A stretch of DNA of 64,000 nt from Bacteroidales bacterium (lineage in GTDB: Bacteria > Bacteroidota > Bacteroidia > Bacteroidales > UBA12077): contig JANQHE010000024.1 of assembly GCA_028282785.1 (NCBI GenBank), forward strand, positions 73,612 through 137,611, in the 5' to 3' direction. Positions 1 to 64,000 of the stretch are shown in pieces. Position 1 is the first letter of the stretch; each line of letters starts with the position of its first letter. Under the pieces are notes generated by a model. That model had not been told where the DNA came from. It saw nothing but the letters and a program-made list of their open reading frames with translations, and did no database searches. Position numbers and translations under genes: made by a program.

Positions 1-1051
1 AGTAGATGCCAATATGAACACTCTTTCTTATGAACTAAAGGTTCATCTTCCTTCAGATGAAAAATCGGAGTACATTATAGGAATACAGGGTGAAGACAGA
101 AAAAACGTTAATCATGACGCCCCTGTGCAAGTAATTCCCGATGCAACTGTTAATGGATTTTCTTTATTTGCTTTTGCGCAACGGACAATTTTTGGGTGTT
201 TAAAAACACAGGGAGGAATTCGTTATGATCGTAGGATATTAAAAACAACAACAAGAGATAATAATGAGGAAATTAATAAAAAATATGGAAATATAAGTGC
301 CTCTTTTGGTACAACTTACACTTTAAATGAAAATATTCTGTTTAAAGTAAACTTAGCTTCTGCATATCGCACACCGAATATAGCTGAGTTAACACAAGAC
401 GGTTGGCACGGAGTGCGCTATGAACAAGGTGATCCAAATCTAAAGGCTCAGAAGAATTATGAAATGGACTTTAGTTTTCAACTTAATAATCAATACTTAC
501 GAATTGACGCTTCCGGATTTTACAATTACGTACAAGATTATATTTATATGGCTCCTACAAGTGATACTTTATCAACAGGAGATAAAATATACAGGCATTC
601 CCAGAGTAATGCTGTTCTTTATGGGGGAGATGTTTCTTTAGATTACATTCCGACTGATTGGATTCAATATCAAATTACATATTCTTATTTAAGGGCAAAG
701 AAACAAGATGGAAGCTATCTACCGTTCATTCCTCCCGGTAATTTGATACTTAATACCAAAGTAAAAAAGAAACAGTGGCTTTTTATGCAAAATACCTACA
801 TGCTGTTGGGAGTTGAAATTGTTGAAAAGCAGAACAGACCGGCAATGTTTGAGACAAAGACGGATGGATATTGTTTGTTTAATATTGGATTTGGTACAGA
901 AATACAGTTAGCAAGACAAGAAATTAATCTTGGCATATTCGTAAATAACTTGTTTAACGAAAATTATTATGACCATTTATCCACCTTAAAAGAATTAGGT
1001 TTTTATAATCCCGGAAGAAACTTAAGCGTCTTAGTTAGTATCCCTTTCTAA
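1..1051 (+). CDS. TonB-dependent receptor, C-terminal beta-barrel part (5' end outside window)
   Basis: Reading frame of ORF 14..1051 stays open to the window edge. Alternating beta-strand pattern, ASAYRTPNIAEL motif, and a C-terminal GRNLSVLVSIPF ending in an aromatic residue, as in TonB-dependent outer-membrane barrels. Confidence 0.75.
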   Translation, partial: VDANMNTLSYELKVHLPSDEKSEYIIGIQGEDRKNVNHDAPVQVIPDATVNGFSLFAFAQRTIFGCLKTQGGIRYDRRILKTTTRDNNEEINKKYGNISASFGTTYTLNENILFKVNLASAYRTPNIAELTQDGWHGVRYEQGDPNLKAQKNYEMDFSFQLNNQYLRIDASGFYNYVQDYIYMAPTSDTLSTGDKIYRHSQSNAVLYGGDVSLDYIPTDWIQYQITYSYLRAKKQDGSYLPFIPPGNLILNTKVKKKQWLFMQNTYMLLGVEIVEKQNRPAMFETKTDGYCLFNIGFGTEIQLARQEINLGIFVNNLFNENYYDHLSTLKELGFYNPGRNLSVLVSIPF

Positions 1052-1187
1052 ATGATATCTTTTAATAATAGATTAAAATTTGAAAACTAGTATTTAACGA
1101 AATTTATTTAGAATGATTAAAAATAAGTTGGATAATTAAAATATTAAAAATATATTTGCGTGCGCATACAATTTAAATTTACTGAAT

Positions 1188-1607
1188 ATGTTGAATACAA
1201 AATGTAGAACAAATTGTTTCTGGGAATTCCCTTTATGTAAGCTATATAGAAATGTAGGCTTTCATGCAAAAATTATGGGATTAACACAATTGCAAGCTAA
1301 TATACTTTTGAGTATCTATAAAAATCAACCGTTTAGTTTTGATGACTTCTCTAAGATAATAGAGCTTAATACGGATAGTTTGGGTGCTACAAAATACCTA
1401 TTTGGAGAACAATACATTACTATTAATGATAAATCTCAAAACATCATACAAGTGACCATAAAAGGAATAAATACATGCGAAAAAATTAATAGGCTATATA
1501 AGCAAAACAAAAATATTATGCAGGGCCACTTTACAAAAACTCAATTGGGAGAATTGAATAAATCATTTAAAATACTGGCATTTACTATTAAAAATCAAAA
1601 AGTATAA
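1188..1607 (+). CDS. MarR-like winged-helix transcriptional regulator (divergent)
   Basis: 139 aa. LTQLQANILLSIY...FSFDDFSKII...VTIKGINTCEKI follows the MarR pattern (helix-turn-helix plus wing). First gene of a co-directional operon. Confidence 0.5.
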   Translation: MLNTKCRTNCFWEFPLCKLYRNVGFHAKIMGLTQLQANILLSIYKNQPFSFDDFSKIIELNTDSLGATKYLFGEQYITINDKSQNIIQVTIKGINTCEKINRLYKQNKNIMQGHFTKTQLGELNKSFKILAFTIKNQKV

Positions 1608-1610
1608 ATC

Positions 1611-1955
1611 ATGGAAAAGAATTATAAAGAATTAAACGAGAGGATTAACTCTCTATTAGCAGAATTTGGTAAAGAAAATCAAGGTATAATGAAAGGCTTT
1701 ATGCAAATGCATAAAACCATGGATAACTCCGAAGCATTAAGCCCTAAAACAAAAGAGTTAATGGCTATTGCTATTTCTGTAGTAAAACAATGCGAGGGGT
1801 GCATTGCCTACCATATAAACAGGGCATTAAAATGTGGAGCTACCCGTTCCGAAATAACGGAAACAATTGGAGTATCTGTTTTTATGGGAGGAGGGCCTTC
1901 TTTGGTTTATGCCTCAATTGCTTTGAAAGCTTTGGGTGATTTTGAAAATGAATAA
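1611..1955 (+). CDS. carboxymuconolactone decarboxylase (AhpD-like) family protein
   Basis: 114 aa with the CMD-family CxxC motif (QCEGCIAYH). Starts 4 nt after the previous stop. Confidence 0.8.
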   Translation: MEKNYKELNERINSLLAEFGKENQGIMKGFMQMHKTMDNSEALSPKTKELMAIAISVVKQCEGCIAYHINRALKCGATRSEITETIGVSVFMGGGPSLVYASIALKALGDFENE

Positions 1956-2000
1956 GTTTTATTCGGCTAAAAGAATAAAGTTTATAAAATAGAATTTAAT

Positions 2001-5000
2001 ATGAAAACTTATAGTTTGGGAATAGATGTCGGGTATTCTTCAATAAAAGTAGTTTTAATAAATAATCTGGATGAAATAGAATACGATAATTATGTATTAC
2101 ACAAAAGTAAGATAAAGAAAACATTAGAAAGTATCCTACTTGATATATCCGGGAAATTCAAACTTTCATCAATAGTAACCGGAGCGATTACCGGTTCTGT
2201 TGGGAAACAGCTTTCAAATAAGTTATCAATAAAAAAGGTATATGAAGTTATCTCAATTATTGAAGGTTGCCGGTATTTAAATATAGAAGCAAAATCCATA
2301 ATAGAGATAGGAGGGCAAAGTGCAAGGTATATTACAGGTTTTAACAGTAGTAAAAAAAATGCTTTGAAAATATCCTCAAATAATGATTGTGCAGCAGGAA
2401 CCGGATCTTTTATAGAAGAACAGGTATCCAGGTTAAATATAAAGATTGAGGAATTTGCTTCATATGCTCAAAAAGCTTCCACTATACCACGTATAGCTGG
2501 CAGGTGCAGTGTTTTTGCAAAAACAGATATTATTCATCATCAGCAAGAAGGAGTGTCTTTTCAGGATATATTGAAAGGACTATCCTATGCAATAGTAAAA
2601 AACTACAAAAATGCTGTTATTAAAAGGTCACCTGTTGAAAATCCAATATTATTTATAGGTGGAGTGGCTCATAACCAGGCAATAGCTGATGCACTTAGGG
2701 ATGTGTTGGATAAAAGTGAAAAAGAACTTATCATCCCTGAATATTTTAGTCATGCTGCGGCTATTGGCACAGCTTTAATTGCTAAAAGAGAAAAGCATAA
2801 GCTCGTGTTCCATAGTATGGTTAGTGATTTCCTGTTTTTAGATGAGGTAGGTTCTCAGCAAATCAACGAAGAAACCTTACCGGCCCTGCGTTCTGTTGGA
2901 AATGATACCATTGAAAGCAAACATAGTTTACAAAATTCCTCCGGGAACATCACTGATGAAGGTTTCTTTCTAGGAATAGATATTGGTTCTACCAGCACTA
3001 ATTTGGTTTTAATAAATAAGGAAAAAGAAATTTCAAATTATAAGTATGTTAGAACCAGGGGAAATCCTTTAGAAGCAGTTTACGAAGGCTTCAAACAAAT
3101 TCAAACAGAGATAAATGGTAAAATCAACATTGTTGGAGTTGGTATAACCGGTTCGGGCCGCCATATGATCGGGAAGGTAATAGGCGCTGATGTAATTAAG
3201 GATGAAATTACAGCACAAGCCAAAGCAGCTGTTAAGTTTGTTCCGGATGTAGATACAATATTTGAAATTGGGGGCCAGGATTCGAAATATATAAGTATTA
3301 CCAATGGAGCCATTACAGATTTTCAAATGAATAAAATCTGTGCGGCCGGAACAGGTTCTTTTCTGGAAGAACAAGCAAAAAAGTTCAATATTCCACTGAA
3401 TAAACTTGGAGAACTAGCTCTAAAAGGCCGACATCCTGTTAATCTGGGGGAAAGATGTACCGTTTTCATCGAATCCAGTGTTGCATCAAGTCTCTCGAAC
3501 GGCAAAAAAACAGAGGATATAGTTTCGGGATTATGTTATTCTATTGCAAAAAATTATTTGCACAGGGTAGTTGGGCAAAAAAAGATTGGAAAAAAAATAT
3601 TACTGCAAGGAGGAATAGCCTATAATCAGGGAGTTGTTAATGCAATGCGAATATTAACAAAAAAGGATATAACCATCACCCCGTATTTTAGTGTTACAGG
3701 AGCCTATGGAGCAGCTTTAATTGCACACGAAGAAATAAAAGAAGGAAAAACAAAGTTTGTAGGATTTGAAAATCTAAACCAACTAACTCTTTCTGTTGAA
3801 AAACAAAGTCATAAAAACAAAAAATCCAATCTTGATAAATACAACAAAAAAATAGAAGAAATAATATTTGAGGACTATGCTAACTCAATTGATCAAAATA
3901 AAAAGACCGTAGGTATTCCCAGGGCGTTGTTTACTTATGGTATGTTTCCAATGTTCAATGCAATATTTAAGAGCCTGGGATTTAATGTTTTGTTGTCTGA
4001 GTGGAGTGATGAAAATACGATCAAACTCGCTCAGGAATTTGCTCTTGAAGAAACTTGTTTCCCGGTAAAATTAATTCTGGGGCATGTTGCTGAACTGGCC
4101 TCCAAAGGTGTTGATTATATCTTTTTCCCTGATCTGTATACAGGAAATCACTCGGGTTGTAAATCAAGACAAAGCTATGGTTGTGCATATATGCAATTAG
4201 CATATAAAATAATAAACCAAGCAATGGAATTAGAAAAAAAAGGGATTAAGATAATTGCTCCAACCATAGCATTTAGTCTTGGTAAGAAATTTATGGATAA
4301 ATCTTTTTTCTCAATAGGAGAAACTCTTGGTAAAAGTAAAGATGCAACTGAGTTAGCAATTAAAAAAGGTTTTGAAGCAGCACAACGCTATATGCAAACA
4401 ATTGAACTAAATGGTAAAAAAACAATTAAAGAACTTGATCAGAATAAAATAACTTTTGTGATCATATCTAAAATTTACGGTGTTTCCGACCCCGTACTAA
4501 ATTTGGGGATTCCCTCCAAATTAATGGATATGGGGTATCAAGTTGTACCATTTTTTGATTTACCCAAAGGTGCAAATGTTTCAAAAGAGCATCCAAATAT
4601 GTATTGGCCATTTGGACAACAAATACTTGAACCGGCATATTTAGTAAGAGAGCATCCTAATATTTACGCTATTCTGTTAACTCATCATGGTTGTGGCCCC
4701 GACTCCGTACTGATACACTATTTTAAAGAAATAATGGGTAATAAACCATATCTCAACATTGAGATAGATGAGCATGCATCGCAGATTGGTGTTAATACTA
4801 GAATTGAAGCATTTGTAAATAGCCTGAAAAGTAGTAAACAAAATACGCCAAGGGAATTAAAGACCTATTTGAAAAATATCAGCTATAATAATTTAAACAT
4901 TAAGAATAATTTAACGGACCTAAATCCGGAAACTAAGATTTACATCCCTAATGTTTATCCCTATTCGGATTTATTTAAAGAAGTTTTGATCCAAAAAGGT

Positions 5001-6005
5001 TTTGATACGGAAGTTCTTACAACAAATAGTCATACAATTGAGTTAGGGCGAAAGCATACAATAAACAATGAATATTACTCTCTGACTTCATTACTTGGAG
5101 ATTGCTTTAGTATAATTGATGGTAGTTATGACGATCAGAATATTTCATTTTTTATACCTCAGACAGAAGGAGCAGAAGTAGAAGGACAATACAACAGAAT
5201 ATTAAGGACAAAGTTAGATGAGAACAAACATAACAAAATTAATATTATCGCTCCCTATTTAGAGGATCTCATTAAAATAGAATTAAGTGAACTAAAACTT
5301 ATTTTTTACTGCATATTGTCCGGAGATATTATAAGAACTGCAAATCAGAAAGACAGGAATAAATACCTCTTACAGATTAAAAAACTGATTCGGAACAGAA
5401 ATCTGGATATCCTAAATCTCAAAGAAATTGCAAGAGATGTTTATAAAAGCGTAAGGAAAAAATCATATGCAAAGAGAATTTTAGCTATTGGTGAACCGAT
5501 GGTGTTATTTAATGATTTTTTAAATGATAATACATTTAAAACCATTGAAGAACAAAGTAACAAGGTTATTTATTCTTCCTTTTCAGAAACAATATGGGTT
5601 TTTTGGAAGGACCACATTACTACAAATAAAAAACTCGGTTCAGTTGCATTCAAAAATAGATTATTGTATTTGAAAGAGGATATGGAACAAATTTCTAAAC
5701 AATTAAAAGAAGAAAGTCCATTTACTCCAAATATAGATGATCTCATAAAAAAAGCAAATAAAACCATTGGATATTACGCCGGAGGTTTTGCACGTTACAG
5801 ACAAGCTAAGGCTCTGTGCAACTCTATAAAAATCGATGGAATTATTACAGCATCATCCCTTTATGAAAACACTGGAATTTCTCTGAATATTTTGCATAAA
5901 GGTTTTTCAACAGAGAATTCAAAACCGTTACTTAACCTGACTTTTGACGGGAATAGCAATGAAAATAATAAAAGTAAAATAGAGTCATTCATGTATTATC
6001 TATAA
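2001..6005 (+). CDS. BadF/BadG/BcrA/BcrD-type double ATPase (2-hydroxyacyl-CoA dehydratase activase-like) fused to a large C-terminal dehydratase-related domain
   Basis: 1334 aa. Two tandem ASKHA ATPase modules start at GIDVGYSSIKV and GIDIGSTSTNL. Each carries the cluster-ligand motifs DCAAGTGSF/RCSVFA and KICAAGTGSF/RCTVFI, followed by GG(V/I)A.NQ. About 700 aa of C-terminal extension. Confidence 0.8.
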   Translation: MKTYSLGIDVGYSSIKVVLINNLDEIEYDNYVLHKSKIKKTLESILLDISGKFKLSSIVTGAITGSVGKQLSNKLSIKKVYEVISIIEGCRYLNIEAKSIIEIGGQSARYITGFNSSKKNALKISSNNDCAAGTGSFIEEQVSRLNIKIEEFASYAQKASTIPRIAGRCSVFAKTDIIHHQQEGVSFQDILKGLSYAIVKNYKNAVIKRSPVENPILFIGGVAHNQAIADALRDVLDKSEKELIIPEYFSHAAAIGTALIAKREKHKLVFHSMVSDFLFLDEVGSQQINEETLPALRSVGNDTIESKHSLQNSSGNITDEGFFLGIDIGSTSTNLVLINKEKEISNYKYVRTRGNPLEAVYEGFKQIQTEINGKINIVGVGITGSGRHMIGKVIGADVIKDEITAQAKAAVKFVPDVDTIFEIGGQDSKYISITNGAITDFQMNKICAAGTGSFLEEQAKKFNIPLNKLGELALKGRHPVNLGERCTVFIESSVASSLSNGKKTEDIVSGLCYSIAKNYLHRVVGQKKIGKKILLQGGIAYNQGVVNAMRILTKKDITITPYFSVTGAYGAALIAHEEIKEGKTKFVGFENLNQLTLSVEKQSHKNKKSNLDKYNKKIEEIIFEDYANSIDQNKKTVGIPRALFTYGMFPMFNAIFKSLGFNVLLSEWSDENTIKLAQEFALEETCFPVKLILGHVAELASKGVDYIFFPDLYTGNHSGCKSRQSYGCAYMQLAYKIINQAMELEKKGIKIIAPTIAFSLGKKFMDKSFFSIGETLGKSKDATELAIKKGFEAAQRYMQTIELNGKKTIKELDQNKITFVIISKIYGVSDPVLNLGIPSKLMDMGYQVVPFFDLPKGANVSKEHPNMYWPFGQQILEPAYLVREHPNIYAILLTHHGCGPDSVLIHYFKEIMGNKPYLNIEIDEHASQIGVNTRIEAFVNSLKSSKQNTPRELKTYLKNISYNNLNIKNNLTDLNPETKIYIPNVYPYSDLFKEVLIQKGFDTEVLTTNSHTIELGRKHTINNEYYSLTSLLGDCFSIIDGSYDDQNISFFIPQTEGAEVEGQYNRILRTKLDENKHNKINIIAPYLEDLIKIELSELKLIFYCILSGDIIRTANQKDRNKYLLQIKKLIRNRNLDILNLKEIARDVYKSVRKKSYAKRILAIGEPMVLFNDFLNDNTFKTIEEQSNKVIYSSFSETIWVFWKDHITTNKKLGSVAFKNRLLYLKEDMEQISKQLKEESPFTPNIDDLIKKANKTIGYYAGGFARYRQAKALCNSIKIDGIITASSLYENTGISLNILHKGFSTENSKPLLNLTFDGNSNENNKSKIESFMYYL

Positions 6006-6033
6006 AAGCGGTAATTGGTTTAAAAAATAAATA

Positions 6034-6543
6034 ATGAAAAAAGGAAATAAAATGTTAACAACCACAATATTAATGGGCATCATAGCCCTAATCCTTACCA
6101 TATACTCATACGTTAAAGGGACTTATATTACCGGTTTAAATAATGCTTTTAAAACTATGCTAAGTATTTTACCGATATTGATCCTGGCATTTATAATTAT
6201 CGGGATGTTGCATAGCCTTGATATGGCAAATAATGTAAAAGCAATATTAGAAAATCAAACCGGAATAAAAGGAATCAGCATTGCAACATTAGGAGGTATG
6301 TTAACACCCGGGGGCCCATTTGTTGCCCTTCCGTTAGCAGCCATATTATTGAAATCAGGTGCAGGTATCGGTCATGTGGTTGCTTATACAACAGCTTGGT
6401 CAACCTGGGAGATAATGCGAACACCATTTGAACTAAGCTTTTTAGGATGGAAATATGTTTTAGTAAAATGGAGCTGCATCTTTATTCTACCCATTATAAG
6501 CGGATTAACTGCTCAATTATTATTCTCATGGATTAAATTTTAA
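6034..6543 (+). CDS. small polytopic membrane protein, half-size permease-like
   Basis: 169 aa with 4-5 hydrophobic segments. GGMLTPGGPFVALPLAAILLKSGAG resembles permeases of the COG0701/ArsP-like type, but this is a weak recollection. Confidence 0.45.
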   Translation: MKKGNKMLTTTILMGIIALILTIYSYVKGTYITGLNNAFKTMLSILPILILAFIIIGMLHSLDMANNVKAILENQTGIKGISIATLGGMLTPGGPFVALPLAAILLKSGAGIGHVVAYTTAWSTWEIMRTPFELSFLGWKYVLVKWSCIFILPIISGLTAQLLFSWIKF

Positions 6544-6554
6544 AACGATCAACT

Positions 6555-8339
6555 ATGTTTAAAAATAAGTCATTAAACTTTTTAATAGATATTTCAAAAA
6601 AAGGAAAATATCGTTTGGTTATATCAGGCATACTTATCTTTTTTAGTTCTATTTGTGCACTTGGGCCCTATTATATTACCTACTTAATTATCGATAAAAT
6701 AATACACCCTCCGTTTATCATGCACGACCTGTTGATACTTGGCGCTATTGCTGCCACGTTTATTGTCGGGCAGATGATCTTTTCAGGTATTGCAATGACC
6801 CAATCTCATATAGCTGCATATAATATTTTATTCGACTTACGTGTAGCTGTTGCTAATAAGTTAACAAAATTACCACTAGGTTATTACTCCGATACCAGTT
6901 CAGGGAAAATCAAAAAAATTATGATGGGGAATATTGAAGCAATTGAAGAATTTATAGCCCATAATTTAGTTGATTTAATTTCGGTTATTTTTCTTCCGGT
7001 TATCATTTTTTCATGGTTAGCTTCTCTAAATCTTACATTGGCGTTTTTAAGTATTTTCCCTGTTTTTCTTGGTGTAGCATTACAACGATTCAGGATGAAA
7101 ATAGAGGCAGGTAATATCCGCAAATTTTTCAAAATAAAATCAGATATGAACACTACAATTATTGATTTTATAAAAGGAATGCCTGTAATTAAAGCATTTA
7201 ATTTGTCGGTTTTTTCTTTTAAAAAATACAAAGAAGAAGCTGACAGATATAGTCAGTACTGGATTAATATGAATAAAAATGCGGCAGCATTTTTTGCAAC
7301 GTATGCTCTTTTGATGGATTGCGGTGTATTGATATTATTGCCGGTGGGAGGTTATATGTACGCAGTTGGTAAAATCACACTTTCTGCTTTTTTAATGTTC
7401 ATGTTTATTGGAATAGGGCTCTCCCGTTTTATGAAACAGCTTACCAACTTTGGTTCAAACCTAACCCAGATTTTTAAAGGTGTTGATGAAATAAGGGAAA
7501 TTTTTAAAACAAAAGAAATTGTTAACAACGGAAAAGTTTCCAAACTGGAAAATTATGATGTGGAATTTAACCATGTTTCATTTTCTTATGGTGACCAGCT
7601 CGTACTCGATGATGTAAATTTTAAATTAAAACAGGGAACAATTACGGCATTGGTCGGACCGTCCGGAGCCGGAAAAACTACTATTGCCAGGTTAATACCG
7701 CGCTTTTGGGATGTCACAAAAGGAGAAATTACCATAGGAAATCATAACCTAAAATCGATTCAGGGCGATGAATTAATGAAGAATGTTGGTTTTGTGTTCC
7801 AGGATATTTTCATGTTCAATGATACTGTAATTGAGAACATCCGCATGGGAGACACATCTGTTTCAGAAGAAAAAGTAAAAGAAATTGCCAAACAGGCCCA
7901 GGCTGATGAATTTATTCAAGGATTAAAAGACGGATATCATACGGTTATCGGCCCTACAGGTGTTCATCTGAGTGGAGGAGAACAACAACGCATTGCCATC
8001 GCCCGGGCGTTGGTTAAAGATTCACCTGTTATTGTGTTAGATGAGGCAACCAGTTATGCAGATACAGAAAATGAAGATAAAATTCAAAAAGCACTGAATG
8101 CACTTCTAAAAAACAAAACCGTAATAGTAATTGCGCACAGGCTCTCTACCATTCAAAATGCCAATCAGATACTCTATATCGAAAAAGGAAAAATCAGGGA
8201 ACAAGGTAACCACAAACAATTAATCAATGAGAACGGTAGGTACAAGCAAATGTGGGATCTGCATATGGATGCAGCTCAGTGGGGGATTAAACAAACCGGG
8301 GGATCATTGACAAACAGAAAGGAGGAAGTAACATGTTAG
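6555..8339 (+). CDS. ABC transporter permease/ATP-binding protein (exporter half-transporter)
   Basis: N-terminal 6-TM domain. Walker A GPSGAGKTT, signature LSGGEQQR, Walker B VIVLDEATS, H-loop IAHRLST. Confidence 0.9.
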   Translation: MFKNKSLNFLIDISKKGKYRLVISGILIFFSSICALGPYYITYLIIDKIIHPPFIMHDLLILGAIAATFIVGQMIFSGIAMTQSHIAAYNILFDLRVAVANKLTKLPLGYYSDTSSGKIKKIMMGNIEAIEEFIAHNLVDLISVIFLPVIIFSWLASLNLTLAFLSIFPVFLGVALQRFRMKIEAGNIRKFFKIKSDMNTTIIDFIKGMPVIKAFNLSVFSFKKYKEEADRYSQYWINMNKNAAAFFATYALLMDCGVLILLPVGGYMYAVGKITLSAFLMFMFIGIGLSRFMKQLTNFGSNLTQIFKGVDEIREIFKTKEIVNNGKVSKLENYDVEFNHVSFSYGDQLVLDDVNFKLKQGTITALVGPSGAGKTTIARLIPRFWDVTKGEITIGNHNLKSIQGDELMKNVGFVFQDIFMFNDTVIENIRMGDTSVSEEKVKEIAKQAQADEFIQGLKDGYHTVIGPTGVHLSGGEQQRIAIARALVKDSPVIVLDEATSYADTENEDKIQKALNALLKNKTVIVIAHRLSTIQNANQILYIEKGKIREQGNHKQLINENGRYKQMWDLHMDAAQWGIKQTGGSLTNRKEEVTC

Positions 8340-10060
8340 AAGTTATAAAACTAATAGCAGGGAAATATCGTAGCCGTATGGTGAGGGTTACCCTTATATC
8401 GGTTTCAGAAGCTATTTTTGGGGCTGTGCCATTTGTCGTATTGTATTTTCTTTTATGCAACGTTATCGACAATACATTTACCGTACAAAAACTTTGGACC
8501 TATATATATATTATAGCAGGTAGCGCTATTTTTCGAATGTTGTTTTCATACCTGAGTGTTACCCGTTCGCGTGCAGATGGAACAAATATGGTTAAAGACT
8601 TAAGGTTAAGGTTGGGCGAACATATCCGAAAACTTCCTTTAGGTTTTTTTTCCAGCCACGATACCGGTGAATTGTCAAATAAAACACTGGATAATGTTAA
8701 TAAAGTGGAACAAATCATTACCATGCTTTTACCCGAGTTTATTTCAACACTTGTGCTGAGCATGTTAGTAGCTACAGGTTTGTTTTATATCGACTATCGA
8801 ATGGCAATTGCAACCATTATAACCATGCCGGTTGCTTTGAGCCTGCTTATTTGGGCAAAAAAAATAATGCATGTAAGAGGAAAAGCGTTGTATCAATCTT
8901 CATCGGATTTAGCAAATGGTATTATCGAATTTGTTAGTGGTATCAAGTTTATCAAATCTTTTAATAATTCTCAGAAGAAATTTGATGACCTGGTTGAAAA
9001 AATGGACGATTTCAAAAAGCGAAGCTTGAAAGTTGAAGGCACTTTAAGTCCTGTTATGACATTGTCTGGTATCTCAATTGATTTTGGATTGGTCATGTTG
9101 ATATTGATGGGCTCATATTTTATTGTTGGTGGCAGCCTGAGTGGAAAGACATTCATCATTTTTATTATAATCAGTTCCCGTTTTTTTGAGAATCTTAAAA
9201 CCATATCGATCAATTATGTGAAGATTAGATACCTGTTAATTGCCGGTCAATCCATTCAAAATTTATTCAATGAAAAACAACTTTCAGGAAAGAAATCTGA
9301 CTTGGATTTAAAAAAGCAAAATATTGTTTTCAACAACGTTTCGTTTGGATATAATGGAACAAAAGTATTAAAGGAGATTAACGTTACTATTCCTCACAAT
9401 TCATTAACTGCATTGGTTGGCCCTTCCGGTTCAGGAAAATCTACAATGGCAAACCTTATAGCAAGGTTCTATGATGTGGACAATGGTGATATTTGTATTG
9501 GACCGTATAACCTTAAAAATGCAGAACCGGGAAGAATTCTTCAACAGGTAAGCATGGTATTTCAAAAAGTTATCCTTTTTAAAGATACCATATATAACAA
9601 TATTAAGGTAGGTAAAAATGATGCAACCGAACAAGAGGTGATAAATGCAGCCAAAAAAGCAAACTGTCATGATTTTATTTCAAAACTGCCGAATGCTTAT
9701 GAAACCATGGTTGACGAAAATGGAACAAACCTCTCAGGGGGAGAACAACTCAGGCTTTCAATTGCACGGGCGATGTTAAAAGATGCCCCTATTGTTCTAC
9801 TCGACGAAGCCACTTCTTCTCTCGACCCTGAAAATGAGTTTTTTATACAAGAGGCTATTTCAAACTTGCTGAAAAACAGAACAGTTGTAGTTATTGCTCA
9901 CCGCCTTAAAACCATTAAAAATGCAGATAAAATAATTGTTCTTAATGATGGCCGGATTTATGAAGAAGGAACCCATCGCGATTTATTGACAAAACAAGGT
10001 TTATATAGTAAAATGTGGCAAACCCAGGAAAGTACGGTTGGCTGGCAGCTTACAAACTAA
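8333..10060 (+). CDS. ABC transporter permease/ATP-binding protein (exporter half-transporter, partner of 6555..8339)
   Basis: Start overlaps the upstream stop by 7 nt. Walker A GPSGSGKST, signature LSGGEQLR, Walker B IVLLDEATS, IAHRLKT. Confidence 0.9.
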   Translation: MLEVIKLIAGKYRSRMVRVTLISVSEAIFGAVPFVVLYFLLCNVIDNTFTVQKLWTYIYIIAGSAIFRMLFSYLSVTRSRADGTNMVKDLRLRLGEHIRKLPLGFFSSHDTGELSNKTLDNVNKVEQIITMLLPEFISTLVLSMLVATGLFYIDYRMAIATIITMPVALSLLIWAKKIMHVRGKALYQSSSDLANGIIEFVSGIKFIKSFNNSQKKFDDLVEKMDDFKKRSLKVEGTLSPVMTLSGISIDFGLVMLILMGSYFIVGGSLSGKTFIIFIIISSRFFENLKTISINYVKIRYLLIAGQSIQNLFNEKQLSGKKSDLDLKKQNIVFNNVSFGYNGTKVLKEINVTIPHNSLTALVGPSGSGKSTMANLIARFYDVDNGDICIGPYNLKNAEPGRILQQVSMVFQKVILFKDTIYNNIKVGKNDATEQEVINAAKKANCHDFISKLPNAYETMVDENGTNLSGGEQLRLSIARAMLKDAPIVLLDEATSSLDPENEFFIQEAISNLLKNRTVVVIAHRLKTIKNADKIIVLNDGRIYEEGTHRDLLTKQGLYSKMWQTQESTVGWQLTN

Positions 10061-10072
10061 ATATTACTAATT

Positions 10073-10831
10073 ATGTTAAAAATTAATAATCTTCATGTAA
10101 ATATCGAAAATAAAGAGGTGTTGAAAGGAGTAAACCTGGAAATTCCTCACAATGAAGTACACTCCTTATTTGGGCCTAATGGATCAGGTAAAAGCGTTTT
10201 AATCTCTACAATTATGGGATATCCTGAATATGAAATTACCGGTGGTGAAATATTATTCAACGGGCAAAATATTAACCAACTAAGCATTGATGAAAGGGTT
10301 AAGCTTGGTATTGGGGTTTCCGAACAACGCCCTCCCACAATAAAAGGTGTAAAATTAAGAAACCTGATCGAATTACTGATGCCAGGGGAAATACAGGATG
10401 AAACATTCAGGAAGGGAATGTTAGAGCGATTTAATATGGATAAGTTTCTGGATCGAAACATAAATGATGGCCTTTCCGGTGGAGAAACAAAAAAGTCGGA
10501 ATTATTCCTTTTAATGTTGGCTAGGCCAGAGTTTCTTATTCTTGATGAACCAGATTCCGGAGTCGACCCTGAGCATCTTAAGAAAATAGGAGCAATGATA
10601 AATGAAACATTACAAAAAAAAATCCAGGGAAATGAGTTGTGTAATCCCTATGGAAGGAATTCAGGGTTGATAGCAACACATTCTGCTGTAATCTTGGAAT
10701 ATGTCCATACTGATAAGGCTCATATCATGCTTGATGGGAAAATACACTGTAGTGGAAATCCTGCAGTTATGATGGATCAAATAAAATCAAATGGCTATAG
10801 TTATTGTATTAATTGCCACCAAAATATATAG
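10073..10831 (+). CDS. sufC: SufC-like Fe-S assembly ATPase
   Basis: MLKINNLHV...EVHSLFGPNGSGKS...GYPEYEITGGEILFNG...LSGGETKKSE...LILDEPDSGVD follows SufC closely. The tail is atypical and contains CINCH. Confidence 0.75.
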   Translation: MLKINNLHVNIENKEVLKGVNLEIPHNEVHSLFGPNGSGKSVLISTIMGYPEYEITGGEILFNGQNINQLSIDERVKLGIGVSEQRPPTIKGVKLRNLIELLMPGEIQDETFRKGMLERFNMDKFLDRNINDGLSGGETKKSELFLLMLARPEFLILDEPDSGVDPEHLKKIGAMINETLQKKIQGNELCNPYGRNSGLIATHSAVILEYVHTDKAHIMLDGKIHCSGNPAVMMDQIKSNGYSYCINCHQNI

Positions 10832-10842
10832 GAGTACATGTT

Positions 10843-12048
10843 ATGAGTGATTTTTTAAATAAAGATAATAACATAGGAAAGATAAATATCGATTATTCCG
10901 AATTTTCACAAATTGAGAATGAAACAAAAGCAATAAACTCAATTAGTGAACTAAAAGAAGATGAAATAGAAACTTTACATTCAGTTGGGATCAATTTTCA
11001 AGATTACTCTGATACTGGAAAGTTTCTTATGTATGGAGTGGATGTTTTTTCATTAACTCCAAAAATTCCGGGAGTAGAAATAATTCCATTAAAAGCAGCA
11101 TTATTAATTTATCCGGAAATTAAAGAAAAGTATTATTTTAAAGCTGTTAATAAGGATCAGGATGAATTTACTAAAACAGCTTTTGAAAAAGAACAGAACG
11201 GATATTTTATCCATGTTAAAAAGAATGTTAAAGTAAAAGATCCATTACATACTGCATTGTTTATGCATCGGGAAATGAGTACCATGTGTATCCATAATAT
11301 TGTAGTATTAGAAGAAGGTGCGCAGCTACATTTAATTACCGGGTGTGCTTCTGGATGTACTATACAAGGAGGGTTACATATAGCTGTAAGTGAGCTATTT
11401 GTAGGTAAAGGAGCCAAATTAATTAGTACAATGATACATAACTGGGGCCCTGACTTCGTTGTGCAGCCCAGAACGGCAACTATAGTTGAGAAAAGTGGGA
11501 CATTTGTTAGTAATTATTATTCTGTAAAGCCTCCTAAAGTTATTCAAACTAATCCGTTTACCCACTTAAAAGGAAAAAATTCCAATGCAAAATACATGAC
11601 AGTAATTGCATCTTTACCAGATACCTATAACGATATTGGAGGAACGGTACTTATGGAGGGAGAAAATTCAGGTGCTGAACTTGTTGCAAGGGCTGTAAAT
11701 CATGGTGGTACAGTTATTCAAAATGGTTTATTAATAGGGGCCGCAAAAAATGCGAGAGCCCACGTCGATTGCTCGGGGTTAATGTTGAGCGATAGGGGTT
11801 ATATAGAAGCTATTCCCGGACTAAGAGCAGTACACCCTGATGCTCGCATGTCACATGAAGCCGCGATTGGCAAAATTGACATTGGAGAAGTAAATTATTT
11901 ACAGTCAAAAGGGTTAGATGAAATGCAAGCTATTGCACTAATAGTTAGAGGGTTTCTTGATATTGGGATTGAAGTAGAAGGGCTCGAACCTGAACTTGAA
12001 AAAACCATACAGGAAATTGCTGAACTTTCAGGGCATGGAGAAGAATAA
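10843..12048 (+). CDS. SufB/SufD-family Fe-S assembly scaffold protein
   Basis: C-terminal SHEAAIGKIDIGEVNYLQSKGLDEMQAIALIVRGFLD matches the SufB/D signature. The ORF track starts at TTG 10813. ATG 10843 follows an AGGAG and the sufC stop, so I prefer it. Confidence 0.75.
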   Translation: MSDFLNKDNNIGKINIDYSEFSQIENETKAINSISELKEDEIETLHSVGINFQDYSDTGKFLMYGVDVFSLTPKIPGVEIIPLKAALLIYPEIKEKYYFKAVNKDQDEFTKTAFEKEQNGYFIHVKKNVKVKDPLHTALFMHREMSTMCIHNIVVLEEGAQLHLITGCASGCTIQGGLHIAVSELFVGKGAKLISTMIHNWGPDFVVQPRTATIVEKSGTFVSNYYSVKPPKVIQTNPFTHLKGKNSNAKYMTVIASLPDTYNDIGGTVLMEGENSGAELVARAVNHGGTVIQNGLLIGAAKNARAHVDCSGLMLSDRGYIEAIPGLRAVHPDARMSHEAAIGKIDIGEVNYLQSKGLDEMQAIALIVRGFLDIGIEVEGLEPELEKTIQEIAELSGHGEE

Positions 12049-12076
12049 TTTAATAGCAGAATAAATATTATTAACA

Positions 12077-12697
12077 ATGAGAAATAAAATGAAATGTAGA
12101 CAAGAAGATCCAAGAGATTCTTCTTTACAAAAAACTAAGAGAAAACATGGACCGACAAGTACCCATTTACATTCTCCGGAAACAGTCTTTAAAGAAATAA
12201 AAATTTTAAACGGAGATATCTTTCTAGATATAGGGTGCGGAATAGGTGAGTATTCTATGTTTGCATCAAATTTAGTTGGGGAAGCAGGGAAAATTTATTC
12301 TCTGGATATTAATGAAGTGGTTATAGAAAATCTACAAAATGAGATCAGAGACAAAGGCATATATAATATGGAAGCTTTTGTTGCAGATATAACTGAAATA
12401 ATACCTCTGGAAGATCAGAGCGTTGATATATGCTTCATGGTTACTGTTTTACACTCAATTAATTTGAGCGAATATGAAGAAAAAATATTCAACGAAATTC
12501 GCCGAGTTTTAAAACCTAATGGTAGGTTAATTACGATTGATTGTAAAAAAGAACTGTCACATTTTGGCCCTCCTGCGCATTTAAGAATATCAGAAAAAGA
12601 ATTAATTGACATGGCGGCTAAATATAGTTTTAAAAATACAAACTATACCGACCTGACATATAATTATATGCTTCAGTTTGATGTGTTAAAACCATAA
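12077..12697 (+). CDS. class I SAM-dependent methyltransferase
   Basis: Motif I FLDIGCGIGEYS, post-I YSLDIN, motif III LKPNGRLI. 206 aa. Confidence 0.75.
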   Translation: MRNKMKCRQEDPRDSSLQKTKRKHGPTSTHLHSPETVFKEIKILNGDIFLDIGCGIGEYSMFASNLVGEAGKIYSLDINEVVIENLQNEIRDKGIYNMEAFVADITEIIPLEDQSVDICFMVTVLHSINLSEYEEKIFNEIRRVLKPNGRLITIDCKKELSHFGPPAHLRISEKELIDMAAKYSFKNTNYTDLTYNYMLQFDVLKP

Positions 12698-12711
12698 AAA
12701 TTGAATAGAAA

Positions 12712-14238
12712 ATGGCATACATTCAAAATTGGCAAGACAGAATCATTAAACAAGATGAAATTGAAAAATACTTGATTAATGGAAAAGATTTTATCGATGA
12801 GAATAAAATTACGACTCACTTAGAAACAAATAAAAATCCGGATAAAAATAAAATCAGGGATATAATCCAAAAAGCAATTTCAATTGAACGGCTTGAACCT
12901 AACGAAGTGGCATCACTTTTAAATGTTACCGATAATGAATTGTGGGAAGAAATATACGAAGCGGCAATTATTATTAAACGAAAAGTTTATGATAACAGAA
13001 TTGTATTTTTTGCTCCTCTCTACTGTTCTAACCTATGTGTTAATTCATGTTTGTATTGCGGATTTAGAAGAGAAAACGGTAAAATTGACCGCAGGTTACT
13101 TAACATGGAGGAAGTAAAAAACGAAACTCGTGCTATAACCAGGGTAGGACATAAAAGGATGATTATTGTTTTCGGGGAACATCAGTTTAGCGATATCGAT
13201 TATATGATAGAAGCTATCCAAAATGTTTACTCGGTTAAAGAGAAAGCTCAGAATAACGATAAAATGGGAGAAATTCGCAGGATAAATGTTAACGCAGCTC
13301 CTATGGAAATATCGAAACTTAAAAGGCTTTATAATGCAGGTATAGGAACCTACCAGGTTTTTCAGGAAACATATCATAAACCAACGTATAACTTGGTTCA
13401 TCCAAAAGGCATTAAATCAAATTATCGCTGGCGCCTTTACGCTCTTCACAGAGCTATGGATGCCGGAATTGATGACCTTGCAATTGGAGCGTTATTTGGG
13501 ATCTATGATTGGAAATTTGAAGTAATGGGATTACTTTATCACGCCATTGATTTAGAAAGACAATTTAACATTGGCCCTCATACCATTTCGTTCCCAAGAT
13601 TAACACCCGCTATTGATTCTGATTACAGCGCAAACTCCAAATACCTTGTTAACGATAATGATATGAAAAAACTTGTCGCTGTACTTCGATTAGCAGTACC
13701 TTATTCAGGATTAATCTGTACGGTAAGAGAAAAGCCGGATATCCATATGGAATTATTAAAGATAGGTTGTACACAGACCGATGCTTCCAGTAACATTGGT
13801 ATAGGCGGATATACGGAAGCGATGCAAAATGAAGCAATACATCAAAAAGAATATCTGAAAAATGGCAAGAATAAAGGTCAGTTTACTTTAAACGATAACA
13901 GAAGTTTAGATGAAATGATACGAGAAATAGCTAAACTTGGAATGATTTCTTCATTCTGCACAGCCGGTTATCGTTGTGGTCGTACAGGAGACAAAATAAT
14001 GAGTCTCTTAAAAACCGGTACCGAAGGTAAATTTTGTAAGTTAAATGCGGTACTTACATATAAAGAATTTTTAGATGATTATGCTTCGGAAGAAACACGT
14101 GTTATAGGTGAAAAGATAATTATAGATGAACTTGAGGAAATAGAGAAAATGCCATTTTATAAAAAAGGGAAACTATATAATAATTTCATTGAGAAGTACA
14201 TTAAAATTAGTGGTGGAGAAAGAGATATTTATATATAA
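12712..14238 (+). CDS. HydG-like (ThiH/HydG family) radical SAM tyrosine-lyase-type enzyme with C-terminal cluster domain
   Basis: RIVFFAPLYCSNLCVNSCLYCGFR (CX3CX2C at nt 13036-13059) and GHKRMIIVFGEH. C-terminal QFTLNDNRSLDEM...SFCTAGYRCGRTGDKIM...FCKLNAVLTYKEFLDDY parallels the HydG auxiliary-cluster domain. Confidence 0.8.
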   Translation: MAYIQNWQDRIIKQDEIEKYLINGKDFIDENKITTHLETNKNPDKNKIRDIIQKAISIERLEPNEVASLLNVTDNELWEEIYEAAIIIKRKVYDNRIVFFAPLYCSNLCVNSCLYCGFRRENGKIDRRLLNMEEVKNETRAITRVGHKRMIIVFGEHQFSDIDYMIEAIQNVYSVKEKAQNNDKMGEIRRINVNAAPMEISKLKRLYNAGIGTYQVFQETYHKPTYNLVHPKGIKSNYRWRLYALHRAMDAGIDDLAIGALFGIYDWKFEVMGLLYHAIDLERQFNIGPHTISFPRLTPAIDSDYSANSKYLVNDNDMKKLVAVLRLAVPYSGLICTVREKPDIHMELLKIGCTQTDASSNIGIGGYTEAMQNEAIHQKEYLKNGKNKGQFTLNDNRSLDEMIREIAKLGMISSFCTAGYRCGRTGDKIMSLLKTGTEGKFCKLNAVLTYKEFLDDYASEETRVIGEKIIIDELEEIEKMPFYKKGKLYNNFIEKYIKISGGERDIYI

Positions 14239-14346
14239 ATTCTTTTCTAATCAATTTATTATTGTGTTATTATAAGCTATTTGAACAGGAGAAATCACAA
14301 TTTTTATAAGGAAATTTTGGTTTTTAAAAAAAACTAATTATTTTTG

Positions 14347-14365
14347 TCAACCAATCGGTTGGTTA
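14347..14365. promoter_or_regulatory. candidate TetR operator, copy 1 (TCAACCAATCGGTTGGTTA)
   Basis: Imperfect palindrome 13 nt upstream of the tetR ATG. 17/19 identical to the copy at 14978..14996. Confidence 0.4.
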
Positions 14366-14377
14366 AAATAAATAAGT

Positions 14378-14959
14378 ATGCCAAAAATTGATGGATATTT
14401 AACAAAAGAAAAGATTTTAAATGTTGCTGAAAAATTATTTTCTGAAGTAGGTTACGATGCTGCAAGTATCAGCACAATATCAAAATTAGCAGGAATAAAT
14501 AAAGCAACAATATATTTTCATTTTAAAAATAAGCAGAGTGTTTTACACGAATTATTCTTTAATATGATTGAGCAAATGGAAAACAGGCTACTGCCTGTTG
14601 AAGAATCCGGGCTTAATTTAAAGGATAAACTTAGAAAAGAAATAGATTTTTTAAGGGAAAAGAAAGATATAATTTCTATTCTTTTAATGGAATCAATTAA
14701 GACCAACACCAGGGATGATTCACTTTTCCAGATTGCTTATTCAGAGATTTACAATAAAAAAAGCAGATTAACAGAATTAGCAAATTCTAAAAAGAACTTG
14801 TTCCTTGCTCATGAATTTTTTACCGGTTTTATACCAATATTAAACTTTGTTGTGCTTGAAGATAAGTACCGGAATTTTTTTAAGCTAGACGAAGAAAGTG
14901 TAATTGATAACTTTATCGATGTTATAATAAAGTCTCATTATAATACACATATCATATAA
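14378..14959 (+). CDS. TetR/AcrR family transcriptional regulator
   Basis: N-terminal HTH: ILNVAEKLFSEVGYDAASISTISKLAGINKATIYFHFKNK. Confidence 0.85.
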   Translation: MPKIDGYLTKEKILNVAEKLFSEVGYDAASISTISKLAGINKATIYFHFKNKQSVLHELFFNMIEQMENRLLPVEESGLNLKDKLRKEIDFLREKKDIISILLMESIKTNTRDDSLFQIAYSEIYNKKSRLTELANSKKNLFLAHEFFTGFIPILNFVVLEDKYRNFFKLDEESVIDNFIDVIIKSHYNTHII

Positions 14960-14977
14960 ATTTTTTTAAATTTTAAA

Positions 14978-14996
14978 TCAACCGAACGGTTGGTTA
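14978..14996. promoter_or_regulatory. candidate TetR operator, copy 2 (TCAACCGAACGGTTGGTTA)
   Basis: Lies between the tetR stop and the next gene. Contains the AACCG-AA-CGGTT palindrome. 17/19 identical to copy 1. Confidence 0.4.
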
Positions 14997-15010
14997 TAAA
15001 AAATAGCAAC

Positions 15011-15217
15011 ATGAAAAAAATAATAACAATCTTATTAATGATCTCAACGATAGGGATACTGTCAACAGGTATTGCAATACCTGAAGGTGATAACCCGGAT
15101 ACAGCATTATCAGAATTGCATAGTATATTATCTCTTCTATTTAGCATTTGTCTTTTTATACATGTAAAAAAACATTTTAAATCATTCATTCATTCTTTTA
15201 AAATCTTAAAAAGATGA
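15011..15217 (+). CDS. small membrane protein, unknown function
   Basis: The ORF track begins at TTG 14990. ATG 15011 gives MKKIITILLMIS... with two hydrophobic helices. The stop overlaps the next start. Confidence 0.4.
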   Translation: MKKIITILLMISTIGILSTGIAIPEGDNPDTALSELHSILSLLFSICLFIHVKKHFKSFIHSFKILKR

Positions 15218-15660
15218 ACGTATTAGTTAAGTCCCCCCCGCTATACTTTTTTGGGAGTATTTTTTTATGTTTGGTGGGTTATTTTATTATTCCATCAGCA
15301 AAGCTTTCTCTCTTCCCTTTTAATTTATTGGGTTTCTTACTTATTATATCCGGTTTAATAATCTTAAGGGGAGCCTCAATGATCTTTAATGAAAAAGGAA
15401 CCACTTTTATATTGGAAAAACCAACAAAACTTGTTAAGGAAAGATATTTTAGAGTAAGTCGAAATCCTATGTATTTGGGTAGCTTAATATTTATAGCAGG
15501 AATCTCTTTACTATTACCCAGCTTTATTGGATTTGCTTCAATTCTTCTGTTTTATTTAGCAATAAATTTTTTGTGTATCCCATCTGAAGAAAAGTTAATG
15601 GAGAAAACATTTGGGAGCGAATATCTTGATTATAAAAAAAATGTACGAAGATGGATTTAA
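15214..15660 (+). CDS. isoprenylcysteine carboxyl methyltransferase (ICMT)/phospholipid methyltransferase family membrane protein
   Basis: 4 TM segments. VSRNPMYLGSLIF and C-terminal EEKLMEKTFGSEYLDYKKNVRRW are typical of this family. Confidence 0.7.
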   Translation: MNVLVKSPPLYFFGSIFLCLVGYFIIPSAKLSLFPFNLLGFLLIISGLIILRGASMIFNEKGTTFILEKPTKLVKERYFRVSRNPMYLGSLIFIAGISLLLPSFIGFASILLFYLAINFLCIPSEEKLMEKTFGSEYLDYKKNVRRWI

Positions 15661-15926
15661 AAACAAAAAACGAACTTAAAGAAATGGATACCGAAATAAC
15701 GGATCTACCCATAATTGATTTGAGAAAATGTAGCGGGTGCAACAAATGTATAATTGCATGCGATCACAATGCTTTAGAATTAATTGATATTAATAAAGAG
15801 AGAAATAAACATGGTTTTTTCGCATGGAAAAAACTTAAAGCTGTTATAAAATATCCTATAAATTGCATTGGGTGTAAAGCTTGTTACTCAGTATGCAAGC
15901 ATAAAGCAATAAAATTTAAAAATTAA
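15651..15926 (+). CDS. 4Fe-4S dicluster ferredoxin-domain protein
   Basis: Two CxxCxxCxxxC-type motifs: CSGCNKCIIAC and CIGCKACYSVC. Confidence 0.8.
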   Translation: MDLKTKNELKEMDTEITDLPIIDLRKCSGCNKCIIACDHNALELIDINKERNKHGFFAWKKLKAVIKYPINCIGCKACYSVCKHKAIKFKN

Positions 15927-15937
15927 AATACGGAAAA

Positions 15938-16687
15938 ATGAAAACAGCAAGAAATTTAATAATTATTATTTGTATGATGATGACAACAATTAATATTTAC
16001 TCAAACGAATTATCTGATACGTTGAGTTTGGAAAAAGCTATTCAGATTGGTATGAATAAGAATTGTACCGGGAACGACACAGTAGATTTGGCCAAAAATG
16101 AAACTGAACTAATTACGGAAATTTATTCCAAATATTACTCTGTACTTTTTAACCAGGTATGTTATTCCTCAATAAAAAGAACAAAAGAATATATTGATAG
16201 CATAATAATAAGAAAAAATATAAAAGAGGAAGACAGGGAACTACATAATTTAAATATTCAGTCAATTAGAATTAATATATTTATTTTATTGCACAAGCAA
16301 CGAGAAAAAATAAACGAATCTAAGATCCAATTATGCAAAATATTAGGAATAGATAATTATTATGATGTTTATCTGTCTGATTTTTTTGAAGGCAACTATG
16401 TTATTATTGATTCGCTTCCTGCTTATAATGGGTATAAAGAAAATGATTTAGTATTCAAAAAAAAGAAGGAGGATTATAATAGCCAGATTTCTTTATTGCA
16501 GCTTTTAAGTTTAAAAAAGAAGATATCAAAAGAAAAATTAGAGATTCAACTTGAAAAAGACAAACTGAATTATTCCGGATTACAAACTGCAGTCGAAAAC
16601 TACATAACTGAGCAACTAAAGTATCTTTCACACTTAATGGAATTGAAAGAGTTGTATGCTGCTTTATTAAAGCCGCTAATATTATAG
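15938..16687 (+). CDS. TolC-like outer-membrane efflux protein, roughly half normal length
   Basis: Signal peptide followed by LSLEKAIQIGMNKN, a typical TolC-family opening. Coiled-coil-like remainder. Only 249 aa. Confidence 0.4.
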   Translation: MKTARNLIIIICMMMTTINIYSNELSDTLSLEKAIQIGMNKNCTGNDTVDLAKNETELITEIYSKYYSVLFNQVCYSSIKRTKEYIDSIIIRKNIKEEDRELHNLNIQSIRINIFILLHKQREKINESKIQLCKILGIDNYYDVYLSDFFEGNYVIIDSLPAYNGYKENDLVFKKKKEDYNSQISLLQLLSLKKKISKEKLEIQLEKDKLNYSGLQTAVENYITEQLKYLSHLMELKELYAALLKPLIL

Positions 16688-16852
16688 AATTATAACCTGT
16701 ATTTACAAATTCGGGTTTTTATCGGAAAGAATATATATTATCGCAAGAAAACAAGGATTATAATTCAGAGTGGCAGTACATTTAAAAGTACTAAAATCAT
16801 CTTATAATTAGGATGGTATATTTAAAGGAAAAAAGTAGAAGTTAATCTGCAT

Positions 16853-17254
16853 TCAAACTACAATTAAATTCTTAAACGTATCATAACTAATAGGTAGGTT
16901 TAATAAATGATAAGCACCTTTCATGGTTGAACAAATTTTTCTGTTGGGCAATTCAAGACAGAAAATTTGTAAATAAGCAGTTTCGATTGGAGAATTTACT
17001 ATATAAACAACGCATTCCAAATTATCCAATTCACAATACTTATAGACTAACTCTAATAATTCTCTAAACATGGATTCTTTTAAATCAAACTTACAACCTC
17101 TTAAATCGACAATTTGATATCGTATTTTTGAGAAATTTTTATCTTCCCGAATTAATTTAGCTAGTTCGAATAATTCCTTAAAAGTTTTATACCCGGGATT
17201 AAAAATCGCAACTCCAAAATTTAAAACCGGGTATATTTTATATTCATAATCCAT
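16853..17254 (-). CDS. hypothetical protein (last gene of the MarR-ABC unit)
   Basis: 133-aa ORF with an ATG start, 36 nt downstream of the ABC gene. I recognise no family. Confidence 0.45.
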   Translation of the reverse strand: MDYEYKIYPVLNFGVAIFNPGYKTFKELFELAKLIREDKNFSKIRYQIVDLRGCKFDLKESMFRELLELVYKYCELDNLECVVYIVNSPIETAYLQIFCLELPNRKICSTMKGAYHLLNLPISYDTFKNLIVV

Positions 17255-17290
17255 GTAATCTCATTTAAACCTGTTCTTTGTAAATACTAT

Positions 17291-19039
17291 TTAATGGATG
17301 GCTACAGGTTTGTTCAATCTGATTTGATCTGTTTTTTCTTCAGAATACCATAAATTAAAATACAAACCTTTATTGAGTAATAATTCTTCGTGTTTCCCGC
17401 TTTCCATAATTTTACCATTGTTTAATACGATAATTTGGTCTGCATTTTTTATGGTTTTTAAATGATGAGCGATAACAATTACAGTTCTTTCTTGCACAAG
17501 ATTGGAAATAGCCATCTGTAAATTTCTTTCATTTATAGGATCAATATTACTTGTGGCTTCATCCAGAATAAGAATCGGAGCATCTTTGATCAAAGCCCTT
17601 GCAACGGATAAACGTTGTTTTTGGCCTCCCGATAAACCAGCGCCTCCTTCTCCTAACATGGTATCATATTGTTGAGGTAGTGTCATTATAAAATCATGGA
17701 TCATTGCTTTTTTTGCTGCTTGAATAACCTGTTGTTTTGTCGCTGATTTATTTCCTATTTTTATATTCTCATATATCGTGTCCGATAATAAAACCACGTT
17801 TTGCATAACAATGGAGATATTAGATAATAAACTATTATATTCTATATCTCTAAGTTCCGATCCTCCAATTTTGATGGTTCCATTATTAATATCCCAAAAT
17901 CGGAGTAAAAGATTTGTAATGGTTGATTTTCCGGAACCGGAAGGGCCAACCAAAGCAATCATTGATTTTTCAGGAATATTTATTGAAATATTGTTAAGAG
18001 AGAATCCATCATTCTCGTAAGAAAAACAAACTTCATTAAATTGGATGTCCGAACTTACAGGGAAACTTGATGTTCCTTCGTTTTTTACTTCCGGGGAGTC
18101 TTTTATTTTACAAATTCTTGCATAACTATCTCTGGCAGTAATGTATAAAAGCCAATGTTTATCTGCTTGATAGAAGGGTTTATAGAATTCAAGCCCAAGT
18201 ACAATAAACAAAAGAAAATGAAAGATCTCAATTTGATGTGTCCAGACTAACAATGCGCCTATGGAAATAATAAACAGATAGCTTAACTCTAAAAACATAA
18301 AATAACTTCCGGTTATTCTTGCGGTAATTTTTGCTGTTTTATAAGAACTCCCACTTAAATCATTAATAGAACTATTTAATTTATTTATAAACCCGGGATT
18401 TTCATAGAATGATTTTAGAACCGGGATTCCTTTTGTATATTCAACAAATAAACTTGCCATATCAGCCAATTTATTTTGACTTTTGGTATTTATTTTTTCT
18501 GTTTTTTGAGTACCCTTTATTAATATAAAAATCCCGAAAGGCAAGAATGCTATCATAGCTAATCCAAGTTTCCAATTAAAAATAAACAGTGCTGTTCCTA
18601 AAATTAACGAAGTAATTATATCTGCAGAAATTCTGGTCCATAAATGACCTACAATTCCCTCAATATTATTTACGTCCTTATGTATTATGGTACCTATTTC
18701 ACCGATCCGCTCTTTAGAAAAAAACTCAAGCGAGAATTTCTTTAATTTAAGCAACATATCTTTTCTAATTCTTTTAGATATTCTAAAACCTGCATAATGT
18801 TCAAATAAATCAGCTGTACAATCGCAAATAGCACGAAATATAATTAAGCCACCTATATAAAACCAATAAAAATTAAGTTGTGTGTTCACAGTCGAGCCAG
18901 GAGATATATTTTTTATTAGCTTTAGGATTATTAATACCAGGGCAACACCGGCAAGGCCTTTCAGTACGAATAGAAAACTTGCTGAAAACAAATATAATTT
19001 TTCTTTTGGCTGTATTTCTTTAAATATTTTGGTTTTCAT
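17291..19039 (-). CDS. ABC transporter permease/ATP-binding protein (exporter half)
   Basis: 6-TM domain. GPSGSGKST, LSGGQKQR, ILILDEATS, IAHHLKT. Confidence 0.9.
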   Translation of the reverse strand: MKTKIFKEIQPKEKLYLFSASFLFVLKGLAGVALVLIILKLIKNISPGSTVNTQLNFYWFYIGGLIIFRAICDCTADLFEHYAGFRISKRIRKDMLLKLKKFSLEFFSKERIGEIGTIIHKDVNNIEGIVGHLWTRISADIITSLILGTALFIFNWKLGLAMIAFLPFGIFILIKGTQKTEKINTKSQNKLADMASLFVEYTKGIPVLKSFYENPGFINKLNSSINDLSGSSYKTAKITARITGSYFMFLELSYLFIISIGALLVWTHQIEIFHFLLFIVLGLEFYKPFYQADKHWLLYITARDSYARICKIKDSPEVKNEGTSSFPVSSDIQFNEVCFSYENDGFSLNNISINIPEKSMIALVGPSGSGKSTITNLLLRFWDINNGTIKIGGSELRDIEYNSLLSNISIVMQNVVLLSDTIYENIKIGNKSATKQQVIQAAKKAMIHDFIMTLPQQYDTMLGEGGAGLSGGQKQRLSVARALIKDAPILILDEATSNIDPINERNLQMAISNLVQERTVIVIAHHLKTIKNADQIIVLNNGKIMESGKHEELLLNKGLYFNLWYSEEKTDQIRLNKPVAIH

Positions 19040-19089
19040 GATATATTAGATTTTGTAAAGTATTATGTTTTCCAATTTTATTTTGAGAT

Positions 19090-20841
19090 TTAGAAAACTG
19101 GTTTTGTTTCTTTTTTTATTGTCCATCTGTCTACTTCGTTTTGAGCACTAAACATTTCAACATATGTTTCAGATTCAGTAATTAGCTCATTATGCGTACC
19201 CTTTGCTAAGATCTCTCCATCTTCTAATAGTACTATTTGATCTGAATCAACTATGGTGTGCATGTTATGAGCAATAATTATTAATGTCCTGTTTTTTCTA
19301 AGCTCCCTGATCGCCTGATGTATTAAAAATTCATTATGGGGATCAATTGCTGATGTCGCTTCATCGAGTATAATAATTGGAGAATCTTTTAACATTACCC
19401 GGGCAATGGAAATGCGTTGTTTTTCTCCACCTGATAGCTTTGCTCCCCCTTCTCCCACAATGGTATCAAGGCCCTTAGGTAAAGATGTTATTAATGATGT
19501 AAGTTGTGCTTTCTTAATTACTTCAAATAGTTCTTGTTCAGTTGCATTTTTTTTACCTAAAGCGATATTTTCGCGAATCGAAGTATTAAATAAGAATACA
19601 TCCTGTTGAACTATTGATACGAGTGAGGTTAGATCCTCTTCTTTAATATTACTTATTTCCACATTGTTAATTGTAACAGAGCCATTATAGGACTGAACAA
19701 ATCCCAGAAGTATGTGAGCTAAAGTGGTTTTACCCGAACCGGAACTGCCTATTAAAGCTGTTGTGGTATGCTTTTTTATTTTAAGATTGACATTCTTAAG
19801 AACTTCTGTTTCTTCATAAGAATAGGAAAGATTTTTTATTTGGATCTCCCCGTTATTTATTTTAGCGGAATCTGTTTTTTTATTTTCGTTAACCGGTTTT
19901 TCCGAAAGAATGCTGTTTATCCTGCTTTTGGAAGTGTTAAAGGTCATTAATGAATGATGCATTCTCATTAACCTTGTTAAAGTAGTATTAAAAAAGATAG
20001 ACATAACCACGGATATTATGAAAATGTTCGTCGATATTAGCTCTTTAAATAATAAAGTCGAACCAACAATAATAGTTATAAATAATCCAACGTCTTGAAG
20101 AATAGCAAGTATTGAACCACCGTATGCTGAAATTGATACCGAGATTTTTCTGAGCCATTTTTCGTATACCTCCATTTTACCCAGCACTTGTTTAGTTTTC
20201 TTTTCACTCTTATTAAAGGCTTTAATTACGGTTATTGATGATATATATTCGATTATTTCTTCGTTTAGTTCTTTAGTGTCTTTAGCATATCTGTCGGAAA
20301 AAGGTTTAAGTACTTTATTAAATATTAAAAAGAATATAAAAATTAAAGGCAGGGATGAGATAATACATAATCCCAGGCGCCAGTCCAGCAATGTTACAAA
20401 AGTGAATATAAGTAAGGGAACTGCCGAAGACAATATAAGATCGGGCAAAGCATGCCCAACGTATAATTCTACTTGTTCAACATCATGATTAACTATATTT
20501 GATAGATCTCCAATCTTACGTTTCTTAAAAAATGAGAGTGGTAAAGAGCGCATATGTTTTATTAACCTGAGCCTTATATTAGCTAAAACCGAAAATGCAT
20601 TTTTATGCGAATGCGATATCGTAATCGAAGAGAATACAACTTTTATTGTTAATAACAAGAGAATAATTATTAACCTGCCAATGATAAACTCTTTGCTTCT
20701 CGCTTCAGAAACTAAATTTGCAAGTATTTGCATAACAAATAAAAAAGAAATATATCCTGCAGCAACACCAGATGCCGATATTATCCCGGAGCGTAATGCC
20801 TTGCGTTTCTCCTTTTTACTAAAAATTGATGTTTTATTCAT
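19090..20841 (-). CDS. ABC transporter permease/ATP-binding protein (exporter half)
   Basis: 6-TM domain. GSSGSGKTT, LSGGEKQR, IIILDEATS, IAHNMHT. Confidence 0.9.
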   Translation of the reverse strand: MNKTSIFSKKEKRKALRSGIISASGVAAGYISFLFVMQILANLVSEARSKEFIIGRLIIILLLLTIKVVFSSITISHSHKNAFSVLANIRLRLIKHMRSLPLSFFKKRKIGDLSNIVNHDVEQVELYVGHALPDLILSSAVPLLIFTFVTLLDWRLGLCIISSLPLIFIFFLIFNKVLKPFSDRYAKDTKELNEEIIEYISSITVIKAFNKSEKKTKQVLGKMEVYEKWLRKISVSISAYGGSILAILQDVGLFITIIVGSTLLFKELISTNIFIISVVMSIFFNTTLTRLMRMHHSLMTFNTSKSRINSILSEKPVNENKKTDSAKINNGEIQIKNLSYSYEETEVLKNVNLKIKKHTTTALIGSSGSGKTTLAHILLGFVQSYNGSVTINNVEISNIKEEDLTSLVSIVQQDVFLFNTSIRENIALGKKNATEQELFEVIKKAQLTSLITSLPKGLDTIVGEGGAKLSGGEKQRISIARVMLKDSPIIILDEATSAIDPHNEFLIHQAIRELRKNRTLIIIAHNMHTIVDSDQIVLLEDGEILAKGTHNELITESETYVEMFSAQNEVDRWTIKKETKPVF

Positions 20842-20856
20842 ACGTTATATTTTAGT

Positions 20857-20872
20857 GTATACACTGTATACG
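20857..20872. promoter_or_regulatory. candidate MarR operator (GTATACACTGTATACG)
   Basis: GTATAC..GTATAC motif 16 nt upstream of the ABC start codon. Related to the sites at 20952 and 21494. Confidence 0.4.
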
Positions 20873-20951
20873 TTTATGTTAAAAAAATTGATCTTTATAT
20901 TTTATTGCTAATCCTTTCAAAATAGTAAAGCTTACATTTGAATATCTATTT

Positions 20952-20970
20952 GCGTATATGGTATATACGC
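20952..20970. promoter_or_regulatory. candidate MarR operator (GCGTATAT-GGT-ATATACGC)
   Basis: Perfect 8-bp inverted arms around a 3-nt centre, between marR and the ABC genes. Confidence 0.45.
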
Positions 20971-21024
20971 TCCAAAGATTAAAAAAGCCTGATTAACAGG
21001 CGAACATTGTTTACGAAGCTTAGC

Positions 21025-21471
21025 TCAAAAGTGCCGTTCTACAAAGCGATTAGCTTTTTTCAAAAAAGCTTCGATTGTTTCAGTTTCTTTTTTATTAAGT
21101 TTATTTAAGTAATCGAACATTTCTTTATCCTTTTTTTGATGATATTTTCTATGGCCTGAAAAACAAATCTTTCCGGCTTCAGTTAAAGTAACCAAAATCC
21201 TGGATTGATTTTTAGGATCTGCTATTTTTTCAATCAATCCCTTTCTTTTTAAAACTTTCATTCTTTGTGATATGGCTCCTTTTGTAACACCCATTTCTCT
21301 GGCTATTTCAGAGATATGAATTCCATTCGTTCGGCCTATTATTTCTATAGTATGAATTTCACTTCGATACAATAAAATATTGTTACCATAATCAGTCTTA
21401 ACCTTGTTGGTTTGTGCAGCCTTATCTGTAAGGCTCATAAATAATTCTATAATTGGCCCAAAATCTTTCAT
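21025..21471 (-). CDS. MarR family transcriptional regulator
   Basis: ISEIAREMGVTKGAISQRMKVLKRKGLIEKIADPKNQSRILVTLTEAG is a classic MarR wHTH. The ORF track starts at TTG 21489. I prefer ATG 21471. Confidence 0.85.
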   Translation of the reverse strand: MKDFGPIIELFMSLTDKAAQTNKVKTDYGNNILLYRSEIHTIEIIGRTNGIHISEIAREMGVTKGAISQRMKVLKRKGLIEKIADPKNQSRILVTLTEAGKICFSGHRKYHQKKDKEMFDYLNKLNKKETETIEAFLKKANRFVERHF

Positions 21472-21493
21472 AACTATCAACAATTTCAATAAG

Positions 21494-21510
21494 CGTATAC
21501 ATTATATACG
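21494..21510. promoter_or_regulatory. candidate MarR autoregulatory operator (CGTATACATTATATACG)
   Basis: 6-bp inverted arms CGTATA/TATACG directly upstream of marR. Confidence 0.4.
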
Positions 21511-21700
21511 GTACAAATATAAAATTATTTGATTCAAAACAATAATTATTTGGATTAAATAATTATTGAGATTTCGGGTGTTAATACATCATTGTTGTAA
21601 AATACAGAAAATAGCAAGTAAACATGTTTTTAATTAATTTGTTGTAAATATCTTATTACCATTTTTTGAAGTACTTGAATAGTAAAAGTGGAAGTGAAAA

Positions 21701-21776
21701 CGTGCAAAATACCTTATACCGGCTGGATTTTATAACTGTAATTCCATTCTCATTTTTCTGGACCTTCCTAAAATCA
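21701..21776. repeat. intergenic repeat module R2, copy a (CGTGCAAAAT...TTCCTAAAATCA)
   Basis: Shares CGTGCAAAAT and TTCCTAAAATCA blocks with 22787..22830. Confidence 0.5.
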
Positions 21777-21990
21777 AATAGGAAATAATTTAATTGTATC
21801 AGTTAAGTTATAGATTCCATATTGTATTCCTTTACATATAATAAAAAAGTTACAGGATAACGAAAAGCCTTTCACCTCATTTAACAAGGCCTCTACACAA
21901 AAATTCCCGTTGCCCGATATCATATTTAGGGATTAAGCTGTATTGAAATTGACTTCGGAAATTGATAACTTTGAAATAAACAAAATCATC

Positions 21991-22614
21991 ATGAAACAAA
22001 TCGTTATAAGCCTGGTAATGTTATTTATTTTGACAAATTGTCAAGAAAATAAAACTGTAAGACAAGAAAAAACAGTCGAAGATCATATCAATATTGAATT
22101 AGCCAAAAACATAAAGAATGAGACCATACTTTTAGGATTAAAGTTTGGAATGGGAGGCGAAGAAGTTCATAATTATTTTAAAGATCTGGTAAACCATAAA
22201 AAGCTTCTTTTGTTACCACATGAGTATCTTTCAGACAAGGGCAAAATATATATATACCCCTTTGAATTTGGCGATGAAAATCCTGCATTACAAAATGTGA
22301 TGGGAACGTTTAAAACCTATTATATAAAAGATAAGCTTTACAAACTAAGAATCTCGGCAGAATCAGAAAAGGACACACCCGTTAATCTATTAAAATCAAA
22401 GTTTAAGGAAGTTTATATTCAAAAATACGGGGAGAATTATATCACGCGGGAAAGCATTTATAATAACAGTGAAGTTTACGTTTGGATCAATGGCAATACG
22501 ATGATTGAAATAAGTGAAGGACTTAGCAATAATATTTTGATCATTTATTCGGATTTAATTGCATTAAAAGATAGCAAAGAAAAACCTGCTGAGAAGTTAA
22601 TGAGGGAGATATAA
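21991..22614 (+). CDS. hypothetical lipoprotein
   Basis: ATG 21991 gives MKQIVISLVMLFILTNC (lipobox-like). The ORF track start at 21943 is TTG. Confidence 0.5.
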   Translation: MKQIVISLVMLFILTNCQENKTVRQEKTVEDHINIELAKNIKNETILLGLKFGMGGEEVHNYFKDLVNHKKLLLLPHEYLSDKGKIYIYPFEFGDENPALQNVMGTFKTYYIKDKLYKLRISAESEKDTPVNLLKSKFKEVYIQKYGENYITRESIYNNSEVYVWINGNTMIEISEGLSNNILIIYSDLIALKDSKEKPAEKLMREI

Positions 22615-22786
22615 GATATTTTCCACTATAAGGAGGTTTTAAGTACTAGATTTTCATGAAGATTTAAGAGTTGACCTTTGCTAAGCTTCATATTCGCAAA
22701 GCGAATAATGCAAAGAAAATAAGTGTATTAAGAATAGGATAGATTATTAATTTCCAAACTAAAGGCAGGTTTAAAAGAGCGAGAAC

Positions 22787-22830
22787 CGTGCAAAATTGCG
22801 GGCCATACGTCCCGGTATTTCCTAAAATCA
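22787..22830. repeat. intergenic repeat module R2, copy b
   Basis: CGTGCAAAATTGCGGGCCATACG...TTTCCTAAAATCA. The 17-mer GCAAAATTGCGGGCCAT (22790..22806) recurs exactly at 59607..59623. Confidence 0.6.
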
Positions 22831-22938
22831 GCAAATTAAAATAACAAAGAGATTAAACTTTAAAAAATAGTGTAAAAGAACACAAATAAAAGAATATATT
22901 TACGCAAAGAATTAGAATGAATACATAAAGGAAATTAA

Positions 22939-23523
22939 ATGAAATATCAGATACAGGTAGTACTTCCTTTTCTTAGTTTTTTCCTGGCGGTTATCAATCT
23001 AAATGCACAGGAAAAAGTGGAAGAAGAATACAGGGTGAAAGAAAGTGAGGTTCCTGTCCAAGCTCAAAAGTGGATCCACGGAACTTTTGGTGAAATGAAA
23101 GGAATAAAGTGGTACTATGAGAAATCTTCAGGAAAAGCCAGCTATGAAGCAAAGTTAAAATCTGATCGTAAGGTTTACAGTATTGAATTCGATACAATGG
23201 GTGTAATTGAAGATGTTGAGCAAAAATATGAGTGGAATGAACTGGAATCGGATATTAAAACCAATCTAACCAAGTATTTTAGATCCAATTATATCAAATA
23301 TAAGATCATTAAAATTCAAAAACAATATGTAGGCACGGCTACAGATTTAAAGAATTATATCAGGCAAAATGAGAAGGAAGGAATTACCGTGAATTATGAG
23401 ATTGAGTTTCACGGTAAAACGCAAACAGAAAACGAATTATGGGAATGTCTTTTCAGCTCCAATGGAGAGTTGCTTCAAAAAAAGAAAATCATTCTTAAAC
23501 CTGCCAATAACCTTGAATTTTAA
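22939..23523 (+). CDS. PepSY-like (DUF2874-type) periplasmic protein
   Basis: Signal peptide. Repeated units ASYEAKLKSDRKVYSIEFDTMGVIEDVE and VNYEIEFHGK...FSSNGELL are typical of PepSY-like repeats. Confidence 0.5.
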   Translation: MKYQIQVVLPFLSFFLAVINLNAQEKVEEEYRVKESEVPVQAQKWIHGTFGEMKGIKWYYEKSSGKASYEAKLKSDRKVYSIEFDTMGVIEDVEQKYEWNELESDIKTNLTKYFRSNYIKYKIIKIQKQYVGTATDLKNYIRQNEKEGITVNYEIEFHGKTQTENELWECLFSSNGELLQKKKIILKPANNLEF

Positions 23524-24197
23524 TGAGATTACGTTTTTTATTCATACTGTTTTTCCTTTCCGGGATTATTATGGCTCAGGATTCAGAATCCTACCTGGGT
23601 GTAGTTCCTGAAATTAATCTAAGCTATAAATTGAAAACGATTAAATTCAATCTGAAAGCAGAGTCCTTTCAGTTGTTTCATACAAATGCAGATAATCCGG
23701 CATGGGATTATCAATATGAACAAACTGACATACAGCTTTTTGTAAGCAAAAAGATAAATCCTTTTATCTTTTTAGCCTTGGGTTATCAGTACGGTATTGA
23801 GGCTAATGATAAAAACACGCACCGAAGCATACAACAATTTTCCTATGTTTTTAAACCAGGTAATTTAAAATGGGGACACAGGGTAAGAACAGATCAAACA
23901 TTTTATCAAAGTAAGGCGGCCAAATTTCGGTTTCGTTATCGGCTATCCTTAAAAATTCCATTACAAGGACAATCCATTGATTATAATGAATTTTATATGG
24001 TTACTTCCGATGAATTTCTTTATGCTTATCAGAATAAGGATCAAGAATATGAGAATCGCCTGGCCTTGTATATAGGTTATTTATTTGAGAATAGCAGTAA
24101 GCTGCAGTTAGGTATAGATTATAGAACTGATTTTTCGAGCGAACCCCTGGTTCATAATTATTGGATTCGTTTGGGTTATCTTGTTAATTTGCAGTGA
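23523..24197 (+). CDS. DUF2490-like outer-membrane protein
   Basis: Signal peptide. Alternating aromatic/polar beta-strand pattern. RFRYRLSLKIPL ... ENRLALYIGYLF ... WIRLGYLVNLQ resembles DUF2490. Confidence 0.45.
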   Translation: MRLRFLFILFFLSGIIMAQDSESYLGVVPEINLSYKLKTIKFNLKAESFQLFHTNADNPAWDYQYEQTDIQLFVSKKINPFIFLALGYQYGIEANDKNTHRSIQQFSYVFKPGNLKWGHRVRTDQTFYQSKAAKFRFRYRLSLKIPLQGQSIDYNEFYMVTSDEFLYAYQNKDQEYENRLALYIGYLFENSSKLQLGIDYRTDFSSEPLVHNYWIRLGYLVNLQ

Positions 24198-24297
24198 TTT
24201 ATTGTGTTTGTTTAATTGTTTTTATTAATTTAATAACAAAAAATAAATAAAGCATGAACATTCAATTATAATTGATGTTTATTCAAAAAATATTATT

Positions 24298-25206
24298 ATG
24301 AAAAAAGAATTACAAAATATATTGGTTCCGGTTGATTTTAGAGATTCCTCCTTTAAAGCGGTCAAGTTTGCTTTCCGGGTAGCAAAAAAGATAGAAGCTA
24401 ATTTGGTGCTTTTAAATGTAATTGAAATTTCTGGAGTGTTAATAGATTTGTTTTCGTCCGGAGATGAGTTGGTAAAAATTACAGGCAAAACCAAAGATAA
24501 GCTTCAGGAACTAACCGAAAAATTAAAGAAAGAAGATGATGAGGTTCACATTCAAACCAGGGTAGAAAGAGGTAAACCTTATAAGAAAATTCTGGAAATA
24601 GCGGATGAAATTAGGGCACGAATTATTATCCTGGGTGAAAACCATCAGGGGGAGTTAAAATCCAAAAACCTGGGAAGCACAGTTTATCAAGTTACCTTAA
24701 AATCGCCCGTTCCCGTTATAACTTACAAAGGTTCTCATGAAAATGTAGTTAATAAAATTGTTGTACCACTTGATTTAACAAAGCAAACAAAAAAACAAAT
24801 TGGTAGTGCGTTGGCTTATGGTCGCAATTACAATTCCAAGATATATCTGGTTTCAGCATTAATTGGTGGCATAAAACTTAAAGAAAGCCGAATTTATAAG
24901 AAATTAAAACAGGCTAAAGAAACATTGGATAAGAATAATGTAGAATGCGAGATCAAACTTTTTGAGCGCTCGGAGATTGAACCTTTTCAAAGGGTGTTGG
25001 ATTATACCAATGAAGTAAATGCCGATATGATTTTGGTAATGACACACCAGGAAGGGTATACCTACGACAACTACATAGGGGCATTTGCGCACCACATTAT
25101 TAACCAATCCGATGTTTCTGTAATGAGTTTAACATCATCGGCAACAAGCGTAGATTTTAAAAGCCTCTTAGGGCCAATTGTAGACCCATTTACCATTTTT
25201 AAATAA
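24298..25206 (+). CDS. universal stress protein (tandem USP domains)
   Basis: NILVPVDFRDSS... and a second VVPLDLTKQTK... module. GSTVYQVTLKSPVPV. Confidence 0.8.
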   Translation: MKKELQNILVPVDFRDSSFKAVKFAFRVAKKIEANLVLLNVIEISGVLIDLFSSGDELVKITGKTKDKLQELTEKLKKEDDEVHIQTRVERGKPYKKILEIADEIRARIIILGENHQGELKSKNLGSTVYQVTLKSPVPVITYKGSHENVVNKIVVPLDLTKQTKKQIGSALAYGRNYNSKIYLVSALIGGIKLKESRIYKKLKQAKETLDKNNVECEIKLFERSEIEPFQRVLDYTNEVNADMILVMTHQEGYTYDNYIGAFAHHIINQSDVSVMSLTSSATSVDFKSLLGPIVDPFTIFK

Positions 25207-25215
25207 ATAATTTTA

Positions 25216-27513
25216 ATGCAGAATATCTTACTCATATACTTCCTGTTTTCATTGGGAATCTTTGTCATTCCAGTTAAGGTTTTTAAATACAAAGCCATCG
25301 TTCTGGCTTTGGTTCAGGTAGGTGCATTTATATATTTTGCATCAAAGATTCCAATCATAACAGATGGCGAAACCATTAATTCGATCCTTAACTGGATTCC
25401 GGAGTTAGGATTAAATTTATCCTTTATCCTTAATGGTCTAAGCCTTGCATTTGCGTTACTAATTACTGGAATTGGAGCCTTGGTATTTATATATGCCCAT
25501 GCTTATATGAAAAGTTATGCAAATACAGATAGGTTCTTTTTCTTCCTGTTCCTGTTTAGCGGTGCCATGTTGGGTTTGGTTCTTTCTGAGAATTTAATTC
25601 AGCTCTTTATTTTTTGGGAACTTACCAGCTTTCTGTCTTTTTTGTTAATTGCATTTTTCCACGAAAAGGAACCGGCACGAAAAGCTGCCTTTCAGTCGTT
25701 ATTTATTACTGGATTTGGGGGCTTAATCTTATTAACAGGGATCATACTTATTGGCAGCGTTGCCCAAAGTTATTCTTTAACCGAATGGATTCTAAAGGCA
25801 GATGAAATACGAAGTAGTGCATTTTATGTGCCCGGTTTAATTTTGATACTGATCGGTGCCTTTACCAAATCGGCCCAGTTTCCTTTTCACTTTTGGTTGC
25901 CAGGTGCTATGCAGGCACCTACTCCTGTGAGCTCTTATTTGCATTCTGCTACTATGGTAAAAGCAGGGTTCTTTTTACTCGCAAGCTTAAACCCGGTTTT
26001 GAGCGGAACCATAGAGTGGACATACATCATTCCATTATTCGGGGTTATTACCATGTTGGTTGGAGCTTATTTTGCCATTACACAAACAGATATAAAGGCA
26101 ATACTGGCTTACACAACCATTACAGCTTTAGGAATTTTAATATTACTGATAGGGGTTGATACGAAACTATCCATTAAAGCCGCTATTTTATTTTTATTCA
26201 TTCATGCCTTTTATAAGGCTACTCTGTTTATGGTGGCTGGATTAATCGATAAGAAAACAGGCACACGCGATCTATCAAAACTGGGAGGTTTGGCTCATTA
26301 CATGCCTATAACTTTTATAGTGGCATTGTTGGCATTATTTTCTATGGCTGGCTTCCCTCCAATGCTTGGATTTTTAGGTAAAGAATTGGTTTACGAAGCT
26401 AAAGTTCAATCACCCGGAATAGCATCCCTGATTTTAATATTTGGTGTGGCAGCAAATGTTTTAATGATTGCCGTTTCTTTATTTTTTTTAAAAAAAGTAT
26501 TTCTTGGAAAAAAGAATAATTACAGTAAAAATCCAAACGAAAAGGGTTTATTTATTGTTGGCCCGGCCTTGTTAGCAACCTTGAGCTTGTTCTTTGGACT
26601 GTTCCCAAATATTTTAGGTAATTCAATAATCGAACCGGCAATACAAAGTATTTTTCTAGAAACCTACCATGTTAAACTAAAACTATGGCATGGGTTCAAT
26701 AAAGTTTTCTTTTTAAGCCTGTTTACAGTTGCATCAGGTATTTTATTATTTTATTTAATTGATAAATACCCTAAACTTCTTGAGAACTGGAGAAAACTAA
26801 ACAATAAAATATTTACCATAAAGTTAGCCGATGTATTTTCCAATGGCTTGGATAACTTTATTGAGTTTTCTAAGCGAAATACCAGGGTCATTCAGCATGG
26901 ATACCACAGGTATTACCTATTAACTATTATAGTTGTTACGGCACTCTTATTATGGTTCCAAGTATTTGTTACACGGGGTTGGGAGCTGCCAACCAAATTA
27001 TCTTTTAACCCGTTTTACATTTCAGGTTTAATAGGTATCATTATAATATCAACAATTTTTAGCGCAATAAATAAGTCTCGTATAGCAACCATTATTGCAA
27101 TGGGTGTTGCCGGTTACGGGATATCGCTTATATTTTTATATTACAGTGCTATCGATTTGGCTATTACCCAAATCATCGTTGAAACTCTCACTGTGGTAAT
27201 GTTTGTGATTGTATTGCAGAAACTACCACGTTTTGCTAAACTCTCATCCAAAGTAACCAAAATACGTGATTTAGCCATTGCATTGGTTTTTGGGTCTGTA
27301 ATGACAATTTTGGCCCTTAAAGCGGTTCAGGTAGAATTTAACCACACAATTTCTGATTTCTTTGTTGAGAATAGCTATTTAAAAGCTTATGGAAAAAATG
27401 TAGTTAACGTAATATTAGTCGACTTTAGAGCACTGGATACATTAGGTGAAATTACGGTGTTAACCATTGCTGCCTTAGGTGTATTTGTTTTACTTAAAAA
27501 GAAAAAAGCATGA
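25216..27513 (+). CDS. mrpA: Na+/H+ antiporter Mrp/Mnh subunit A
   Basis: 765-aa NuoL-like polytopic protein (WELTSFLSFLLI, KSAQFPFHFWLPGAMQAPTPVSSYLHSATMVKAG) with a C-terminal MnhB-like extension. First of a 7-gene mrp operon. Confidence 0.9.
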   Translation: MQNILLIYFLFSLGIFVIPVKVFKYKAIVLALVQVGAFIYFASKIPIITDGETINSILNWIPELGLNLSFILNGLSLAFALLITGIGALVFIYAHAYMKSYANTDRFFFFLFLFSGAMLGLVLSENLIQLFIFWELTSFLSFLLIAFFHEKEPARKAAFQSLFITGFGGLILLTGIILIGSVAQSYSLTEWILKADEIRSSAFYVPGLILILIGAFTKSAQFPFHFWLPGAMQAPTPVSSYLHSATMVKAGFFLLASLNPVLSGTIEWTYIIPLFGVITMLVGAYFAITQTDIKAILAYTTITALGILILLIGVDTKLSIKAAILFLFIHAFYKATLFMVAGLIDKKTGTRDLSKLGGLAHYMPITFIVALLALFSMAGFPPMLGFLGKELVYEAKVQSPGIASLILIFGVAANVLMIAVSLFFLKKVFLGKKNNYSKNPNEKGLFIVGPALLATLSLFFGLFPNILGNSIIEPAIQSIFLETYHVKLKLWHGFNKVFFLSLFTVASGILLFYLIDKYPKLLENWRKLNNKIFTIKLADVFSNGLDNFIEFSKRNTRVIQHGYHRYYLLTIIVVTALLLWFQVFVTRGWELPTKLSFNPFYISGLIGIIIISTIFSAINKSRIATIIAMGVAGYGISLIFLYYSAIDLAITQIIVETLTVVMFVIVLQKLPRFAKLSSKVTKIRDLAIALVFGSVMTILALKAVQVEFNHTISDFFVENSYLKAYGKNVVNVILVDFRALDTLGEITVLTIAALGVFVLLKKKKA

Positions 27514-27926
27514 ACTCGGTGATTCTGCAAATAGCAGCCAGGTATATTAAAGCATTGTTAGTACTTTTTGCAATGATTGCTTTATTACGGGGGCATAATT
27601 ACCCGGGAGGCGGCTTTATTGGTGGCTTGTTGGCAGCATTGTCAGTTATTTATTATGGTTTTGCATTCAATGTAAGGCAAGTTCGCGAAAAACTAAAAGT
27701 TAACCCGGCAACTTATATAGCGATAGGATTATTTTTAGTCGTTTTAAGCTTTATTCCTTCTATATTAAATCAGTTAGAACTGATGCAAGGAGTATGGCTT
27801 AAAGTTCAGATACCGGTTCTGGGCGAGTTAAAATTAGGAACACCTTTCTTGTTCGATATGGGTGTGTTTTTAACAGTGATAGGTGTTACATTTTTATTTT
27901 TTTTCTCATTAACAAAAGTTGAATAA
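27510..27926 (+). CDS. mrpB: Na+/H+ antiporter subunit B
   Basis: 138 aa. GHNYPGGGFIGGL motif. ATGA overlap with mrpA. Confidence 0.85.
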   Translation: MNSVILQIAARYIKALLVLFAMIALLRGHNYPGGGFIGGLLAALSVIYYGFAFNVRQVREKLKVNPATYIAIGLFLVVLSFIPSILNQLELMQGVWLKVQIPVLGELKLGTPFLFDMGVFLTVIGVTFLFFFSLTKVE

Positions 27927-28270
27927 TGGAGATTTTATTAGCCATATTGGTTGGAATATTATACACCGCCGGTGTTTATATGATACTTCGTCGAAGCATT
28001 GTAAAATTTATTATTGGGATTATTTTCTTGAGCAATGCTACAAATCTATTGGTTTTTCTCGCTTCGGGAGTAGTTTCGGGAAAGCCGGTATTTGTGGGCG
28101 AAGAACCGGCCAATGCATCTCAAATGGCAGACCCGTTGCCTCAGGCTTTAGTTTTAACAGCAATTGTTATCGGTTTTGGAATAGTAGTTTTTACATTGGC
28201 ACTAAAATATAAGTTTTTTGAGCTTACCGGAACCGACGATTTGGATCAATTGAAAAAAACAGATAATTGA
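27926..28270 (+). CDS. mrpC: Na+/H+ antiporter subunit C (NuoK-like)
   Basis: 114 aa, 3 TM. DPLPQALVLTAIVIGF motif. Confidence 0.85.
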   Translation: MEILLAILVGILYTAGVYMILRRSIVKFIIGIIFLSNATNLLVFLASGVVSGKPVFVGEEPANASQMADPLPQALVLTAIVIGFGIVVFTLALKYKFFELTGTDDLDQLKKTDN

Positions 28271-28271
28271 T

Positions 28272-29753
28272 ATGACCATTACTGCACTTCCCATATTAAT
28301 TCCTTTTGTACTGATAATTATTTTGATTATCTCAAGGTCTTTGGTATTTTCTAAAATAACGAGTATAGTCGGGAGCTTTGGTTTATTGATTTTATCAATG
28401 ATCATATTTTACAAGGTTAATAAACTGGGATTCCTGGTGCTTAATATGGCGGGATGGAAATCGCCTTATGGAATTACACTGGTGATTGATTTTATGAGTA
28501 GTCTAATGCTCATGGTTTCATCTGTTATAGTTTTTGCCATTGCAATATATGCATACAGATCGTTAAACGAAGAGAAACAGGTTACTAAGTTTTATGTGTT
28601 CTTTTTTTCATTAATAATGGGAGTGAATGGAGCCTTTATTACTGGTGATGTTTTCAATCTTTACGTTTGGTTCGAGGTTATGCTTATTTCGTCCTTTGTT
28701 TTAATAACCTTCGGAAAATCGAAAGAACAGCTCGAAGGCGGAATCAAATATTTGGCACTGAACCTATTGGGGTCATTATTCTTTTTGGCAGGCTTAGGAT
28801 TGCTGTACGGCAAAACGGGCACTTTAAATATGGCTCATCTGGCAGATATACTTAGAAATGACCATCAGGCAATATTGATGAATACCTCAGCCATTTTGTT
28901 TTTTATTGCATTTGGAATTAAAGCAGCTGTTTTTCCATTATTTTTCTGGTTGCCTGCATCATACCATACAGCCAATATAACCATCTCATCTTTGTTTGCA
29001 GGCTTATTAACCAAGGTAGGAGTTTATGCATTTATTCGTTTTTTTACACTGTTTTTTGTACACGACCAGGCCTTTTGGCATCAGTTTTTATTAATCATTG
29101 CAGGCTTTACTATGATTATTGGTGGTATGTCCGCATCAGTACATTACGATACAAGAAAAATTTTATCCTATCATATTATTAGTCAGATCGGATATATGAT
29201 TATGGGATTAGGCATATATACTCCTTTGGCAATTGCAGGAGCAATATTTTTTACCATACACAATATGATAGCTAAAACGAATACATTTATAGTGGCTGGA
29301 TTAATTTATAAATTAAAAGGATCTTTTTATCTGAAAGACGTGGGTGGAATCATAAAACAAAACCCTGTGTTGGCAATTTTATTTGTAATACCGGCTTTCG
29401 CTTTAGCCGGAGTGCCGCCTATATCCGGGTTCTTCGCGAAATTTATCCTTATAAAAGCAAGTATAGATGATAGTCATTTTGTAATTGCAATAATAGCTGT
29501 ACTTACTGCCTTACTTACGCTATATTCTATGATAAAAATATGGAACGAAGCGTTCCTTAAAAAACAGCCTGATAATGAATTTTCAGGCCAAAACACAAGC
29601 TTAAGCTTTCTGGATATGTTGCCATCTATAATTTTAGGGACTATAAGTATTTTAATGGGAATATTTGCATTTAAAGTGTTTGATTTTACAATGCAGGCAG
29701 CAGATCAATTGATAGAAGGAACGAGTTATATTAATAATGTTTTAAATAGGTAG
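28272..29753 (+). CDS. mrpD: Na+/H+ antiporter subunit D (NuoM/N-like)
   Basis: 493 aa. FFWLPASYHTANITISSLFAGLLTKVGVYA matches the proton-pumping antiporter-like fold. Confidence 0.9.
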   Translation: MTITALPILIPFVLIIILIISRSLVFSKITSIVGSFGLLILSMIIFYKVNKLGFLVLNMAGWKSPYGITLVIDFMSSLMLMVSSVIVFAIAIYAYRSLNEEKQVTKFYVFFFSLIMGVNGAFITGDVFNLYVWFEVMLISSFVLITFGKSKEQLEGGIKYLALNLLGSLFFLAGLGLLYGKTGTLNMAHLADILRNDHQAILMNTSAILFFIAFGIKAAVFPLFFWLPASYHTANITISSLFAGLLTKVGVYAFIRFFTLFFVHDQAFWHQFLLIIAGFTMIIGGMSASVHYDTRKILSYHIISQIGYMIMGLGIYTPLAIAGAIFFTIHNMIAKTNTFIVAGLIYKLKGSFYLKDVGGIIKQNPVLAILFVIPAFALAGVPPISGFFAKFILIKASIDDSHFVIAIIAVLTALLTLYSMIKIWNEAFLKKQPDNEFSGQNTSLSFLDMLPSIILGTISILMGIFAFKVFDFTMQAADQLIEGTSYINNVLNR

Positions 29754-29759
29754 ATTGAA

Positions 29760-30092
29760 ATGCAGATATTAAAGAAAATATATTATGTGGTGGAATTTGT
29801 GCTTTTCTATTTTTTAAAACTAGTGCAATCCAATATTTATATTGCATACGATATATTAACACCTAATCTGAAAAGTTTTCCCGGAATTGTGAAAGTACCT
29901 TTGTACATCAGTTCCGATTTTGGCATATTGGCTTTTGCTAATTTACTCTCTATGACTCCAGGTACTTTGACAATAGATGTCAGCGAGGATAAAAAAGAAA
30001 TTGTAGTGCATGTTTTATATAGTAAAAATAAGGAAGCTGTGATGTTTGAAATAGGCCAGGTACAACAAAAAATAAATAAAATCTTTAGTTAG
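29760..30092 (+). CDS. mrpE: Na+/H+ antiporter subunit E (short form)
   Basis: Position in the operon. SMTPGTLTIDVSEDKKEIVVHVL matches the MnhE core. 110 aa. Confidence 0.7.
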   Translation: MQILKKIYYVVEFVLFYFLKLVQSNIYIAYDILTPNLKSFPGIVKVPLYISSDFGILAFANLLSMTPGTLTIDVSEDKKEIVVHVLYSKNKEAVMFEIGQVQQKINKIFS

Positions 30093-30094
30093 TT

Positions 30095-30367
30095 ATGGAA
30101 ACAGGTTTTCCAAATATAAGTTTAATTATATCCTTTCTATTATTGTTAGGAGCATTGATCATTACCTTATTTAGGTTAATAACAGGCCCGACAATTTACG
30201 ACCGGATCGTTTCTCTTGATTTAATTGCTTCGATCGTAATGGGGTTTATCTTATTGTACAGTATAGTTGTAAATAAGGCCGTTTATTTTGATGTAGTAAT
30301 AGTTATTTCATTAATAGCTTTTATTGGAACCGTTTCAATTTCAACTTATTTAAAAACAAAGAAATGA
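30095..30367 (+). CDS. mrpF: Na+/H+ antiporter subunit F
   Basis: 90 aa, 3 TM. GPTIYDRIVSLDL motif. Confidence 0.8.
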   Translation: METGFPNISLIISFLLLLGALIITLFRLITGPTIYDRIVSLDLIASIVMGFILLYSIVVNKAVYFDVVIVISLIAFIGTVSISTYLKTKK

Positions 30368-30651
30368 CTGATATAATTATTTCAATATTAATACTTTTAG
30401 GAACTGCTTTTATATTTATAGCATCATTAGGGTTATTCCGTTTTAGTGATATATATAGCAGGATGCATGCCAGTACAAAAGCTACTTCATTTGGGATCTT
30501 ACTAATTATAATTGGAATTGGATTATTTTTTAACACCGCAATTATATGGCTTAAAGCACTTTTAGTGGTGGTATTTATATATTTAACAGCACCACTTTCA
30601 GCGCATTCCATTGCCAAATCTTTCGGAGATAGAGAAAAGAATAATAATTAG
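30364..30651 (+). CDS. mrpG: Na+/H+ antiporter subunit G
   Basis: 95 aa. FRFSDIYSRMHASTKATSFG and TAPLSAHSIAKS motifs. Confidence 0.85.
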   Translation: MTDIIISILILLGTAFIFIASLGLFRFSDIYSRMHASTKATSFGILLIIIGIGLFFNTAIIWLKALLVVVFIYLTAPLSAHSIAKSFGDREKNNN

Positions 30652-31082
30652 GGCAATTTTTCTTTTCTTTTAAGTTTGATTTTAAAATCTGCTTTTTTTA
30701 TCAGAAAATAAGTTACACCTAAAGCTACTATCATTCCTGCCAGGCTGATTAACTCTTCCGTGGAATATTTTTTGAAATCCCAAATAATGACTTTTCTTGA
30801 AATAGCTATGATAGCTACCAGTATAATAAATTCTACATGTACAATGTCATCTTTAAGGTATGCCTTAATGGTTTCTAATAGCTCTAACCCAATGAGCAAT
30901 ACCAAAAATAAACTAAACAAGTTCATTAAACCATTGGCATCAATAATAAACATGGGTTTTTTAACAATTTCCTGTATTATTTCGTAAATGATATCAATGA
31001 ATGCTAACAGTATAATAGTTAGCATAACAATTAGGATCCCCCAAATTAATAACTTCTCTGTGTTTTTAATAAACTTTAACAT
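30648..31082 (-). CDS. PsiE-like (phosphate-starvation-inducible E family) membrane protein
   Basis: 144 aa, 4 TM. LIGLELLETIKAYLKDDIVHVEFIILVAIIAISRKVI resembles PsiE. Confidence 0.45.
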   Translation of the reverse strand: MLKFIKNTEKLLIWGILIVMLTIILLAFIDIIYEIIQEIVKKPMFIIDANGLMNLFSLFLVLLIGLELLETIKAYLKDDIVHVEFIILVAIIAISRKVIIWDFKKYSTEELISLAGMIVALGVTYFLIKKADFKIKLKRKEKLP

Positions 31083-31168
31083 TTCGTTTAAAGAATCATT
31101 TTAATTGATAAACATATGTTAAAATTAATTGTTTAATTTTCTAATAACAATTATTAATGGAAATTATC

Positions 31169-32314
31169 ATGAAATTATTGGATAATATATTATTACCAAT
31201 CGATTTTAGCGACTCATCGGAAAAAGTTGTTGATGCTTCGGTTCAGTTAGCCAAAACCTTTAAATCAAGGATTACTTTGTTGCATGTGTACTCAGAAGAA
31301 CATTTTCCCGAAAAAACAGAAAGATTCCTTGAAATTGCAATTAAAGATAACCTGGAAAAAGTTAAAACTAAAATTACAGAGGCTGATATTGAGGTAGCAG
31401 AAATAATGATGGAAAGAGGTGTAGCATTTGAAAAGATTATTCAAATTGCCCAGGATAGGGATGTTAACGTAATTATGGTTGGCTCCGGTAGTAAAAAAGA
31501 AAATGATAATTTTAAGTTAGGCACAACAGTCGAAAAACTTATGCGCAAAAATCAGATACCACTTTGGGTTGTTAAAAACGGAGCGATTAAACCCATTCAA
31601 AAGATCGTTTGTCCGGTTGATTTTTCGAACTCTTCCATACGAGCATTTCAAAATGCTGTTACCTTAACTGAAAGGTTTGATGCTGAGTTGAATCTCATAC
31701 ATGTTTTTGAACCGGTTATGAGTACTTCAGCAAGGCTAAGCGTAAACGCTGAAGAAGAAAACAAAAAACGGAAAGAACTAAAAGAAAAAGAACTAAATGA
31801 TTTTTTAGCAAATTACCAACTTGATCATATAAGATTAACTAAAGATTTATTAATGGGAGTTCCATTTTTGGAAATACTTAGGTATATCAAACGAAATAAT
31901 TCCGATTTATTGATCATGGGTACAACAGGGAAAACTGGTTTAAGTAAACTTTTAATGGGTAGTGTTACCGAAAAAGTTACCAGGGAGCTACCTTGTAGTT
32001 TTATTACTACAAAAGCCAAAGATATAACCGATAATTACCTTGAAAGTAATTTGAAAGGAATAGAATCAATATTAAATCCGGCAAAATCTTTGCTTAAAAA
32101 AGGAAAATATGAGCAATCCATTGAAAAGTTTTTAATTGGAATAAAACAATATCCGGATAATATTCCGATGTTAAAAGGAATAATAGAAGCATATGAGGCT
32201 TTAGGAAATGAAAAGAAAGCTAGTTATTACAAAGACTATATTACGGAAGTTGTAAAAAGGATTTGGGGTGAGGAATATCTCCATATGATCAATTTAGATA
32301 AAAAGATTAAATAG
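31169..32314 (+). CDS. tandem universal stress protein with C-terminal TPR-like tail
   Basis: Two USP modules (LLPIDFSDSS, VCPVDFSNSS, MGTTGKTGLSKLLMGSVTEKV) plus KGKYEQSIEKFLIGIKQYPDN. Start chosen by alignment with the paralog at 35888..36994. The ORF track start is 31157. Confidence 0.8.
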   Translation: MKLLDNILLPIDFSDSSEKVVDASVQLAKTFKSRITLLHVYSEEHFPEKTERFLEIAIKDNLEKVKTKITEADIEVAEIMMERGVAFEKIIQIAQDRDVNVIMVGSGSKKENDNFKLGTTVEKLMRKNQIPLWVVKNGAIKPIQKIVCPVDFSNSSIRAFQNAVTLTERFDAELNLIHVFEPVMSTSARLSVNAEEENKKRKELKEKELNDFLANYQLDHIRLTKDLLMGVPFLEILRYIKRNNSDLLIMGTTGKTGLSKLLMGSVTEKVTRELPCSFITTKAKDITDNYLESNLKGIESILNPAKSLLKKGKYEQSIEKFLIGIKQYPDNIPMLKGIIEAYEALGNEKKASYYKDYITEVVKRIWGEEYLHMINLDKKIK

Positions 32315-32495
32315 ATAGATATAAAAAATAACACGATTCTTCGCCAATAGGTGCCCACATTCCGTTCTCTTATTCTCCATTCAGTCGTGAGACTGCTTTC
32401 CATAATAAATCAATGAAGGAGAAGTAAACTATTCAACACAAATCTCTAAGATGCGAATAAATAGCAAGTTGGATTTTAGAAATAAGTGCGAAATT

Positions 32496-32518
32496 ACCTG
32501 CCTGTTCGGCAGACAGGT
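32496..32518. repeat. CCTGCC..GGCAGG-type hairpin repeat (variant copy)
   Basis: ACCTGCCTGTTCGGCAGACAGGT forms a stem with one mismatch. Same family as the hairpins at 54552, 54989 and 59726. Confidence 0.45.
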
Positions 32519-32542
32519 TGATAATCTTCATGTAACCTTGAC

Positions 32543-35500
32543 TTAAAATAACTTCATTTGCTGTTCGGGCAGCCTGATTTTTTTTGTAGTTTCAAAATTC
32601 GTTGGTTGTAAATGGTTCTGATCAAATTCGCTCAGGAAACGCGACGCTAACATTTCTTTTTCCTGGCCGTAAAGTTTTCTTTTTTTTGCATGAACTAGTT
32701 GTAACTCATCTTTTGCACGTGTCATGGCTACATAAAATAGCCTTCGCTCTTCTTCAATATCAGTATTTTTTCTCTCCAGAGGAGATATTCCCTCTTCAAC
32801 ACCGGCAATAAACACTACAGGAAACTCCAGTCCTTTGGCTGCGTGAAAAGTCATCAGGCGTACACCTCCGCTATTTAACCTTCCTGTATCTGTATAAGGA
32901 GATAAGATATACTTTTGTAAAAAATTATTAGGATGATCGTCTGACTCGGCCGCTAACTTAATAAGCATTTCACTTTTAACCTGATCCTGAGGAGACAATA
33001 CTGATTCAGGAAGAAAGAAATCGAGTAATTGCCTGATCGTATGAATAAGCTTGTTTTTCTCAAAATCAGCATGCAGGCGGTTGTACAGAGCTATCCATTT
33101 TTTCCAGTTTTCGTGCTGTGAGATGTTTTCCATATCAATCTCTTTTTCAACAAACCTCTTTAACAGGTCTTGTTTTTGAACGGCATTTAATTCCAGGAGT
33201 TTGTCTGCTAAACCTGAAAAAGCAATCACATTTCTTTTGTTTTGAAATAGTTGCAAGGCGTTTGCAATAATATCAAAAGGAGGTTCTGAGAAAAATGAAG
33301 TCGCATCACTTAACAAAACAGGAATACCTTTTAGTTTTAATAGGTTGGCAATTTCACCGGCGATACGGTGCGTCCGGTATAAGATTGCTATATCGGAGAA
33401 AGCATAATTATAATCCGACCTGGCTCGGCCTGTACTCATGGAATCTACACCTCCCACATAATTAAGAACCTGGTCGGCAATATATGCTGCTTCCTGTTTA
33501 GAATCTTCTGCCAGGAAATATTTGATACGGATATCCTGCGTTTTTACTGCTTCAGGATTTACTTTGGACCTAAGTTGATTGCATTCTATTAGCATATTGC
33601 TCGCATTCAGTATATTGGGAGGAGTGCGGTAATTCTTTCGTAAAAAGATTTCCGTAGCTTTTAGGTCATCCTTTGCCTGGTAAAACAGCTTAACGTCTGA
33701 GCCCCTGAACCCGTAGATAGATTGATTTGGGTCACCAATGGCAAACACATGTTTATTTTCTGAAACAAGTTTAATGAACTTATATTGAACCGGATTGATA
33801 TCCTGAAATTCATCAATGGCCAGGCATTTATATTTACTCGTTATATCAGAGGAGCCAGGTTTAATCAACTCATTTACCTTACTGATGATTGCTGAAAGGT
33901 CGACAGCATTATTTTCGACAAGATATTTATCATATATTTCAAAACAAGCCTGAAATTCTTTTTCTTCCGGCAAGCGATTTTGTTCATAATATTCTTCGTA
34001 AGCATGCGAAAGTTTCCGTGTATTTATCTTATGGTCATGAAAAAGTATATTAAATAGGCTTATCCTGTTACTTTTATCATAAATAGATCCGGTTGCGGGT
34101 TTTACCTCTTTCAAAAACCGGTAAGCAACCGAGTGGAACGTACCAATAAGTACGTCTTCTGCTTTTATCCCGATTTGTTTCAGGAGGCGGTTCCTTAATT
34201 CGTCAGCAGCTTTATTAGTAAAAGTGATTGCTATTATTTCTGCAGGATCGGTTCCTTTTTCTACAATCTGATGGACAATCCATTGAATAAGGGTGTTTGT
34301 TTTACCAGTGCCTGGTCCTGCAGTTACCAACACATTTTCCTGATATTGAATGGCACTGTTTTGCTCTTCATTTGGTTTTATCTCCGGATTTTCCTCTTTA
34401 TCAGCTTGAACAACTTGTTTCATAGTCCTGTTTTTGGACTTTCTCTGAGCCATTTTTTCAATCATTCCTCCTCCAAAAATATCGGTTTGCCCGATTATCT
34501 GATTTATTTCTCCCGGATTAAATATCGAAATTATACCGAATTCTCCGTCAAATCCACTTTGTGGTTTTACCTCATGTCTACGCAACCGGCGTATAGCTTC
34601 TGCCAACAATTCGCCCGACTTAGATTTTATTTCCTCATAAGGAATTGTATGCAGTAAGTCAAACTCATTTCCAAAAGTTGAGATGATCTGTGTAAAGGCT
34701 TGTTGTACTGTTTTTGTTGTTGGTGCTGTACCCGTAAATTCCGCAATAATTTCAGGCAAAGGGATAATGTATTCAAACCCGGGAGAATTCATTGGTTTTT
34801 GTGGTTTTTCTCTGTCTGCCAATTTTTCGACCCTGTGTAATACTCCTATGGTTAAAGGTTTTCCACATTTCGGGCAAATATTGTTAAGCTTAAGACTCTC
34901 CTGTGGCTCCAGGCAAATATCGCATTTCCTGTGCCCATCCATATGGTATTTTCCTTCTTCAGGGAAAAACTCGTATGTTCCCAGAAAACCTTTCTTTGTC
35001 TTCAATGCCTCAAAAATAGCGTAATAAGACATTTCAGTATCAAAAATATTGGCTTCCCTTCCCAGTTTCCGGGGCGAATGTGCATCGGAATTCGAAACCA
35101 GCGCATATTTATCCAAAGAGGATAGTTTCCAGTTCATAGTCGGGTCGGAAGACAAACCTGTTTCCAATGCAAAGATATATTCCGACAGATCCCGAAAACA
35201 TTCTTCAATACTGTCGTATCCGGCCTTCGATCCAAGAGTGGAGAACCAGGGTGTCCAAACATGAGCAGGAATAAGATGAGCATCTTCCGACACTTCAAGT
35301 ATAATCTCCAGCAGGTCTCGTGACTGTAATCCCAATATTGGCCTGCCGTCGGAAGCCAGGTTGCCGATCTCGCTTAACCGTGCATTGATCTTTTTTACGG
35401 TATCAATATCTGGAGCTAATACGATATTATGATTTTTTCTAACCTTTTCGCCATATTTATAAATAGATGAGATTTCTGTACTAAGGCAAAAAAATATATC

Positions 35501-35749
35501 AATGTCCCTGGTTTTAATATTTGGTAGGCCTTGCTCTTTTGGTGGATTTTTTAATCGAAACAGTCCATTTCCAACCGGTTCGAGTTTTTCTTCCAATTCC
35601 TGTATCCATGCAGGATGTGTAAAATCGCCTGTACCTATAACATTTATACCTTTTATTTTAGCCCATTGATAAAGCGATTCAAGATTAAGATCTTTACTCG
35701 TAGCCCTTGAATGATAAGAGTGGAGATGAAAATCTGCAAAATACCTCAT
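32543..35749 (-). CDS. EndoQ-like PHP-domain nuclease fused to UvrD/PcrA-type SF1 helicase
   Basis: N-terminal FADFHLHSYHSRATS, GTGDFTHPAW, PAHVWTPW, SNSDAHS (PHP metal ligands) and the Zn ribbon CDIC...CPKCG (nt 34865-34924). From about aa 470: helicase motifs AGPGTGKT, DEFQD, GDPNQSIYGFRG, TFHAAKGLEFPVVF, YVAMTRAK. Confidence 0.8.
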   Translation of the reverse strand: MRYFADFHLHSYHSRATSKDLNLESLYQWAKIKGINVIGTGDFTHPAWIQELEEKLEPVGNGLFRLKNPPKEQGLPNIKTRDIDIFFCLSTEISSIYKYGEKVRKNHNIVLAPDIDTVKKINARLSEIGNLASDGRPILGLQSRDLLEIILEVSEDAHLIPAHVWTPWFSTLGSKAGYDSIEECFRDLSEYIFALETGLSSDPTMNWKLSSLDKYALVSNSDAHSPRKLGREANIFDTEMSYYAIFEALKTKKGFLGTYEFFPEEGKYHMDGHRKCDICLEPQESLKLNNICPKCGKPLTIGVLHRVEKLADREKPQKPMNSPGFEYIIPLPEIIAEFTGTAPTTKTVQQAFTQIISTFGNEFDLLHTIPYEEIKSKSGELLAEAIRRLRRHEVKPQSGFDGEFGIISIFNPGEINQIIGQTDIFGGGMIEKMAQRKSKNRTMKQVVQADKEENPEIKPNEEQNSAIQYQENVLVTAGPGTGKTNTLIQWIVHQIVEKGTDPAEIIAITFTNKAADELRNRLLKQIGIKAEDVLIGTFHSVAYRFLKEVKPATGSIYDKSNRISLFNILFHDHKINTRKLSHAYEEYYEQNRLPEEKEFQACFEIYDKYLVENNAVDLSAIISKVNELIKPGSSDITSKYKCLAIDEFQDINPVQYKFIKLVSENKHVFAIGDPNQSIYGFRGSDVKLFYQAKDDLKATEIFLRKNYRTPPNILNASNMLIECNQLRSKVNPEAVKTQDIRIKYFLAEDSKQEAAYIADQVLNYVGGVDSMSTGRARSDYNYAFSDIAILYRTHRIAGEIANLLKLKGIPVLLSDATSFFSEPPFDIIANALQLFQNKRNVIAFSGLADKLLELNAVQKQDLLKRFVEKEIDMENISQHENWKKWIALYNRLHADFEKNKLIHTIRQLLDFFLPESVLSPQDQVKSEMLIKLAAESDDHPNNFLQKYILSPYTDTGRLNSGGVRLMTFHAAKGLEFPVVFIAGVEEGISPLERKNTDIEEERRLFYVAMTRAKDELQLVHAKKRKLYGQEKEMLASRFLSEFDQNHLQPTNFETTKKIRLPEQQMKLF

Positions 35750-35887
35750 ACCAAATGAATTTAATAAAAACTTAAAAGTAAAGACATACGAATCGAAACA
35801 AAACTTTTATATTGTTTTCTTTTAAACAAGATATAAACCGTTATGTTTTATGTAATTCATATATTGTATTTTAATAACTTCAATGCC

Positions 35888-36994
35888 TCATATATCCCAA
35901 TAGCGTTTTAAAATCTCATTTTTGTAGGCTGTATAAAATTTCACTTTTTGTTGATTTTCTATGGATGTATATGAATTTATTAACCCATTAATAATAGGAA
36001 CATTATCAGGATATTGCCTAAGCCCCATTAGGTATTTATCTATTGCTTCGTTATACTTTCCTTTTTTTAATAGTTCTTTTGCAGGAATAAGAATTGATTC
36101 TACCCCTTGTAAGTGACTTTCCAGAAAATCATCGGTAATATCCTGCTCTTTAGTTGTTACTAAACTACAAGGCAGCTCCCTGGTAACTTTTTCGGTAGTA
36201 CTTCCCATTAATAATCTACTAATACCGGTTTTTCCTGTAGTGCCCATAAGTAATAAATCCGTTTTTTGTTTTTCAATAGTTTTAATAATTTCAACATTAG
36301 GATTCCCTTTTAATAATTCTTTTGTGTAAGCTATTGATTTTAAATTGAAATGGGCCAGGAAATCAGAAAAAGCAGCTTTTCTTTCTTTATAAAGCTTTTC
36401 ATTCTGTACATTTATATGCGAACCCAGCCTGATTGAATTTCCCGCGTAAGGTGTAAATATATGTATTATAGATAAATTTGCATTGAACGACCTGGCAAGA
36501 GTAATTGCGTTTTGCAATGCACGTTTGGAAGGGCTTGAAAAGTCAACCGGGCATAAAATACTTTTTATGGGTTTCACCGGTTCATTTTTTACAACCCAAA
36601 GCGGTATCTGATTCTTCCGCATAAGTTTTTCGACGGTTGTTCCTAATTTGAATTTATTATCATGCGATTTTGAACCAGATCCAACAATAATAACATTTAC
36701 ATTTTTCTTTTGAGCAACCTGGATAATTTTTTCAAAAGCTATTCCTTTTTCTATGATAACTTCCGGGATATCAAGATTCTCTTTAAAAATTTTTACTTTT
36801 ATTTCGGAGATCCTATTATAGGTATAAATTTCAATTTTTCTTTCTGTTTCCTTGGTGAGGGTTTCATCTGATGATACATGTATTATTGAGATACTGGAAT
36901 TAAATACTTTTGCTAATTGAATTGAAACATCAATTGCCCTATCAGAAGGTTCGCTAAAATCTACTGCTACTAATATGTTTTTAAGTAATTTCAT
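35888..36994 (-). CDS. tandem universal stress protein with C-terminal TPR-like tail (paralog of 31169..32314)
   Basis: Collinear with the other copy along the full length. Identical blocks include KLGTTVEKLMRKNQIPLWVVKN, MGTTGKTG and TEKVTRELPCS. Confidence 0.8.
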   Translation of the reverse strand: MKLLKNILVAVDFSEPSDRAIDVSIQLAKVFNSSISIIHVSSDETLTKETERKIEIYTYNRISEIKVKIFKENLDIPEVIIEKGIAFEKIIQVAQKKNVNVIIVGSGSKSHDNKFKLGTTVEKLMRKNQIPLWVVKNEPVKPIKSILCPVDFSSPSKRALQNAITLARSFNANLSIIHIFTPYAGNSIRLGSHINVQNEKLYKERKAAFSDFLAHFNLKSIAYTKELLKGNPNVEIIKTIEKQKTDLLLMGTTGKTGISRLLMGSTTEKVTRELPCSLVTTKEQDITDDFLESHLQGVESILIPAKELLKKGKYNEAIDKYLMGLRQYPDNVPIINGLINSYTSIENQQKVKFYTAYKNEILKRYWDI

Positions 36995-37274
36995 CGCTAT
37001 CTGTTTTAGTTATAATACGAATTAAAAGAAATATGACACTGGCAATAGCTAAATGAGTAAAAATCCATAATTGCATAAGATTAACTGAAAAAGTAAAGGC
37101 GAGGATTAGTCCACAATACACAAAAAGATATAGATAATACTTTATTGCATTCCTAATTTCAATTAAAGAAGTTGTTGCAGGTATAAACTTAAAGATGGCA
37201 ATCAAGGATATAGCTACACTAATTTTATTAAGTAGTTTGGAATTTCCGGAATTTATACAAAATAATAACATCAT
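36981..37274 (-). CDS. hypothetical small membrane protein
   Basis: ATG 37274 (the ORF track TTG is 37292). Three hydrophobic segments. Overlaps the USP start by 14 nt. Confidence 0.3.
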   Translation of the reverse strand: MMLLFCINSGNSKLLNKISVAISLIAIFKFIPATTSLIEIRNAIKYYLYLFVYCGLILAFTFSVNLMQLWIFTHLAIASVIFLLIRIITKTDSDEIT

Positions 37275-37324
37275 TTTAGTTAGTAGTTTCAATCTAGAAA
37301 CGCTATTAAACAGAACTTATTTAG

Positions 37325-37339
37325 TTAAATAATATTTAA
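37325..37339. promoter_or_regulatory. 15-bp perfect palindrome TTAAATAATATTTAA (candidate XRE-cupin operator)
   Basis: One of four copies, all with 1 mismatch or none, in the two intergenic regions flanking the regulator gene. Confidence 0.45.
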
Positions 37340-37444
37340 TTAGCCAGATAAAAAAATAGATGCTATCTATTTTGTTGTGTAATTATGTCAAATTATTTTT
37401 TGTAATAACTTTGTAATTGTATAATAAAATATTTGCAAATATAA

Positions 37445-37459
37445 TTAAACATTATTTAA
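37445..37459. promoter_or_regulatory. operator-like palindrome copy (TTAAACATTATTTAA, 1 mismatch)
   Basis: 50 nt upstream of the regulator ATG. Confidence 0.4.
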
Positions 37460-37508
37460 TTTGTGAAATTATATTTAATTATTAATTTTTAATGATAAGA
37501 TTAGTATA

Positions 37509-38063
37509 ATGCATAGAATGGGTGATAGAATCAAAAAAATTAGGGAGAACTTAAACATTCAAACGAATGATTTAGCAAAAGAAGTAGGTGTTACTTCCAG
37601 TTTAATTTCTCAAATAGAAAGAGCAAAAGCTTTCCCATCTATAATTACCCTGAAAAAAATTGCAGATGCTCTTCAAACTACGGTTGGAGAACTGATAGGC
37701 GAAACAGAAACCTTAATAGAAAACCCATTACTGAAATATAAAGAAAGAAAGTTTGTTAAGGAAAATGGCAATGGAGCCAGGTTGTTTCTATTATCACATC
37801 ATGATCCACATAAGCACATGGATCCCTTTATCATTGAGTTTAATAAGGATGCAGATTCTAAGGATATAATGACTACCATTAATCCTTGTCAGGAATATTG
37901 TTTTGTAATTAAAGGAAGTTTTGAAGTGCTATTGAGTAACCGAAAATATATGTTAAATGAAGGTGACAGCTTTTATTTTAATTCAAACCAATATCATTTA
38001 TTTACAAATGTAAGTAATGAAGATGCTCAATTATTATGGGTTGTAAATCAAAATACAACTTAA
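37509..38063 (+). CDS. XRE-family HTH regulator with C-terminal cupin sensor domain
   Basis: IKKIRENLNIQTNDLAKEVGVTSSLISQIERAKAFPSIITLKKIADAL (HTH_3), then a cupin-like EYCFVIKGSFEVLLSNRKYMLNEGDSFYFNSNQYH. Confidence 0.85.
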   Translation: MHRMGDRIKKIRENLNIQTNDLAKEVGVTSSLISQIERAKAFPSIITLKKIADALQTTVGELIGETETLIENPLLKYKERKFVKENGNGARLFLLSHHDPHKHMDPFIIEFNKDADSKDIMTTINPCQEYCFVIKGSFEVLLSNRKYMLNEGDSFYFNSNQYHLFTNVSNEDAQLLWVVNQNTT

Positions 38064-38077
38064 AAAATTTATGTATA

Positions 38078-38098
38078 TAATTAAATAATATTTAATTA
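38078..38098. promoter_or_regulatory. 21-bp perfect palindrome TAATTAAATAATATTTAATTA (contains the 15-bp operator core)
   Basis: Between the regulator stop and purE. The core at 38081..38095 is identical to 37325..37339. Confidence 0.5.
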
Positions 38099-38173
38099 AA
38101 GAAAAAATACTTAAATGAGAAGAATAATATAATAAAAATTGATAAAGAATGTAAAATTTTTTTATATGATATA

Positions 38174-38188
38174 TTAAATAATACTTAA
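38174..38188. promoter_or_regulatory. operator-like palindrome copy (TTAAATAATACTTAA, 1 mismatch)
   Basis: 24 nt upstream of the purE ATG. Confidence 0.4.
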
Positions 38189-38211
38189 TAAACTAAAATA
38201 AATTTAATAAA

Positions 38212-38694
38212 ATGGAAAAAGTAGTTATTATAATGGGGTCAAAAAGTGATCTTGATTGGGCAAAAAAAATATCTAATACATTAACAAAGCTTGAAATAAA
38301 AAGCGCAATACATGTTGCATCGGCTCATAAAGTTCCTTTAAAATGTTACGACTTAATAAAGGAGTATGAAAAAGAAAATGTGGTTTTCATAACAATTGCA
38401 GGTATGAGTAATGCGCTTAGCGGATTTTCCGATGCGCAAACCTATTGTCCGGTAATTGCTTGTCCTCCATACAGTGACAAATTTGGCGGTGCTGATTTGT
38501 TTTCAAGTGTTCGTATGCCATCGGGTGTTGCTCCCTTAACCATTCTAAGTCCGGAGAATGCTGCTCTGGCTGCGGCTAAAATAATAGGCTTAAAAAATAC
38601 CGATATACAAAAAAAGGTTACTGAATATCAAGCCAAAAAAAGAGAAGAATTGGAAAAAGCCGATGAGGAGTTACAGAAAAGTAAGGAGAGTTAA
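38212..38694 (+). CDS. purE: class II PurE-type AIR carboxylase (phosphoribosylaminoimidazole carboxylase catalytic subunit)
   Basis: IIMGSKSDLDWAKK, ASAHKVP, and IAGMSNALSGFSDAQTYCPVIACPP...RMPSGVAPLTILSPENAALAAAKIIGL. This parallels the eukaryote/class II motif AGRSNGLGP...PVISCPP rather than class I GGSAHLPG. Confidence 0.75.
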   Translation: MEKVVIIMGSKSDLDWAKKISNTLTKLEIKSAIHVASAHKVPLKCYDLIKEYEKENVVFITIAGMSNALSGFSDAQTYCPVIACPPYSDKFGGADLFSSVRMPSGVAPLTILSPENAALAAAKIIGLKNTDIQKKVTEYQAKKREELEKADEELQKSKES

Positions 38695-38697
38695 ATT

Positions 38698-39723
38698 ATG
38701 GGAAGCGTAAAAGATTTAGAAGTGATACAAGCACCTGAAAAAGATTCTTCAGGTGTTGGTGTATTTAATTTTTCTGACCGGTATTCTGTTTTTGACTGGG
38801 GCGAGATGCCAGACACTATACCTCACAAAGGTGCTGCTACTGCCATACTTGGAGCTTTCTTTTTTGAAAAGATCGAGAAGCTTGGAATTGAAACCCACTA
38901 TATGGGGCTTCTGGAAAACAATGTTCCAAATAAGTTAAAAGATATCACCACTCCGTCAAATCTCATGATGATTGACATGGTTAACGTACATCAACCGGTT
39001 ATTAAAAATGATATCTATAATTATAGTGTTTACAAAAAGTTAACAGGCAATTTTCTTATTCCGCTGGAAATTATTTATCGTAATACTTTACCTGCGGGAA
39101 GTAGTGTTTTTAAAAGACTATCCAGAGGAGAACTGAAATTTTCTGATTTAGGATTAAATTCGGAACCCCAACCTGATACAAAGTTAGCTGTTCCATTTAT
39201 CGATTTTTCAACAAAACTGGAAATAACCGATCGATATATACCTCAACTTGAAGCACAGGAAATTTCGGACATGGATAATTTTGAGATAGATATTTTAGCA
39301 GATATAGCCTTGAAAATCAATGAAATTATTTCTTCGGAATATTCGAAAATCAATGCTGTTAACCTTGATGGTAAAATAGAAACAGCATTCAATACAAAAA
39401 GAAAAATAATGCTTGTAGATGTATTGGGTACTCTGGATGAATGCAGGTTTGAATTAAACGGTTTACACTTAAGTAAAGAAGTTGCACGCATCTATTACAG
39501 AAATTCTGACTGGTATCATGAAACAGAAAGGGCAAAAGAAAAAGACAGGCAAAATTGGAAAAAAGAATGTAAACTGCAACCGGAACCTCTACCGGCAAGA
39601 TTTAGAGATCTGCTTTCTTTCATGTATTGTAAGGTTACTAACGAAATTACAGAAAAGCAATGGTTTGATGTACCTATGACTCTTAATGAAATTACGAAAG
39701 AAATAAAAACCTATATCAAATAA
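38698..39723 (+). CDS. purC: SAICAR synthetase family protein (long form)
   Basis: GSVKDLEV, FSDRYSVFDWG, IPHKGAA, IPLEIIYRNTLPAGSS, NLDGKIETAF...MLVDVLGTLDECRF correspond to PurC motifs. 341 aa. Confidence 0.65.
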   Translation: MGSVKDLEVIQAPEKDSSGVGVFNFSDRYSVFDWGEMPDTIPHKGAATAILGAFFFEKIEKLGIETHYMGLLENNVPNKLKDITTPSNLMMIDMVNVHQPVIKNDIYNYSVYKKLTGNFLIPLEIIYRNTLPAGSSVFKRLSRGELKFSDLGLNSEPQPDTKLAVPFIDFSTKLEITDRYIPQLEAQEISDMDNFEIDILADIALKINEIISSEYSKINAVNLDGKIETAFNTKRKIMLVDVLGTLDECRFELNGLHLSKEVARIYYRNSDWYHETERAKEKDRQNWKKECKLQPEPLPARFRDLLSFMYCKVTNEITEKQWFDVPMTLNEITKEIKTYIK

Positions 39724-39755
39724 ATTAATTGAATACCATCAAGGCAGAAAACAAA

Positions 39756-41321
39756 ATGTTAAAAACAAATACAAGTAACATTCAGTCATCAGATATAGAA
39801 AAAATGATGGAACGTTATCAGTTCTCTGAAGAAATTGTTTCAATTCTTGAAATAGAAAACCTTATCCCCGCAAGGCTGTTAAGCAGGTTACACAATGTTT
39901 ACCCACAACATTCAGGTATCTTAACTTTATCAGAATTTCTATTTAAGAGGAAAAATCATTATGCGGGTTTAAACGGGTTCAGAGAGATAGTAGAAATACT
40001 GCAAAAAAATGGAATTGAAATTGGGTATTTAGAAGAACGTGAGCTTTTTATAAAGGTTTACCGCTTTTTAGCAACAAAGCATGTTCTAAATTCTATTAAC
40101 TGGCAGGATTTTAATAACGATTCAATTTTTCAATTAGTTTTCCCACAGCCCGGAATGATAAAACATGAAGTAGTTAAAACCTATAGTAATGCAAAGGATG
40201 AAGATGAAAGAAAAAAAGTTGTTGAAGATTACATAAAAGAAACAAATCCTCATGATGGTAAACAAAAATTAAACAGGCCGTGCTTTGAAAATCAGGGAGG
40301 GGTTGTTGAGGTAGTAGAAGGAGGTCAGCACAAATATCCTCAATGCCACCTGATATTCGATAAAACTACTCAAAATTGCTTTGCGTTCTGTACATATTGC
40401 TTTAGACATGCACAAGTTCGTGGCGACGAAGATATGTTTTTACAAAAGGATGCCAATCAGGTTCATGAGTATTTAAAAATACATAAAGAAATTACAGATG
40501 TGCTCATTACGGGTGGCGACGCTGGTTATATGCCATATGAACGGCTTAAACAATATGTTCTGCCTATTATTGATGACCCTGAATTATCGCATATAAAAAC
40601 ATTGCGACTGGGATCACGTGCTTTGACTTTTCATCCTGAATTAATTCTAACCACTGAATACACTAAAATACTGGGTCTATTTAAAAAGATGATAGATAAT
40701 GGGATTCAGGTTGCATGGATGACACATTTTTCTACTCCTCGGGAAGTGCTTAATATTAGTACAATAGCTGCTATTCGTCGCTTAAGAAAAAGAGGGATAG
40801 TAGTAAAAAGCCAAAGTCCGGTTATGAACCATATTAGCATTTTTACAAACCCGGATGGAACAATTGATGTGGACAAATCTGCTCAAAACTGGATAGACCT
40901 CGGGAACATTTTTGCCATGTTAACAATTGGGTTTCACTCAATGTATTGTGCCCGGCCAACAGGCGAACATCATTATTTCACGGTTCCATTAGCTGATATG
41001 AACAAGGTATTTAGCAAAGTCTACAGGTCACTGCCATCAATCAGCCGGCCCTCAAGGTATATTACAATGACTTCTTCCGCAGGGAAAACTTCTTTGCTTG
41101 GTGTTACAGAAGTTAATGGTAAAAAAGCCTTTGCTCTTAAATTTAATGAAAGTAGAAATATGGAATGGATGGATAAAGTTTATCTGGCAATCTATGATGA
41201 GAAAGAAAACACAATAGAAAGACTTAAACCATTTGATTCTGAAAAATATTTTTACGAAGAAGAACTGGGAAATCTTGAAAAAATACTTGAAGAAGCTCTA
41301 ACGAATCAACTGCAAAAATAA
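39756..41321 (+). CDS. KamA-family radical SAM aminomutase-like protein (lysine 2,3-aminomutase family)
   Basis: CFAFCTYC (nt 40377-40400), ITDVLITGGDAGYM, LRLGSRALTFHPE and MTHFSTPREV parallel KamA motifs. Long N-terminal extension. The ORF track start at 39729 is TTG, so I prefer ATG 39756. Confidence 0.8.
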   Translation: MLKTNTSNIQSSDIEKMMERYQFSEEIVSILEIENLIPARLLSRLHNVYPQHSGILTLSEFLFKRKNHYAGLNGFREIVEILQKNGIEIGYLEERELFIKVYRFLATKHVLNSINWQDFNNDSIFQLVFPQPGMIKHEVVKTYSNAKDEDERKKVVEDYIKETNPHDGKQKLNRPCFENQGGVVEVVEGGQHKYPQCHLIFDKTTQNCFAFCTYCFRHAQVRGDEDMFLQKDANQVHEYLKIHKEITDVLITGGDAGYMPYERLKQYVLPIIDDPELSHIKTLRLGSRALTFHPELILTTEYTKILGLFKKMIDNGIQVAWMTHFSTPREVLNISTIAAIRRLRKRGIVVKSQSPVMNHISIFTNPDGTIDVDKSAQNWIDLGNIFAMLTIGFHSMYCARPTGEHHYFTVPLADMNKVFSKVYRSLPSISRPSRYITMTSSAGKTSLLGVTEVNGKKAFALKFNESRNMEWMDKVYLAIYDEKENTIERLKPFDSEKYFYEEELGNLEKILEEALTNQLQK

Positions 41322-41358
41322 GCTTGGAATTATCGATTCATGTTTTAACTATTTAGTA

Positions 41359-42072
41359 ATGATCAATAAGATAGTAAAATCAACTTCTGAAGCAGTCAAA
41401 GATATTTTTGATGGTGCTGTTATTATGATTAGCGGATTTGGCGAAGCAGGTAGTCCAATTGAATTAATTCATGCCCTCATTGATCAAGGTGCTAAAGATT
41501 TGACAATAATAAGTAATAATACAGGAAGCGGACATGTTGGATTAGCTGCCCTAATAGAATGCAAAAAGGTTAGAAAGATGGTTTGTTCTTTTCCCAGGAC
41601 AGCTAATTCGACTGTTTTTCCCGAACTATATTCAAAAGGAGATATTGAACTTGAATTAGTACCACAGGGAACTTTAGCCGAAAGAATAAGGTCCGGAGGT
41701 GCAGGGATTCCCGCTTTTTATACATCTACATCGGTAAATACTCCATTGGCTGAGGGAAAAGAAATTCGTGTGTTCGATAACACTCAGTATGTAATGGAAT
41801 ATGGTATTAAAGCCGACTTCGCATTAATAAAATGCGAGGCTGCAGATCGCCATGGTAATCTAATATACAACAAAACTGCCAGAAATTTTGGCCCGATTAT
41901 GTGTACGGCAGCAGAAAAAACAATTGTTCAGGCAAAACGAATTGTTGAGTTAGGAGAAATTGACCCTGAATCTATTGTTACTCCGGGCATATTTGTAAAA
42001 AGAGTTGTAGAAGTCAGTAATCCTGCTGATGAATCAACACTTGTAAAAGAAAACAGGAGGTATCCATGGTAG
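41359..42072 (+). CDS. 3-oxoacid/acetoacetate CoA-transferase subunit A
   Basis: IMISGFGEAGSPIELIHALIDQGAKDLTIISNN, PQGTLAERIRSGGAGIPAFYT. Confidence 0.85.
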   Translation: MINKIVKSTSEAVKDIFDGAVIMISGFGEAGSPIELIHALIDQGAKDLTIISNNTGSGHVGLAALIECKKVRKMVCSFPRTANSTVFPELYSKGDIELELVPQGTLAERIRSGGAGIPAFYTSTSVNTPLAEGKEIRVFDNTQYVMEYGIKADFALIKCEAADRHGNLIYNKTARNFGPIMCTAAEKTIVQAKRIVELGEIDPESIVTPGIFVKRVVEVSNPADESTLVKENRRYPW

Positions 42073-42722
42073 AAAAAAAAATAAAAAAAGGATGGAGCCG
42101 AAATGAGATGGCACAAAAGGTGGCACTGGATATTCCCGATGGCTCTTATGTAAATCTTGGAATAGGAATTCCTGAACTGGTTGCTGATTTTGTCCCTGAA
42201 GGTCGTGAAGTAATATACCATACCGAGAATGGCTTACTTGGTATGGGACCGGCACCTGAGAAAGGACAAGAAGATCCCGAACTTATAAATGCAGGTAAAA
42301 AAAATATAACAGCTATTAAGGGTGCTTGTTTTTTTCATCATGCCGATAGTTTTACTATGATAAGAGGAAAACATATTGATATCTGCGTTTTAGGAGCATT
42401 TGAAGTTTCCGAAAAAGGCGATCTTGCAAACTGGTCGACCGGAGAACCTGGTGCTGTACCTGCTGTAGGTGGCGCTATGGACCTGGTTGCAGGAGTAAAA
42501 AACATCCTGGTTATAACACAGCATACAACAAAAAACGGTAAACCAAAAATTGTTGAAAATTGCACCTACCCTCTAACTGGTAAAGGAGTTGTTAACCGTA
42601 TTTATACAAATCTTGCAATAATTGATATCACTGAAGAAGGGCTTATTGTTAAAGAATTAGCCAAGGGCATTAATTTTGAATATGTGCAGGAAAGAACAGG
42701 AGCAAAACTTAGGATGTCATAA
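42066..42722 (+). CDS. 3-oxoacid/acetoacetate CoA-transferase subunit B
   Basis: YVNLGIGIPELV, the catalytic-Glu motif HTENGLLGMGP, and VPAVGGAMDLVAG. Overlaps subunit A by 7 nt. Confidence 0.85.
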   Translation: MVEKKIKKGWSRNEMAQKVALDIPDGSYVNLGIGIPELVADFVPEGREVIYHTENGLLGMGPAPEKGQEDPELINAGKKNITAIKGACFFHHADSFTMIRGKHIDICVLGAFEVSEKGDLANWSTGEPGAVPAVGGAMDLVAGVKNILVITQHTTKNGKPKIVENCTYPLTGKGVVNRIYTNLAIIDITEEGLIVKELAKGINFEYVQERTGAKLRMS

Positions 42723-42744
42723 ATTTTCATAGAGTTTATTTAGT

Positions 42745-44094
42745 ATGGAGCATAGTATTAATACAGAAATAAAAAAACGTACCAACGAAGAAATATACCA
42801 ACAAGCATGTAAAGTTATACCGGGTGGGGTAAGTAGAAATACTGTATTTCATGAACCATACCCGCACTATGTTCACCATGCAAGTGGATGCTATGTTATC
42901 GATATAGATGGTGTTCAGCGAATTGATTTTGCCAATAATATGGCAGCATTAATCCATGGGCATGCTTTCACACCAATAGTAGATGGTGTTATTGAACAAA
43001 TTAAAAATGGTACGGCTTATACCATGGCTACAGAGGTAGAAGTGGATTTTGCACAATTATTATGTAACAGGGTTTTAGGATTTGAAAAGATTAGGTTTGT
43101 TAACTCAGGCACCGAGGCTGTTATGGCTATGATAAAGGCTTCCCGGGCATTTACTGGAAAACCTAAAATAGCAAAGGCCGAAGGTGCCTACCATGGAACT
43201 TATGATTTTGCAGAAGTAAGTCAATTTGCCGATCCAACTAATTGGGGCGATATTAACAAACCGAACAGTGTTCCATTGGCATATGCGACACCACAAGGAG
43301 TTTTAGATGATGTAATAATTTTTCCGTACAATGATATCAAAAGGACAATCTCTATTTTGGACCAATATGCAGATCAGATCGCTTGTGTTCTTATAGACCC
43401 AATACCCCACAGAGTTGGTTTATTAAAAGGGTCAACTGAATTTATGGAAGCATTATATAAATGGACGCGTAAGAATAAAGCTTTACTTGTATTCGATGAA
43501 GTTGTAACCTTCCGGACTAATTACAGTGGTGCCCAGGAATATTATTCCGTAAAGCCGGACCTTACGGCTTTAGGTAAAATAATAGGAGGAGGTTTTCCTG
43601 TTGGTGCATTTGCAGGGCGTTCGGATATAATGAGTATACTTGACCCTACTGGGAGCAAGTTGCTATTTCCACACTCAGGTACTTTTTCTGCAAATCCTGT
43701 TACTATGACAGCCGGACGAATTGCTATGGAGTTTTTTGACAAAGAGGCCATCCTGAAACTAAATACATTAACCCAAAAGGCTATTAATCAAATTGAAGAA
43801 GCTATTAAAATAGCAGGTGTACCGGTATCAATTACGGGAGCAGGGTCAATGTTTCGTATTCATTTAAGGTCATTGCCTCCAATTACCTATCGTGAAGCTT
43901 ACCAGTCAAAAGAAAAAAAAATCATCATCAACGAAATACTGGATTATCTTTTTTATAAAGAAAACATTATGATGATAAATACATGTGCTTGTATGTTTTC
44001 AACAGCCATAACACAAATTGAAGTTGACAGGCTTTCTGAAGGTATGTTGAATGCATTCAAGTTAATTAAACCAAAACTTGGAAGATTACAGTAA
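42745..44094 (+). CDS. class III (HemL-like) PLP-dependent aminotransferase/aminomutase
   Basis: NSGTEAVMAMIKASRAFTG, LVFDEVVTFR, and the PLP-lysine motif DLTALGKIIGGGFPVGAFAGR. Confidence 0.85.
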   Translation: MEHSINTEIKKRTNEEIYQQACKVIPGGVSRNTVFHEPYPHYVHHASGCYVIDIDGVQRIDFANNMAALIHGHAFTPIVDGVIEQIKNGTAYTMATEVEVDFAQLLCNRVLGFEKIRFVNSGTEAVMAMIKASRAFTGKPKIAKAEGAYHGTYDFAEVSQFADPTNWGDINKPNSVPLAYATPQGVLDDVIIFPYNDIKRTISILDQYADQIACVLIDPIPHRVGLLKGSTEFMEALYKWTRKNKALLVFDEVVTFRTNYSGAQEYYSVKPDLTALGKIIGGGFPVGAFAGRSDIMSILDPTGSKLLFPHSGTFSANPVTMTAGRIAMEFFDKEAILKLNTLTQKAINQIEEAIKIAGVPVSITGAGSMFRIHLRSLPPITYREAYQSKEKKIIINEILDYLFYKENIMMINTCACMFSTAITQIEVDRLSEGMLNAFKLIKPKLGRLQ

Positions 44095-44111
44095 CATATG
44101 AAAAATTAATT

Positions 44112-45314
44112 ATGAAAGAAGTATATATATGTGATGCCATAAGAACTCCCGTTGGTCGTTATGGAGGATCTCTTTCGCCGGTAAGAGCCGATGATCTGGC
44201 GGCAATTCCTCTCAAGGCACTAATGGAAAGAAACCCGGGTATTAATTGGCTGGATACTGATGATGTTATGTTAGGCTGCGCAAACCAGGCCGGGGAAGAT
44301 AACCGGAACATCGCTAGAATGTCTTTATTGCTTGCCGGCTTATCTGAAACTATTTCCGGTGTAACTATTAACAGGCTTTGTGGTTCGGGAATGGATGCGA
44401 TTGGTACTGCTGCAAGGGCAATTAGGTCAGGAGAAGCAGATTTGATTCTTGCCGGTGGAGTTGAAAGCATGTCAAGGGCCCCTTTTGTAATGAGTAAAGC
44501 AACCAGTGCATTTTCCCGATCTAATGAAATGTATGACACAACAATTGGGTGGAGGTTTATTAATCCATTGTTCGATAAAAAATATGGTACGGAATCAATG
44601 ATTCAAACCGCTGAGAACATTGCGACTGATCTTAATATTAGCCGGGAAGATCAGGATAAATTCGCATTTCAGAGTCAGAAGAAAGCACATTTTGCGCAAT
44701 TAAACGGTTTACTTGAACAAGAAATAAATCCTGTGATAATTCCACAACGAAAAGGTGATGATGTAGTTATTGAAACAGATGAACACCCAAGATCAACTAC
44801 GATTGAAAAACTGGCTGCATTAAAACCAATAATACCAAAAAAGGGGACTATAACTGCAGGAAATGCTTCAGGAATAAACGATGGAGCTGCAGCATTAATA
44901 ATTGCATCTGAGAATGCGGTAAAACAATATAATTTAAAACCAAAAGCAAAGATTCTGGGAATGAAAACAGCAGGTGTTCTCCCCCGTATTATGGGCATGG
45001 GGCCAGTTTCTGCAACCCGGAAACTTTTGGAACATTTAGGGTTAAGCTTAAAAGATATTGATATTATTGAATTAAATGAAGCCTTTGCTGCGCAAGCTTT
45101 AGGTTGTATTCGCGAGCTTGGCCTGCAGGACGACGATCCAAGAATAAACCCCCTGGGAGGAGCAATTGCTTTAGGACACCCACTGGGTATGAGTGGAGCA
45201 CGGCTGGTTACTACAGCCACATATCAATTGATGCGGTCGAATTCAAAGAAAGCCCTTTGCACTATGTGCATAGGAGTTGGGCAAGGTATAGCTGTTATAC
45301 TCGAAAAAGTTTAA
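44112..45314 (+). CDS. acetyl-CoA C-acetyltransferase (thiolase II)
   Basis: INRLCGSGMDA (nucleophilic Cys), NEAFAAQ, GGAIALGHPLGMSGAR, CIGVGQGIA. Confidence 0.9.
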   Translation: MKEVYICDAIRTPVGRYGGSLSPVRADDLAAIPLKALMERNPGINWLDTDDVMLGCANQAGEDNRNIARMSLLLAGLSETISGVTINRLCGSGMDAIGTAARAIRSGEADLILAGGVESMSRAPFVMSKATSAFSRSNEMYDTTIGWRFINPLFDKKYGTESMIQTAENIATDLNISREDQDKFAFQSQKKAHFAQLNGLLEQEINPVIIPQRKGDDVVIETDEHPRSTTIEKLAALKPIIPKKGTITAGNASGINDGAAALIIASENAVKQYNLKPKAKILGMKTAGVLPRIMGMGPVSATRKLLEHLGLSLKDIDIIELNEAFAAQALGCIRELGLQDDDPRINPLGGAIALGHPLGMSGARLVTTATYQLMRSNSKKALCTMCIGVGQGIAVILEKV

Positions 45315-45335
45315 TAGTAAAAAAGTATTTCATTA

Positions 45336-46295
45336 ATGACAAAAAAAAACCATATAAAAAAAGCTGCAAAAATTATTCAGGATGGAGGCCTTGTTGCTTT
45401 TCCAACTGAAACTGTTTATGGGTTGGGAGCCAATGCTCTTAATCCCGATGCTGTCATAAAGATTTTTGAAGCAAAACAAAGGCCATCGTTTGACCCTTTG
45501 ATTGTACACATTTGTGATATTAAAGATATCGACTGTTTATGTTTAAATGTTGATGAAAGAGTATATAAGTTAGCAAAAAGGTTTTGGCCGGGCCCCTTAA
45601 CAATTATTTTACCAAAAAAAGATATTGTGCCTGATATTGTTACCTCAGGATTATCAACCGTAGCTATTAGGATGCCAGCCCATGATGTTGCACTTCAGTT
45701 AATTGATAAAGCCGGTTGCCCCATTGCTGCACCAAGCGCTAATAAATTTGGTAAACTTAGCCCAACAAAAGCAGAACATGTAATGAAACAACTTTCGGAT
45801 GTTGATTTGATAATCGACGGTGGAAAAACAACGGTTGGAATTGAATCAACTGTTATATCTTTAAGCCCGGCAGGGTTTAAAATTCTAAGGCCCGGTGTAA
45901 TAACCGAGGAAGAAATCGAGTTTATTATTCCTCGGGATAATTCTATTAAAATAAATGATGGCAGTTTGGTATCTCCGGGCCTTTTAAAATCTCATTACAG
46001 CCCAATTAAGCCACTATCTATCTTTAAAGATGGTGATTATTATCCCGAATCAAAGAAAATCGGATACCTTGCTTTTCAAAAAAACAATTTGACTCTCCAT
46101 TACAGTACTGTAGAAATCCTATCCGAAAAAGGAGACTTAAAAGAAGCTGCGGTAAACCTTTTTGGAGCCCTACACCGTCTGGAAGATTCGGATGTTGATA
46201 TGATTGTTGCGGACCCTGTTCCTGAAGTAGGAGTTGGAGTTGCAATCATGGATAGATTAAGAAAAGCATCTTATACAAAAAACGAAAAATATTAG
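45336..46295 (+). CDS. tsaC: L-threonylcarbamoyladenylate synthase (YrdC domain plus Sua5 C-terminal domain)
   Basis: GGLVAFPTETVYGLGANA, KQRPSFDPLIVH, PGPLTIIL, APSANKFGKLSPT, followed by a Sua5-type C-terminal domain. Confidence 0.85.
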   Translation: MTKKNHIKKAAKIIQDGGLVAFPTETVYGLGANALNPDAVIKIFEAKQRPSFDPLIVHICDIKDIDCLCLNVDERVYKLAKRFWPGPLTIILPKKDIVPDIVTSGLSTVAIRMPAHDVALQLIDKAGCPIAAPSANKFGKLSPTKAEHVMKQLSDVDLIIDGGKTTVGIESTVISLSPAGFKILRPGVITEEEIEFIIPRDNSIKINDGSLVSPGLLKSHYSPIKPLSIFKDGDYYPESKKIGYLAFQKNNLTLHYSTVEILSEKGDLKEAAVNLFGALHRLEDSDVDMIVADPVPEVGVGVAIMDRLRKASYTKNEKY

Positions 46296-46316
46296 AAGAA
46301 TATAAAAATTAAATAG

Positions 46317-47204
46317 ATGAAAGCAGACAGAAAAGATATTCTTGTACCAGTTGATTTTGGAGAAAATACAAAAAATGTACTGAAATATGCTTGTAAAATT
46401 CAAGATAAATTAAAGGGGAAGTTGCATTTGTTACATGTAGTATTTAAAGAATCCTGGTGGGCAAAATCAGTATTAACTGATGAAGTTACTCATTATGCAA
46501 AGGAAAAATTACAACGTTATATAAAACGGTATGATTTAAATGAAGATACCATTATTCAGGTAAAAACCGGAAAAAGGCATAAAGTGATTTTGGAATACGC
46601 AAGTTCTATAAATCCTGCTTTTATAATCTTATCAGATAAATATCCTTCAAATAAAGGAGTGAAAAAGTTGGGCTCAACACTGTCGCAAATAATTATTTCA
46701 TCAAAGTTCCCCGTAATTGTAACAAAATCTGAAACGAGAACTGTATTTAAGAATGTATTATTACCCTTGGATTTAATGCAAGATTGTCAGCTTAAGCTCA
46801 GGAATTCAATTTCCATTGCTTTGAACTTTAATTCAAAAATACATCTGGCATCAGTGCTATTTGGTAACTCCAGGGTAAATTGGAAAAAGATCAATGAAAA
46901 ACTTGAGGACTATAAGAATAACTATTTGGAAAGAGGTATTGGTTATTCGGTACAACTTTTACAGAAAAGGAAAGAAATGGCTTATAAGGAAATACTAAAT
47001 ATAGCCGAAGAAAAAGAATATGATGCTATTCTCATCATGACCCATAATGAAAAAGGTATTGATAATTATTTAGGAGCTTTTGCTCAACACATAATAAATG
47101 AATCAACTATACCTGTGATTAGTATAACAAAACAGGCTGCAAAAGAAAAGTATGGAAACTTCTTTAAAGCAGTAATGGATCCGTTAGGCGTTATTAAATA
47201 CTAG
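46317..47204 (+). CDS. universal stress protein (tandem USP domains)
   Basis: DILVPVDFGENTKN and LLPLDLMQD modules. Same C-terminal architecture (GAFAQHIINESTIPVISIT) as 24298..25206. Confidence 0.75.
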   Translation: MKADRKDILVPVDFGENTKNVLKYACKIQDKLKGKLHLLHVVFKESWWAKSVLTDEVTHYAKEKLQRYIKRYDLNEDTIIQVKTGKRHKVILEYASSINPAFIILSDKYPSNKGVKKLGSTLSQIIISSKFPVIVTKSETRTVFKNVLLPLDLMQDCQLKLRNSISIALNFNSKIHLASVLFGNSRVNWKKINEKLEDYKNNYLERGIGYSVQLLQKRKEMAYKEILNIAEEKEYDAILIMTHNEKGIDNYLGAFAQHIINESTIPVISITKQAAKEKYGNFFKAVMDPLGVIKY

Positions 47205-47227
47205 ATATATATGTAATTAAGAACATT

Positions 47228-48286
47228 GTGAACAACACTAAAACAACAAATATTCTATTATTAACCATAGTAATTACGGTTGTATTTTATTTCTTAAAGA
47301 TATTATCTTTTATTTTTGTCCCGCTTATACTATCAATGTTTATAGCATTGATGTTTTTACCGGTAAAACGATGGTTAAATAAGCATGGTGTACCAAGGCC
47401 GGTTAGCGTTTTGATAATTGTCCTGTTAATCGGTGGCATCTTAAAAGTTGGTTTTGAATTAATTCAACTTACCAGTAAAGAAATTCTTGCGGACACCAGC
47501 TTAATCGAAAGAATGGAATTAAAGTTTGTTGAATTAATTGTTTTAATCGAAAACTTTTTTGGAATACAACGTCTTGAGGGTGAAAATGTAATCTTACATT
47601 ATTTTCGAAAAAGTAGTATCATAAATAATTTTGGTTCAACAATTGAATTTATTGGTGATACTCTTACCATGACTTTAATGACTGTTTTTTTTACCATTCT
47701 TTGGCTTTCAGAATCCATAAATTTTCAGAAGTTATTAAATCATACCATTCTTAAGCAAAAATTTTCCTCAATAAAAGTTTTTATGAGGATAGAGAAAGAT
47801 CTGATAAAGTTTGTAATCGTTAAGTTCTTTATTAGTCTGTTAACAGGTATAGGATTCACTTTTACTTGCCTGTTATTTGATGTCAGCTGGCCTGTTTTTT
47901 GGGGCCTGTTTGCATTTGTATTTAATTTTGTTCAGATGGTAGGCTCTTTTGTTTCGGTTATTATAGCATCTTTATTTGCTTTTGTTGAGCTTGATTCTAC
48001 AGGAACTTTGTTATTTTTTATAATAGTATTAACAGGCATTGAGGTTTTAATGGGTGGAATTTTAGAACCCGTTTTTATGGGGAGGTCCTTTTCAATAAAT
48101 GTGATTGCAATTTTGGTTATGTTGATGTTCTGGAGCTATTTATGGGGTGTTCCTGGCTTGATCATGTCCATACCGATAACCGTTTTCTTAAAAATTATTT
48201 TGGAGCAATTTCCTGGAACAAAGGTTATTGCCGAATTATTATCCGGTAATGAGGAAAATCTGAACTTTGTGCGGTTTAAAAAATAA
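47228..48286 (+). CDS. AI-2E (PerM/YhhT) family transporter
   Basis: 8 TM segments. The C-terminal block LEPVFMGRSFSINVIAILVMLMFWSYLWGVPGLIMSIPITV is characteristic. GTG start. Confidence 0.8.
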   Translation: MNNTKTTNILLLTIVITVVFYFLKILSFIFVPLILSMFIALMFLPVKRWLNKHGVPRPVSVLIIVLLIGGILKVGFELIQLTSKEILADTSLIERMELKFVELIVLIENFFGIQRLEGENVILHYFRKSSIINNFGSTIEFIGDTLTMTLMTVFFTILWLSESINFQKLLNHTILKQKFSSIKVFMRIEKDLIKFVIVKFFISLLTGIGFTFTCLLFDVSWPVFWGLFAFVFNFVQMVGSFVSVIIASLFAFVELDSTGTLLFFIIVLTGIEVLMGGILEPVFMGRSFSINVIAILVMLMFWSYLWGVPGLIMSIPITVFLKIILEQFPGTKVIAELLSGNEENLNFVRFKK

Positions 48287-48338
48287 CTAACCAAACATAA
48301 GAATACGTATTAGCAGTTATACAATTAATTTATTGAAA

Positions 48339-48626
48339 ATGATTTTACTTACGATTATAACAAAAACGCCGGAACAAAGCAAAGAAATAATTGAGTTATT
48401 ATTTGAGGAATTATTAGTGATGGATGTTCTTAAACTGGATAATAATGAATATTACAGGTTAGATGAAAATAAAAATGTTATAGAGGCAAAATCATCTGTT
48501 TTGAAATGCATAACACATTATAATCTTTATAAGAATATTAAAAGCCTGCTAATAAAAAAATATAAAGAAAAAGTAACTGTACTATATTCGACCGTTATTG
48601 ATGAGATTATTTGGGAATATTCATAA
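48339..48626 (+). CDS. hypothetical small protein (weak CutA-like resemblance)
   Basis: 95 aa from ATG 48339 (the ORF track TTG is 48333). The resemblance to CutA1 topology is weak. Confidence 0.3.
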   Translation: MILLTIITKTPEQSKEIIELLFEELLVMDVLKLDNNEYYRLDENKNVIEAKSSVLKCITHYNLYKNIKSLLIKKYKEKVTVLYSTVIDEIIWEYS

Positions 48627-48748
48627 ATCCGCCTTCAGTAAGGTTATTGTTTATGATATTGAAAGAATTTTAAATTATAAGTATCAAAAGTAAAATTAAG
48701 ATTTACACTAGTTGAGAATGGCTTAGTTTTACTTAGGACTTTGATAAA

Positions 48749-48770
48749 AAGTAGGATTGAAAGGTTGTAA
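48749..48770. repeat. left arm of a 22-bp imperfect inverted repeat
   Basis: AAGTAGGATTGAAAGGTTGTAA matches the reverse complement of 48858..48879 (AAGTAGGGTGAAAAGGTTGTAC). Confidence 0.5.
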
Positions 48771-48857
48771 GGGTTTTATAACTCGAACTCTCCAATGGTG
48801 GTTTATAATTATTTGTTTTTGAGTTAAAAATCCCTAATATATCCGGAGGAACCGGAA

Positions 48858-48879
48858 GTACAACCTTTTCACCCTACTT
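48858..48879. repeat. right arm of a 22-bp imperfect inverted repeat
   Basis: GTACAACCTTTTCACCCTACTT. Partner at 48749..48770, 87 nt away. Confidence 0.5.
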
Positions 48880-49202
48880 CTCGGTTTAAACCTTGCACCT
48901 ATCGATGAATCCACAAGGCAAACCTTGAATAAATAATTATTAATAAAAGCATTGCAACAATTATTAATAAAAACCGAATAAAACTATTCTTATTAAGAAA
49001 AGCTAATATCTTGGCAAAATACATAAGAAGTCTGATTATGTTATTAATTTTAAATACTTTGTTATTATTCATACCGGGCAAAAGGTTTTAATTTAAATAA
49101 ACACTTTCACCCTGAATCTGCAGAGAAACAAAAGTTTTATACGTACTAACCTTATTAAGCTAAGATTAGCATATTGAGATAAGTCAAAGAAAGTTTAACT
49201 AA

Positions 49203-49499
49203 TCAAGAAGCCTTTGGAGGGTCCCAAATAGTATAAACTAATTTGTTTGGAAAAAAACTATAATACATGAAATCAATATCGTTTATTGAAATATTAAAAG
49301 CCATTTTTTTAATATGTTCTCCAAAAAACAACTCTTCTTCGGAAATAGTTTCCTTATTTTCTTGAGGTTCGGTATTAAAAGAAGTAAGTTCTATATGTGT
49401 GAATTGAGAATTAAAGATATTCAGGACATTTTCATTAAAATAGCCTGTAATCAAAAGTGAAAACACAAAATATAATAATACGTTTTTGTATTTTTTCAT
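49203..49499 (-). CDS. hypothetical secreted protein
   Basis: ATG 49499 gives MKKYKNVLLYFVFSLLITGYF (signal peptide). No recognised family. Confidence 0.4.
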   Translation of the reverse strand: MKKYKNVLLYFVFSLLITGYFNENVLNIFNSQFTHIELTSFNTEPQENKETISEEELFFGEHIKKMAFNISINDIDFMYYSFFPNKLVYTIWDPPKAS

Positions 49500-49654
49500 T
49501 AGACACGCCATCATTTATTTAAATACATATAAAAAGTCAATTTTAACTATAAATACTTTTTTCTGCACGCCATTCTGTATTTTTGCCATTTTATATGAAT
49601 ATTCCCTGGAGAAAAAAATACGTAAAATAATTTATAATCAAATTATATTATAAT

Positions 49655-51163
49655 TTACGGATAATATAAACCGGAATCGGGTCCGAGAGGCCAACCCAAT
49701 GCCAACCAAATTATCAGAATAATTGCCCAGATAATAAAAAAGAAAAAAGTATACGGGAGCATAGTAGCTACAATTGTGCCAATTCCGGCTTTTTTGTCAT
49801 AACGTTGAAAGAAGGCCACAATTAATGCGAAATATGCCAACATTGGAGAAATAATGTTGGTTACGGAATCGCCGATCCGATAAGTGTTTTGGACAAGCTC
49901 CGGCGAGTATCCCAGGATCATAAACATAGGAACAAAAGCAGGAGCCAATATGGCCCACTTTGCCGAGGCACTTCCCATAAATAAGTTTAGAATTCCAACC
50001 AGAATAATAAAAGCGATCATTAATGGAATAGAACCTAGATTCAGAGTCTTAATAAAACCAGCAGATTCAATGGCAAAAATCAACCCGATATTGGTCCATT
50101 TAAAATATGCAACAAACTGGGCAGCAAAAAAGGTTAGTACTATGTAAATACCTAATGTTTCCATTGCTTTACCCATTCCATTCATTATATCTGTATCACT
50201 TTTATAGGTACGTGCACCGATTCCATAGGCGATACCCAAAACTGCAGCAACGATAAATATAATGGCTACAATTCCCATTAAAAATGGCGAACGTAAAATA
50301 TCTCCGTTTTCACCTCTTAAAAACCCTTCTTGTGGGATTACTCCCAACAAAATGATCACAAAAACTATTACACCGGCAATTGCAGAAAATCGCAACCCCC
50401 TTTTTTCCAGTTTTGATAACTTTTGAAGTTCTTCAGGTTTTTCTTCACCTTTATAAGTTCCGAGCCTTGGTATCACAAATTTTTCTGTGATCCACGTTCC
50501 TGCCAGGGCAATAAAAAGGGTAGAAACAAACATGAAATAATAGTTGGCAGCAGGATTTACAAGGTAATCGGGCTCAATAATTTGGGCTGCTTCTTCTGTT
50601 AAACCTGCCAACAATGGATCAATGGTCCCTAAAAGTAAATTAGCACTGTACCCTCCTGAAACTCCGGCAAAGGCAGCTGCCATTCCGGCTAGCGGATGAC
50701 GGCCCACAGATAAGAATATAATGGCTCCCAGAGGAACAAGTAAAACGTAACCAACTTCGCTCGCCGTATTCGATAAAATAGCCGAGAATACAACCACAAA
50801 AGTAAGTAAACGTTTAGGTGCCGATGTCACTAACAGGCGCAAAACAGTCCCAATAAACCCACTGCTTTCTGCAATCCCGATTCCAAGCATAGCAACTAAA
50901 ACCGTACCTAATGGAACAAAACCTGTAAAATTGGTTACCATTTCTTTCAGGATCCTCCCAAGCCCTTCCTTTGACATCAGGTTTACCGGTGCGATCATTT
51001 CACCTGTTCGCGGATGAGCAGCCTGAATGTCGAATAAACTTAAAAATCCGGATAGAAGAATTACTAAAAAGGAAAAAATGGCAAATAAAGTAGCAGGGTG
51101 AGGTAAAGCATTCCCTCCTTTTTCTACTATATTTAGGAATTTGGCAAAAAATCGATTTTTCAT
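49655..51163 (-). CDS. AbgT family transporter (p-aminobenzoyl-glutamate/antimetabolite transporter family)
   Basis: N-terminal [18 protein letters not shown] plus a polytopic 502-aa body, typical of AbgT. Confidence 0.85.
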
Positions 51164-51407
51164 AATTTCTATTAAAAAATTATTTATTATTTGTTTAACT
51201 CGAAATTAAATAGCTGATTCACATATAGGCTTGATTTTCAGCCTCATAAAAGATGAGCAGCAAAAATAAAGTGACTAAATAAAAACAACGGATAGATAGG
51301 CAGAAAATTGTTCCCAAAGTAGTTATTAAAGAAAAAAAAACAACTTATACAACCTGTTATATTTATTGTACAATTTTAGGGCTATTCACCTCGTTTTCTA
51401 AATGGTG

Positions 51408-52478
51408 TCAGGAGATATTTTTATCATTACCTGTTTTTTCCAATAAGTTATATTTGGCTTGCCTTGCTTTCCATCTTTGTTTTGCGTATTCCTGCATATC
51501 CGTTATGGTATCTTTTTCATCAACAATCTCAAGACCCAGCAAGGTTTCAATAATATCTTCCATGGTAACAATTCCGTCCAAACCTCCATATTCATCTACA
51601 ACTAAGGCAATATGCTCTTTTTTTTCCAAAAGCTTTTCCCACAAAGTAAATAAAGCCGTAGAATGCGGAACAATAATTATATCCCTTTTAATATCTTTCA
51701 ATTTCAATTTATGTTGATCTTCCGCAAGTTTCGCAAAAACCGATTGACTAAAAACATACCCTGTTATGTTTTCATCATTTTCAGAAAATATCGGGATGCG
51801 CGAGAACTTAAGGAAATCTTTGTTTTTTAGGAAATTACTTAGATGCATTTCTTCGTCAGCAGCTGTTACAACAACCCTGGGAGTCATTATTTCCGTTACC
51901 CTTACATTTTTAAGCCTCAGTAGATTTTGAATTATTTTATGTTCTTTACTGGAGAAAATTCCTTCATCCGCACCAATATTTGCTAATGCAGCTATTTCTT
52001 CCCGGCTTGTTGTTTTCTCATGCTTGTTTTTTGAGATCAACTTTGTAATGATCGCAGACATAATAACCAAAGGGTAGGTAATAACTATCATACCTTTTAT
52101 GATCAGGGATGAGATCATTGCCAGATTTCTCCAATACTGGGCCCCAATGGTTTTAGGAATAATTTCGGTAATGACTAAAATTAGTATGGTAAGAATTGCT
52201 GACACGATCCCAAAAGAAGTTTCACCAAACACTTTAATAGCCTGTGCTCCGACTCCGGCTGCGCCTACGGTATGGGCTACCGTATTCAATGATAAAATGG
52301 CAGACAAAGGCTTATCAATATTCGTTTTCAGGTCAATAAATGTTTTAGCCCAAACATTTCCTTTTTCGTGTTTAGCCATCAGGAAAGATTGGGGTGTCGA
52401 AAGAAGCACCGCTTCCATAATGGAACAGATAAACGATACAAAAAGTGCCAGGAACAAATAAAATAGAAGTAATATCAT
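51408..52478 (-). CDS. CNNM/DUF21 membrane domain plus CBS-pair protein (hemolysin C/CorB-like)
   Basis: N-terminal 4-TM DUF21 (AVLLSTPQSFL, LNTVAHTVGAAGVGAQA), then CBS-pair sequences (VTEIMTPRVVV, DEYGGLDGIVTMEDIIETLLGLEI). Confidence 0.85.
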   Translation of the reverse strand: MILLLFYLFLALFVSFICSIMEAVLLSTPQSFLMAKHEKGNVWAKTFIDLKTNIDKPLSAILSLNTVAHTVGAAGVGAQAIKVFGETSFGIVSAILTILILVITEIIPKTIGAQYWRNLAMISSLIIKGMIVITYPLVIMSAIITKLISKNKHEKTTSREEIAALANIGADEGIFSSKEHKIIQNLLRLKNVRVTEIMTPRVVVTAADEEMHLSNFLKNKDFLKFSRIPIFSENDENITGYVFSQSVFAKLAEDQHKLKLKDIKRDIIIVPHSTALFTLWEKLLEKKEHIALVVDEYGGLDGIVTMEDIIETLLGLEIVDEKDTITDMQEYAKQRWKARQAKYNLLEKTGNDKNIS

Positions 52479-52584
52479 TTTTTCTTTTATTAATGATTTA
52501 TTTAAGATGATGCCTTTCTTACATTGACACCTAAAGGTTAATATAAAATGCCATTTAATTCAATTTACACAATGCAACAAATAT

Positions 52585-52950
52585 TTATTTTTTGGGAGGT
52601 TTGGGTTTTAAACTTTTTACATATTCCAAACTTGTTGTTAAAACCTCCTTTAAACGATCCACATCATTCAACAAGTGATCGGGAATTGTAACATATTCTT
52701 TCAGCAATGGTCCGGGTTCGGGCTTATACAAGCTCGTTTGATATTTTTCTAAAAAATGTTCTCTTTCTTCTTTAGGTAATCGAATGCCCACATAACCACT
52801 TTTTGATAACAACGAAAACATATGGCCATTCAGCGAAGTATAAGGAAAACCAAAATTCTCATTAATTTCTAATCCGGGAATACTTTTTACTAATATTTCG
52901 TAAAGTTTCCGTTTTTCTTCCGGGATTGATTTTTTTTCTTTTTTAGCCAT
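52585..52950 (-). CDS. TfoX N-terminal-domain-like protein
   Basis: 121 aa. LYEILVKSIPGLE...NGHMFSLLSKSGYVGIRLPKEEREHFL resembles the TfoX/Sxy N-domain pattern. Low certainty. Confidence 0.35.
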   Translation of the reverse strand: MAKKEKKSIPEEKRKLYEILVKSIPGLEINENFGFPYTSLNGHMFSLLSKSGYVGIRLPKEEREHFLEKYQTSLYKPEPGPLLKEYVTIPDHLLNDVDRLKEVLTTSLEYVKSLKPKPPKK

Positions 52951-53195
52951 ATATTCCTTTTTTAATAAGCATATTCTATGGATTTGCTATGTAACAAATA
53001 TAATCAAAAAGCATATAATTAATGCCTTTGAAGTTTGTAAGCATTATTTATATGAACCGCTATATTAATTATTTTGAAATGAAGCCCATTTGAACTTCAT
53101 GAACAGCCTTTCGTTTAAAGTTTTCATTATAAATTATTGATCCTGGCATAAGTTTACTTTTTGTATAAACCTATTTCAGGACAAGACACATTACT

Positions 53196-53228
53196 CTCCC
53201 TTTTTTAAAAGGGGGATACAGGGGGATT
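53196..53228. repeat. repeat module M1, copy A (CTCCCTTTTTTAAAAGGGGG-n5-GGGGGATT)
   Basis: Same module at 54725..54754 with a 2-nt spacer. Internally palindromic (CCCTTTT/AAAAGGG). Confidence 0.7.
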
Positions 53229-53344
53229 AAAAGGGTTGAAAAATATCCCTCACACGGGTTTATAATGCGTGCAACAAGAGAAAGAAAGGAAAAAGAATTT
53301 GTGTCAACTAAGCGAAGCGATCTCATGAGCAAAGCGAATAACAC

Positions 53345-53397
53345 AAAAAAAGTATAGTTAAAAGACTTAGACTGCATACGAAATCAAATTCGACGTA
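53345..53397. repeat. repeat module M2, copy A (53 nt)
   Basis: AAAAAAAGTATAGTTAAAAGACTTAGACTGCATACGAAATCAAATTCGACGTA. 51/53 identical to 54662..54714, same strand. Confidence 0.85.
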
Positions 53398-53490
53398 GGT
53401 TTTAATAAATTTATCAGTGGCTGGTTCATTGCTTTTTTTCTTTGTGTGGTAGGCAAAGAAAAAGAAAGAATTTAATACCATAGAAAATTT

Positions 53491-53529
53491 TGATTATTCC
53501 CACTGGTCATGAAAATAGTTCTTTGTTTC
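53491..53529. repeat. repeat module M3, copy A
   Basis: TGATTATTCCCACTGGTCATGAAAATAGTTCTTTGTTTC compared with 54581..54619: 36/39 identical, same strand. Confidence 0.8.
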
Positions 53530-53621
53530 ATTCCTTTTAGGAAGGAAAAAAAATAAGATTAAACACTCCATACCATGTCTATTTAGCCATTCTTAGAGCA
53601 GAAAAAAACTTCTTTACTTTA

Positions 53622-54332
53622 TTAATGCAAAATAATACTTCCCCAACCAGAATAGTCAAAATCAATAATATTTGGGTTCCAGCCATGGCTTACATTTTCT
53701 ATGGGCGAATCGGCTTCTATTTTTACCGGCCAATAATTTTCATGGTGGTCAATCAAAATATTTGAAATTAAAGCTTCTTTGGCAAGAGCTTTTTTTATGG
53801 GGTTTATTCCTAAACTATTTAATGAAATTGCCATCTCATTATGCGTTTCCTCTGCCATAGGTACCGTGCTGGCTACCCATCCATTTTCCATCATATAGGT
53901 GTTGATAGCTTCCTTTAACTCACTTTCACTTGCATTACGAACAAAACTACCTCTCATTTCCCAATGATACTTTTTTGTACAAACCCAAAGCTTATGAGCT
54001 TCGTCATACTCATACACAGCCAACCCTAATGAATAGGATGCATGAAAAACATACATTCTGTTGTTTATAATGAAATGTACATTTCCAATAATAGAATTTC
54101 TGGCAACGTATAAATTGTATTCATCATACTTTAAGTAAATAGAGGTGGTATCAGTTAATTTTAGTTCATAAGCATCGTTCCATTCATTTTCTGATATCTT
54201 TCCATCAATAACCGGAACACTGCCTTTTTTAATTTTTATTACAGAACTGTCTGAAAATTCAACACGTGCATTTGCCAAATTAATGGTAAGGCAATAAATT
54301 ACTATTACAAAAAGGAGTATTATTTTTCTCAT
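53622..54332 (-). CDS. secreted protein with CBM9/DOMON-like N-terminal signature
   Basis: ATG 54332 gives MRKIILLFVIVIYCLTINLANA (signal peptide). VPVIDGKISENEWNDAYEL resembles the carbohydrate-binding family 9-like opening motif. Confidence 0.45.
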   Translation of the reverse strand: MRKIILLFVIVIYCLTINLANARVEFSDSSVIKIKKGSVPVIDGKISENEWNDAYELKLTDTTSIYLKYDEYNLYVARNSIIGNVHFIINNRMYVFHASYSLGLAVYEYDEAHKLWVCTKKYHWEMRGSFVRNASESELKEAINTYMMENGWVASTVPMAEETHNEMAISLNSLGINPIKKALAKEALISNILIDHHENYWPVKIEADSPIENVSHGWNPNIIDFDYSGWGSIILH

Positions 54333-54551
54333 AGTCAAAACATTTAGTTTATAAATTTATACTGCATTTAATACGTAAAGTAAACATTATTTATTGTTTT
54401 TTAGAAATATTTCCCCTTTGTGTGTGGGGCACCATATCTCCAGGCCCTGAAAAAGGTAGAAAGAAACCTGCATTTATTCCTTTCTGCCATGATCCCTATA
54501 GTTATTGGGACGCTTTGCTACATTGAGAAATTTGGGTGAAAAACAAGCTTG

Positions 54552-54568
54552 CCTGCCGGACGGGCAGG
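54552..54568. repeat. CCTGCC-n5-GGCAGG hairpin repeat
   Basis: CCTGCCGGACGGGCAGG has a 6-bp stem. Flanks are similar to the other copies (GCCTGCC...GGCAGGATT). Confidence 0.55.
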
Positions 54569-54580
54569 ATTCATTTCGGT

Positions 54581-54619
54581 TGATTATTCCCTCCGGTCAT
54601 GAGAATAGTTCTTTGTTTC
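54581..54619. repeat. repeat module M3, copy B
   Basis: See 53491..53529. Confidence 0.8.
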
Positions 54620-54650
54620 TTTCTCATCAAGAAGAAAGAAACAAAGAACT
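54607..54650. repeat. perfect 18-bp stem / 8-nt loop hairpin
   Basis: AGTTCTTTGTTTCTTTCT-CATCAAGA-AGAAAGAAACAAAGAACT. The left arm is part of module M3 copy B. Confidence 0.8.
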
Positions 54651-54661
54651 TAATTAAGGAC

Positions 54662-54714
54662 AAAAAAAGTATAGTTAAAAGACCTAGACTGCATACGAAA
54701 CCAAATTCGACGTA
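54662..54714. repeat. repeat module M2, copy B
   Basis: See 53345..53397. Confidence 0.85.
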
Positions 54715-54724
54715 AAAAAAACTA

Positions 54725-54754
54725 CTCCCTTTTTTAAAAGGGGGCCGGGGGATT
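54725..54754. repeat. repeat module M1, copy B
   Basis: See 53196..53228. Confidence 0.7.
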
Positions 54755-54988
54755 TGATAAATTAAGTTTTACCCCCCTCATTTTCCCTGTTCTAAAAAAG
54801 AGAAGGGATAAACTTCCTTAATCCGCAAAAATCTATTCTGGAAACCGTTTAATATTGTATGCCTTACACAATAACAGCTTGGGCGCAATAAAAGATGCTA
54901 ACGCCTTAAATAACTCAATAACAAACACTTGATTTCGGGCGTTTTATTTCGTATATTTATTCTACTTTATTCGTTCTCCGAAGTACTG

Positions 54989-55004
54989 CCTGCCTATCGG
55001 CAGG
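54989..55004. repeat. CCTGCC-n4-GGCAGG hairpin repeat
   Basis: CCTGCCTATCGGCAGG has a 6-bp stem. Confidence 0.55.
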
Positions 55005-55045
55005 GTTTGCGAAGGAGACCCCCACTAAGGCATCCTGCTTAAGTG

Positions 55046-55078
55046 GCAGAAGAACGTATACTTTTGGCTTCGGAATGG
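55046..55078. repeat. shared upstream element R3, copy 1 (GCAGAAGAACGTATACTTTTGGCTTCGGAATGG)
   Basis: Resembles 60004..60038 (AAGAACGTA identical, then about 14/20). Contains a Bacteroidetes -7-like TACTTTTG. Confidence 0.5.
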
Positions 55079-56103
55079 GGTTAATTAATATTAACAAATA
55101 CCTTAATTCTTATAATATGCTTAATAATCCGGCTCTTGATATTGCGATAGGTTTAGTCTTTATCTATGCCATTTATAGTTTGCTTGCGACAACATTAACG
55201 GAATTAATAGCAACCCTTATCGGCTTAAGAGGAAAAAACCTAAGAAAAGGAATCAAACGAATGTTAGATGATGATTCGATATCAATTGAATCATCATCTA
55301 AATTAAGTGAAATCTTTATTGGAAGACCAGAAATAAAATTTTTAGGAAAAGGGAAGAATATAAGAGGAAAAGAAAAATTTCCATCCTATATTAAATCCAA
55401 AACATTTGCTAAAGGATTAATAAACAGCCTAGAAGATGTTCACAACTTCAATAAAGATTTAAATAAATTGAAAGAGAGTCTTAAGGAAAAAGAAACTCCT
55501 ACAAATATCTTTATTGCAAACCTAATAGATGAAGCCAATTCTAATATAGAAAGGTTTAAATCACTGGCGGAGGATTGGTTTAATGAAACCATGGACCGAG
55601 TTGGTGGATGGTATAGAAAACATATTAGTCTTTTAACCTTCATAACAGGTTTCCTAATCGCATTAACATTAAATGTAGATACTCTTTCCATAAGTAAAAA
55701 GCTGAGTCAGGACAAAGAATCCAGGTTGGCGTTAGTTGAAGCAGCATCAGGATATGTGAGCAGTTTTGAAGCTAATGATTCTTTAAGTAAAGACGATTAT
55801 GAAAAATTTGAAATTCTAAACAATAGGATTGATTCACTTTTAGTTCAGGATGAAATAATAGGTACAATCATAGATTGGTATCCTCCTGAAAATTTTGGAT
55901 TGATTTGCGAAACTAAAGAGATTCTAGCAGAATCATGGGCTTTTATATTAAAATACATTTTTGGTTGTTTGATTACGGCTATAGCTCTTTCATTAGGTTC
56001 TTCCTTTTGGTTTGATCTATTGAATAAATTGATAAAACTAAGGGGAACTGGCACTAAGGAAAAGACCAATTTAAAAGTATCAAAAAGCAAACCCGTTGGA
56101 TAG
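55075..56103 (+). CDS. 3-TM membrane protein of unknown function (first gene of the trio)
   Basis: TM helices near aa 20-52, 184-201 and 289-317, with a charged coiled-coil-like middle and a C-terminal GSSFWFDLLNKLIKLRGTG. ATG 55075 lies inside repeat R3, so ATG 55117 (MLNNPALD...) may be the real start. Confidence 0.6.
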   Translation: MGLININKYLNSYNMLNNPALDIAIGLVFIYAIYSLLATTLTELIATLIGLRGKNLRKGIKRMLDDDSISIESSSKLSEIFIGRPEIKFLGKGKNIRGKEKFPSYIKSKTFAKGLINSLEDVHNFNKDLNKLKESLKEKETPTNIFIANLIDEANSNIERFKSLAEDWFNETMDRVGGWYRKHISLLTFITGFLIALTLNVDTLSISKKLSQDKESRLALVEAASGYVSSFEANDSLSKDDYEKFEILNNRIDSLLVQDEIIGTIIDWYPPENFGLICETKEILAESWAFILKYIFGCLITAIALSLGSSFWFDLLNKLIKLRGTGTKEKTNLKVSKSKPVG

Positions 56104-56137
56104 TCACCCATTTAATTAATAACCAAAAAAACCTCAG

Positions 56138-57256
56138 ATGAAAGTAAAATCAGATAAAGAAGTACATATCAGGGAAGGAACTCCTTATCAAAACAATAAT
56201 AATAAAAAAGGAGTACTCTATACCGGCTTTGAAATTGAAGTAGTTGAACAGGTTGAAGGACAAAATATCGATGACAATAACATATGGTTTAAAGACAGAA
56301 ATGGAGACTATTATTGGAGTGGTGGGTTTGAAGGTTATTCAAAAAAAACTGATCTAATAAAAAATAAATCATTTCAAGAGTTTATTGAAGGGCGTTTTAA
56401 TCGAAGTACTAAAAAGCTTCTGGGGTCAATTAATTATAATGAGTTATTAAATATTAGTGATAGCATTAAAAAAACCAAAGGTGTAGATACGAAGGTTGCA
56501 ATTTTAGATTATCCAATAAAAAAGTGGGGTGAGATTTTTAACTCAAGAATATTTGATGATGATTTTGATATCAAAAGAATCGGTGGATCTCATGGCACTT
56601 TATTAGCAAGCATTATTGGAGCTAATCAAAGAGCTAATATTGGTATAACTGGAATAGCTCCACTTTGCAATCTTATACAACTTCCAATATTTTATAGTTA
56701 TAAAGGTAAAAACATAGATGAAGATCAAATTCTAACCTTTTTAAATAAACATTTTAAAAACGAAAAAATAATTATTAATGCAAGTTTGGCATATGTAGAA
56801 AATGAAATTACTGATAACATTATATCTTTCTACAATAACTTTGCTAAAAAACATATAATTGTTGCAAGTGCCGGAGAAAATAAGCAGTTATTAACTGCAC
56901 ATCAGTTGCAGTTTCCATCAAGATTGACAGATATAATTTCTGTTGGAGTGATCAATCAAGAATTTTTAGAAGAAAATGAAAATCCAATATTTAGTAATGA
57001 ACTTGATATAATTATTAAAGACTTTACCTACATTGGAATTACGCACAAAATGAATAATTTTTATGACGTTATTCAACGAGATAGTGCAGCAACAGCCATC
57101 GTTTCAGGTGTCATTAGTCTTTTACTTTCTTCATTAAATGAAGATACAAATTCTTTGAATAAAAAAAATATACTTAAAAAACTCCTTGAACATTGTATTT
57201 CCATAAAAGAAGCAAAAAATAACCACCAGTTAACACTAATAAATCCCAAATTATGA
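56138..57256 (+). CDS. SH3b-like domain fused to a divergent S8 (subtilisin-like) serine peptidase, no signal peptide
   Basis: N-terminal VHIREGTPY...IWFKDRNGDYYWSGGF (SH3b-like). Candidate triad D124 (VAILDYP), H152 (GGSHGTLLASIIGAN) and S316 (RDSAATAIVSGV), with subtilisin-like spacing. ASAGEN stands at the oxyanion position. Confidence 0.65.
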   Translation: MKVKSDKEVHIREGTPYQNNNNKKGVLYTGFEIEVVEQVEGQNIDDNNIWFKDRNGDYYWSGGFEGYSKKTDLIKNKSFQEFIEGRFNRSTKKLLGSINYNELLNISDSIKKTKGVDTKVAILDYPIKKWGEIFNSRIFDDDFDIKRIGGSHGTLLASIIGANQRANIGITGIAPLCNLIQLPIFYSYKGKNIDEDQILTFLNKHFKNEKIIINASLAYVENEITDNIISFYNNFAKKHIIVASAGENKQLLTAHQLQFPSRLTDIISVGVINQEFLEENENPIFSNELDIIIKDFTYIGITHKMNNFYDVIQRDSAATAIVSGVISLLLSSLNEDTNSLNKKNILKKLLEHCISIKEAKNNHQLTLINPKL

Positions 57257-59451
57257 AAAAAGTACTTTACCTTATCGCGTTTTTTTCAATTTTATCATCA
57301 AATTGTTTAGGCCAATTTGCACATAACGATGCTTTTAAAATAGTTGATGATGATTTTCATTTTTATGATAAAAATAATAACCTAAAAATAACGCCTGATG
57401 ATGATGCATTAAAAATATTAGGAAATTATGTTAATAAAAAAAATATGACCAGGGCTGATATTCAGAATGCATTCAGTAAAAATCCCTTTTTTCAAATAGA
57501 AACAATTACAAAAGATCCACAAGATAATATTAACCTTGATGAAATTGATGTAAAAAACCTTGCGGGTTTAGACGTTACCTCACTTTCACAAGGACTATCT
57601 CAATTTATGATAGAACGTGCAAAGGAAGAGTTGAATGTTGCCTTCTTCGAAAGGTTTAAAAAATTCACTGAAGAGAATGATGAAATAAAATTACTATTTC
57701 CAATAACAACCCAACGATTAAGTAATATGTTGTCATTTCATTATTCGCAAATGTTAACACAGCTGAGAGAGGCATTCTATGAAGATTTAAATAATTTACC
57801 TGATAATGTCATAAAACTTCTTGAGGAAGGTGGGAATTTTAAAGAGTTAAATAAATTACCTGAGGTAGTTATAGCCATAAATAGCATTAAACTTATTAGG
57901 CAAATAGAGTATCTTTCACCGCCAGACCTAATAAAGCAGCTACCTCAATTATATTCAAAAATCGATGCTAGCGATTTTAGCACTGCCCAAAAACAAAATC
58001 TTGAAAATTTTAAAACTTCGGTTGAACTTGCTGTAGTTTTTTCTGAATCGTTAACTCATTTATCAGATGATAGATATTGGGTATCTTCTTCTGATTTTTA
58101 TAGTAATGTGTTAAAAAATGATACTACAACATTAATATTTCTTGGATTGGTATATCAACAAATCGAAAGAGAATCCTTAAAAATAAATGATACATTAATA
58201 ACTGAACGTATAAAAAACGATAAAGATATTCAATGGTACAAAAATAGAATTAAAGAATTTATCTATTTAATCAATAAGATAGATAATACGGTATATGAAA
58301 TAAACCAGGCAAAGAAAGAAAATATAAAGGTAGATAATAATCAGGTCTATTCTTACATCAATACGTTTCTTGAAATAGCATCATTCGGGAATGAATTTAT
58401 CATGTATTATAATTCCAATAAAACAGCCTATAATGATTACCTTGAATATGCAGGATATGCTAATGAAATATATAAATATACTTATCAACAGCAATATTCT
58501 TCTGCAGTAATGTCTTCGGTTGAGTTGTTTAAAGCTATTTTACCTAACATTAAAAAAACTGCTGATATTCCTGATAATGAATTTGATATTATCAATACCG
58601 CGAAGTACGTTACCGGTTATATAAAATCAGACGAATTTAATATTTTACTGAAGAAAGAAAAAAGGCAAATATGCAGAGTAAAGCGCGATGTTAAAAGAAA
58701 GATAAGAAAAGAAAAACAGTATTATATAAAAACTGAACGGGCAAAGATTCCTCCTACTAGCTCTAGAGCTGAATTGAGAAAATCTTTTATAGAAAATTAT
58801 CCTGAAGAAGATGTGAAAAAACTTATACAAGATTACGCTGTTGTAGAGCAGAATGAGCTAAAATGGTTAGAAGATTTAGTAAAATACGGCAACTTTATGG
58901 CTGGGCTGGTTGATGCGGATACGCCGGAAGAAGCAAAAAACTTAATTCAGTCTGTTGCTTTACCCTCAGGGAGTACTACTATTAAAAAGAATTCAAACTT
59001 TAACGTAAGTATTAATGGATATCTTGGTGCTAGTTACAGGTTTGATTATGATTCAAAAGCAGAAATAGCATGGAATGCGCAATGGGCGGTTTCTGCTCCA
59101 ATTGGAATATCTTTAAGCACAGGTTTCGGAAAAGGTGGGTCCTTATCACTTACAGGCGTTTTAATTGATGTTGGAGCAATTGTAGATTACCAGTTATCCA
59201 ATGATAGTACTTATATCAATAGTAAAATAACCTTTGGCAACTTATTTTCTCCCGGTGGGTATATTGTTTACGGAATGGCATGGGATTTTCCTATATCAAT
59301 TGGAGTAGGAGCCCAATACGGGCCTGGATTAACCTCCATTGATTCTGGCAATAATACAGTTGTAAATTCTCCGAACTGGAGGTTTGGTGCATTTATTTCA
59401 GTTGATATTCCATTCTTCAATATTTACAATAAACCAAAAAGGAAATTTTGA
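57253..59451 (+). CDS. large exported protein of unknown function with beta-barrel-like C-terminus
   Basis: ATGA overlap with the peptidase gene. Signal peptide MKKVLYLIAFFSILSSNCLGQ. Helical middle with the basic patch KKEKRQICRVKRDVKRKIRKEK. The last approximately 170 aa are Gly/Ser/aromatic-rich alternating strands ending FFNIY. Confidence 0.6.
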   Translation: MKKVLYLIAFFSILSSNCLGQFAHNDAFKIVDDDFHFYDKNNNLKITPDDDALKILGNYVNKKNMTRADIQNAFSKNPFFQIETITKDPQDNINLDEIDVKNLAGLDVTSLSQGLSQFMIERAKEELNVAFFERFKKFTEENDEIKLLFPITTQRLSNMLSFHYSQMLTQLREAFYEDLNNLPDNVIKLLEEGGNFKELNKLPEVVIAINSIKLIRQIEYLSPPDLIKQLPQLYSKIDASDFSTAQKQNLENFKTSVELAVVFSESLTHLSDDRYWVSSSDFYSNVLKNDTTTLIFLGLVYQQIERESLKINDTLITERIKNDKDIQWYKNRIKEFIYLINKIDNTVYEINQAKKENIKVDNNQVYSYINTFLEIASFGNEFIMYYNSNKTAYNDYLEYAGYANEIYKYTYQQQYSSAVMSSVELFKAILPNIKKTADIPDNEFDIINTAKYVTGYIKSDEFNILLKKEKRQICRVKRDVKRKIRKEKQYYIKTERAKIPPTSSRAELRKSFIENYPEEDVKKLIQDYAVVEQNELKWLEDLVKYGNFMAGLVDADTPEEAKNLIQSVALPSGSTTIKKNSNFNVSINGYLGASYRFDYDSKAEIAWNAQWAVSAPIGISLSTGFGKGGSLSLTGVLIDVGAIVDYQLSNDSTYINSKITFGNLFSPGGYIVYGMAWDFPISIGVGAQYGPGLTSIDSGNNTVVNSPNWRFGAFISVDIPFFNIYNKPKRKF

Positions 59452-59606
59452 CCATATAAATTGACTGCTTTATACATTGCAGGCATAATGTCCGTGCTAT
59501 ATTATGTAAGCCACATTTTTAAATTCATCCCCCTAACCACTTTCTCCAAGGGGGAAAGATATTTTCCCAATACGACAGAGAATTTGTAAAAAGAGGGGTA
59601 GGCCAT

Positions 59607-59623
59607 GCAAAATTGCGGGCCAT
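59607..59623. repeat. exact 17-mer GCAAAATTGCGGGCCAT (repeat R2, copy c)
   Basis: Identical to 22790..22806. The flanks are also similar. Confidence 0.7.
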
Positions 59624-59725
59624 GCGCCTGCATGAATTGACAATTATTTGAAATAGCAATAAAGGGGTTTATCCTACTTTATTAGTTATTTCAATGATTG
59701 GCAAGAGTGGGGTGAAGCATTCTTG

Positions 59726-59740
59726 CCTGCTGCAAGCAGG
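59726..59740. repeat. CCTGCT-gca-AGCAGG hairpin repeat
   Basis: 6-bp stem. Flank GCCTGC...GCAGGATTTTGC is like the other copies. Confidence 0.5.
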
Positions 59741-60003
59741 ATTTTGCAAAAGACTTTTTTGCTACTTTTTTGGTCTCTCAAAAAAGTATGAAGAAACATG
59801 CCAACTTCCTTAACCCACCCCAAAAACCTCCATTTCTTTAAAATAGCAAAACCTTTATTTAAAACCATTATCACAATACCGGACAATAACGTCTTTTATA
59901 TTGTAAACCAAACACTTGGTAATTTAAAATATTATTTTAATTTAACAAAATTAGTCCGCTGAAGACATGGCAGAGGAGGGCACTTACCAACTGCTTCTAA
60001 TAA

Positions 60004-60038
60004 GCAGTTAAGAACGTACATTTTGAACTTCGAAATGG
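60004..60038. repeat. shared upstream element R3, copy 2
   Basis: GCAGTTAAGAACGTACATTTTGAACTTCGAAATGG. Here the embedded ATG opens only a 4-codon ORF. Confidence 0.5.
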
Positions 60039-60218
60039 AGAAATTATAGTTATTTAATATTTTATTACATAATAGAAATTAGAAAACTATGCCAAGATTG
60101 AATGGAGGTAGAATTTCATAACTATTATTATGAGAAAAATAATTATATTGATATTAATATAGTTTATATAATGCAAAAACGTAAGTTAATATTTATCACG
60201 CACTAAAAATTAATTACA

Positions 60219-60542
60219 ATGAAAACAAGAATCAAAATTATTTTAACGGCGTTTTTATTTATTTTTGTTATGACTTCATTTTTATATGCACAAAATCAAA
60301 AGGAGTCAACTAAAGAAAGATATGGACTTGAACCCGTTGAATTAATTAAAAAAATTAAGATGAAAATTCTTAAATCCGAACCTGCAACTATAGAATGCGA
60401 CCATTATTCTGTGGTCATCAAATGTCAATTTACTTGTTGCTATTGTGGAACACTATTAGAAGCAATAGGTGGTTACGGAAATGCAAGTAACCCTAAAGGA
60501 GATTGCCCTTCATGTGGTTCTGATATTTCAGGGTGCAATTGA
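60219..60542 (+). CDS. small secreted cysteine-rich protein
   Basis: 107 aa. Signal peptide (..SFLYA-QN). 8 Cys in the last 49 aa (ECDH..KCQFTCCYCG...GDCPSCGSDISGCN). Confidence 0.55.
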   Translation: MKTRIKIILTAFLFIFVMTSFLYAQNQKESTKERYGLEPVELIKKIKMKILKSEPATIECDHYSVVIKCQFTCCYCGTLLEAIGGYGNASNPKGDCPSCGSDISGCN

Positions 60543-60664
60543 TAACTTGAAACATGTTTCGATATTATTTAACTAACCGTAAAAAGATTATTCTTGAAAT
60601 ATGATAGCCAATTTACGGGTAGATTAGTATTGGATGATATATGAAATTAATAATCTGTTAGAAT

Positions 60665-62311
60665 ATGTCTAAACATTCAGAAATCAAGTTTGGAAGAATA
60701 AAGTTTTTTACAGTAAATACTATGTTAACAATGATTATTGTATTATTGTTTCTTTTTATTTGCACTAATAACATTTATACTCATCCGCACCCTGATCGGT
60801 TCAATTTAAAAAATGAACAGGATGTTATAAAAAATATGGAAGCTTCCCTTCCTGTAATATCATTGAAGGAAGGGAAGGCATTTATAAAAGGGGAAGTGTA
60901 TGGATATAATCCTGTTTCAAACAGCAGCGTTAGAATAGCATACAACAACCCAATAATGAATGAACCCGAAGCATTTGTTGTCGAGATTTCCAGAAATGGT
61001 AAGTTTTTTATGGAGGTGCCAATTCTTTCGAATGCTACATGCCTTTTTATTTCTGATTATTACAAAGAATATATTTTATTATCAACTGGCGATACTTGTT
61101 ATATATATATAGATGCTAAAAAAATTAGGGAGATAAATGAGTTTGACCCTAGAAAAAGAGGCAATATAGATAACCAATATGTCCGTTTTAGCGGAGCTTT
61201 CGCGGAAATAAATAATGAATTGAATTATTTACGTTTTTGGTCAAATAGTATTAATCTTTTTAGCTATAAAAATGAATATAAAAATGTAGCTCAATACAAA
61301 GCATATATACTATCTACATTAGAAAAATCATTAAAGGAATTCCTTCACGCAAACATATCAAAACCGACAAAAGAATTAATTACAATAAACCTCCAACAGC
61401 AAGCGATACGTTGCTTGCTAAATAATAATAATTTACTGGAAACCCATTTCGATAACGGAGATTTATCAATACCTGCTGTTGACATAGGCTATTTTTCATT
61501 TTTAGAAGAAATGAATATAAATTCCCTCTATTCTTTTTACGGACGTTTCTATTCTAATATAATTAATGAATGTCAGCAAATAGAACATTATATTATGCCT
61601 TTAAGAGAGCTAATAAAAAAAAAGGGTATGCCCAAGAAAGCATTGGTTTACGAAGATATAAAAAGACAGAAAAATTATTTAGTTCGGATTTTAAAGGAAA
61701 ATAATGGGCCTGCATTCGATTTATTGGAAGTGTTAAATTTTACGTCAAAGATAAAACAAGAAATGACTTTAGATGAATGGGAAATTGAGAATTTAATGCA
61801 GTTAAAAGAGCTGGTATATTATAATTATGTAATAAGAAAAAACGAATTGTTATCATCAAATTTAAAAGACCTTAGAAAAAATTCTACTTCGATTATTTTT
61901 GATGTTTCAGCTGAAAAAAAAGACAATTATTTTGAAGACATATTGTCTTCATATGAAGGGGATATTATCATGGTTAATTATTGGTCTATGGGATGCCAAG
62001 CTTGCCATATTGCAATAGAAAATATTGAACCATTAAAAATGAAATATAAAAATAGGAAAGTGGTTTTTATTTATTTAACGGATGATAGTTTTTTATACCC
62101 AAGTTGGGAGAATAAAGCGGTTCAGATTGAAGGGATTCACTATAGGCTAAATAAAAAGCAAATAGATTATATCCTTTCTAAGTATAAGATGATGAACTCA
62201 ACGCCAAGTTTCCTAGTCTTTGATAAAAAAGGAGAGTGCATATTTAATCAAAAAGGATATTCAGAAAATGCGGTAAAGGATATTTTTGATACTATGGATA
62301 AAGAGTTATAA
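60665..62311 (+). CDS. TlpA-like thioredoxin-fold thiol-disulfide oxidoreductase with a large N-terminal domain
   Basis: N-terminal anchor/lipoprotein-like segment (LLFLFICTNN). C-terminal thioredoxin fold IIMVNYWSMGCQACH...TPSFLVFDKKGE. Confidence 0.7.
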   Translation: MSKHSEIKFGRIKFFTVNTMLTMIIVLLFLFICTNNIYTHPHPDRFNLKNEQDVIKNMEASLPVISLKEGKAFIKGEVYGYNPVSNSSVRIAYNNPIMNEPEAFVVEISRNGKFFMEVPILSNATCLFISDYYKEYILLSTGDTCYIYIDAKKIREINEFDPRKRGNIDNQYVRFSGAFAEINNELNYLRFWSNSINLFSYKNEYKNVAQYKAYILSTLEKSLKEFLHANISKPTKELITINLQQQAIRCLLNNNNLLETHFDNGDLSIPAVDIGYFSFLEEMNINSLYSFYGRFYSNIINECQQIEHYIMPLRELIKKKGMPKKALVYEDIKRQKNYLVRILKENNGPAFDLLEVLNFTSKIKQEMTLDEWEIENLMQLKELVYYNYVIRKNELLSSNLKDLRKNSTSIIFDVSAEKKDNYFEDILSSYEGDIIMVNYWSMGCQACHIAIENIEPLKMKYKNRKVVFIYLTDDSFLYPSWENKAVQIEGIHYRLNKKQIDYILSKYKMMNSTPSFLVFDKKGECIFNQKGYSENAVKDIFDTMDKEL

Positions 62312-63217
62312 AATATAAACTGAAAATAGGTTAAATATGAGAGAGGGTATATGAGTCGTTATAATGCTATATTTTTTTATTGTTTTAGCCAACCATCATA
62401 TTTAACCAAAAAATCTGTTAAAAACAACATAATAAGAGAATAGTACGGAAAGGAAATAGTATTTCCGAAGGATATAGGCAGGTCATAGGTAAAGAGAATG
62501 CGAGTAATGACCTTCTCCTTAAAAATTATAAAATTATTATTTATAAAGATTCATCAACTTATAACAAATTCAATTTATGCCTCGCTGAATGGAAAAATTT
62601 TATTTATATACAAAAACGAGACACTTTCGTATCTTTCCGTTAGACGTAATTTGTAATTGCACTTTCTTTTTTGTCGAATTTATAATTCGGCATAATGCAA
62701 AGTATTATAAATTTGATAATTTTATTATTAGAATGAAAAATATGATTTTTTCAAAGAAATATGCGAAAATACAATTTCCGTTTACCGGTAAGTAGTGACT
62801 GACTGGGTTTACGAATTTTTCCATATTTCTAATTATTTGAAAGTAAAATAAAGGTAATAAATTGCTAGGGAAATATTCAAAAAGACTCCTAGTTTATAGC
62901 TTTAAAATTTGATTAATACTTGGTAAATTTAATACTTATGTTCAAAGCATTAGTAAATAATGAACTAAGCTACAAAGCAGCTAAAAGTAAATGTCCTCAT
63001 TGTGAATCAGATACGTTTGCTAAATGTGGTAGCGTTAAAGTAAATCGCTGGGAACATAAGAATAGTGAAGAGTGCGATTCTTGGTGTGCTTTTTAATCTT
63101 TTCTGATCAATTATTACCCGTTAGTACCATTTAATTTTTAATCAAGATATCCTTATATGAGTCTTGACATCTTGTAATAGAATAAAAAATTTACTGGTAA
63201 TGTATATGTTAAATTAT

Positions 63218-63667
63218 TTATTGTTCATTCACATACTTTTCCAGTTGAGAAAATGCTCCTTTCCAGGCATTAATAAAGTACTGCCTTGCCTGTTCCCATT
63301 CATCCGTGTCTCTCCAGCCGGTATGAATCAAGGTTACAAGTATCCGGTCGCCTTGTTCGGTAAAAATAACGGTTACATTTGTCAATGGCCGTACATCGTT
63401 CATAAAATGCTTAAATTGTTTGGGCCCTTTCCATTCGAAATTTAAAAAATTTGGACTATCAATCGCAAGAATTTTACAACCTATTGTACTGTTATTTTCA
63501 GGGTCATCAGGTTCCCAAAACAGTTCGTATTTACCTCCAATCTTTGCTTCAGCATTTGCTTTTGCAGTCAACCAGTTTTCTAAATTCTTGTTGGTTGTGA
63601 ACATTTCAAACGCCTTGTCTTTTGTTGAAAAGTTAAGCACTGCGGTTTCTATTATTATTTTGTCCAT
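63218..63667 (-). CDS. SRPBCC/AHSA1 (Aha1-like) domain protein
   Basis: From ATG 63667: ...AFEMFTTNKNLENWL...GGKYELFWEP...NFLNFEWKGP...VTLIHTGW is typical of AHSA1/SRPBCC. The ORF track start at 63802 is TTG with a non-homologous 45-aa leader. Confidence 0.7.
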   Translation of the reverse strand: MDKIIIETAVLNFSTKDKAFEMFTTNKNLENWLTAKANAEAKIGGKYELFWEPDDPENNSTIGCKILAIDSPNFLNFEWKGPKQFKHFMNDVRPLTNVTVIFTEQGDRILVTLIHTGWRDTDEWEQARQYFINAWKGAFSQLEKYVNEQ

Positions 63668-63907
63668 ATTGTTTTGTTTTTCTATTGTTTGTGTTGAAAA
63701 AAGGATTTGTTCCGTTGATATCGAATATTCTTCATCACATCTCAATAAGCTCAAATAAACTGTTTTCGCTTTTTTATCAGCGTCAATATAGCTTGAAATC
63801 AAATTTCGTAAGCTATAATTTTAATACTGTCAAGTTTAGTTTTTTATTAATAAATAAGTTCTAAATTTTCTTACTAACTATCTAAGGTTCTCAGCTGATA
63901 ATAGTCT

Positions 63908-64000
63908 TTATTTTTTGGTCATTTGATCCATCATTTTGATGGCATTCGTATTATTCGGATTTAATTCTAATGATTTTTTGTAAAACCTGATAGCATTTGA
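63908..64000 (-). CDS. 3' end of a TPR-repeat protein gene (the rest lies outside the window)
   Basis: The minus-strand frame is open from the window edge: ...SNAIRFYKKSLELNPNNTNAIKMMDQMTKK-stop. SLELNPNN is a TPR-like signature. Confidence 0.45.
   Translation of the reverse strand, partial: SNAIRFYKKSLELNPNNTNAIKMMDQMTKK

Follow-up and report, generated by a model that had tools for sequence, protein, structure and literature searches.

The lysis genes S, R, and Rz of phage lambda encode, in this order, an inner-membrane protein, an enzyme, and an outer-membrane protein, and class I holins adopt an N-out/C-in topology with a basic tail. Cellular derivatives of such phage-type lysis cassettes are also known, namely, the type 10 secretion systems (T10SS), e.g., ChiWXYZ of Serratia and the Yersinia entomophaga LC (PMC10847048, PMC9527704). 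Here we describe a cassette of three genes (g1, g2, and g3) in a 64,000-nt stretch of DNA from a Bacteroidales bacterium, which was analyzed as a whole and is called the window below. We consider it possible, with a probability of roughly 0.4, that this cassette represents the S8 peptidase subtype of a modular, lysis-cassette-like, non-phage “envelope-hydrolase gating” system built around g1. The association of g1 with leaderless hydrolases suggests that cells possess an undescribed means of attacking their own envelope in a controlled manner.

The cassette and its flanking sequences

All three genes and the features within them lie on the + strand. The ORF caller placed g1 at 55075 to 56103, but its start is most likely Met15 (55117), because every homolog starts at this position (328 aa); the ATG at 55075 falls within a conserved 28-nt promoter-like element. 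Hence, g1 spans 55117 to 56103, and the upstream spacer, which an earlier sequence-only reading of this DNA gave as 736 bp, is 778 nt long. As that reading had noted, the coupling is tight: g2 (372 aa; 56138 to 57256) follows after a 34-nt gap, and its end overlaps the start of g3 (732 aa; 57253 to 59451) in an ATGA, both read directly off the sequence. A terminator-like hairpin (59540 to 59558, + strand; a pattern match only) is present 89 nt past the g3 stop.

The 28-nt element (AGAACGTATACTTTTGGCTTCGGAATGG; 55051 to 55078, + strand), directly 5' of g1, is kept upstream of g1 in the relatives L089, L090, and L091. The element includes a Bacteroidota -7-like TAnnTTTG, follows a CTGC..GCAG hairpin, and is probably the promoter or a 5' element of the cassette. 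The 64 kb contain exactly one further copy of it (60011 to 60038, + strand), 181 nt ahead of the next gene (60219), and the two enclose the cassette in direct orientation. To this extent, the locus is repeat-bracketed, as had been claimed. However, the significant dispersed repeats of the upstream spacer (54580 to 54744) pair with 53193 to 53551 and enclose a neighboring gene of 238 aa, not the cassette, and no second copy of the downstream spacer was found elsewhere in the window. A dispersed element of ~280 nt, present as a single unstranded copy in the window (59513 to 59793), is found on both sides of the cassette in its closest relative, L089, with extra copies upstream.

The g1-g2-g3 triad recurs in the same order at at least 14 loci from four Bacteroidota classes, with tight or overlapping junctions. 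Judged by sequence comparison, the cassette is genuine, and its three genes are inherited together: g3 is present in all 11 loci with an SH3-like domain fused to an S8 peptidase (SH3-S8), and never with non-protease partners. Rather than sitting in a fixed housekeeping context, the cassette has different flanks at every locus. In the two closest relatives, it adjoins type I restriction-modification (R-M), GmrSD, PLD, PIN, or KAP-NTPase genes, which fits an accessory or conflict-type element; GmrSD-like genes also adjoin L027. Overall, defense genes are near a minority of loci (about 4 to 5 of 22), a proportion that we count against gating. PADLOC recognized no known defense system in the cassette; g1 and g3 had no matches, and g2 had only a generic subtilase match (1.5e-4). 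Thus, the conflict or abortive-infection module envisaged earlier keeps the co-conserved unit, the variable flanks, and the defense neighbors of the two closest relatives on its side, but corresponds to no PADLOC system.

The encoded proteins

Hydrophobicity places three segments in g1 (TM1, 55129 to 55227; TM2, 55621 to 55686; TM3, 55933 to 56022), in agreement with the 3-TM membrane protein first proposed. From its K+R counts (0 at the N terminus, 4.5 after TM1, and 6.2 in the tail), g1 is predicted to lie in the inner membrane N-out/C-in, with a helical cytoplasmic loop of ~130 aa, a periplasmic loop of ~80 aa, and a basic cytoplasmic tail, which ends in KPVG in the window (AF2 model, pLDDT 87.6 and pTM 0.81). 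A 328-aa protein with such large soluble domains is unlike the small holins, a point against gating. As at the outset, g1 and g3 could be assigned to no family: neither matches Pfam, NCBIfam, PADLOC, or PHROG. Sequence searches of the PDB and Foldseek likewise gave no match for g1, the best Foldseek hits, which include alpha-pore-forming toxins, being at noise level and not significant (E>1). Yet the unnamed membrane-protein family to which g1 belongs is widespread, with members in at least 584 species of many phyla and also on plasmids. It is essentially absent from phages, with no homologs in 50,697 phage genomes and only one among 2.9 million viral contigs, which likewise counts against gating. 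No hydrolase gene adjoins g1 in over half of the sampled cases, among them close relatives of the window g1 in Saccharicrinis and Marinilabilia. By itself, g1 must therefore have, or have kept, some function, and this too is counted against gating. Often, the gene is solo or beside response regulators (11 of 80 loci).

As predicted earlier, g2 codes for a signal-less S8 peptidase: it matches Pfam Peptidase_S8 (E=3.9e-16; 59.6 bits against a cut-off of 21.8 bits) and has no N-terminal hydrophobic segment, signal peptide, or I9 propeptide match. The catalytic domain is at 56537 to 57193. The triad of Asp124 (56507 to 56509), His152 (56591 to 56593), and Ser316 (57083 to 57085) is intact and invariant across 20 homologs. 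The oxyanion position reads AGEN, with Glu for Asn; many family members have Glu or Gln here, and the Glu may lower activity. Residues 1 to 65 (56138 to 56332) form an SH3-like domain with conserved K2, R12, W50, W60, and G62. Pfam gave no SH3 match in the window protein, and the PDB no sequence match to this domain. Because one homolog has a weak SH3_5 match (E=0.0017) and profile matches lead to the SH3 repeats of phage-type lysins, the domain is probably, but not provenly, of the SH3b type, and the original “SH3b” label is kept in this softened form. The weak SH3 assignment and the substituted oxyanion Asn are further points against gating.

The g3 product fits the exported, barrel-tailed protein of 732 aa described before. 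It has a signal peptide (57253 to 57312), cleaved before a nearly invariant Gln21, and, in the AF2 model, a helical domain (about 57586 to 58956) and a C-terminal beta-barrel of about 8 strands ending in Phe (residues 581 to 728; 58993 to 59436). It is rare, with only 38 clusters among 5.8 billion proteins.

Hydrolase partners and possible modes of action

At ~38% of the sampled loci, g1 is immediately upstream of a leaderless hydrolase, which may be S8, trypsin-like, GH46-like, DUF900, YdjC, patatin, Tle1-like, muramidase, or amidase; depending on the catalytic domain, the target is the cell wall, lipid, or protein. The SH3-like domain occurs at 20 of 82 loci, always at the N terminus of the protein encoded directly downstream of g1 (intergenic distance, -53 to +5 nt), fused to S8, GH46-like, DUF900, trypsin-like, or YdjC catalytic domains. 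Eleven more loci have patatin, Tle1-like (PF09994, 6.6e-72), GDSL, alpha/beta-hydrolase, PG_binding_1 plus GH75, muramidase plus PG_binding_1, amidohydrolase, or papain partners; the plasmid matches inspected carry patatin plus g1 or g1 plus Amidase_2/PG_binding_1. The S8 peptidase is thus one of many interchangeable hydrolases on the same g1 family and loses the role of special trigger that the sequence-only reading gave it; the alternative offered there, an envelope-remodeling or secretion device, appears closer to the partner repertoire. No signal peptide was found in the tightly coupled partners, and the several among them with peptidoglycan-binding and -cleaving domains must therefore cross the inner membrane to act.

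The C terminus of g1 is Gly at 19 of 20 loci with SH3-like partners versus 9 of 61 others, and the ending [VI]G is seen at 12 of the 20 versus 2 of the 61 (Fisher p=1e-7). An unrelated small multi-TM protein encoded before an SH3-PG_binding_1 enzyme also ends in ..PIG. Further, in one genome (L033), the g1 C terminus is fused to a trypsin-like domain; we count this fusion and the Gly bias as support for physical g1-enzyme coupling. On the g1 tree, the effector types are intermingled, and partners have been swapped between close g1 relatives; together with the variable flanks, defense islands, and plasmid members, this speaks for accessory behavior. The SH3-trypsin modules have an exported third gene that is analogous to g3 but not homologous.

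In the gating mechanism that we propose, g1 would sit N-out/C-in in the inner membrane, and its basic, Gly-ended cytoplasmic tail (PVG in the window) would dock the SH3-like domain, holding the enzyme at the cytoplasmic face. On some cue, g1 might oligomerize or open in a holin-like manner, whereupon the enzyme would reach the periplasm and damage the envelope. That peptidoglycan is not normally a substrate of S8 and trypsin-like proteases counts against this mechanism. The protease subtypes would need a third, exported, outer-membrane-anchored protein; here, this would be g3, most likely as the dedicated periplasmic target or platform of the protease. Its cleavage would compromise the outer membrane, making it an analogue, not a homologue, of spanins. 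The outcome would be regulated self-lysis or local envelope breaching. The sporadic, island-like distribution suggests a part in conflict (abortive infection or altruistic release), not in housekeeping; abortive infection, lysis-mediated release, and remodeling are the candidate roles.

A membrane-anchored intracellular toxin module of the toxin-antitoxin or abortive-infection type, in which the enzymes stay cytoplasmic, is unlikely. Here, g1 would be a sensor, anchor, or antitoxin-like sequestering partner and g3 a separate envelope sensor or target; lipases would attack the inner leaflet, S8 and trypsin-like enzymes cytoplasmic proteins, and amidases and glycosidases wall precursors. Indeed, lipases and proteases could act from the cytoplasm, which counts against gating, and this is where patatin-type effectors of CBASS act. 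The missing signal peptides, the predicted cytoplasmic location of the g1 tail and the fused trypsin-like domain, and the defense islands beside the two closest relatives, with the GmrSD-like genes beside L027, are also consistent with such a module. However, PG_binding_1, SH3b-type, muramidase, and Amidase_2 domains are typical of enzymes of the assembled sacculus, the exported outer-membrane protein of the protease subtypes is left unexplained, and PADLOC finds no match.

Somewhat less probable still is ordinary envelope maintenance, with g1 as a housekeeping stress or turnover factor that recruits or regulates autolysins, lipases, and proteases and g3 as a structural envelope protein processed by S8. 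The breadth of g1, its solo occurrence or proximity to response regulators, and the transporter and stress genes that surround it in the window would suit this. The patchy, non-syntenic distribution, the partner swapping, the plasmid members, and the rarity of g3 argue against it, as does the fact that housekeeping periplasmic hydrolases normally have signal peptides.

We regard as more doubtful again a two-membrane secretion route, in which effectors are directed at other cells or substrates, g1 is an inner-membrane translocon reading the SH3-like signal, g3 provides the outer-membrane exit or surface anchor of the S8 peptidase, and the Tle1-like, patatin, muramidase, and amidase partners are antibacterial toxins. 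Polymorphic toxins likewise join a constant N-terminal domain to a variable C-terminal enzyme, the enzyme classes (including the Tle1-like one) are those of T6SS effectors, and g3 has an outer-membrane barrel. Against this, the effectors are followed by no conserved immunity gene, the non-protease subtypes have no outer-membrane component, the module has no ATPase or other energy source, the flanks have no T6SS or other secretion genes, and a folded 40-kDa enzyme cannot pass through a barrel of about 8 strands. Least probable is a gasdermin-like pore, with the protease as the trigger that frees a membrane-permeabilizing fragment of g1 or g3: the obligate S8-g3 pairing, the analogous third gene of the trypsin-like modules, and the noise-level Foldseek hits would favor it, but the glycosidases, amidases, and lipases on the same g1 family are incapable of proteolytic activation, no homology to gasdermins or known pore formers is seen, and without prior export of g2, the predicted compartments of g2 and g3 differ.

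Comparison with known systems

Like intracellular subtilisins, g2 has the S8 fold and D-H-S triad and lacks a signal peptide and classical I9 propeptide; unlike them, it has an N-terminal SH3-like domain, Glu or Gln at the oxyanion Asn in many members, and obligate linkage to g1 and g3. Anti-phage systems with a membrane protein and an effector, such as Kiwa, Zorya, the TM effectors of CBASS and Pycsar, and IetAS (S8), share with the cassette a sporadic, island-like occurrence, the combination of a membrane component with a degradative enzyme, and, for its closest relatives, R-M, GmrSD, or PLD neighbors. However, g1 and g3 match no PADLOC model, the cassette has no nucleotide-signaling or NTPase component, and its defense proximity is limited to a minority of loci.

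The constant N-terminal domain and swappable enzymes recall polymorphic toxins and T6SS effectors (Tle lipases and Tae/Tge wall hydrolases), with Tle1-like PF09994, patatin, amidase, muramidase, and protease classes in common. In contrast to these, g1 loci have no adjacent immunity gene, VgrG, PAAR, Hcp, or other secretion genes, and the constant partner is the 3-TM g1, unlike known adaptors or chaperones.

Relative to holin-endolysin-spanin cassettes and T10SS, g1 is distinguished by its 328 aa with large cytoplasmic and periplasmic helical domains, by resembling nothing solved in sequence or fold, and by its absence from phage genomes. In the window, an S8 protease takes the place of a muralytic enzyme, lipases occur among the other g1 partners, and a beta-barrel protein, g3, stands where spanins have a lipoprotein/inner-membrane pair. 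The partner SH3-like domain is N-terminal and correlated with the terminal Gly of g1, a feature that is not known from holin-endolysin pairs. Yet the order of membrane protein, leaderless envelope hydrolase, and outer-membrane-linked protein is the same, g1 has 3 TM segments, a predicted N-out/C-in topology, and a basic C-terminal tail, and the Amidase_2 plus PG_binding_1 and muramidase partners of its family are classic endolysin architectures. As with T10SS, the cassette family is chromosomal or plasmid-borne, outside prophages.

Organization and conservation of the triad

The AT-rich window (~32% GC) carries three co-oriented genes on the forward strand, namely, g1 (ORF at 55075-56103), coding for an inner-membrane protein with three transmembrane (TM) segments, g2 (56138-57256), coding for a protein with SH3-like and S8 peptidase domains, and g3 (57253-59451), coding for a 732-aa exported protein. 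Judging from the homologs, the stretch derives from a marine member of the Bacteroidota near Marinilabiliales/Bacteroidales. Read from the sequence, g1 ends in ...AAA CCC GTT GGA TAG, 34 nt before the ATG of g2, and the stop codon of g2 overlaps the start of g3 at the junction TTATGAAA, bearing out the tight coupling that had been described from the sequence alone. The true start of g1 is most likely at 55117, which gives a 328-aa protein, as all homologs begin where Met15 lies and the upstream ATG at 55075 falls within a conserved noncoding element.

Judged by its family profile and catalytic triad, g2 is a bona fide S8 peptidase, as had been proposed: it matches PF00082 (E = 3.9e-16; 59.6 bits against a cut-off of 21.8 bits; residues 134-352), retrieves subtilisin Carlsberg structures as remote matches (1.8e-6), and possesses D124, H152, and S316, in the order Asp-His-Ser, which are invariant across 20 aligned homologs. 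The oxyanion-hole Asn of the AAGN motif is absent; the window version reads SAGEN, with Glu at this position, and the homologs, whose triad is intact, have Glu, Gln (in several relatives), or Asn, hinting at altered catalysis or regulation. No hydrophobic segment is present in g2, consistent with the earlier view that it is signal-less. The g3 protein starts with a cleavable signal peptide, and the Gln21 that comes next is nearly invariant, which we take to fit signal peptidase I processing in Bacteroidota. Its AF2 model (pLDDT 72.9) predicts a helical region at ~112-568 and a C-terminal barrel of ~8 strands at 581-728, in agreement with the suggestion of an exported, barrel-tailed protein; this barrel yields only weak matches, to OmpA-TM, Ail, and OprG. 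As small barrels of this kind have both ends in the periplasm, the modeled helical domain should lie in the periplasm, tethered to the outer membrane.

Among 5.8 billion proteins clustered at 90%, we recovered 885 relatives of g1 and only 38 of g3; a word-limited search found 12 relatives of g2. Matches to the three share contigs. On direct inspection, the order g1-S8-g3, its junctions tight or overlapping, recurs in a TARA MAG (L089, the closest relative; 92-97% identity), in a Draconibacterium MAG, in Chryseosolibacter indicus, whose g3 is only 28% identical, on one further contig, and in 10 of 80 species-representative genomes retrieved with the g1 profile. The triad loci span Bacteroidia, Cytophagia, Flavobacteriia, and Chitinophagia; g3 accompanies all 11 SH3-S8 loci and is found nowhere else. 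Each locus has different flanks, with SusC/D, ABC transporters, hemerythrins, and R-M systems among the neighboring genes. The genes singled out by the sequence-only reading as a candidate system are therefore co-conserved, and they recur in variable contexts rather than in a fixed housekeeping one.

Repeats and neighbors of the cassette

The cassette had also been described as repeat bracketed, which holds only in part. A 28-nt element (AGAACGTAYAYTTTKRRCTTCGRAATGG) with a CTGC..GCAG hairpin before it does lie on both sides, at 55051-55078 and 60011-60038 on the forward strand; these are its only two copies in 64 kb, one before g1 and the other 181 nt before the next operon. It is kept upstream of g1 in three related contigs and, since it holds a TAnnTTTG motif (Bacteroidota -7-like), probably acts as a promoter or 5' element and not as an attachment site. 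The two copies suggest a common promoter or regulator site and possible coregulation of the cassette and the next operon. A scan with the sigma-70 promoter model, which is unsuited to Bacteroidota, performed no better than on shuffled sequence. The next operon codes for a 107-aa exported, Cys-rich protein (60219-60542; …CDHYSVVIKCQFTCCYCG…CPSCGSDISGCN) and a 548-aa protein (60665-62311) with a C-terminal thioredoxin-like domain (PF13905 at 7e-7), which may constitute a peptide rich in disulfides together with its redox partner; the pair is missing at that position in the closest relative.

The long repeats, on the other hand, do not bracket the cassette. In a self-BLAST of the window, significant dispersed repeats of the upstream spacer are confined to 54580-54744; they match 53193-53551 (copies 82-96% identical) and thus flank a neighboring reverse-strand gene (53622-54338) for a 238-aa exported protein without a family match; the downstream spacer has no second copy within the window. 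Hence, a mobile cassette bounded by long repeats is rejected. The segment at 53208-54659, comprising the 238-aa gene and its repeats, is missing from L089 and resembles a small hotspot of insertion/deletion next to the cassette. A ~280-nt noncoding element at 59513-59793 is single copy in the window and lies on both sides of the cassette in L089, where extra copies are found upstream (6770-7029 and 7139-7238; 87-90% identical). This repeat may be MITE-like or a structured RNA; Rfam at the gathering threshold gives 0 matches in the window, this element included. The AT-rich spacers that surround the cassette also contain recurrent short GC-rich hairpins of the form (C)TGCCTGC..GCAGG(G) (54548-54568, 54989-55008, and 59724-59741).

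Proximity to defense genes, proposed earlier as a check, applies to some loci and not to most. In the two closest relatives, the cassette adjoins type I R-M, GmrSD, PLD, PIN, or KAP-NTPase genes; in L089, a defense island (12609-22199) with HTH, PLD-like, type I R-M subunit, GmrSD, and DUF433/PIN genes directly follows it. As the window carries a different gene set at the same position, the site downstream of g3 is a variable hotspot. Two other loci adjoin GmrSD-like genes (L027) and a caspase-like gene (L042). Across the flank scans of 18 loci, defense genes are only sporadic, and most other flanks are unremarkable. A known defense system was not recovered with PADLOC-DB v2, in which g1 and g3 have no match and g2 retrieves only a generic "subtilase" at 1.5e-4.

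The g1 family and its hydrolase partners

The g1 protein has three hydrophobic segments (residues 5-37, 169-190, and 273-302), and positive-inside counts over 82 family members predict an outside N terminus and an inside, basic C-terminal tail. Its AF2 model is confident (pLDDT 87.6; pTM 0.81) and all-helical, with two large soluble domains; Foldseek finds no match for this fold in PDB or BFVD (E > 0.7; TM-scores <0.2). The sequence-only reading had left g1 and g3 unassigned, and so they remain: neither matches anything in Pfam, NCBIfam, PADLOC, or PHROGs, comparisons with PDB sequence profiles give only noise, and Foldseek against PDB/BFVD returns E > 0.03 and TM-scores <0.2. Database names for the cassette families are all "hypothetical protein," and the literature searched, incompletely and hence without proof of absence, describes neither g3, the g1 family, nor the pairing of SH3 with hydrolases. 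The Lipocone superfamily, considered for its two-gene systems with patatin or outer-membrane barrels (PMC12419801), was rejected for g1: no text backing a 3-TM or SH3 family was found in that source, nor does g1 match its member families in Pfam.

The family is wider than the triad, with at least 584 tblastn-confirmed species matches in Bacteroidota, Ignavibacteria, Gemmatimonadota, Acidobacteriota, Verrucomicrobiota, Nitrospirota, Proteobacteria, Actinomycetota, and Spirochaetota, as well as on twelve plasmids. Many g1 genes are solo, close relatives of the window version among them. A phage origin is rejected, as tblastn finds g1 in 0 of 50,697 phage genomes and a scan of 2.9 million IMG/VR viral contigs finds it at a single locus, outside any lysis module. 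This locus (L095, 5986-8665) follows two ParB-like/DNA-methylase genes and precedes a gene for a 513-aa lipoprotein-like protein in a high-GC prophage-like region; here, g1 looks like cargo rather than a lysis gene.

At nontriad loci, the gene directly 3' of g1 often codes for another hydrolase, such as GH46-like (5 loci) or DUF900 alpha/beta-hydrolase (2 loci) enzymes. Further partners are trypsin-like, YdjC, patatin, Tle1-like phospholipase, alpha/beta-hydrolase, amidohydrolase, and papain-like proteins, along with the PG_binding_1+GH75 and muramidase+PG_binding_1 combinations; plasmid loci pair patatin with g1 in Rhizobium and g1 with Amidase_2/PG_binding_1 in Hymenobacter and Caballeronia. 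A hydrolase partner is present in ~30 of 80 sampled g1 loci (38%), and no tightly coupled partner was found to have a signal peptide.

The N-terminal ~65 residues of g2 recur at the N termini of GH46-like, DUF900, trypsin-like, and YdjC partners, with the pattern K2, R12, W50, and then W-S/G-G-G. A local profile detects this SH3-like domain in 20 of 82 loci, in each of the 20 as the N terminus of whatever gene directly follows g1, the two genes being -53 to +5 nt apart. Searched exhaustively, 1.84 billion representatives yield 175 clusters with the domain; 108 of the 143 newly retrieved ones are S8 enzymes, with trypsin-like, YdjC, or PG_binding_1 proteins also represented. The weakest profile matches are SH3 repeats of CHAP/M23/amidase lysins (1e-12 to 1e-5), but the window protein has no Pfam SH3 match at E <= 1, the L027 homolog reaches SH3_5 only at E = 0.0017, short of the threshold, and the domain has no PDB sequence match; it is thus taken as a putative, though likely, SH3b domain.

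We infer that the SH3-like domain docks on the predicted cytoplasmic tail of g1. In one locus (L033), the g1 C terminus is fused to a trypsin-like domain (motifs SCWHVL...GDSGA). A C-terminal Gly is found in g1 from 19 of 20 loci with an SH3-type partner (mostly [P/A/R]-V-G) versus 9 of 61 without one, and a [VI]G ending in 12 of 20 versus 2 of 61 (Fisher p = 1e-7, from counts that ignore phylogeny). Further, the unrelated multi-TM protein (185 aa) that precedes the SH3-PG_binding_1 enzyme of L094 likewise ends in ...SPIG. Other arrangements are also seen: in L035 (7001-10399), two divergent g1 paralogs flank one SH3-GH46-like gene, followed by a small lipoprotein-like gene. The Hymenobacter canadensis plasmid (L087, 5001-9991) has g1, a leaderless Amidase_2/PG_binding_1 gene, and then a 983-aa trypsin-like + S8 protein, which is a different way of joining a wall hydrolase and proteases to g1.

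Like the S8 modules, the SH3-trypsin modules form triads (L027, L092, and L093), in which the product of the third gene is exported, has a signal-peptidase site of the A-Q type, and ends in a beta-rich, aromatic C terminus; it is not a detectable g3 homolog. No conserved third gene accompanies the glycosidase and lipase subtypes, and it is hence the protease subtypes that seem to require an outer-membrane partner. A role for g3 as the dedicated target or platform of the protease would fit these observations.

Several partners lack export signals even though peptidoglycan is what they bind and cut; most simply, then, g1, the constant membrane partner, would control hydrolase access to the periplasm. 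We give this gating, lysis-like model for g1 and its hydrolases, which is drawn by analogy, a probability of about 40%, alongside four rival explanations. A bolder and rather doubtful extension is that g1 is a hitherto unrecognized, phylum-spanning inner-membrane gate or translocator that, by its C-terminal x-V-G tail, would recognize the N-terminal SH3-like targeting domain and would deliver folded, signal-less hydrolases to the envelope; this new route of protein release or cell suicide would have no relation to holins, Sec, Tat, or numbered secretion systems, and in the protease subtypes g3 would act as an outer-membrane breaker activated by the protease. A true translocator of this type would be categorically new. 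The gating model, for its part, bears on the route to the envelope taken, other than in phage lysis, by wall hydrolases and lipases that have no signal peptide, given a nonphage family from hundreds of species and many phyla that has a confidently predicted fold without a known relative and is genomically tied to such enzymes. The common adaptor domain, the terminal-Gly motif, and the natural fusion protein make the idea testable. Regulated self-lysis, if true, would offer a candidate new abortive-infection or public-goods release system, and export without killing would offer a new secretion route; either outcome would name and assign a function to the large "hypothetical protein" families of g1, g3, and the SH3-like hydrolases.

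Parallels with lysis, secretion, and toxin systems

The closest parallels are the holin-endolysin-spanin cassettes and the type 10 secretion systems (PMC10847048, PMC9527704), which share the operon order of inner-membrane protein, enzyme, and outer-membrane protein and to which g1 is also comparable in its 3 TM segments, predicted N-out/C-in topology, and basic tail. Like holins, the g1 family adjoins leaderless muralytic enzymes (Amidase_2+PG_binding_1, muramidase+PG_binding_1, PG_binding_1+GH75, and GH46-like); unlike in holin-endolysin pairs, the partner in the window is a protease. Although g1 has at least one TM domain and a charged tail, it differs from a small holin in its 328 aa and two large soluble domains. 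It shows no homology to a known holin family, having no PHROG, Pfam, or NCBIfam match and no BFVD or PDB fold match, and does not occur in the phage genomes searched. To our knowledge, the known type 10 secretion examples are few, and all have phage-derived holins. Failing on homology, size, and phage distribution, the g1 module is thus analogous to these systems rather than a member of them. Likewise, g3, with a signal peptide and barrel, no inner-membrane anchor, and no spanin homology, is not a spanin and corresponds to one only in operon position.

Polymorphic toxins offer a second parallel in the combination of a constant N-terminal SH3-like domain with variable enzymes (S8, trypsin-like, GH46-like, DUF900, YdjC, and PG_binding_1). 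However, there is no conserved downstream gene of the immunity type, other than the g3-type proteins of the protease subtypes, and secretion-system families were not found in the flanks. A type V autotransporter is rejected for g3, which has ~8 rather than 12 barrel strands and a helical N-domain in place of a beta-helical passenger. A gasdermin-protease module is dismissed, as neither g1 nor g3 has a gasdermin Pfam, PADLOC, or fold match. In functional terms, the module looks like a version of the lysis-cassette and leaderless-hydrolase-release theme that has been assembled from unrelated parts.
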